Shown piece after piece: positions 1-47,726 of a stretch of DNA of 47,726 nucleotides. The position numbers were made by a program, and so were the translations under genes. This stretch comes from Emiliania huxleyi CCMP1516. Lineage: Eukaryota. The notes beneath the pieces are model-generated. The model was not told the origin of the DNA, did not search any database, and saw nothing but the letters and a program-made list of their open reading frames with translations. The stretch lies in NCBI RefSeq assembly GCF_000372725.1, contig NW_005201213.1:248001-295726 (forward strand), in the 5' to 3' direction. Position 1 is the stretch's first letter; every line of letters begins with the position of its first letter.

Positions 1-377
1 AGCCACTCGATCGTGGTCTCTGGCTGCTCGGGCAGCGGCAAGACGGAGACGGCGAAGCACGCGCTCACATTCATCGTCTCCTTGTCGCTGGGCGGAGGTG
101 GAGGCGGAGGAGAGGGCGATGTCGAGGCGGTGGGAGCGAGGCTGCTCGCCGCGACTCCTCTGCTGGAGGCGCTCGGCAACGCATCCACCGCCCGGAACTG
201 GAACTCGTCCCGCTTTGGCAAGGGCGTCCTCCTCTCGCGGAATCTTTGCGGCGACGCGGCCGCGGGGCGGGGCGAGGGCGGGCTGCGCGCCAGCATCCGC
301 ACCTACCTGCTCGAGACATCTCGCGTGGTTGGCGGGGCGGAGGGCGAGCGCTGCTTCCACGTGTTCTACCAGCTGCT
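1..377 (+). CDS. Myosin motor domain fragment (cut by window start and N gap)
   Basis: Frame 1 reads SIVVSGCSGSGKTETAK (P-loop, cf. GESGAGKTE), LLEALGNASTARNWNSSRFGK (switch I), YLLETSRVV and ERCFHVFYQL, all myosin head motifs. Confidence 0.9.
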
Positions 378-477
378 NNNNNNNNNNNNNNNNNNNNNNN
401 NNNNNNNNNNNNNNNNNNNNNNNNNNNNNNNNNNNNNNNNNNNNNNNNNNNNNNNNNNNNNNNNNNNNNNNNNNNNN

Positions 478-1149
478 CTTGTCGGAGCCGTCCGGCTTCT
501 CTGCCTTCAGGGACTGGACCTCGTCCTCGAGCGCCTGTACCGTGGTGGCGGTGGGTCCGGGAGAGGAGGGCGGCGGGACGTGTGTTGGCGGAGACGAGGG
601 ATGCGGGCGCGGCGGCGGAGGGGAGGAAAGTGGCGGGGAGATGGAGGACGGGTGGAAGGGAGACGGGGAGGCGGCGGTGGCGGGGAGGTGTGAGGAGGAG
701 GCGAGGGCGGCGAGGACGAGGGCGCGGCGGTGGCGGTGGTGGGGCGGGGGCGGCTGGGTCGGCCTTCACGTCACGCGAAGTGCCAAGCTTGTCGGAGCCG
801 TCCGGCGTCGACCCCGCCTTGAGCGACTGGACCTCGTCCTTGAGCTCCTGCACCTTGTTCACGAGCGCCTGACCCGTGGTGGCGAGGGTGGGCTGGCGGC
901 GGCGAGCGGGGGAAGGGGAGGGAGGGGGACATCGGCCTTGATGTAGCGCGAAGTGCCACACTTGTCGGAGTCGTCCGGCGTCCCCGCCTTGAGCGCCTGG
1001 TTCTCGTCCTTGAGCGCCTGGTTCTCGTCCTTGAGCGCCTGGTTCTCGTCCTTGAGCGACTGGTTCTCCGCGCGTGCCTCCCCGATGTCGGCCCTGCCGT
1101 TGATGTCATCCGTCACTGCGTGCTCCATCTTCGAGGCGGTGCAACCCAT
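478..1149 (-). CDS. N-terminal exons of an MGCxxSK coiled-coil repeat protein (copy 1, runs into gap)
   Basis: ATG at 1149; MGCTASK, heptads (KDENQAL)n, exon 1 = 1149-937, then repeat exons. Near-identical inverted copy at 9241-9936. Confidence 0.65.
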
Positions 1150-1756
1150 TTTGAGCGGTGTTCTGCACACGAGGGGAGCGCACACCGTGAGTCGGGGGAT
1201 GCGAACGCGTAACGCTTGTGGGTTTGATTGTGCGCTCTGGGATGGGGAGGCGGCAGAGGCGGAGCCGGAGGCGGCAGCGGCGGTGGCGGAGCAGTGGCAG
1301 CGGAGGCCGGCGGCACACAAGAGCTGCTCGGGCGTGAGGGAGGGCGGCGGCGGCGGCCTTGAAGTCGATCGTCGATCAAAATCGGTTCCTCGGACACACC
1401 GTTTACGCAGCGCTTACCTCTTGGTCTGAGGTGTGAAGCGATGGAGGCGCTCGCCGCGTGCGGCGATTGAGCGCCTCCCTCTCTCTCCGGCTGCGCGCCT
1501 GACCGGTGCAGCCTCCGAGTCGGCGTCTAGCGCGCGCGATAAGGTTTTTGCTCGCCTTCCCTGGGACCCCGTGTTGCGTGACTCTGTGCGATTCCGGGCC
1601 CGGGTTGTGCGTTTACGTGAACCGCGCCATTGCTGCTGTAACTGTTACGTCTTCGGTCCCCGCGGGAAGCCCCGCGCATAGGACAACAACGTCTGTCCCA
1701 CACACGCACAGTCCACAGACGCGCACATACATCATGCTCGGGCACCCCCCACAGTG
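478..1756. repeat. Left arm of a ~1.1-1.3 kb inverted duplication (partner 8860-9912)
   Basis: Its reverse complement matches 8860-9912 with substitutions and indels; this arm has ~180 extra nt at about 1437-1617. Confidence 0.9.
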
Positions 1757-2086
1757 ACTGTAGTGGTGTGAGCACACACGCAAAATCGGCTTTTTAGTTT
1801 TTGGGGCACACACATCACTCCAGACACGCGGACACACACAGAAGGACCGCATGCACGCCACGCGAACCTAGCTTAGAGTACTCTCACAACACGCGCATCA
1901 GCCCGCCGATCGTTGGGCGCCTGCCTACGCTCCGGCCGCGGTGTACCCCGTGGCGCACTCCTGCCTAGCCGGGCGCTTCGCTGAGAGCTCCGCTCTCACG
2001 ATCCACGCCCCTCTCCCGCAGACCGCCCTTGGCGGCGCCCGTGGCCGCCCGACTGCCGCCGTGACGAGCCCACCCCTTCGACGCCG

Positions 2087-8683
<6,597 letters not shown>

Positions 8684-8859
8684 CAGTGGAGGAAGTCCCT
8701 TGTGCCTGCGGCGTCGCTCGGGCGGTCGCCCCTTGCTTTTCTTCTCTCTTCGGGGGGGGGGGGGGGGTCATAACAAACACGGTACAGGATCGAGGCAGTC
8801 CTTTCATTTTCTTCTTTCAGGTAGTAGCGCTACTTTCGTTTACCCACACTAAGCGAGTA

Positions 8860-9912
8860 CACTGTGGGGTGCCCGAGCATGATGTATGTGCGCTCTGTCT
8901 GTGCGTGTGTGGGACAGACGTTGTTGTCCTATGCGCGGGGCTTCCCGGGACGGCGCGGTTCACACCTCAGAAAAAAGCAGCGCCAACGGCGTGTCCGAGG
9001 AACCGAATCACAGACGACGATCGACTTTCAAGGCCGCCGCCGCCCTCCATCACGCCCGCGCAGCTCTTGTGTGCCGCCGGCCTCCGCTGCCACTGCTCCG
9101 CCACCGCCGCTGCCGCCTCCGGCCCCGCCTCTGCCGCCTCCCCATCCCAGAGCGCACAATCAAACCCACAACATGCGTTACGCGTTCGCATCCCCCGACT
9201 CACGGTGTGCGCTCCCCTCGTGTGCAGAACACCGCTCAAAATGGGTTGCACCGCCTCGAAGATGGAGCACGCAGTGACGGATGACATCAACGGCAGGGCC
9301 GACATCGAGGAGGCACGCGCGGAGATCCAGTCGCTCAAGGACGAGATCCAGGCGCTCAAGGACGAGAACCAGGCGCTCAAGGACGAGAACCAGGCGCTCA
9401 AGGCGGGGACGCCGGACGACTCCGACAAGTGTGGCACTTCGCGCTACATCAAGGCCGACGTCCCCCCTCCCTCCCCTTCCCCCCTCCCCGCCGCCAGCCC
9501 ACCCTCGCCACCACGGGTCAGGCGCTCGTGAACAAGGTGCAGGAGCTCAAGATTGAGGTCCAATCGCTCAAGGCGGGGTCGACGCCGGACGGCTCCGACA
9601 AGCTTGGCACTTCGCGTGACGTGAAGGCCGACCCAGCCGCCCCCGCCCCACCACCGCCACCGCCGCGCCCTCGTCCTCGCCGCCCTCGCCGCCTCCTCAC
9701 ACCTCCCCGCCACCGCCGCCTCCCCGTCTCCCTTCCATCCGTCCTCCATCTCCCCGCCACTTTCCTCCCCTCCGCCGCCGCGCCCGCATCCCTCTTCTCC
9801 GCCAACACATGTCCCGCCCCCCCCCCCTCCCGGACCCACCGCCACCACGGGCCAGGCGCTCGAGGACGAGGTCCAGTCGCTCAAGGCGGAGAAGCCGGAC
9901 GGCTCCGACAAG
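8860..9912. repeat. Right arm of the inverted duplication (partner 478-1756)
   Basis: Reverse-complement match to 478-1756. Confidence 0.9.
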
Positions 9913-9936
9913 TTTGGCACTTCGCGCGACGTCAAG
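9241..9936 (+). CDS. N-terminal exons of the MGCxxSK coiled-coil repeat protein (copy 2); possibly the 5' end of the ART-LRR gene
   Basis: Exons 9241-9453, 9522-9626 and 9856-9936 are all phase 0 with GC-AG introns, and each ends SDKxGTSRxxK. No stop in the spliced frame before the gap. Confidence 0.7.
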
Positions 9937-11808
9937 GCACGCCCGCCCCCCACACCCTCGATCTTCCTGGTTCTTGCCGGTCTTCCAAAATGATGGCGCA
10001 CTCCTTACCATCTGGGACATTAATGTGTTATTCTGCTACTCACGCTGTTTCTGACTCTCTCACCGTGGAGTTGTTTGCTTCTNNNNNNNNNNNNNNNNNN
10101 NNNNNNNNNNNNNNNNNNNNNNNNNNNNNNNNNNNNNNNNNNNNNNNNNNNNNNNNNNNNNNNNNNNNNNNNNNNNNNNNNNNNNNNNNNNNNNNNNNNN
10201 NNNNNNNNNNNNNNNNNNNNNNNNNNNNNNNNNNNNNNNNNNNNNNNNNNNNNNNNNNNNNNNNNNNNNNNNNNNNNNNNNNNNNNNNNNNNNNNNNNNN
10301 NNNNNNNNNNNNNNNNNNNNNNNNNNNNNNNNNNNNNNNNNNNNNNNNNNNNNNNNNNNNNNNNNNNNNNNNNNNNNNNNNNNNNNNNNNNNNNNNNNNN
10401 NNNNNNNNNNNNNNNNNNNNNNNNNNNNNNNNNNNNNNNNNNNNNNNNNNNNNNNNNNNNNNNNNNNNNNNNNNNNNNNNNNNNNNNNNNNNNNNNNNNN
10501 NNNNNNNNNNNNNNNNNNNNNNNNNNNNNNNNNNNNNNNNNNNNNNNNNNNNNNNNNNNNNNNNNNNNNNNNNNNNNNNNNNNNNNNNNNNNNNNNNNNN
10601 NNNNNNNNNNNNNNNNNNNNNNNNNNNNNNNNNNNNNNNNNNNNNNNNNNNNNNNNNNNNNNNNNNNNNNNNNNNNNNNNNNNNNNNNNNNNNNNNNNNN
10701 NNNNNNNNNNNNNNNNNNNNNNNNNNNNNNNNNNNNNNNNNNNNNNNNNNNNNNNNNNNNNNNNNNNNNNNNNNNNNNNNNNNNNNNNNNNNNNNNNNNN
10801 NNNNNNNNNNNNNNNNNNNNNNNNNNNNNNNNNNNNNNNNNNNNNNNNNNNNNNNNNNNNNNNNNNNNNNNNNNNNNNNNNNNNNNNNNNNNNNNNNNNN
10901 NNNNNNNNNNCTCAACCCACCCACACACCCCGCCACCGCCCTCGCCACCGCCGCCACGCACCGCCCCCCTCGCCGCCGCCCTCGCCGCCTCCTCTCCCTC
11001 CGCCGCCGCGGCGGCCGCCTCCTCTCCATCCGCCGCCGTCGCCACCGCCGCCGCGTCCGTCGCCACCGCCCTCCCATGTCCCCGCCATCTTGTACTCCCA
11101 TCCGCCGCCGTGTCCACACGTCCCCCCCCCCCGCCCAAATATGAGTATTATCTCCTCACCCTGAACGGCGACGAGCTCTCCTTTTTTCAGATATTTGAGG
11201 CCGCATGCTGCANNNNNNNNNNNNNNNNNNNNNNNNNNNNNNNNNNNNNNNNNNNNNNNNNNNNNNNNNNNNNNNNNNNNNNNNNNNNNNNNNNNNNNNN
11301 NNNNNNNNNNNNNNNNNNNNNNNNNNNNNNNNNNNNNNNNNNNNNNNNNNNNNNNNNNNNNNNNNNNNNNNNNNNNNNNNNNNNNNNNNNNNNNNNNNNN
11401 NNNNNNNNNNNNNNNNNNNNNNNNNNNNNNNNNNNNNNNNNNNNNNNNNNNNNNNNNNNNNNNNNNNNNNNNNNNNNNNNNNNNNNNNNNNNNNNNNNNN
11501 NNNNNNNNNNNNNNNNNNNNNNNNNNNNNNNNNNNNNNNNNNNNNNNNNNNNNNNNNNNNNNNNNNNNNNNNNNNNNNNNNNNNNNNCCCCTCCTGCGCC
11601 GCTTCCTCCGCCTCCGCCCCCCGCTCTGCCCCTTCTCCACTACCGACATCGGCTCCGCCTGACCCCCCGCCACCCTCTCCTCCGCCCGTCACCGTCACGC
11701 CGCCTCTCTCAGTGTCCCTCGCCTCCGCCCCCCGCTCACCACCACCTTCACCGCCCCGCCCTCCGTACACATACTCACCCGAAGGTCCGCGACCCGTCCC
11801 GCGTGTAG

Positions 11809-14329
11809 GCCTCGAGGCGCTCGTCGGGGCGCCGCTCATGGTGGACGGCTCGCTCTTCAAGGCCATGGAGACGGAGCACTGCGGCGAGAAGGATGCGGAC
11901 GTGCCGTTCGACACCTCCAACGGCATCAAGGGCGCGACCTCCAAGCTGGAGTGGGAGTTTGTCGTCGCGCCTGTCGAGGACCAGGACGGCCGCTACGCCG
12001 AGCGCGGCGGCGACTTCCGCACGGCCCACTCCGAGTGGTGCCGCAAGCCGGAGCCGCTCCCGGTCTACGAGGCGAAGATGGCGGACGAGATGAACCCGAG
12101 GCTCGAGGCGGCGGGGCAGGCGCCGCTCACCAAGGAGGAGCTCGTCGCCGGCCGGCTGTACACGGGGCCGATGTACGAGAAGTACAACGCCGTCCTTCGC
12201 TTCTTCGCGGCGCTCGGCGCCGACGGCGCTGTGCGGCTGGTGTACGCCTCGATGGAGGAGGTGCCCTTTCTGCAGAAGAAGTGCGGCTGGCTTCACCTCG
12301 GCGAGTGGGTTGCGACGGCGGCGGGCAAAGGCGAGCCGGCCGCGGTGCGCTGGACGTGGAACAACAAGTACACGACCACCATCCACGCGATCAACTCGAT
12401 CATTGTCAAGCTGTCGCCGCTGACCAAGATCACGCCGCTCTACCGCGGCTGGGCGGGCGCCACGCTCCCGGAAGCCTTCTTCAAGCCGGACGCGCTGGGC
12501 TTCCGCGGCGGCGTCGAGTACGGCTTCTCGTCGACCACCACCGACCGCGCGCAGGCGGTGCACTACGCGGAGGGCAAGGCGTCGACGGTGCTCGAGCTCG
12601 GGATGGGCATGATCGACCGCGGCGCCGACATTGCGTGGCTCTCGCAGTACCCGCACGAGAGGGAGACGCTGCTGCCGCCGCTCATGGGCCTGCAGGTGCG
12701 TCAACCTCGCTCCACCTCCCTCCTCCGCCTTCTCCTTCATCGCCTGCCCCTTCTCGACACCTGCAGGTGCGTTCGACGGGCGTGGAGGGCAGCACGATCG
12801 TCATCCAGAGCAGCTTCTCCATCAACATGGCCTCGCTCACGCTCGAGCAGGTGGCGGGCAAGCGCAAGAAGCTGCTCACCGACATGGGCGCGCAGATGGC
12901 GGCGGAGGTGCGCCGGGGGGTGGCTGGGGAGGCAGCGGAGGAGGCGTCGCAACTAGTTCGCGTGCATCTCGGCCTCGAGCGATGCGCGGACGCCGGTGCG
13001 GCGGACGAGCGGCTCGAGGCGCCGCTCGGCGACGAGGCTGAGGCGTACAACAACGACCTGCGCTTCCAAGCGGCGGTCGGCGACGCGCTCAAGGTGAAGC
13101 GCGCGGCGGTGCTCGCGGCGACGATGCAGCACGGCGGCGGCAGCGGGCTTGCCGCGGCGATGGATACGGTACTGCCGCTGCAGGCCAGCGGCGTCGATTT
13201 GACGGGGTTCCCCCTTGGGACTACCGGCTGGATCAAGGCGAGCGAGGTCGAGGGCGAGTCCAAGGAGGTCGGGGCGAAGGTGATCTACCAGGGGCGCGAG
13301 ATGGTTGTGAGCACGGGCGTGACTCGCGACTCCGAGGACGAGGAGGACGGCAAACTGAAGCTGGTCGATGACGGGATGGTGGGAACAGTGGTCGCGTGGA
13401 TGGAGTCGGAGCCGTCGGCGCTGACGTCGCTGACGCTCGACTGGGGCAAGGTGTGCGGCCGCGTGCGGGAGGCGCTGCTCGGCGCGGTGCGGAAGACGCA
13501 CACGCTCGTCGCGCTGAGCGTGGGCGAGATTAAGGCGATGCCGCTCAACCCGCTGCAGCTCAACGGGCGCGAGGCGGTGCCGTCGCTCGAATTGTCGTCG
13601 AAGTTCCTCGGACCCGCATCGGCTGCGGTCGTCGCGGCGGGGGTTTCGGTCAACGGGGTGCTGACCTATCTGAGCCTCCGGGGCAATGGCATCGGCGACG
13701 AGGGCGCCAAGGCGCTAGCATCCGCTCTTCGAGTCAACGCGGTGCTGACCAACTTGAACCTCCATGGTAACAGCATCGGCGCAGAGGGCGCAAAGGCAAT
13801 CGGCGAGGCGCTTGCGGTCAATGGGGTGCTGAAATACCTCAACCTCTGGGGCAACAGCATCGGCGACACAGGCGCCACCGCAATCGCAGACGCTCTGCGG
13901 GGCAACGGGGTGCTCACCGACCTCAACCTCGGCCACAACCAGATCCGCAACGGGGGCGCCGCTGCGATCGTCGAGGCGCTGCGCGTCAACGGGGTGCTGA
14001 AAACACTCAACCTCGACGGCCACCAGCTCGACCTGCCAAAGCTGCGTGGCACCGATTCGGTGACCTCCCTCGACCTCTCGCGCAAGAGCCTCGGACCCGT
14101 CTCGGCTATCGTGATCGCGTCGCTGGTTTCAGGCAATGAGGTGCTGAAAAGCATCAACCTCGAGTACACCAATTTGGGCCCCACCGGCGCGACTGCGATC
14201 GCCGAGGCGCTGCGCGGCAACGGGGTGCTGACGAGCATCGACCTCCAAGGCAACAATTTCAGCAAAGAGGGGAAGAAAGCGATTCAGGATGCGGTGAGCG
14301 GGCGGGAAGGGTTCAAGCTCAAGATGTGA
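11809..14329 (+). CDS. Mono-ADP-ribosyltransferase (R-S-E class) fused to ribonuclease-inhibitor-like LRRs; 5' part missing
   Basis: RLYTGPMYEKYNAVLR, LYRG (12438-12449), FSSTTT (from 12525) and SQYPHERE (E-x-E at 12657-12665). Intron 12696-12766. 28-aa LRRs such as LTYLSLRGNGIGDEGAKALASALRVN from ~13550 to the stop at 14329. Confidence 0.85.
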
Positions 14330-14508
14330 GTGGGCTCTGAGAGCGGAGTCGGCCAGGGGGACGTACGTGCATGGGATTAGAGTCTTGAGAAACGCTTCGG
14401 CGTCGCAGATTGATTTCTTTTGCGGGAAATTCTTTTTGCGTTTTTCAGCAGGGGGTTGACCACCTCCGCCGCGCTGCCTCCGCCGCGCCAGCCGTTGCCG
14501 CCGCATCG

Positions 14509-14786
14509 GCTTATCCTCGCCCCGATGTCGGCAGCGAGCTGGCTTTCCGGCTCCTCGCTCGGCGGCACAGCGCGCAGCTATGCTACACGCCGATGATCCG
14601 GTCCGAGGAGTTTGCCGTCCCCTGCTGGAGCGCCAGCCGACGACTGCCCGCTGGTCGCCCACTTTTCGGGCAACGACCCGCAGACGCTGCTCGACGCTGC
14701 GAGGCAGGCCGAGCGCTGCCGCGGCGTGGTGGCGGTCGACCTCAACCTCGGCTGCCCTCAGCGCGCCGCGCGGAGCGGCAGGTTTG
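14509..14786 (+). pseudogene. tRNA-dihydrouridine synthase (DUS1-like) N-terminal fragment, frameshifted
   Basis: LILAPM / GSELAFRLLARRHSAQLCYTPM / PLVAHFSGNDPQTLL...VDLNLGCPQRAARSGRF, spread over different frames and truncated after the active-site Cys motif. Confidence 0.8.
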
Positions 14787-15292
14787 ACCGCCGCGCCAGC
14801 CTTGAGAAGCAGCTGGACGCACTCGAGGTGGCCCTCCTGGCACGCCATGAACAGCGGCGTAGCGCCGTCCTCATCGGCCTGATTGACCACCGCGCCCGCC
14901 TCGAGCAGCAGCCGGGCGCAGCTGAGCTCACCCTCCTGGCTTGCAATGAGCAGCGGCGTGGCGCCGTTCTGCCTGGGCTTGGCCGACCGCCGCATTGGCC
15001 TCGAGGAACAGCCGGACGCACTCGAGGTGGCCCCTCTCGCACGCGAGGAAGAGAGCGGAGGCGGCGTCCCCGTCAGCCGCCCCAACGCTCGCGCCGCCCT
15101 CGAGCAGCAGCCGCACCGCCTCGGCGCTTGCCCGTGACGAGCGGCCCAGGTGAGCAGCGTGTCTTGCTTCTCGGTCGGGTGCCGCGCGTCGAGCCTGCCG
15201 CGTGTCTGTCGCCCGGAGAGGAGGGCGAGCAGCGAGCCCAGATCGCCCCGTGCCAGGTCGGGCAGCAGGGCTGGGCCGCCGGCGCCGCTCAT
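14785..15292 (-). pseudogene. Ankyrin-repeat fragment, frameshifted and truncated
   Basis: DTLLTWAARHGQA / EAVRLLLEGGA..ALFLACERGHLECVRLFLEANA / GATPLLIASQEG..GATPLFMACQEGHLECVQLLLKAGA, with two frame changes. Confidence 0.8.
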
Positions 15293-15519
15293 GACGCGGG
15301 GTGACCGAATTCTTTTTGCCGCATGGAGCTCGGAGGGAGCTCTGTTGTAAAATTTCCGAGCAAAAACGCGCTGACATATGCCGCCGAGCTCCGAGCCGCG
15401 ATTGTTTTCGTATGTACTGTGTGAGAGAAGCCACAACATGGACGGCCGACTACGAGCCATACACACGGACACCTTGCAGTAAAACCTTTTCCTTCTAAGC
15501 GGGGCTACACAATGACCCC

Positions 15520-18500
15520 ATAGTGTGGGGGTGTTTCTGGCGAGTCGTGATGAATAGAATTAGATTAGCAAATGGTATTTTGAAGTTCATGTATGAAAAT
15601 ACCAACTTGCCTATGTGCACGTCTCCGCGGCGGCGGCCCGGAGGGGGCCCGGCGGAGCGGTCAGAGCAGCACTGCGCCGGCCGGCGAGCGACTCTCGACT
15701 ATAGTACGGGCTCTATTGAACGGCCTCAAGGTGCTCTCTAGGGCTGCCCTATTCCGCTCGCCCGGCTACGACGCTGAGCTTCGAAGGAAAAGGTTTCGCT
15801 CGGCACGGCGTCGGAGAGCAAACTTCGGCGTTCGTCCTATAGTGGAAGCTGGACGCACGTCGGCAAGTGGGCCCATGACAAGGCGGGCTGCTGCTCAGAA
15901 TCTGGGCCCTCTTGGCGCTCGCTCTCGCGCTCTCCATAACGGCTTTGCCCCCTCTCACGGCTCCGAGAGGGGCTCGCGAGAGGCCGGAGACAGGTCCACC
16001 TTGGCGCTCGCGTCGAGCTGCGAGGCCGGATCCGAGGCCGCCAGGCCGTTGGTAGCACCAGATGGGAAGGCCCGCGCACCCGATTTTTATACGCGAAAAG
16101 TACCCGACGGACTCACGACTCACGAGGGCACACACTCGGCGGTCTCGCGACCGAGACGGCTCACGGGGAGGAAAGAACAGAAGCTAAGGATGGGGACGCG
16201 GGTAGGGGTGCCGTCTTCGAGTCTGGCGGCTCGCCCGGGACGAACGCTCGAGCCTCCGCCCCTCGGACGGGATCCGGAGAGCGCGCGTACCGCCGCGTCG
16301 GCTGGCAGCGGAGCTGGCGGGAGCGGCAGGACCGAAGGCGGCGACGCGGGATACCGGTGCGGTCGCAGCGCTGCAGAGTTGCAGCACCACGACCGCACAT
16401 CGACTGAGCGCATCGGCATGCGCGAGAGGAGGGTGTGCGGGTGCATGCCCGGGCCGTGAGGGCTGGCTGATGGGCCGCGTCGGGCGGCCGCCAGCATGCG
16501 ACTTTGAGAGAAGCGGCCGGCTTCGCAACTCAAGAACCACCTTAAGCCTAGGGGTCCCCAAGCTAGTGCCTAGTCCCCAAGAGTGGCTCAGTGTACTTGG
16601 AGCACTTGGAGTGCAGTCATCAACCTCACATCCAGGGCCGGGGAGCTGAGGAGCGCACCCAGCGGGCCGGATGATCGGTATCGGGTTACGGGCTAGAGAG
16701 CCCTAGCCCCGGGGGTGCGCGTTCGCAGGGAAAGGGCCGTAAAGTAAACACGGGTCTCCGAGGGTTAGTTCCGTGTACCGGGTTTCCCCTTAACTGCAGA
16801 ACGCCCCCTCTACTCGGAGCTAACGGACACACAACACTGTACTCCACGTACGTACACGGACACGCCTCATGTGCGCCCGCCCGACTCCGGTCCCAGAGTC
16901 CCTTCCTTCGCCTGTCGGGGCGAGCCCTCGGCTCGTCCCGGTCCCTTGCTCGCCTTCCGGGCGTTACCAGACTGCCTCTGCAGTCGTTTCTGATGCCTCT
17001 TCCTCGGCTGTGGCCTCGACTCCGCTTCGCCTTCGACTGGTACCGCAGCCTCCGAGAGCGTCGACGGCCCGGCCGGGGTCTCCCCGGGCGAGGACGGCGG
17101 CATTGGGTCGTGTCGCCTCCCCTCCCAGGGAGGACGGGCCCGCTCTCCCTGGTCGACGAGTCGCGCCCGCACCCGCGGCCTCTCTATCGTCCTCGGCTCG
17201 CCCCCCCCCTCCGCCGGCTCCTCCTCAGGCTCGGGGAGGCGTGGCCCTCCCTGTCGAAGATCACGGTGGCCCGGCTGCCACTGCGACGGGTCTCCCCCCG
17301 GTGAGCTCGTACGTCCCGACTCCACTCGCAGAGGCCGCGTCAGTTCATCTCTCCCCTCCTCCGATAACTGACCCCAAGCCCCCCCTGGGGCCCTCCGGCT
17401 TCGGCCTTCCGGCTCGCCGGCGGGCCCGTTATCGTATTGCGGCAACTCCCCTCCCCCAGCTCCTCCTCCCGGGTATTCCAGCCTCCGGCGGGGCGGTTCC
17501 GGATCCCCCAGGTCATTCCGAGCGGGTCCATACGGTGGCGGCCCCGCCGGCGGCGGGGGTGGAGGCGGTGGCAGGGGTGGCGGGTACGGTGGCGGCCCTC
17601 GCGGCCCAAACGCCTGGTGTGGAGCCGCTGGGGCGGCCCCACGACCCTGCAGCCGTTCCAGCGGCGGGGGCGGAGGTGGGAGTGTGGGTGGCGGAAACGG
17701 TGGCGGCACTGGCGGCCGCACCGCCTGGTGTGGAGCCTCAGTGGCGGCCCCTTGACTCAGCGGCCGCTCCAGCCACGGGGGCGGAGGCGGTGGTGGTGGG
17801 GGCGGGCATGGTGGCGGTGCCGGCCGCCGCAACGCCTGGAGCGGGGCCTCGGGGGCGGCCCCCTGCCTCTGCGGTCGTTCCAGCCGTGGTTCCACGCGTC
17901 GGCCGTCCACCCCGCTCTTGGGGGGGGGGGCTAGCTCTCGTCTCCCCTCGGGAAGGGGGGGGGGCAGGGCCCGGATTCGCCGACGGCTCCGCCTCTCCCT
18001 CCCCCCGCTCCGCATCAGGCCGTAGACTGCGCAGTAGTCGCGTCGCCTCCCCCCTCGCCCGGTCCCTCTCGATTCGGTCCCACACTGACCGGATATCAAA
18101 GGCCGAGTTGTGTTCGGATAGCGGGCCCGCCGATGCCACCCGCCTCTTCACACAGCACCAGGCGTACGCCTTCATCGCCTGCCCCCCCGACTGTGTCGGT
18201 CCCGGTGCGATGTCGTTGACGAGGTAGTCCTCCCCCTCCCACCGGAAAACCTGTCCAAGAAGGTCTGTCGAGCCAACCAGTCGTCTTGCCAGGCTCCGCA
18301 CTTCCCGCGTCTGTACTGGCCTGAGAACGCCGGTGCTGGCCGCGAGCGACAGACCGATCGCCCTAAGCTCCGCCAGGACCGCCTTCTCGCCCGCCGCCGC
18401 GGCCGCTCGATCCATCTCGGCCTCTCGGATTGCACCCTCCCGTTGTCTTGCCCTGTCTGCTGCCGGCACGAACCTCTCCGGGCTGCCCCGTGCTCTTTTT

Positions 18501-19750
18501 GGCAAGATCCGCGCCGGGGGAGGCCGATCCACAGCCGTAGCCCCGGCCCCGGATGCGCTCGCCCGTTGCGGTGGTCGCTCCCCCCTCGCCGCCAACCCGT
18601 CTCCTTGCCTCCTCTTCTCACGGACCACAGGAGCTGCACAACAAAAGCACACAAACACTCCCTGTCCCTGCATGGCGTGGCACAGGCGCGTCCTCATCCC
18701 CTCCTCCGCTTCCCCTTCCACCCGCTCAGAGATCCGTTCTAGGATGGCGCTAACCACCCCCTCCACCACTTCCGTAGCCGCAGGTCCGTCTTCTGGCTTC
18801 TCACGTGGAACAGCGTGCGAAACTTACCGCCGCACCCATGACAGGCGGCTAGCGTGGGGAAGCGCTCCGTCCCGAGCGACTCGAGAGGGATCCCCACCGC
18901 TTGCCAGTGGCGCGTCACCTGTATTGCCCGCTGTTTGGCCACTCGAGCCACCATCCTCAGGGCGCCTCCTTCCATCCCGAGCAGCGCCCCCGCCATCTCC
19001 GCCTCCGCCATTCCCACCAGTCGCAGGAATCGGGGGAGAGCGGCCGGCACCGCTCCGTCGGGGACGGCCTCCTCCGGGGCCTCTCCAGCAAGCTCATGTA
19101 ACACTCGCAGCGTTGCCACCGCGTCTTTTGCTTCCTCCCCGTCCCCCACAGCCTTGTCTGACCAAGGTAGGAATGACAGGGAGTCGGGCTGCCAGCGCAC
19201 CACCCTCCATGGTGCCATGAAGTCTACCGCCCCGCAGCATGTCTGCGCAGTCCACGCCAGCGTCCGCCGGACCCCGCCCCCATACCACGTGGGGGCCCAC
19301 ATCGTCGGTGCGCCGGACCCCCGCCCCCCCGTGCCGCCCGCCACGAATGCAAGCCGCCGCAGCGCCTCGGTGCCCACCGTCCTGGCCACGTCGTCCCTCC
19401 TCGGCGCGAAGAGGAGCACTCTGACGTGCCGAGGGTTCATTAGTCGGGCGTGGCGGCGGAGCACTCCCGGTTGGCGGCATCTCGGCGGGCGGAGGGGGTC
19501 CTCTTCACCCCCTGCCCAAGCGTGGGTGTTCGCGTAAGCCGACTCCGTAGCGTTGGTCCATCCCGCCGCGTGGCCAAAGGCGATCGTCCCGCTCCCCGGC
19601 CCGGGACGAACATAAGAGCACCTCGTCCACTAGAGACTAGTGTGGAGAACATTTTTTCTGTTACCAACACGACCAACACCAAGCATCGTGCTACAGTGTA
19701 CCTCTCGAGATACGTTACCCCAACACCGCTCTGAATATGAGACAACCATA
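15520..19750 (-). mobile_element. Unclassified, apparently intron-free insertion with degenerate ORFs (possible retroelement remnant)
   Basis: Chained minus-strand ORFs 19464-18739, 18769-17738 and 18099-16867 have Cys motifs and a Pro-rich tail. The block lacks the host's intronic repeats. No RT, integrase or transposase motif was recognised. Confidence 0.3.
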
Positions 19751-20006
19751 GTGCTTAGTGGTCAGAGAGAGGGGACGCACGGAGCAGACACACCCTATAC
19801 GAACCGAAGTACGCATCCCCAAAAGACCACCACCGCGGCGTCTTGTTCACAAACGGGCATGCATCATGGATTTCTCAGTCCCTACCCTCGAGCGACCTGT
19901 AGAGCTGCAGCGGGCGCCCGCCATGCGCTGTACATGGGGCGCCGAACCGGCCCACGGCGCAGCCGCCGAAGCGTCTCCTTCGGCGCTAGGTGGAGGCGGG
20001 TGGTGC

Positions 20007-23000
20007 CTAGAGCGACTTGAGGAGCGCGGCCTTGGCCTCCGCCGAGAGGCCGTCCACGAGGTCGGCGACGGTCTTCTGGATGGCCGCGTCGCGCGTCTGC
20101 TGCACCAGCTCGTCGATCTGCGACTTTGCCGAGTCGAACCAGCCTAGCACGGCGCGGTCGTCCTCCCAGTCGCCGCCCATCATGTCGGCGAGCTTGGCGA
20201 CGGCGTCGGCGTGGGCGAGGTTCGCGTCCGCCCCCTTGAGCGCCTTGACGAGGCCGTCCTGCGCCAGCCGCCTGCGCACGCGCCACGCAAAGTACTCGCG
20301 CGCGTTGGGCCAGTCGACCACGTCGCGGACGACGCCCTTGGCCAGCATGCGGCCAGGCCGGTCGTGCAAGTCGGCAAACTCATACGAGATCTGCGCGTAG
20401 AGCGGGAGCAGCGTGTTCTCGCGCGCCTGGATGGCGGAGCGCAGCGACTGCGCCTCCGACTCCGAGCCCGGCGACTCCTCGACGATCTTCAGCTCGCTGC
20501 TGAGCGCCTGCAGCTTGGCGTCGAGCCGGTGCATCGTCTTGAGGAGGTCGGGCTTGCGGAACTTGACCTCGCAGATGCCGGGCGGCTCGAGGATGCCGCC
20601 GCGCGCGTCGGCGTCCGCGTACATCTCCATCATCTCCTCGTTGATCGTCGGGTCGATGACGACCCACGCGCCTGCGTTGAGAAGACGCCGGCATGAGGGC
20701 GTGCAGACCGTGCTCTGCAGCGTAGTTAGACGACCGAATACGGCCGAGCACGGTCGAGTGCAGTTGAATACGTGTCCTCTAGTCGAATAGTTGACAGACG
20801 AGAATCCGCGGTCCGCTTCTAGGCCCGAGATATGGGGAGAGATGGGGAGAGATTCCGCTTCTAGGCCCGCGCGCCGCCGCGCAGCTCGCCGCACGGAGGG
20901 ATGTACCTACGTGTTGAATATCGGGGCAGGAGTACGGCATTGTGCAGCGTCTTCAGAGCACCGCGTGAACACAACGGAGAAGAATACAGTGAACACAGCG
21001 GAGTACGGTCGAATACGGCGGAATGCGTGTCCTCTCGGGCGCTGGTTGGGATACATGAACACGTATTCCGCTTCTAGGAGGAATGTACGCAAAGACGGGG
21101 TGCTTGTACGTGCGGAGGTTGTCGACGATGTACGAGCCGAACTTGAGGATCTCGCCAAACATGTCGCGGGTGCCGCCCGAGAAGCCGCGCCAGTTGGCAA
21201 ACACCATGAGCGGCAGGTTCTCCGCCGAGTTGAAGTCCTGGATCGCCTGCGCCGTCTTGTAGGCCGAGTCGGGGTACCAGACCTGCCCCGCCTGCGCGAG
21301 GACCGTCTCGCGCGAGGCGGGGTTGGCGGGGTCGGCGGGGATGCGCTGCTCGACGAGGCGCGTCTCGACCGCGATGACGCCCATCGGCACGCCGCCGAGG
21401 CGCGCGCGGCCGACCACGACCGACTTGCCCCAGTCGGCGAGGTACTCGGTGAAGGAGCCCTGTGGGGAGGGTGTCAGGTGGGCAGGGGGTCAGGGGAGGG
21501 TCAGGGAAGGCTCCTGCGCCGCCGCGAGGCGCGGCCGGCCGCGCCTGGTCGAAGAAGCCGGAGAGCCAGGTGCCGTCGGCCGAGACGGTGCCGGCGAGCA
21601 TGTGGCGCGGGTCGTACGGCGTCTTGGTCGGCAGGAAGCCGATCGGCCGGTCAATCGGGTCGGCGGCGGGCGCGGCGAAGGCCGAGTCCGACGCCGTCTT
21701 TGGCACGTACGAGAGCCAGCGCAGCACCTTCTCGACGCCGTCCTGGTCGTCGATGGCGAGCTGGTGGGCGACGCCGTTTGGCAGCATGATCTGCGGGCCG
21801 CCGAGCTGGTCCTGCGACGTGTAAACCTCCTTGCCGAGCAGCTTGTTGAGCGCGCCGAAGCCGGTGAGCAGCAGCGGCCCGTTTTGCATCTGGATGACGC
21901 GCTGGGCGAGCCGGTTGATGTAGGCGCCTACTCACGGCTAGGAAGCGTCTAGGAAGTGTCTAGGAAGTGTCTGGGCGAGCCGGTTGAGGTAGGCGCCGAT
22001 GCCGACCGAGCGGCCCGTGACGTACGAGAGCGTGAACGTCTCGGCGTACGCGGCCGACGTCTCGCCGGCGATCATGCCCGAGCCGCGCAGATTCTCGACG
22101 CCGAGCCCGTCCTTCTGGCCGACGATGTCGTCCAGCTTGTACCGCTTCTCGCCGCCCTCGGTGATGTACTCGCCGTGGAAGTCGGTGCCGGGCGTGAAGC
22201 GGTTGGCGTCCTCCTCGGTGAAGTAGAGGTACTTGTACCCCTTGGCCACGTCCATCGGGTCGTTCCAGGCCACCTTGAAGTACGGCTTGAGCTCCTCGGC
22301 CAGGCCGATGCGCGCACCCGAGTTTGAGGCGATGTGCAGCCGCGGCAGCCCGCGCGCGCGCGCGTACTTGGAGACGGCGTCGAAGAAGTCGTCCTCGGCG
22401 ACGCCAAAGGAGCCGGACTGGACGGTGCAGTCGTTGGCGACGATGACGAGCGGCCGCCCCTCGGGGAACTGAGGCGTCTTGAGCGTCACGTGCCAGCCGA
22501 CCATGCCAACCTTGTTCTCGCCGACGAGCCGCGAGCCCTTGGCGAGCGCGCCCGCCTCGTCGAGCAACAGCTCCTCCGCCTCGAGCAGGTTGGTCGGCAT
22601 CGCCGGGTGGGTGCCGTCGGCGATGGCGGCCTGCCACTCCTTGACGACGCCCTTCTCGAAGAGGCCGAGGAAGTCGTACGCGTACGTGGTGCCGATCCGG
22701 CGCGCGACCGCCCTGCGAGAGCACGGGGGGGCGGAGGAGCCGGTTTTGTGGGGTGGTGTGGGGAGGTGTGGGGAAGTCTCGGGAGTCTTTGCCGGGTGTG
22801 GGGAGATGTGGGGAGATGTGGGGAGATATGCCCCGGCNNNNNNNNNNNNNNNNNNNNNNNNNNNNNNNNNNNNNNNNNNNNNNNNNNNNNNNNNNNNNNN
22901 NNNNNNNNNNNNNNNNNNNNNNNNNNNNNNNNNNNNNNNNNNNNNNNNNNNNNNNNNNNNNNNNNNNNNNNNNNNNNNNNNNNNNNNNNNNNNNNNNNNN

Positions 23001-23258
23001 NNNNNNNNNNNNNNNNNNNNNNNNNNNNNNNNNNNNNNNNNNNNNNNNNNNNNNNNNNNNNNNNNNNNNNNNNNNNNNNNNNNNNNNNNNNNNNNNNNNN
23101 NNNNNNNNNNNNNNNNNNNNNNNNNNNNCCCCCCCGGGGGGGGGGCCCCCCCGGGGGGGGGGGGGGGCCCCCCCCGCCCCCCCCCCCGGGGGGGGGGGGC
23201 CCCCCCGGGGGGGGCCGGGGGCGGGCCCCCCCCCCCCCCCCCCCCCCCCCGGGGGGGG

Positions 23259-23298
<40 letters not shown>

Positions 23299-25930
23299 CC
23301 CCCGGGCCGGGGGGGGGGGGGCGGGGCGGGGCGGGGGGGGAGCGGAGCGGAGCGGAGCGGAGCGGGAGAGACGGAGAGAGGGAGCGGAAAGAAAGAGGGA
23401 GAGAGAAGCCTTGAACTTTTGGATGAGCGGCGCGGGCGTCGTCTCGAGCGGAGGCAGCACGTGCAGGAACAGGTGCGTCGAGGCGGTCGGCATGACGCGC
23501 TTGTCGAGGAAGGCGAGCTGCAGCTCGTCGAGCGCCTACAAGAGAGAGAGCCGGCATATCGCAAAGGCGGGAAGCCGTGGACGGCGCACCAGAGCTCGTT
23601 GAGCGCCTTGAGCAGCGCGCCCTCGGCCGCCTCGGGCGTGTCCATCGCGTCGGAGTGCGTGACTCCGCGTGCGAAGACGCGCTGCTGCACGCCGCGGCCG
23701 GCGCCCTGCGAGCCGAGAAGCACCACCGAGTTGTGCGAGATCGCGGGCAGCCGCACCGGGTTCCAGTTCTGCAGCCGGTCGAGCTCGAGCGCGTTGTAAA
23801 AGGTTGGGTACATGTTGCGCCGGTTGGGGTCCTCGGCGAAGCCGTTGGCCGCGGTGAACGAGAAGAGGCGCGGCCACTTTGGCGGGTTTGGCACCATGAG
23901 CGAGACGAGCCGCACGCCCTTGGCCTTAAGCACGCCTGCGCTGCTCTCGATGGCCGCCTGCGCGGTCGCGATGAGCGCCTCCTCGGCGCCGGCGCCGGTG
24001 CCGATTGGCGCGTTGAGGGCGATGTGCAGCACGTTGAGCGGCGACGAGGCGTCGGCCGGCTCGTAGTCGGAGAGGAGGGACGGGATCGCAGTGCTGAGCG
24101 AGGCGAGCTCGGGCACGAGCGCCAGCTGGCCGTACCTGGACGGACAGAGGTGCCGGCGGCGTGTCTGAGTGTCGGTTGTGGCTCGGGCACGAGGGGCGGG
24201 GCTGGCCGTCACTGGCGCGGGCGAGGGGAGAGGGGAGGGGAGAGGGGAGGCGAGAGGGGAGGGAGAGGNNNNNNNNNNNNNNNNNNNNNNNNNNNNNNNN
24301 NNNNNNNNNNNNNNNNNNNNNNNNNNNNNNNNNNNNNNNNNNNNNNNNNNNNNNNNNNNNNNNNNNNNCGAGCGGGAGACGCGGCAGAGTCGCGCCCGAG
24401 GCGGAGAGCTCGGAGCGCAGCTCGGCGACCACCTGTGGGCCGTGTCGCGGACGTGTCGCGGACGTGTCGCGGGCGTGTCGCGGGCGTGTCGCGGGCGTGT
24501 CGCGGGCGTGTCGCGGGCGTGTCGCGGGCGTGTCGCGGGCGTGTCAGCGGGGCGTGACATATGGACATGTCGGGAGGGGCGGCGGCGCGAGCAGAGTGGA
24601 GGCGGATGGAGGTGGAGGTGGTTGGGAGGGGCGGCGAGGGAGGAGGAGTGTCGGGAGCGTCTCGGGCACCTCCTTGTTCTCTCGGCTAATCTCGGCTACT
24701 CTCGGCTACTCTCGGCTACTCTCGGCTACTCTCGGCTACTCTCGGCTACTCTCGGCACCTCGTCGAACGGCTTCTCCGCCTTGAAGAGGCCAAACTGCGC
24801 CGCGACGAGCGCCAGCTCCTTGTACTGAGCGCCGGGCAGCTGCGAGATCTCAGCGACCACGTCCATGTCGGGCGTGAGCGCCTTGAGCGGCTGCACGCCG
24901 AAGCGCTCGGGGAAGGTGTAGAGCGAGCGCAGCAGCGAGATGGCGAGGTCGACCCGCGCCGGCGTCTGCTCGTGGGCGAGCGCCTTCTCGTAGACGGCGT
25001 TTAGGTCGTCGGGCGACGTCTTGAGCATCGCGGCGATGGCTTGGTCGGTCGACATGCCGGCGAACCTGGGGAGATGTGGGGAGGTGCGGGGAGGTGTGGG
25101 GAGGTGTGGGGAGGTGTGGGGAGATGTGGGGAGATGTGGGGAGATGTGGGGAGGTGTGGGGAGATGTGGGGAGATGTGGGGAGATGTGGGGAGGTGTGGG
25201 GAGATATGCCCCGGCGAACCTGGGCGCGGGAGAGGGGGGCTTGAGGGGGAGAGGGTGGGCGTCGTGCGGTGTGCACTCTGCGGTGTGTGCACTCTCTGTG
25301 CATCGCAGTGACCGGGGCAGCATCGCAGGGNNNNNNNNNNNNNNNNNNNNNNNNNNNNNNNNNNNNNNNNNNNNNNNNNNNNNNNNNNNNNNNNNNNNNN
25401 NNNNNNNNNNNNNNNNNNNNNNNNNNNNNNGAGCTGGCCGTACCGGACGGGGCACTGCGCGTCGTCCTGCGCCTTGTCCTGCGACTGGTACCGGAACTCG
25501 ATGACGGTGCCCGCCGGCTTGGCCTCCGCGGCAGACATGTCGGCCATGTGGTAGGCGCGGTACCAGCGCTTGAGCGCGTCCTGCACGGCGGCGGTGGAGG
25601 GGGGTGGCGGGGAAGGCGGGGGGCGGCGACGGCGGCGGCGGCGGTGAGGGAGGTGGCAGGGAGGGCACGGAGGGTGGTGGCGTCGATGGTGGTGGCGGAG
25701 AGATGGCCGACCACGGCGAGGGCGGGAAGGGGGAGAGGAGCGCGACCTGCAGGAAGTGTCCAGGAAGTGTCCAGGAAGTGTCCAGGAAGTGTCTAGGAGG
25801 TGTCTAGGAGGTGCCTAGGAGGTGTCTAGGAGGTGTCTAGGAGGTGTCTAGGGAGGAGCGCGACCTGCATGGCGGCGGTGCCGACCTGCGTGTCGTCGAA
25901 CAGAGCGAGCAGCGCGTTGGTCACCACCGA
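20007..25930 (-). CDS. ACC1: Acetyl-CoA carboxylase (homomeric), central and carboxyltransferase exons
   Basis: [93 protein letters not shown] and [12 protein letters not shown]; stop at 20007-20009. Confidence 0.93.
20690..20823. mobile_element. Dispersed intronic element copy 3 (in intron 20672-20874)
   Basis: cggtcgagtgcagttgaatacgtgtcctct ... tccgcttctagg. Confidence 0.55.
20935..21078. mobile_element. Dispersed intronic element copy 4 (in intron 20907-21088)
   Basis: agcaccgcgtgaacac ... gtgtcctctcgggcgctggttgggataca ... tccgcttctagg. Confidence 0.6.
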
Positions 25931-27030
25931 GCGGGAGACAGCGGCAGAGTCGGCGCCCGAGGCGGAGAGCTCGGAGCGCAGCTCGGCGACCACCTGTGGG
26001 ACGTGTCGCGTATGTGTCGCGTATGTGTCGCGGGCGTGTCGCGGACGTGTCGCGGGCGTGTCGCGGGCGTGTCGCGGGCGTGTCGCGGACGTGTCGCGGG
26101 CGTGTCGCGGACGTGTCGCGGACGTGTCGCGGGCGTGTCGCGGGCGTGTCGCGGGCGTGTCGCGGGCGTGTCGCGGACGTGTCGCGGGCGTGTCGCGGGC
26201 GTGTCGCGGACGTGTCGCGGACGTGTCGCGGGCGTGTCGCGGACGTGTCGCGGACGTGTCGCGGGCGTGTCGCGGGCGTGTCGCGGGCGTGTCGCGGGCG
26301 TGTCAGCGGGGCGTGACATGGACATGTCGGGAGGGGCGGCGGCGCGAGCAGAGTGGAGGCGGATGGAGGTGGAGGTGGTTGGGAGGGGCGGCGAGGGAGG
26401 AGGAGTGTCGGGAGCGTCTCGGGCACCTCCTTGTTCTCTCGGCTACTCTCGGCTACTCTCGGCTACTCTCGGCTACTCTCGGCTACTCTCGGCTAATCTC
26501 GGCTACTCTCGGCTACTCTCGGCTACTCTCGGCACCTCGTCGAACGGCTTCTCCGCCTTGAAGAGGCCAAGATTACCCGAGATTAGCCGAGATTAGCCGA
26601 GATTAGCCGAGATTACCCGAGATTAGCTCCGCCTTGAAGAGGCCAAACTGCGCCGCGACGAGTGCCAGCTCCTTGTACTGAGCGCCGGGCAGCTGCGAGA
26701 TCTCAGCGACCACGTCCATGTCGGGCGTGAGCGCCTTGAGCGGCTGCACGCCGAAGCGCTCGGGGAAGGTGTAGAGCGAGCGCAGCAGCGAGATGGCGAG
26801 GTCGACCCGCGCCGGCGTCTGCTCGTGGGCGAGCGCCTTCTCGTAGACGGCGTTTAGGTCGTCGGGCGACGACTTGAGCATCGCGGCGATGGCTTGGTCG
26901 GTCGACATGCCGGCGAACCTGGGGAGATGTGGGGAGGTGTGGCGAGGTGTGGGGAGGTGTGGGGAGGTGTGGGGAGGTGTGGGGAGGTGTGGGGAGTTGT
27001 GGGGAGGTGTGGGGAGGTGTGGGGAGGTGT
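25928..27030 (-). CDS. ACC1: Second copy of ACCase central-region exons (duplicate of 24369-25200)
   Basis: [15 protein letters not shown]...[15 protein letters not shown] and its flanking introns recur, with SNPs, different repeat lengths and a 76-nt insertion. Confidence 0.85.
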
Positions 27031-27130
27031 NNNNNNNNNNNNNNNNNNNNNNNNNNNNNNNNNNNNNNNNNNNNNNNNNNNNNNNNNNNNNNNNNNNNNN
27101 NNNNNNNNNNNNNNNNNNNNNNNNNNNNNN

Positions 27131-28313
27131 CTCCGCCTCGAGCAGGTTGGTCGGCATCGCCGGGTGGGTGCCGTCGGCGATGGCGGCCTGCCACTCCTTG
27201 ACGACGCCCTTCTCGAAGAGGCCGAGGAAGTCGTACGCGTACGTGGTGCCGATCCGGCGCGCGACCGCCCTGCGAGAGCACGGGGGGGCGGAGGAGCCGG
27301 GTGGTGTGGGGTGGTGTGGGGTGGGGTACTGTGGGGGTAGGGGACCGCACCTTTGTGTCCGACTGGAAGATGATGCGGTCGATCTTGCCCGACGTCGGCT
27401 TGAAGCCCTCGTCGGGGTTCTCCGCCGTGATGCGCGCGGCGATGACGTGCTTCGGGTACTCTGACGACGGCTTGAAGTAGTCGAGGTTGAACTCGCCGAT
27501 GCCGTCGTAGTCCTCGTCGTAGAAGGCGCGCACCTTGGGGGGCGGCAGGGGGGCGCTAGATTGCCCGAGATTTGCCCGAGATTACTGCCAAGCGAGGCCA
27601 TCGAGATGGCGGCGGAGGGGGGCGGCAGACGACTGAACCATTCAAGCGGCCCGCGGTGCTAAGCGGTGTCCTGGCGCGCCTCGACAAACTCGTTGGCGCG
27701 GCGGATAAACTCGGCGTTGGCGGCGAGGTCCTCCGCCGAGGCCATCACGATGAACTCGATCGCGTTCTCGTCGCCAAACGTCTTGTAGGCCCACTTGCGG
27801 ATCGACATGATGGTCTTTGTTGCCGCCATGCCGTTGTTGGCAATCAGCACGCGGCGGATGAGCGTGTCACCGCCCCGCTCGCGAATGTACGAGTTCATTC
27901 GCTCCTCGAGGTCGGCCTGGTACGTGGCCGCAGTCGACAGCGGCTCCGCCACCGCGCGGACCGAGGAGATGCCTGCGTGTCGTGACGACGGCGTTGGTCG
28001 ACCGCCGGCCGTGCAGAGGCTCGCATGCGCGGGAGCGGGCGGCGGGCACCGCTGCGCGACGTTGCATCGGCCGGCGTGCGCAGCACCGCCGGCGAGGCTG
28101 CGGCGCCCGGCTTGGAGGCCACCGGGCTCCGGAAGGGACCCCACGAGAGTGCGCTGGCGCCGGCGAGGCCCGCCAGCAGCAGGGGCCAGTTGCCCTGCGG
28201 GGAGGGAGGGGCGCGGGGTAGGGGGAGAGGCCGGAGGGCGGCGACCGGCAGCGTTGTGCCGTCTGCGGGCGGGCGGGGGCGCGAGCTTGTGGACGGCAGG
28301 ACATTACCCTCAT
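27131..28313 (-). pseudogene. Internally deleted ACCase copy (N-terminus + one BC exon + start of CT)
   Basis: IANNGMAATK exon is followed by the [21 protein letters not shown] exon and then directly by the [10 protein letters not shown] exon, with no N gap between them. Confidence 0.6.
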
Positions 28314-28989
28314 GGAGCTCAGGCCCAGCTCGCGTGCTCGAGAAGCGGATCGGCCGAACGATTCTCCACAAAGAATTCTTAAAGCGCCAGATTCCGGGTC
28401 GCTCATATACTCAACAAAAGCCTCTCTCACATCCATCCAAAAAGACTACCAGCGTCTGCTGTACTGGTACGGATCGTCGAGACCAAAGCGTACCCGCGGG
28501 AATGGAATGACTGGATTGCGATGCTAGCGATGAAGCCGGGGGAGGACCCTTCAATTGCCCCCTTCCGAGCTGCTGCCGTCGCTGTCGTGATCCCGCTTGT
28601 GCTTCTTACGGTTGCGCTTGCGTTCGGCGCTCTTCTCCTTCTTGTCCTTGCGATGCTTCATCGATGTGTATCGCGCGCCTTGCGGTGATGACGAGCTCTC
28701 GCCAATCATGGGAATCGAGCGCTTAGCGCACGGCAGATCACGGCCGATCGAAGCTTCAAGTTTCGCGTCGAGTCCGATTTGCGGTTTTCACGCTTCACGA
28801 ACGTTGTCGTGAACACATCATGGGGCTGGGGGCTCCGTATCTCATCATATCCACGTGTATCTCCTGGTATATNNNNNNNNNNNNNNNNNNNNNNNNNNNN
28901 NNNNNNNNNNNNNNNNNNNNNNNNNNNNNNNNNNNNNNNNNNNNNNNNNNNNNNNNNNNNNNNNNNNNNNNNGAGGGGGGGGGTCCCCG

Positions 28990-30880
28990 CATCTAGGCCG
29001 GCAAGACGTGTTCTCGACCGCCATGAAGCGCTTGAGGAGCGCGGTGACCGCCGCGATGGCGTGCTCGCGCAGGCCGGGCGCGTACGTGTCGAGCACACCC
29101 TGCACCGGCGCGACCACGCCCTCCAGCTCGGCCTGCTTGCCCTCGGGCTGGCCGGCGATGAAGTCGGCGATCGCCGCGCGGAGCGCGTCGACGAGCCGCG
29201 CCGCCTCCTTGGAGTCCTCGGTGGCGACGTGCTCAGCCAGCGTCTTTGAGAGGATGGACTGCAACGCCAAGTCGAGGTCGGCGGGCAGCTTGTTGCCGAG
29301 CGCGGCCATCGCGTCCGACACCTGCCAGTATTATTTCTTTCATTGGTCTCGCAATTCCGGAGTCATTCATTCATTCATTCAATGGCCGTCGCGTCCGACG
29401 CCTCGCCGACGACGAGGTTGATCGATGAGAGCGCCGCGAGCAGCTTCTGCACCTGCGGCTCGGCCTCCATCACGTAGCCGTCCATCACGAGCTCGAGCGC
29501 CTTTTGCGACGCGCGGAAGGCCTGCAGCGTCGTCTCCTCCTTCTCCGTCGGCGTCTGGTACGCGAGCAAGCCCTCAAACGGCAGAATCTTCTTGACCTTG
29601 GACGGGTCCTTGAGCTCGAGCGAGCCGAGCAGGTCGCCCTGGTTGATGATGGAGCCCGCAGAGAGCTCGTGCTTGAGCGTGCCCGACTCGCTCGCGCGGA
29701 TGGTGATGAGCATCTTCATCGCCTCCGCCTCGGCAAACGGCTGGCCCGCCTCCACCGGCGCGCCGTCGTCGACCAGGTAGCGGACGAGCTTGCCAGTCAC
29801 GTCGGAGCGCATCTCGGACGGGTCAAACACGTTCGGCAGCAGCACGGTGGTGCCGTCGAGCACCATCCGCAGCCCGAGCGGCTCCTCCTTGGCGAACAGC
29901 TGGTGCGTCTCCGAGCCGTACGAGACGTAGAGCGAGCCGTCCGCCTGCCTGCGCGTGCGCACCTATGGGGAGATATGGGGAGATATGGGAGATATGGGGA
30001 GATTGTCCGCCTGCCTGCGCGTGCGCACCTATGCGGAGATATGGGGAGATATGGGAGATGTGGGGAGATTGTCCGCCTGCCTGCGCGTGCGCACCTGAAG
30101 CAGAGGAGTGCGGGCGGGCAGATCAAGCAACGCGACCACCGGCGTCGACATGCGGCCAATCTCCCCATATCTCCCATATCTAGGAAGTGCCTAGGAAGTG
30201 GTCTAGGAAGTGCCTAGGAAGTGTCTAGGGAGCGCCTCGATGTGCTGGCCGGTGCTCGAGAGGACGAGGTCAAAGGCGTCCGGCGCCTTTGGTGTGACGG
30301 TGAAGGAGTACTTGACGTCCTGGTAGGTGAGCTCGAGCGGCATTCCTTGCATCTCGCGCAGCGCCAGCGTCGAGAGCTGCCCCTTGTCGAGCGACTCCTT
30401 GAAGCCGGCGATGTTGTCGGCGATGAGCTTGTGGCCGCGGTAGACGGCGGCGTTGATGACGGCAGACTGCGGCTCAACCTCGACCGAGACCGACTTTGCG
30501 GCGATCAGGCCGTCGAGCCACGCGGTGTCGAGCGTGTTGTCCTTGAACTCTGGCGTGTTGAGCAGCTCGCCGAGGTACTCCACCGTCGTGCGGATGTCGC
30601 CCATGATGAAGAGCTCCTTGAGCGCGAGGACGAGCGCCTTGCGCGCCTCCTCGCGCGTCTCGCCCGTCGCAAAGACGTGGCCAAACTGCGAGTCGGCAAA
30701 CTCGTGCACGCCGCCGTCGGCGACGACGGAGAAGTAGCCCCACACCTTCAGGGGAGAGAGGGGGGGAGATGCGGGAGAGAGGCGGGGGAGAGAGGCGGGG
30801 GAGAGGGGGGGGGAGATTGGCAGGTACTGAGGCCGGAGAGGGCTGGGTTCGGGGACTGTGGGGGTAGGGGACCGCACCTT
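28990..30880 (-). CDS. ACC1: ACCase BC C-terminus, BT and biotin-carrier exons
   Basis: VWGYFSV..VHEFADSQFGHVFA, GDIRTTVEYL, DTAWLDGLIA, and the biotinylation motif AEAEAMKM near 29715-29735. Confidence 0.93.
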
Positions 30881-31297
30881 NNNNNNNNNNNNNNNNNNNN
30901 NNNNNNNNNNNNNNNNNNNNNNNNNNNNNNNNNNNNNNNNNNNNNNNNNNNNNNNNNNNNNNNNNNNNNNNNNNNNNNNNNNNNNNNNNNNNNNNNNNNN
31001 NNNNNNNNNNNNNNNNNNNNNNNNNNNNNNNNNNNNNNNNNNNNNNNNNNNNNNNNNNNNNNNNNNNNNNNNNNNNNNNNNNNNNNNNNNNNNNNNNNNN
31101 NNNNNNNNNNNNNNNNNNNNNNNNNNNNNNNNNNNNNNNNNNNNNNNNNNNNNNNNNNNNNNNNNNNNNNNNNNNNNNNNNNNNNNNNNNNNNNNNNNNN
31201 NNNNNNNNNNNNNNNNNNNNNNNNNNNNNNNNNNNNNNNNNNNNNNNNNNNNNNNNNNNNNNNNNNNNNNNNNNNNNNNNNNNNNNNNNNNNNNNNN

Positions 31298-32170
31298 CAG
31301 GTGGCTCCAGGTGGCTTCGGCCCTTCCAAGCCACCTGCCCCGCCCCCCTCGCCACACGTGGAGGGCTGGAGCACGTGCGCCACCTGGGCCTGATGGGTGG
31401 GCAGGTGGCGCCAGGTGGCTTCGGCCCCTCCAAGCCACCTGCATGCCCCCCCTCGCCACACCTGGAGGGCCGGAGCACGTGCGCCACCTGGCGCAAGTTT
31501 GAATTCGGAAACGGAAAATCCGAGCCACGGAAGGGCTGGCCTGCCAAACGCGAGCCTCCCCGCTCCTCCCCGCGCTGCAAACTGGGACTGTGGGGTGTGT
31601 GAAAGAGGGCCTGCGGCGGTCATCGGCGGCTACAATCAATGTCCGGCGTCGACATAAGCCTGGGGCTTCAACCCGGCCCGCGCGGGCGTTTGGTGTGGCT
31701 GCAAACGCCGCAGGAGCCGGTGGCTGCGCTGCTCACGCGCCGTTGCTGCCGACGCTGAGCAGTCTGACTCGCCAATGAGAAGACTGCCCGATAATACGCC
31801 ATCACTCGATCCCCGATAAACCAGGCCATGCAGAGCTTTGTCGTGTGCTGGCTGCGCACTTGGCTGCGCGGTAGAGTTGCGAGAGTGGATTGTGGAGGCG
31901 CGGCGGGGGCGGCTCGTGGTGCCGAGGCGGTGTATAGTACATTCCTATTCAAAAGAACACGCACGATGAAATTCCCGAAGTGACGCCCAGGTGGCGCACG
32001 TGCTCCAGCCCTCCAGGTGTGGCGAGGGGGGGCATGCAGGTGGCTTAGAGGGGCCGAAGCCACCTGGAGCCACCTGCCCGGGCCCAGGTGGCGCACGTGC
32101 TCCAGCCCTCCAGGCAGGTGTGGCGAGGGGGGCAGGTGGCTTGGAGGGGGGCGAAGCCACCTGGCGCCAC
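31298..32170. repeat. ~190-bp inverted repeats (31298-31494 / 31985-32170), each of two ~95-bp units rich in CAGGTGGC/GCCACCTG
   Basis: gagggctggagcacgtgcgccacctgggc on the left versus gcccaggtggcgcacgtgctccagccctc on the right. Confidence 0.8.
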
Positions 32171-32181
32171 CCGAGCGGTCA

Positions 32182-32404
32182 CATGGCCACAGGCGGCGTT
32201 TGGAATCTACTCCAGGTGCTTTTTGCACTGTTTGCCCATGGCCACAGGCGGCGTAAGCCATCTGCTCCAGGTGCTTTTTGCACTGTTTTGCCCATGTCCA
32301 CAGGCGGCGTAAGCCATCTGCTCCAGGTGCTTTTTGCACTGTTTTGTCCATGTCCACAGGCGGCGTAAGCCATCTGCTCCAGGTGCTTTTTGGACTGTTT
32401 TGCT
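32182..32404. repeat. 56-bp tandem repeat x4
   Basis: Units begin catg(g/t)ccacaggcggcgt at 32182, 32237, 32293 and 32349. Confidence 0.9.
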
Positions 32405-32745
32405 CATGGAGCAAGTGGCTAAAGCCACCTGCATTTTGTGCAAAAAGCTGCAAAGGACTCGTGGAGGCACGTGGCGCTTTCCGCGTGTGTCTCGTGCAAA
32501 ATCCGGCATTTTGTGGCTTTCAGGTGGCACGACGCGATTCAGGTGGCGTGGAGCCTCCTACCTGGGCCCATCTATGCGGCGATAGGACTTTTTGGAGCCG
32601 GTTGAGGTGTGGGTGTGTGTTTTCCAGGATTCATTTTCGGATCCGGAATCGCCCCCGCCTCCACTTTGAGCCAGTCACATCTAGTCAAAAATTGACTACC
32701 GCTTTCTACATGATACAATGACAAGCACGCACCGCCGCCTAGATC

Positions 32746-33885
32746 TTAGATCGGGCCGCGTCGTCCATCGGGCCGGAACCAGCCCGGCGGAGGCCGGACT
32801 CGGCGCAGCTCTTGCTGCCCGAATGGCGAGGCCTTCCAGCGCTCCCAGTCGCGGACGCCCGATGCCACGGGCTCCACCGGCGTGACGCCAAACCCGAAGC
32901 CGCACGGGCTCCAGCAGGCGAGCGGATCGGAGCTGTGCTCCCTGTGCAGCGCGAGCGCCGCGTAGGCCGCAGCGTACCGCAGCGCATAGTCCCCTTCGCG
33001 CACTCGGTCGCACAGGGCTCGCATCAGCTGGCGAAGCCGCGGCGACATCGGCTCGCGGCCCGAGCACCAGATCGCGAGGAGGCCGGCGGCGGCGCCGACG
33101 GCGCCAAGGTCCGCGTCGCTCTCGCCGTCTGCGAAGACCCCCTCTGCGAGCGCCAGCCCCCGTTGGGGTGGCAGGGCCTGCGCGGCCACCAGGGCGTGGA
33201 TACGCACCATCGCCGGCGCGCCGCGGCGGGCGGCCTCGAAGATCGCCGCCTCCGCGGTTTCCAGCAACGCACGGTGCTCCGGGAGCGCTGCGTCGCACGA
33301 CGCGCAGCATTGCCCCAAGGCGAGCACGGCCGCCGCACCCAGCCGGTCCGCCGTCCGGGCGCCTCCCAGGAAGTCCAGCAGCGCCGGGATGGCGCGCGGC
33401 CCCACGTGCGCCAGCGCGCGCGCCGCGAGGCGGCAGGAGGGCCCGCGCAGCTCGAGCATCGGCAGCAGCGCGCGCGGGTCGGCGTGGCGGGCGGCGTGGA
33501 AGATCCAGCGCACATCGTCGAGGGCACCCGCGCCGGGCGCGATGGCAGCGCCCGCGCCGACGAGGGTGCGGACGAGCTGCTCGAGGTCTTGGACGGGCGT
33601 CACCGAGCGAGCGGCCTCGAGCGGCCGGGCGCGCTGCGCCTCGCGCTGCCAGGGCTGCAGCTCTTCGTCGGGTGGCGGCGGCAGCTCGAGAACCAGAGCC
33701 CCCGCCTTCTGCTGTGCCCGCCGCTGCAGGACCGCGGCGCTCATCAGCGCGTTGATGACCGTCACGGCGCCGGTGGCCTTGCTGCGCCCCTTGGCCGCAA
33801 ACTTGGAGTCCACGTAGATGCCCGCAAGCTGCAGCCGCTCGCAGATCTGCCCCATGCGCGCTGGGCTGGCAAAGGGCACACTCAC
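32746..33885 (-). CDS. Hypothetical alpha-helical protein (start uncertain)
   Basis: 379-aa ORF with host-like codon use and HEAT-like amphipathic segments; no family recognised. Confidence 0.45.
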   Translation of the reverse strand: MSVPFASPARMGQICERLQLAGIYVDSKFAAKGRSKATGAVTVINALMSAAVLQRRAQQKAGALVLELPPPPDEELQPWQREAQRARPLEAARSVTPVQDLEQLVRTLVGAGAAIAPGAGALDDVRWIFHAARHADPRALLPMLELRGPSCRLAARALAHVGPRAIPALLDFLGGARTADRLGAAAVLALGQCCASCDAALPEHRALLETAEAAIFEAARRGAPAMVRIHALVAAQALPPQRGLALAEGVFADGESDADLGAVGAAAGLLAIWCSGREPMSPRLRQLMRALCDRVREGDYALRYAAAYAALALHREHSSDPLACWSPCGFGFGVTPVEPVASGVRDWERWKASPFGQQELRRVRPPPGWFRPDGRRGPI

Positions 33886-34344
33886 CAGGTGGGCTGGGAA
33901 GGACTCGGCGCCGACCCGCTTCTTTGCTCGGTCGGCGTACCCTCGGCTGGGCCGGAAGCCGAACGCTGCTCGGGGGCGGGCCTACCGGCATCGCGGCGGG
34001 CGCGGGGGGCGGCTGGACCCCGTGCAGCCACGCCCAGCTGTCCTCCCACGCGGCTTGCAGCTCGGATGGGAAAGACGAAAAGAAGGAGCTCCAGGGCAGA
34101 GGCGGTAGCGGAGCCGGCGACGTGGGGGCCACCGGCGCGCAGGTGCGGGTGCATATGAGCTTGATCATAACCCGCACGCCCGGGAAGCTTTCGGGGCATT
34201 GGGTTGCGCGGTGCCACAAATCGTAGTGGCANNNNNNNNNNNNNNNNNNNNNNNNNNNNNNNNNNNNNNNNNNNNNNNNNNNNNNNNNNNNNNNNNNNNN
34301 NNNNNNNNNNNNNNNNNNNNNNNNNNNNNNNGGGGGGGGGGGGG

Positions 34345-35278
34345 CTCCTCCGTCTTTTGCTTGAGCATCTCGCCCAGCTTTGGGTTCTCGGACGCGTGGC
34401 CCCAGCCGACGAAAATCGCGTCGACGTTTTGCGAGACGCAGAGGTCGACGATGAGCTGGACGTTGGCGTAGTTGTTTGCGTTGGAGCCCGCGGGGACCTG
34501 GCGGCGGGCGGGGGCGGCCGGCTGGGTCGCCGCCGCCGGAATCGAGGGCGGGAGGGGGGCGGCGGCGGCGGCGGCGGCGTCTGGCGGCGGCGGACGACTG
34601 AAGCTTTCAGCCGGCCCGCGGTGCTGATCGGTGTGGTGGCGCGCCTCGACAAACTCGTTGGCGCGGCGGATAAACTCGGCGTTGGCGGCGAGGTCCTCCG
34701 CCGAGGCCATCACGATGAACTCGATCGCGTTCTCGTCGCCAAACGTCTTGTAGGCCCACTTGCGGATCGACATGATGGTCTTTGTTGCCGCCATGCCGTT
34801 GTTGGCAATCAGCACGCGGCGGATGAGCGTGTCACCGCCCCGCTCGCGAATGTACGAGTTCATTCGCTCCTCGAGGTCGGCCTGGTACGTGGCCGCAGTC
34901 GACAGCGGCTCCGCCACCGCGCGGACCGAGGAGATGCCTGCGTGTCGTGACGACGGCGTTGGTCGACCGCCGGCCGTGCAGAGGCTCGCATGCGCGGGAG
35001 CGGGCGGCGGGCACCGCTGCGCGACGTTGCATCGGCCGGCGTGCGCAGCACCGCCGGCGAGGCTGCGGCGCCCGGCTTGGAGGCCACCGGGCTCCGGAAG
35101 GGACCCCACGAGAGCGCGCTGGCGCCGGCGAGGCCCGCCAGCAGCAGGGGCCAGTTGCCCTGCGGGGAGGGAGGGGCGCGGGGTAGGGGGAGAGGCCGGA
35201 GGGCGGCGACCGGCAGCGTTGTGCCGTCTGCGGGCGGGCGGGGGCGCGAGCTTGTGGACGGCAGGACATTACCCTCAT
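34345..35278 (-). CDS. ACC1: ACCase N-terminal exons with a bipartite plastid-targeting presequence and start of the biotin carboxylase domain
   Basis: Spliced reading MR|GNWPLLLAGLAGASALSWGPFRSPVASKPGAAASPAVLRTPADATSRSG|ISSVRAVAEP...RRVLIANNGMAATK...VPAGSNANNYANV...VGWGHASENPKL. Confidence 0.88.
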
Positions 35279-35575
35279 GGAGCTCAGGCCCAGCTCGCGT
35301 GCTCGAGAAGCGGATCGGCCGAACGATTCCCCAGAAAGAATTCTTGCGGCGCATGTGCGCGCTTCCCGCTCCCGTTCCCCTGTGTCCCTGATCGTCCTTA
35401 CAAGATCCTGCTCGCGCAGGTGGGGACCCTGTCCTTCTCCCAGCCCTTGTTTGGTGTGTCCGTTTTATTTATTTATTTATTTTCGCCATTGTGGGCGTCA
35501 CCATCGGGTCCGCGCCGCGTCGCCGACGCCACTTGCCGCTCGCGGCTGCCCTGCCCTTCCCTGCCATCGCGCGAA

Positions 35576-35577
<2 letters not shown>

Positions 35578-35640
<63 letters not shown>
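35578..35640. repeat. (AC)n microsatellite
   Basis: Directly visible. Confidence 0.95.
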
Positions 35641-35641
<1 letters not shown>

Positions 35642-36175
35642 AATAAACACACATATTAATTATCGGGTAATAATTATTAATTATTAATCATCGGGCGGCG
35701 GCGCGGCGCGGCGGCCGAATCTGGGCGAGATAACTTTTTTCAAAGGTTGCCCGGCTGGGTTGCTGCGCAAATCTAAAATACAAGACATCTCCCGGATCGG
35801 CCGAATCTTGAAGAAAGAATTCTCCGCCGCCAAAGTGTTATGGTTCGATCCTAGATATGTCTTGTGTTGCTGTGTGCTGCACGCCCTGCGAGCGGGGCGG
35901 GGTGCGCACTGTCCCTCTGTGTTCATGCGTCGCCCATCTCTCCTGGAGATGTCTGCTCTATTTATACTTCTTGCTTGGCCAGTGAGGTTCGCCCTCCATC
36001 CTCAACTTGCATGGCGTGCATATTTTTGTCTCGAAGGCTTTATTGGATTGGTCCCGTCCTCGCCCACCGGCCGCCCGAGTCCGACGGCACACCGACCGAC
36101 CAAAGCCCCAAGTAGGATTTCTACGAAGGTTAAATTCTACTGCCGCATCGCTCTTGAAAACTCAAAGGAATCTCA

Positions 36176-37123
36176 TTAGGCATCCACACCCAGCCGCTCA
36201 GGTGTTGGTGCAGCAGGCAGCAGTGCAGCTTCGACTGCGGCCATCACGTCGTCACATGGAGCAAAGATGTGCAGCGCGGCGAGCGGATCCTTCGGCGTGT
36301 TCTGAAAGCTCACGATGACCAGCCTGCCGCCTGCTGGCTTCGCCTCGCGCGGCGGTATGCATTCCTCTGGAAGTTCGCACGCGGTCGGCACGCTCAGGCT
36401 GCTGCCAAGCACGACGACCAAGTCTGCCTTCAGCATCGCTACCCACGCGCGATCATGCTCTGCCTCCATGCTCGGCACATGCTCGAATGTATTACCGAAA
36501 TTGACGAGGTTGTCCCGAAGCGGACCGCCGCACTTCTCGCAAGGTCGCCCAGTGGCGTGCTCAAACAGCCCTGTCGCCGTGCGCACCTTGAAGGGTCGCT
36601 CATAGCGCGCACCACATTGTGCGCACTCCTCGACAAACAGGTTGCCGTGAAGCTCGACCAGGGCGTGCTTCGGCAGCCCTGCCTTGCCATGCAGGGAGTC
36701 GTCATTTGTCGTCGCCACGAGAGCAAGCTTGCCGGCCTGGTACAGTCGAGTGAGAGCACCGTGGGCTGGAGTTGGTTCGATGCCTCGTAGGTCCAGCGAT
36801 TCCGACACTGTCTCGCCGCGCACCTTGCGTGTCCAGATGCCACTCGGGCCCCGATAGTCTGGAAGACCACTTGACGTGCTGATACCTGCACCAGTGAACA
36901 CAACCACGTGCGCAGCAGAACGCCACCACTGCGAAAGCACCGCAAGCTTGGCCGCAAGGTCCTCGGCCGAGTCACGGCGTATGCTGTCGAAGTCGGTCTG
37001 TGGGTTGTGTGAGCGCAGGTTGTCTGCGCAGTACTGCCGAAACTCGCGCTCGTACTCCTGGAACTCGGCGGAAGCGAACACGGAGTCCGATGCGGTGGCG
37101 GAGTCCGACGAGGACGCGTCCAT
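36176..37123 (-). CDS. Sirtuin, class IV (SIRT6/7-like), intronless
   Basis: FTGAGISTSSGLPDYRGPSGIWT, ELHGN (catalytic His), CAQC/CEKC zinc ribbon, LRDNLVNFG, LGSSLSV and GGRLVIV..Q.TPKD. Confidence 0.92.
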   Translation of the reverse strand: MDASSSDSATASDSVFASAEFQEYEREFRQYCADNLRSHNPQTDFDSIRRDSAEDLAAKLAVLSQWWRSAAHVVVFTGAGISTSSGLPDYRGPSGIWTRKVRGETVSESLDLRGIEPTPAHGALTRLYQAGKLALVATTNDDSLHGKAGLPKHALVELHGNLFVEECAQCGARYERPFKVRTATGLFEHATGRPCEKCGGPLRDNLVNFGNTFEHVPSMEAEHDRAWVAMLKADLVVVLGSSLSVPTACELPEECIPPREAKPAGGRLVIVSFQNTPKDPLAALHIFAPCDDVMAAVEAALLPAAPTPERLGVDA

Positions 37124-37841
37124 GACGTTTAGGTGTCGTTGGACAGGAGCCAAAATATTGCGTTGGGATTGGACAGGAGCCAAAATATTGCGTTGGGACC
37201 CCTGTGCGGCCCCCAAAATCTGAATGGAGTCGCTTCGCGGACTGTACCCGTCGGTTTCATCGGTTTCATTGACGTTTCACCGCCTGTTCCGGCTCGTGCC
37301 CAGCCTCTCTCTCCTTCCGCTGCCGCCGTTGAGATGGCCCCTCACTGCCTCTGGTTTGCATGTGCAGGCCAGCTGCCCGAGCACCTGCCGCACCAGCGGG
37401 CGCTCTGCCCGCTCCACCCCTTCCATGCGACCGCGAGGCCGGTCGCGGCGCCAGTCGACGGCAACGAGGCGGCCTGCGGCCGAACTGCTACTGCCTCGTT
37501 TGCGACGCGCGCGTGTCCGAGTGCCGCCACTGGAGGGGCGGGGACCCAGCGCACTGCAACGCGCATGGCGACAGCGCGCTGTGGCGCCAGAAGCGCGTCA
37601 ACGCCAAGCGGCGGCGCAGGTGACGCAGGCGCGGCTCCCGTGCAGCACGCCTGGCTGCTCCCGCGGGGCGTACCATGACGGCCTCTGCTCGACCGAGAGG
37701 GCGGGCGGGCGCCGCTCCGCCAGCTGCGGCCGTACGCGCTCGCGGGTAAGGCTTGCCGCAACTTTTTTCGGCGAGTAAGGCTTGCCGCAACTCTCGCGCT
37801 GCAACTCTCGCGCTGCAACTCTCGCGCTCGCGCGCTTACCT

Positions 37842-38324
37842 GGGGGCGCTCGCTGTACTGTAGGCGTACCCGGCGTCCACTGAAGATGGGAAGATGCGAG
37901 AGGGTGGGGTAGCGCGTCACCAGCTGGACCGCCTTGGCCACCATGCTGTTCATGGCCGCTTCGAGCCACGGCGGGAGGTACTCGCACGTGGTCCCAGGAG
38001 GCAGGCCGGAGGGCGGAGTGAACCGGCGAATGTGTCGGACGCGGCCTCAGACGCCCTGTTCGCAGTTCGCGTGAAGGCGGAGGAGGCCGCTGACGCAGCC
38101 TCAGACGCCCTGTTTGCAGTTCGCGTGAAGGCGGAGGAGGCCGCTGCGAGGGCGCTGGAGGACTCGAGAGCGGTCGGCTCGCCCGAGAGCGCTCCTCTGT
38201 GTATGCGTATCGATAGCGCGAGCAGCAGCAGCAGCAGCCCGGCGGCGAAGCCACGCAGCAGCAGCGTGAGAGGTGGACGCCGTCGAGAGTGGCAGGGCTC
38301 TGTGTGCATTTCGGCGACATCCAC
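37842..38324 (-). CDS. Possible 5' part of a membrane-anchored hypothetical protein (frame break near 37990)
   Basis: Hydrophobic GFAAGLLLLLLALSI, a 54-bp duplicated unit at 38038/38092 and a GTAAG donor near 37840. Confidence 0.25.
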
Positions 38325-38556
38325 GAGATTTTTTTTGTTTCATAACATCGAAGGCTAGCTCAAAAGAATTTTACAACCAAACTCTCCCTCGCGCACGACG
38401 GAACAAGAATTGTGCCGTCCGGAGGACTGTTATTCACCTTTCGACAAATAGGAGACAATACTGCTGAGCGCATGGCTGTGTGGCCTGTTGAGTTGACTCT
38501 CTCACTCACTCTATGGATCGCCTGTTCAACGCCACAAGCCAAAGTCAAGACTCTAT

Positions 38557-39477
38557 CTATCTCATACGCTGGTGTTGCGCGCCGTGGACCTGCCTGTCGC
38601 CGTAAAGCGAGCGTGTGGCCCACAGCCCGCACGTGCCAAGGGCCATCAGTGTAACTTTCGCCAGCACGCACCACGGCGCGCGGACAAGCTGCTTGGGGCC
38701 CGGGTCGGCCTCGGCGCTCGCGCAGCAGGCAACGACCTCGGCTGGGAGGCAGAGAGCAACGCCGTTCCAGAAGCCCGTCCACACCGAGAGGCCCATCAGC
38801 AGCGCAAAGAGCGCCCGGCAGCCCCGCCGCGCGTCGGGCCTCGGAGCGTCGAAGTAGCGTCGCCGGCGGTTGCGCCTCGTTCTTGGCGGTGGTGTCGGCT
38901 GCGGCGTGGCGAGAGTTTCAGCCTCGTCGCTATTGGCTCGCGGGCCGGCGGCGCTCCACGCCGCAAGATGCGACCTCCACGCTGCGAGATGCTCCTCATA
39001 GCCCTCCTCCGCGTTGCCGGCCGCCGCGCCGCGCGACGCGGAGGCTCGTGTGGCAAGCTGCTCGCCGGTCCAGACGCGTGCGCCGCCGGCATCCGACGGC
39101 ACTTCCACCTTGATCGATTCGAGCGACGTGTCGGCGCGACCGTCGGCGCGACTGTCCCTCAGCATCGCCTTGTCGTACATCGAGCGCGTCGCAAACAGTC
39201 CGAGGATCCCAACAATGATCTCTGCGGCACACCAGTACCACTGCGGCGGCAGCAGGATGTAAGTCAGGTTCCACCAGCCCATCCACAGCAAAACGGCCGA
39301 CCCGATCGCCACGAGGGCCTCGGCGACGGCGCCCGGCTCGAAATAGCGCCGGGCGCGCCGCGCAGCCACCGCAGGCTCTGCTGTCTCGGCATCCCGAAGT
39401 GGGGGACGGGGGGGTAAGGCCAAAGGCGCTGTCATAAAAAATACCAATAACACCACATGGCAGAGTGTGTGTGTCAT
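38557..39477 (-). CDS. Hypothetical membrane protein with an internally duplicated WxGxWN helix pair (Fuseless-like)
   Basis: LLWMGWWNL...GLFATRSMY and SVWTGFWNG...GLWATRSLY. Confidence 0.6.
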   Translation of the reverse strand: MTHTLCHVVLLVFFMTAPLALPPRPPLRDAETAEPAVAARRARRYFEPGAVAEALVAIGSAVLLWMGWWNLTYILLPPQWYWCAAEIIVGILGLFATRSMYDKAMLRDSRADGRADTSLESIKVEVPSDAGGARVWTGEQLATRASASRGAAAGNAEEGYEEHLAAWRSHLAAWSAAGPRANSDEAETLATPQPTPPPRTRRNRRRRYFDAPRPDARRGCRALFALLMGLSVWTGFWNGVALCLPAEVVACCASAEADPGPKQLVRAPWCVLAKVTLMALGTCGLWATRSLYGDRQVHGAQHQRMR

Positions 39478-39774
39478 AGCTTAGGGGGCATTGTGTTTTC
39501 CCGGCAGATCCCGGAAACTTCGCCTTTCCTCCATCTAGATTCGGACGAGTCGTCTAACATAGGGGTCGTCTCGGAATTCGGACGCCTGTGCTACCATTCA
39601 CACACGCTACACACGGTGTACTAGCACGGCGCATCCTGCGCCGTGCCCCATGAATGTCGATACTCCAGTATCACACCCTCTGTGCCACAATCGTGTCACG
39701 TCGACGTCCCTTAGTCGGCGCGTCTTGTCTGTCGCGATGTCCTAGACGTCGTGCCTCTCTGGTCCTTTACAGTC

Positions 39775-41646
39775 CTACATGAGCCAGCCACCCTCCGGCT
39801 CTGAGCCTCCGCGCTCAAACGGGGGTGGCACCCCTTCACCGGGGCAGGCGCCAGCCGTGGCGCCGCCGTCTGGCGCCGAACGACTGCTGTCGTCCCGGTG
39901 AGGGTGCACTCGAGCTCGGCCGGTGGAGTTGCACTCCCCGGAGACAGAACTCGACACTCGAACCCGCACCACCACCAGGCAGACGACCGCCGCGAGGAGG
40001 GAAAGTCTGATCACGAGCCAGGGGCTGGAGAGGACCACGCAGCCGCAGTCAGGGTTAGGGACGACATCGTCAGCAAGGGTATAGGCGCCTTCCAACTCGA
40101 CAGTCCACGGAGCTTTCCTCGCCTGCTCCGCAAAAAGGAACGACAGGAGCAGCATCATGTCTTGTGGCCAGCGGAGCACGACTGACATTGGGTCCTGCAA
40201 GAATTGAAGCGCATAAGGGTCTGCCGGATTGAGAAATGTTGTCGCATAAACAAAAAACATGGTGAAGTACGCGTCGCAGGCCGCGAACGCAAGTTGCCGC
40301 CCATAAGAGACGCAGACGAAGGATCGCTCGCGCACGATTGCCCAAGAGCCAGCCATGGCCAAGACCACTGGGAGATGGATACCTGATCCAAGACCGCTGT
40401 AGATCGTGTCGATGATGCTGTCGCAAATCGGCACCCCCCCGTACGCATTGATCGCCACCATGAGTGCTTCGGGCTGGATACTGATCACTATGAGAGTCAC
40501 CCCCATCACAGCAGCATACACACGATGAAACAACCATCGCATAAAGTGCCGACGCGCGTCGGCAGAGCCGGAGGCAGCCTCGTCCTCTCCTTGCCGGACC
40601 ACAGCAATCGCTGCGGCAGTCGAACGGAGATGGCTTCGAGGCAAACAAAAGAGCGCGACCAAGTTGTCGATGTACGTCATGAAAGTGATTGCGAGCCCAT
40701 CGAGAACGAGGTCGGTGATGGTCTCGTCTTGCAGAAACAGGGCAAGGGTCGCACTCAGGATGTTGAGCGGCAAGATGAACAACCGCATGCGAAGAGACAC
40801 CCACATGAGCGCCCGCAGGAGCGACCAGCGCGAGAGACCGCGGGTGCGCTGTTGGAAGAGGCTCTTCTCGAGCGCGGCTTCGTCCCAGTCCTCGGTCAGC
40901 GGGATCAGGATCAGCAGCGCTACGACGATGAGAACAAAGATGTGTCTCGTGGTGAGACGGCTCTGGCGCTTGACGATGTGGTCGCAGCGCATCGCGATGG
41001 TATCCGTGTTGTTGCAATACGCCGCGCCGTCGTGCTGCCATTTGTCGCCGCTCAACTCCTGCACCTCGTCGCCGTCAAACCACCCTGGCCCGACAGCGAA
41101 GCTCGTGTTGGCCCAAGGAAACTCGAGAAGGTTCGAGTAGTGGCAGTCGCCGCACACGCCAGGCGCCTCCGCGTGTAGTGGTCGCCGGTCGACAATGGGC
41201 GCCATAAAGCCCGCCGGGACGCACCACTCTCCGGTTGGGCAGTCCTGGTGGTCCGTGCACGACGAGTATGCCGACTCGTAGGCAACCGCCACCATAAAGT
41301 TCGACTGCACGGCCAAAAGCATGATTGACAGTATGAGCAGCGCGGCCGACACGCAGGGATTTGCCCCTGGAGCGGTGGCCATCACAACCGTCCACGAGTG
41401 AAATCCACCGGACAGCTCTTGCTCTGTGCGGGCGAGCGGTCGCTCAAGGACGCGCCTCAGATACCAAGCGGAGGGCTCCGGATCAAGCGATGGCCGCCCA
41501 AGCTCCACGCCGTCGTCTGTGGTGTCGGTGTCAGTCAAGCGCCGGTGTGGCCGCCCAAGCTCGACGCCGTCACCTGTGGTGTCGGTTTCAGTCAAGCGCT
41601 GGCGTTCACCGCTGTCCGAAGACCAGGTACGCAGAATTGAGAACAT
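39775..41646 (-). CDS. Multi-pass membrane protein with a Cys-rich loop
   Basis: 623-aa open frame with many hydrophobic segments, SCTDHQDCPTGEWC...CGDC and a duplicated RLTxTDTTxDGVELGRP; the true C-terminus is uncertain. Confidence 0.7.
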   Translation of the reverse strand: MFSILRTWSSDSGERQRLTETDTTGDGVELGRPHRRLTDTDTTDDGVELGRPSLDPEPSAWYLRRVLERPLARTEQELSGGFHSWTVVMATAPGANPCVSAALLILSIMLLAVQSNFMVAVAYESAYSSCTDHQDCPTGEWCVPAGFMAPIVDRRPLHAEAPGVCGDCHYSNLLEFPWANTSFAVGPGWFDGDEVQELSGDKWQHDGAAYCNNTDTIAMRCDHIVKRQSRLTTRHIFVLIVVALLILIPLTEDWDEAALEKSLFQQRTRGLSRWSLLRALMWVSLRMRLFILPLNILSATLALFLQDETITDLVLDGLAITFMTYIDNLVALFCLPRSHLRSTAAAIAVVRQGEDEAASGSADARRHFMRWLFHRVYAAVMGVTLIVISIQPEALMVAINAYGGVPICDSIIDTIYSGLGSGIHLPVVLAMAGSWAIVRERSFVCVSYGRQLAFAACDAYFTMFFVYATTFLNPADPYALQFLQDPMSVVLRWPQDMMLLLSFLFAEQARKAPWTVELEGAYTLADDVVPNPDCGCVVLSSPWLVIRLSLLAAVVCLVVVRVRVSSSVSGECNSTGRARVHPHRDDSSRSAPDGGATAGACPGEGVPPPFERGGSEPEGGWLM

Positions 41647-42239
41647 CAGACTGCTCGGGCAGCCTGAGCAAGCAGCGCGAGTGCTCCGGAAGCACCCAAC
41701 CTCCTAGGCCCAACCTCAACTCGTACTCGAGTACCCCCCAGAAAAAGAATTTCGAGCCGTCAAAACAAAACTCTCACCAAACGCGGGTCTCGGGCTCGAG
41801 GCAACGGGGCTGGCACGCACTGGCACGCACACCAGTAAAAAGAATATAGCTTTGTTTCTTTCACATATGAGCTGTCGCATCGTGGACGACTCGAAGATCT
41901 TGCCGGGAGAAATGCCCTCCGGAACTAATGCAACCATCGTGCGATGCCCGAATTCTCCTACCGCAACCGCATCAACTGCTGCCTCCACATCGGAGCGAGA
42001 GATATTCACATCGGTGGCCACAGCAGAGTCCAGAGACCGCGGAAGCTGACGCCTTGGCATGGGCGGGCAACAGGGTCGCGTGGCAAAGTCGGCGAGTGAA
42101 TTTCCTTGCCTCGCGCTTCGCCTTTGCCGCCTCCGCCTTCTCGTCCTTCGATATGTGCCACCAACTGCCCGATACGGGATAGGACTGTGTGCGCATGCAC
42201 GAAGAGGAGCTCAGGTTGGAGGCAGCTCGGCGCCGCACC

Positions 42240-42400
42240 GGCAGGCTGGCGGCCGACAGCACGTTTGTCGTGATGGGCGCCGCCGCGAGCGCGGACTGAT
42301 AAGCCCCGACGAGCGGCGGCAGCGTGAGCGCTGCTCCGCCGCGGAGGCGGTGAGCGGGAGGAGGTGGAGGAGAAGGCCGAGTTGCATGGGAGTTCTCTGT
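42240..42400 (-). pseudogene. Possible Mpv17/PMP22 N-terminal fragment
   Basis: AYQSALAAAPITTNVLSAASL resembles the Y...L...P..T first helix; no continuation was found. Confidence 0.3.
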
Positions 42401-42468
42401 GGTCTCTCCAAGTGCACAATTAACACTATGGACGTAGGAACATGCCGCGTACACGGCTCTCTACCGTC

Positions 42469-42801
42469 GGTGCTGCCTGCCCGGACTCTGGCAGCACCGG
42501 CGGTCCGTGTTCTCGTTCTGGTCTGCCGATGTTCCGGACTCGCCCCCGGTTGTCGGAAGACTTAAATTGACGTGTCGTCCTGCGTGCAGTATACGATTCC
42601 TGAATGCCATAGCGTCACAACACGTACAGCTGCGGGCTCGGTACTCGAGAATTGGCCAGCGGGTGCTGCCTGCCCGGACTCTGGCAGGTGACCGGCCGTC
42701 CTTGTTCTCGTCTGGTCTGCCGATGTTCCGACTCGCGCCCCCGGTTGTCGGACGACTTGCCTTGACGTCGTCCCTGCGTGCAGTATACGATTCCTGAATG
42801 C
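42469..42801 (+). repeat. ~138-bp direct duplication upstream of the glycosyltransferase (42469-42607 / 42662-42801)
   Basis: ggtgctgcctgcccggactctggcag ... tgcgtgcagtatacgattcctgaatgcc occurs twice. Confidence 0.9.
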
Positions 42802-44699
42802 CCGAGGCCGGGAAGCGCTTTGCGTTTTGCTTCTCGACCGCATCCGGGCACACGAACCCCTCTTTCCCGATCGCGCGCCAACTCGTCAAGCGCGGCCATA
42901 GCGTCACGTACCTCTCAAGCGCGGTCTTCAAGGGCGCTATCGAGGCGACCGGCGCCGCCTTCGTTGACGAGGTTGAGGAGCTGAGCGAGCTTATGCAGCC
43001 GGATCCGGCAAAGCCTCGCGCAGAGAACTTTATGTCCGCCTTTCTGGCGCTGGCGACAGAGTTCGGGAAGGACGCGGCTCACGGGTATGGGAATATTAAG
43101 CAGTGGGCTGCCACGCACAACATTGCAATCGAGCGCCAACTCCCTGCCTTCCTCCGCTTCTTTAGCGAGGAGAATGGCGCGCTCAAGTTTGACGCTGCGG
43201 TGTACGACAACCTCATGCTGGGCGTTGTCGCCCACGCCTGCCGACTCCTCAACCTGCCTGCGGTGGCGTTGTGCACAGTCGCGGGCCCCGGTTCGATGGA
43301 GGTGCTCACGAGAGAGATGGCCAGCAACGAGGGCATGACTCTCGAAGACATGGACAGGCTCTCGTTTGACGACGAGGACGGCGCCAAGGCCGTCGCGCGA
43401 TTGCGCGAGCGGTACCCCAGCCTCGAGCTCCCCAGTCATCCCTTCTCGTGCGGCACCTGGCAGTATATCGGCGGGCCTCGGGCGATGACTCTCGTCACCA
43501 CCATCGAGCCGCTCCGCGACCCTATCAGCGACAACGTCTCGGAGGCTCTCCGCGCGGCGGACGTTCGCTTCACGTACATCGGCCCGAGTCTGGACGTCAA
43601 GGGGGCCAAGCGGGCTGGCGGCTTCATCTTCGACGCGCACAACGAGGAGCCGGAGGACGATGAGCCCAAGCTCCACCGACATCGCTCGGACCTGACGGAT
43701 TCGAGCGACGCGCCGCTCGCCGCTCTGCAGGAGGCGAAGCAGCTGAACGCCTCGGTCGTCGCGATCTACATCAGCCTCGGGACCGTCATCACGTCCGACA
43801 TGCGCGCGCGTCCGGTGTCACCACACGTCCAGCAGCTCGGGGATACCCTGTCCACTGTGCTACGCCTCCTATAGGCCAATGTCGGGCTGGACGGCGAGGC
43901 TCACTGACGCGGAGGGTAAGGAGTACGGCATCACTGGGAAGCAGCTCTGCCAGAGCGTCTTCACAGCAGCTTTTGAGGAGTTTGGCGCCAGTGAGCGCGG
44001 CGAGGGCCGGAGCTCGTACGCGCAGGCGTGCGAGGAGGGCGCGCCACTGCTGATTGTGAGCGCGGGCCCCCAGTTGGACGCGTTGGAGGGCCTCTCCGTT
44101 CCGCCCAATGCGCTCTGCCGTAGTTACGTGGCGCAGGTGGACATCCTCCAGTCGGGCCTTGTGGACATGTTTGTGACGCACGGTGCGCGACAGCAGAGAT
44201 AGCGGGGAGCGCCATCGCCACTCCTTGCACCGAGCGGGAGGGGCCTTCGAGACTGAGAGCCCACCGCGTGGCCCGCTGCACTGAAGGTGGCCAGAACTCC
44301 TTCATGGAGAGCATGGCGAACGGCGTCCCGCTGGTGGTTGTCCCGGGCTTTGCCGACCAGCCTGTCAATGGCCGAAAAGCGGAGGCGATGGGGGTGGGTC
44401 TCGCGGTGGCAAGACCCGAGGAGGATACCGAGGCTGTGTTGGCAAGGTACGTCCAGGACCTCCGCGCGGCGATGCGCAGCGTCTTTGAGCAGGAAAAGTT
44501 TCGTGCCAAGGCACGAGAGATGGGAGCGCTGATCGCCGGCGCGGGCGGATCTGCGCGGGCGGCAGACATCGCGGAGGCGATCGCAGCGACGGCGAGAGGC
44601 AGCGAGACTGCGGCGGCGAGCGCCACAGCGCCGAGGAAGTCCTATGGGGACATGTTTCGAGAGATGTCGGCGCAGGCCGAGGCGGAGGCGAGCAAGTGA
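42798..44699 (+). CDS. UDP-glycosyltransferase, GT1 family (MGT-like N-terminus)
   Basis: SGHTNPSFPIARQLVKRGHSVTY, IYISLGTV and the UGT signature YVAQVDIL...FVTHG|GQNSFMESMANGVPLVVVPGFADQPVN. Introns at 43802-43874 (GC-AG) and 44183-44286 (GT-AG). Confidence 0.92.
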
Positions 44700-45299
44700 G
44701 AATGGGGAGGGGTACTCGTTGATTGTCGTCGATAGGCCACGAAGCCACCTCGAGACCTCGAGAGAAAGAGACGGCAATCGTGGAGGCTGGAGCCCTCTCG
44801 TCGTTTTTTCTCCTGCCCGCTGCCGCACCCTCGGCTAGCTGTTTATATGATCGACATCGTCCTCACATCTCTCTCTCACCATTCTGTGACGCGCGGCGCG
44901 CCTCTGCGCTCTGGGTCGGGTCGCCCCCTGCGCCCCGCCCCCCGGGCCACGGGTGGCGGCCGTGCCACGGCCCGCGCCCCCGAGCGCCCGTGCGCCGTGG
45001 GCGGCCGCCGTCCCCCGTTGCCCAGTTTGCGATTATCATTAACTTCTTTTTTCTGACCCCATCCGCGACTGACCCCATCCGCGTCGTGCGGACATGCGGT
45101 TATGCGAGACGTGTAGACCACTCGCACGCCCATGCGGCGCAGACGTCTGAGACAACAGGTACTGGGCATCGCCCGATTTCCGCAAATGCTGAGCCAAGGG
45201 CAAGGGGCGTGCCGGTGCGTGTCCCCGCAAGCCGCAAGCAGCGGCGGCGGCCGGGCGCTGCAGTTGTCGCAGACAGCCGCCTTCCGCTGACGGCCGCGC

Positions 45300-45451
45300 T
45301 CACATCTCCGCAAAAACCTCGTCGATCAGAAACTCGTCCCCGCCGTCGCCCTCGTCGCCGCCGTCGCCAAGCAACGAGAGCAGCGGGTCGCTGGCGGCCG
45401 CGCTGGCGCCGTTGACTGGCGGCGGCGGCGGCGCGAGCGGCGGCGGCGCGA

Positions 45452-45482
<31 letters not shown>

Positions 45483-47566
45483 GAGCTGCTCGGAACTGGC
45501 TCGCTGCTCTCGCTGCTCCTCCGCCTGCGCCTCCCGCTCAATCACCTGCCGAGGCACGGCCGAGACAAAACCAAGATGCGGCCGAGATGCGGCCGAGATG
45601 CGGCCGAGATGCGGCCGAGATGCGGCCGAGATGCGGCCGAGATGCGGCCGAGATGCGGCCGAGATGCGGCCGAGATGCGGCCGAGATGCGAGGGCCGAGA
45701 CTCGGTCACCTCCTCGATGCGGGCCTCGGGTGATCTCGCTTGATCTCGGGGTGATCTCGCTTGATCTCGCGGTGATCTCGCGTCACCTCCTCGATGCGGG
45801 CCTCGGGCGATCTCGCTTGATCTCGCTTGATCTCGCGGTGATCTCGCGTCACCTCCTCGATGCGGCCCACGAGTGTCTTCTTGGGGCCCGAGAGGGCAGC
45901 GTCGCGGTAGTAGAGGAACGACTTGAGCTCCTTGACGCTCAGCGAGTCGAGAGAGCCGTCGCGCGCCTGCGCCGCGGATGCGCCGAGGTCGAGAGTGCGG
46001 CCCCACAATCTCCCACAAATCTCCCACACTCTCCGAGGTCGCAAGTGCGGCTTCCGTGCCGCGTACGCCGTAGCACCGCGTGAACACGAGGCGTATCTCG
46101 TCGCGATCTACCGGCGTGCGTACGAGCTCACTAGTCTAGAGCTCGCACTAGAGGCCGTCCTCGCATTCGCCTTCCTGGTACCCAGCGCTGCCTTCTGACT
46201 GCCGCCGCTGTCTCTCTCCCTTCTCGACTGCCTGTGCTTGTGCGTCTTGGGTCCCGGGGTTGTGTTTGTGCGTGGCCACGCCGGGTGCGAGTACAGAGAG
46301 GAGGGCTTGGGAAACGGCGACAAGGCGGCCGAAGACGTGCGTCTCGACGCTGGTACAATCCGTGCGGGCTCCCCTCCTAAAGCGCCGCGCCTTGCCTTGC
46401 ACATCCAAGCTGCTCACGTCGACCAGCCAGGCCGGCGGCAGCCCCCCCCGCGTGCGCCGCTGCTTGACTCCCTTCGGAGCGCGCGACGGGCCGCCGTACC
46501 TACGAGGAGGAGATATGGGGAGATATGGGGAGAGATGGGGAGAGATGGGGAGAGATGGGGAGAGATGGGGAGAGATGGGGAGATATGGGCAGCCTACGCG
46601 ATGGTTGCGCCAGCCTCGGGGCGGGAGATATGGGGAGAGATGGGGAGAGATGGGGAGAGATGGGGAGAGATGGGGAGAGATGGGGAGAGATGGGGAGAGA
46701 TGGGGAGATATGGGGAGATATGGGGAGATATGGGGAGAGATGGGGAGAGATGGGCAGCCTACGTGATGGTTGCGCCAGCCTCGGGGCGGGAGATATGGGG
46801 AGATATGGGGAGATATGGGGAGATATGGGCAGCCTACGCGATGGATGCGCCAGCCTCGGGAGATATGGGGAGAGATGGGGAGAGATGGGGAGAGATGGGG
46901 AGAGATGGGGAGAGATGGGGAGAGATGGGGAGAGATGGGGAGAGATGGGGAGAGATGGGGAGAGATGGGGAGAGATGGGGAGAGATGGGCAGCCTACGTG
47001 ATGGTTGCGCCAGCCTCGGGGCGGGAGGACGGCCTTGTGCAGAGTCCTCAGGGCACCGCGTGAATACGAGGGAGGCGAGGACAGTGAATTCAGCGGAATG
47101 CGGCGGAACACAGCAGAGCACGCGGTCCCGCTAGTCGGAGTACAAGCAGCACGACGACGTGGGAGATTGTGGGGAGATTGTGGGGAGATTGTGGGGAGAT
47201 TGTGGGGAGATTGGCTTCTAGGGCGCCGCACGACGACGCGCCGGTCGCGTCATTGTGGCAGATTGTGTGGAGATTGTGTGGAGATTGTGGGGAGATTGGC
47301 TTCTAGGGCGCCGCACGACGACGCGCCGGTCGCGTCATTGTGGCAGATTGTGTGGAGATTGTGTGGAGATTGTGGGGAGATTGGCTTCTAGGGCGCCGCA
47401 CGACGACGCGCCGGTCGCGTAGTAGGCGGTGGGCGCGGGCAGGTCGAGCCCGCGCGGCGGGGGCGGCGGCGAGAAGTACTTTAGCTCCTTGGACTGGCCC
47501 TCCCCCAGCAGCTTTGTGAGCTCGTCCAGGTCGAGCTCGGCGCCTACGCGTTTCGTTTTCTGCTCT
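45300..47566 (-). CDS. Multi-exon gene with a SAP domain near the C-terminus (5' end outside the window or unresolved)
   Basis: LDSLSVKELKSFLYYRDAALSGPKKTLVGRIEE (about 45853-45960); last exon VIEREAQAEEQ...DEVFAEM*; upstream exon GAELDLDELTKLLGEGQSKELKYF. Confidence 0.65.
46508..47023. repeat. (gagatgggga)n decamer arrays punctuated by four copies of gggcagcctacgYgatggWtgcgccagcctcgg
   Basis: Directly visible. Confidence 0.9.
47030..47135. mobile_element. Dispersed intronic element copy 5 (its gcttctaggg end lies at 47214 and is repeated downstream)
   Basis: ttgtgcagagtcctcagggcaccgcgtgaatacgaggg...acagtgaattcagcggaa aligns with 20940-21025. Confidence 0.55.
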
Positions 47567-47726
47567 CGTGAGGGAGGGGAGGGGACGAGCACACGCAAGG
47601 CGGCGCGCCGCGCTCGGCGCCTGCTCTCACACAACACGGCCTGCTCTCAGCGCACCACACCCTCACCTCCCTTTTGTGGGAGGAAAATACTAGGGGGGGG
47701 GGGGGGGGGAGCACCGCCGCCGCCGC

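What the first reader, a model, noticed from the sequence alone, without database searches (positions are those of the whole stretch)
26551..26646. Intron gain caught in the act: a 76-nt repeat insertion with a 20-nt target duplication, present in one ACCase copy and absent from the other
Seen: ctccgccttgaagaggccaa occurs at 26551-26570 and 26627-26646 around (gattaSccga)n. The duplicate exon at 24774-24793 has it once, uninterrupted. On the sense strand the duplicated AAG|GCGGAG gives both a GC donor and an AG acceptor, so removing 26557-26632 restores the frame exactly. 76 is not a multiple of 3, so retention would break the gene. The filler also carries CTAAT, a branch-point-like motif. Inference: this is a very recent de novo spliceosomal intron made by staggered-break duplication plus repeat synthesis.
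Basis: partly seen in the sequence, partly recalled or inferred. Interest (0 to 1): 0.9.

Follow-up and report, generated by a model that had tools for sequence, protein, structure and literature searches.

The report
Repeat insertions that create new introns
A short run of 10-base repeats, framed by a doubled piece of the gene, sits in some versions of a marine alga's fatty-acid gene and is missing from others; it is likely removed as a new intron, and dozens of look-alike insertions elsewhere in this alga's DNA suggest a still-active, apparently undescribed way of making introns.

Summary
The insertion is no assembly artefact: 4 of 4 DNA-type runs laid hold it, and one marine metagenome forks into filled and empty forms. 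Three transcript contigs carry the exact uninterrupted junction. Corrections: the two 'copies' are likely alleles of one ACCase gene in a jumbled scaffold, not paralogues; the proposed SNP tags are not linked to the insertion, so splicing of the filled allele is inferred, not shown; and it is not brand-new, being widespread with junctions that differ between runs. The larger result: it is one member of a class. In 76 metagenome loci with the same 10-mer (one gene ties them to Emiliania huxleyi), 41 of 61 arrays sit between 14-35-nt direct repeats (12 of 3654 in cross-locus controls), with microhomology at the junctions and mostly GC donors. The window holds a second mid-exon case and a TTAGGG array of the same build. 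Likely mechanism: staggered nicks, primed repeat synthesis, rejoining; a doubled AG|GC supplies both splice sites. Against: the two class members checked duplicate existing splice sites instead of splitting exons. I found no description in 10 literature searches.

The parts
26551..26570 (+). Target duplication, first copy on the + strand (20 nt here; 24 nt in runs X2 and X4). Gives the AG acceptor on the sense strand.
26571..26626 (+). Filler, 56 nt, 5.6 units of a 10-mer family that is abundant genome-wide; no terminal inverted repeat, no stable fold
26627..26646 (+). Target duplication, second copy on the + strand. Gives the GC donor on the sense strand.
26557..26632 (-). Predicted 76-nt GC-AG intron; the only register that restores the exon exactly
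   Evidence: splicing inferred
26633..26918 (-). ACCase central-region exon upstream of the new intron (allele B)
26536..26556 (-). 21-nt exon piece left between the new intron and the next donor
   Evidence: the join to 25992 is seen in transcript contigs
25993..26535 (-). Older GT-AG intron holding two further arrays; one is framed by a 10-nt duplication of the donor (26422-26431, 26531-26540)
24759..25065 (-). Same exon, uninterrupted, in the empty allele A; empty site at 24774-24793
21902..21997 (-). Second mid-exon insertion of the same build in the same gene: 27-nt duplication (1 mismatch), 11-mer filler, 69 nt, in-frame stop; predicted GC-AG intron 21928-21996
7501..7817 (-). Two stacked insertions (an 11-mer array and a TTAGGG array) with three copies of a 22-24-nt duplication, in a gene with a BRO1 domain upstream

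Best explanation
This is a real insertion of 10-base repeats between two copies of a 20-24-base piece of an ACCase exon, present in some alleles and likely absent from others, that is likely spliced out as a new GC-AG intron and was likely made by staggered nicking followed by telomerase-like repeat synthesis from the free 3' end. Steps: (1) two nicks 14-35 nt apart on opposite strands (inferred from the duplications; shown: the duplications, 41 of 61 arrays); (2) the 3' end pairs by 1-5 bases with a short template and about 4-9 units are added on the GAGATT-reading strand (shown: microhomology and a preferred start phase; inferred: a reverse transcriptase and an RNA template, about 45%); (3) ends rejoin by microhomology, sometimes with junk bases, and gap filling doubles the target (inferred); (4) when the doubled piece holds AG|GC or AG|GT, one copy gives the donor and the other the acceptor, so the mRNA is unchanged (register shown; splicing of this allele inferred, about 80%); inserts without such a site survive mainly in introns, at old splice sites or outside genes (inferred). 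The window's two copies are likely alleles of one gene (about 85%). The organism is likely Emiliania (Gephyrocapsa) huxleyi, where most donors are GC.
For: Insertion junction contigs in X1, X2, X3, X4. X2: one contig ends at 24797 and two begin at 24768, one going into filler and one into the exon, the shape of a 31-mer graph fork between filled and empty alleles. X4: both junction contigs run unbroken into filler at depth 16-23, no empty form listed; X9 RNA has the same two SNP states as X4 and the exact uninterrupted junction at depth 63; X8 and X12 transcripts also exact. Class: 41 of 61 arrays have a direct repeat of 14 nt or more within 12 nt of both ends; controls 12 of 3654 cross-locus pairs and 3 of 61 same-locus inverted. 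In 35 clean cases the duplication is 14-35 nt (median 25), insert 54-126 nt (median 71), 19 of 35 without mismatch. Overlap of 2 nt or more with the repeat at the first junction 18 of 35, at the second 18 of 35, chance 8%. Start phase clustered also in runs long enough to escape search bias (n=16, R=0.68, p=0.00015). AGGY in the duplication on the GAGATT strand 17 of 35 against 25% in flanks, p=0.002; exact registers 21 GC, 7 GT, in line with 56-65% GC donors reported in PMC4028052. A TTAGGG array in the window has the same build and its first duplicate ends in TAG. L034 gene clusters with E. huxleyi MetRS.
Against: No run pairs DNA and RNA of one strain; X4 and X9 have different study codes. 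SNPs do not tag the insertion, so exact transcripts could come from empty alleles. The X2 empty-site contig has only 6 unique bases beyond the duplication and misses the tool's 31-letter bridging rule; allele A's C at 24810 was seen in 0 of 7 runs. Contigs show presence, not absence. Both junction phases lie next to the C/G-rich part of the unit, so microhomology with 66%-GC flanks could give the phasing without a fixed template; the end phase is only weakly clustered after bias control (n=14, p=0.02). This locus has the minority orientation (exact registers on the opposite strand in 6 of 39; AGGY there 5 of 35, no excess). Of 17 loci tested against Pfam, 3 passed a cut-off and none was shown to be a clean mid-exon gain: L034 duplicates an existing donor, L069 likely an existing acceptor, L024 was not resolved. 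No enzyme or template RNA was found or sought; no whole genome was available.
Confidence: 0.5

Rival explanations
1. Same intron and same staggered break, but the filler is copied from an existing genomic array by a DNA polymerase (polymerase-theta-type templated insertion or strand invasion); no reverse transcriptase is needed.
For: Microhomology at both junctions, not only the first. Junk bases at many junctions. An inverted array of the same family lies 17 nt away and shares 19 nt with the filler. Phasing may follow from GC-rich microhomology.
Against: The neighbour's common unit differs from the filler's (8 of one variant, 1 of the filler's). Only 9 of 35 loci have another unit in their flanks. 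Does not by itself explain the narrow 14-35-nt duplications or the telomeric case.
Confidence: 0.25
2. The inserts are the 3' repeat tails of non-LTR retrotransposons, inserted by target-primed reverse transcription and cut short before the element body.
For: Long target duplications and priming by microhomology are what target-primed insertion leaves (own knowledge); several LINE clades end in short tandem repeats (recalled).
Against: All-against-all comparison of 200-nt flanks of 61 arrays showed further arrays and overlapping loci, no shared element body (read by eye). Many unit families and TTAGGG would need many elements. Selection for short inserts biases this test.
Confidence: 0.12
3. 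The insertion is real but is not spliced: a null allele carried beside a working one.
For: Intron read-through is common in this species (89% of 535 introns, PMC4028052). Splicing of this allele was not seen directly.
Against: X1, X3 and X4 show contigs running unbroken from filler into exon with no empty form listed; ACCase is normally essential (own knowledge); the insertion is in 4 of 4 DNA-type runs.
Confidence: 0.08
4. The insertion is nearly fixed and the empty allele is a later precise loss by recombination between the two repeats (in the cell or during cloning), so the polymorphism shows loss of a young intron.
For: Filled form in 4 of 4 DNA-type runs, empty form in 1 of 4 plus the window; empty forms sit on two SNP backgrounds. 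Repeat-mediated intron loss is proposed in PMC3296678.
Against: An old empty allele that recombines explains the same data; the origin would still be a gain by duplication. No close outgroup genome was available.
Confidence: 0.07
5. Assembly artefact.
For: The scaffold is jumbled here, with gene pieces out of order across 100-N gaps.
Against: Independent runs hold the junctions; the same build recurs in unrelated assemblies.
Confidence: 0.02

Closest known systems
Intron gain by double-strand-break repair (Daphnia pulex polymorphic introns; seen as passages in PMC3488318 and PMC3296678)
   Same: Presence/absence within a species, short direct repeats at the junctions, possible parallel gains at one site.
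   Different: There the new introns have no obvious source; here the filler is a tandem array from a few genome-wide families, the duplication is long (14-35 nt) and the build is stereotyped across dozens of loci.
Introner elements (PMC9860276, PMC11282704; passages)
   Same: Many similar introns across a genome; splice sites taken from the target duplication (both from the site in Florenciella).
   Different: Introner duplications are 3-9 bp and the element is a copied unit, often with terminal inverted repeats; here no inverted repeats, variable copy number and ends, duplication 3-5 times longer.
Interstitial telomeric insertions made by telomerase at breaks (PMC2246262; passages)
   Same: Tandem repeats added at a break, bases in register with the repeat at the 3' end, sometimes a target duplication.
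   Different: Those are TTAGGG only, duplications occur in 4.6% (rodent) to 16% (primate) of loci, and no intron gain is described in the passages seen; here units are mostly 10-11 nt and duplication is the rule.
Intron gain by tandem genomic duplication of an AG|GY site (named in PMC3296678; details from own knowledge)
   Same: Donor and acceptor both come from the doubled exon piece; mRNA unchanged.
   Different: Here the doubled piece is too short to be an intron and the repeat filler supplies the length and branch-point-like motifs.

Membership tests
Spliceosomal GC-AG intron | GC/GT donor and AG acceptor in a register that restores the reading frame | tested here: met
   One of 21 registers, 26557-26632
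Spliceosomal GC-AG intron | Branch point near the acceptor | tested here: inconclusive
   CTAAT with A at -27, but it is part of every repeat unit
Spliceosomal GC-AG intron | Removed from the mRNA of the allele that carries it | tested here: inconclusive
   Exact junction in X8, X9, X12; no DNA/RNA pair of one strain; SNPs not linked
Introner (transposon-derived intron) | Family of similar intron sequences at many loci | tested here: met
   76 loci with the same unit; 162-468 contigs per run laid on the stretch, nearly all on the filler
Introner (transposon-derived intron) | Target duplication of 3-9 bp where present | tested here: not met
   14-35 nt, median 25, in 35 cases
Introner (transposon-derived intron) | Terminal inverted repeats or fixed element ends (not universal in the family) | tested here: not met
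   Inverted match 0 nt in 30 and 1 nt in 5 of 35; lengths 54-126 nt; no fold
Break-repair intron gain (Daphnia type) | Direct repeats at the junctions and presence/absence within the species | tested here: met
   the empty form in reads rests on one fork
Break-repair intron gain (Daphnia type) | Filler without an obvious genomic source | tested here: not met
   Filler is an abundant repeat family
Telomerase-made interstitial insertion | Inserted unit is the telomere repeat | tested here: not met
   10-mer at this locus; TTAGGG only at 7589-7795
Telomerase-made interstitial insertion | Bases in register with the repeat at the primed 3' end | tested here: met
   24 of 35 with 1 or more, 18 of 35 with 2 or more; chance 28% and 8%
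Telomerase-made interstitial insertion | Template RNA and enzyme | not testable with these tools
   No genome held
Non-LTR retrotransposon insertion | Shared element body beyond the repeat tail in longer inserts | tested here: not met
   None among flanks of 61 arrays; biased to short inserts
Non-LTR retrotransposon insertion | Endonuclease target motif at the nick | not tested
   Only the last and first three bases of duplications were tallied
Tandem-duplication intron gain | Intron consists only of duplicated gene sequence | tested here: not met
   56 of 76 nt are foreign filler

The most novel reading that the evidence does not exclude
Emiliania huxleyi runs a telomerase-like intron factory: a reverse transcriptase with several short RNA templates (10-11-mers as well as TTAGGG) writes repeat arrays into staggered nicks across the genome, the doubled target supplies both splice sites, and this ongoing process built many of its repeat-filled introns and explains why most of its donors are GC. 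It would be an intron-gain route that needs no mobile element.
Probability: 0.3. Interest if true: 0.9.

Novelty: new variant of a known kind. Interest (0 to 1): 0.72.

Why it matters
How new introns arise is a long-standing question; transposon-derived introners and scattered break-repair cases are the documented routes. Here a stereotyped build recurs at dozens of loci of a culturable, heavily sequenced alga, and at least one case segregates with its empty site, so birth, spread and loss can be measured directly. It offers a testable reason for the species' majority of GC donors (doubled AG|GC sites in 65%-GC exons) and explains why its gene models and assemblies fail at these repeats. If the enzyme is telomerase-like with several templates, that is a new activity in genome evolution.

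Tried and rejected
Whole-genome search: none held. Related loci of the exon in metagenome contigs: 589 pattern hits, none confirmed. Repeat in viral contigs: 0. Earlier findings: nothing. Paralogue reading: rejected as less likely, since homologues map as one gene whose pieces are partly doubled and out of order and introns are near-identical. Linked-SNP test: rejected. Hairpin or inverted-repeat element: fold z = -0.12, no inverted ends. Template switch from the neighbouring array: not excluded here, not general. Pfam test for mid-exon position: 82 pieces from 17 loci, hits above cut-off at 3 loci, two weak hits below cut-off, none showing a clean exon split. First phase test was open to bias from the 35-nt search pattern; redone on 21 runs of 45 nt or more. 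Zero depth over 26534-26559 in X1, X3 and X8 is not read as absence. One Pfam piece (21999-22571) gave no family; its place in ACCase rests.

Full report
Observation. The 20-mer lies at 24774, 26551 and 26627 and nowhere else in the window. Aligning 24375-25210 with 25935-27030 shows the second stretch to be the first plus 76 nt at this site, with array-length differences in the introns. The gene is on the minus strand and encodes the central region of an ACCase. Of 21 equivalent 76-nt deletions only 26557-26632 reads GC...AG; retention stops translation at 26605-26603. Transcript contigs join 26536 to 25992, so the insert leaves a 21-nt exon piece.

Alleles, not paralogues. Homologues map onto 20010-34920 as one gene whose pieces are out of order and partly doubled (N-terminus at 27955 and 34920, this exon at 26917 and 25064, a short piece at 27292 and 22735), separated by N gaps, several of exactly 100. 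The two exon versions differ at 2 of 310 bases. Each of the 7 runs laid shows one contig over the exon body. I read this as two haplotypes of a diploid stitched in tandem (inference).

Reads. One search listed 15 runs; I laid 7, all held as contigs. On allele B: X1 has a contig from the filler (26589) into the exon with one other letter; X3 likewise from 26585 with a 7-letter gap; X2 has the first junction with a 5-letter gap; X8 has a 6-kb spliced contig with the exact uninterrupted junction and both B-type SNPs. On allele A: in X2 one contig ends at 24797 and two start at 24768, one turning into filler and one continuing as exon, as a 31-mer graph would fork between filled and empty alleles. 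This empty contig has only 6 unique bases past the duplication, short of the tool's 31-letter rule, so I count it as good but not full support. X4 shows both junctions unbroken and no empty form; X9 and X12 RNA show the exact junction. X1 and X3 are of unrecorded kind; I take them as DNA from their size and longest contigs (85 and 231 kb) and X8 as RNA from its spliced contig. X1 may be the window's own source and is then no independent support. SNP states: T at 24810/26663 in 7 of 7 runs; at 25019/26872 T in X1, X3, X4, X9 and A in X2, X8, X12. The X2 empty contig has both B-type letters, so the SNPs cannot assign transcripts. In X2 and X4 the duplication is 24 nt, not 20, and X4's second junction carries several non-repeat bases. 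So the insertion is in 4 of 4 DNA-type runs and its junctions differ: either one older event since eroded, or parallel insertions at one site. Splicing is inferred from strains that show only the filled form of a normally essential enzyme (own knowledge) and from X9 sharing X4's SNP states.

Direction. An exact doubling of coding sequence marks a gain. 13 of 14 homologues print an uninterrupted peptide across the site (P0014 gave no match to the motif used); P0005, a 336-aa ORF on a 21.8-kb contig with a non-homologous tail, is likely read from genomic DNA and so lacks an intron here. These are distant (58-75% identity), so a later precise loss in allele A is not excluded.

The class. In the window many 10/11-mer arrays sit between direct repeats. 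A scan of metagenome contigs for 3.5 units of the filler gave 76 loci; 61 distinct arrays had 50 nt on both sides. 43 of 61 had a direct repeat of 12 nt or more and 29 of 20 or more; 41 of 61 had 14 or more within 12 nt of both ends, against 12 of 3654 cross-locus pairs and 3 of 61 inverted controls. Arrays of other units in the same loci and the window: 18 of 50. One locus encodes a MetRS exon 97% identical to a cluster that holds Emiliania huxleyi proteins; that the other loci and the window are of this species is inferred from the shared repeat and GC content (median 66%; 8 low-GC loci mostly lack the duplication). For junction statistics 39 arrays passed a score of 14 and I dropped 4 whose diagonal was the array itself or nested, leaving 35. 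Duplications 14-35 nt, inserts 54-126 nt, no inverted ends. Overlap of 2 or more bases with the repeat consensus: 18 of 35 at each junction, chance 8%. Start phase is clustered, also among 21 runs long enough to avoid bias from the search pattern (16 clean junctions, p=0.00015); end phase weakly (14, p=0.02). Because both phases flank the C/G-rich part of the unit, GC-rich microhomology alone could give this. AGGY inside the duplication: 17 of 35 on the GAGATT-reading strand (null 25%, p=0.002), 5 of 35 on the other (null 18%); exact registers 21 GC and 7 GT. No shared body beyond the arrays was seen.

Do they split exons? In the window a second ACCase case does: 21902-21997, 69 nt with a stop, and the homologue aligns across it with the downstream copy as exon. 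But several window arrays duplicate old splice sites (25057/25211, 25733/25851, 26422/26531, 29939/30005, read from sequence), as does L034 (donor, shown with a transcript-derived protein) and likely L069 (acceptor). Of 17 loci tested against Pfam none was shown to be a clean mid-exon gain. The AGGY excess may thus partly reflect insertion or survival at existing junctions. A TTAGGG array at 7589-7795 has the same build, with the first duplicate ending in TAG, in a BRO1-domain gene; its exact sense-strand registers begin GA or GG, not GC/GT.

Mechanism. Staggered nicks, primed addition of repeat units, microhomology-aided rejoining, gap filling; a doubled AG|GY gives both splice sites. Duplication, filler, microhomology and register are shown; nicking, the enzyme and splicing of this allele are inferred. 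I favour a telomerase-like RT because of the homogeneous units, the start phase and the telomeric case; DNA-templated copying and truncated LINE tails remain open.

Literature. Seen as passages only: PMC4028052 (GC donors 56-65%, GA rare, read-through in 89% of 535 introns), PMC2784329 (no repeat-intron account; one gene with alleles differing in intron length), PMC10290126, PMC2246262, PMC11282704, PMC3488318, PMC9860276 (0 hits for Emiliania or tandem in the main text), PMC3296678, PMC11782384 (repeats of 4-30 bp near splice sites generally; 0 hits for Emiliania), PMC3152781 (one reference line). The 2013 genome paper is not held; I recall that it notes 10-11-bp repeats in introns, which is unverified. 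Ten searches showed no description of arrays framed by target duplications in this alga, judged from listings. No supplements were opened; those of the genome paper and of PMC9860276 may bear on novelty.

Verdict. Real; likely a young, segregating GC-AG intron, older and less unique than first proposed, and a good handle on a genome-wide insertion process. New variant of a known kind; interest 0.72.

Noticed in passing
window 7501-7817: TTAGGG array (7589-7795) and an 11-mer array stacked between three copies of a 22-24-nt exon piece of a BRO1-domain gene; exact registers start GA or GG, so it is either a rare-donor intron or a broken allele.
   Followed up: partly
window 21902-21997: Second mid-exon insertion in ACCase, 27-nt duplication, 69 nt; the intronic copy has drifted by one base.
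   Followed up: partly
window 29939-30096, 45705-45868, 47211-47420: Triple copies of duplication plus array: repeated insertion or tandem amplification of the whole unit.
   Followed up: no
window 25057-25223, 25733-25869, 26422-26540; L034:600-660; L069:581-650: Insertions that duplicate an existing donor or acceptor; possible targeting to splice junctions or survival bias.
   Followed up: partly
window 4190-4273, 20812-20871, 47211-47250: Unrelated loci share the short motif CTTCTAGG next to arrays; may be a remnant unit or a preferred site.
   Followed up: no
window 27131-27540 and 30855-30880: ACCase residues near 1081-1134 and 72-135 of a homologue are joined within one contig at an intronic repeat that also ends the contig at 30880: likely a misassembly.
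   Followed up: partly
window 478-1440 and 8956-9912: About 960-nt inverted duplicate at 94% identity, perhaps another allele pair.
   Followed up: no
window 23129-23360: Runs of C and G next to a gap; looks like low-quality sequence.
   Followed up: no
window 31298-32409: Longer tandem repeats (56, 97, 104 nt) with imperfect palindromes between ACCase pieces; possibly a mobile element.
   Followed up: no
window 13647-15044, 17550-17884: 84-, 99- and 111-nt coding-type repeats (leucine-rich and ankyrin-like by period; recalled, not scanned).
   Followed up: no
L009: The 10-mer array runs straight into TTAGGG-like repeats and is flanked by another array family.
   Followed up: no
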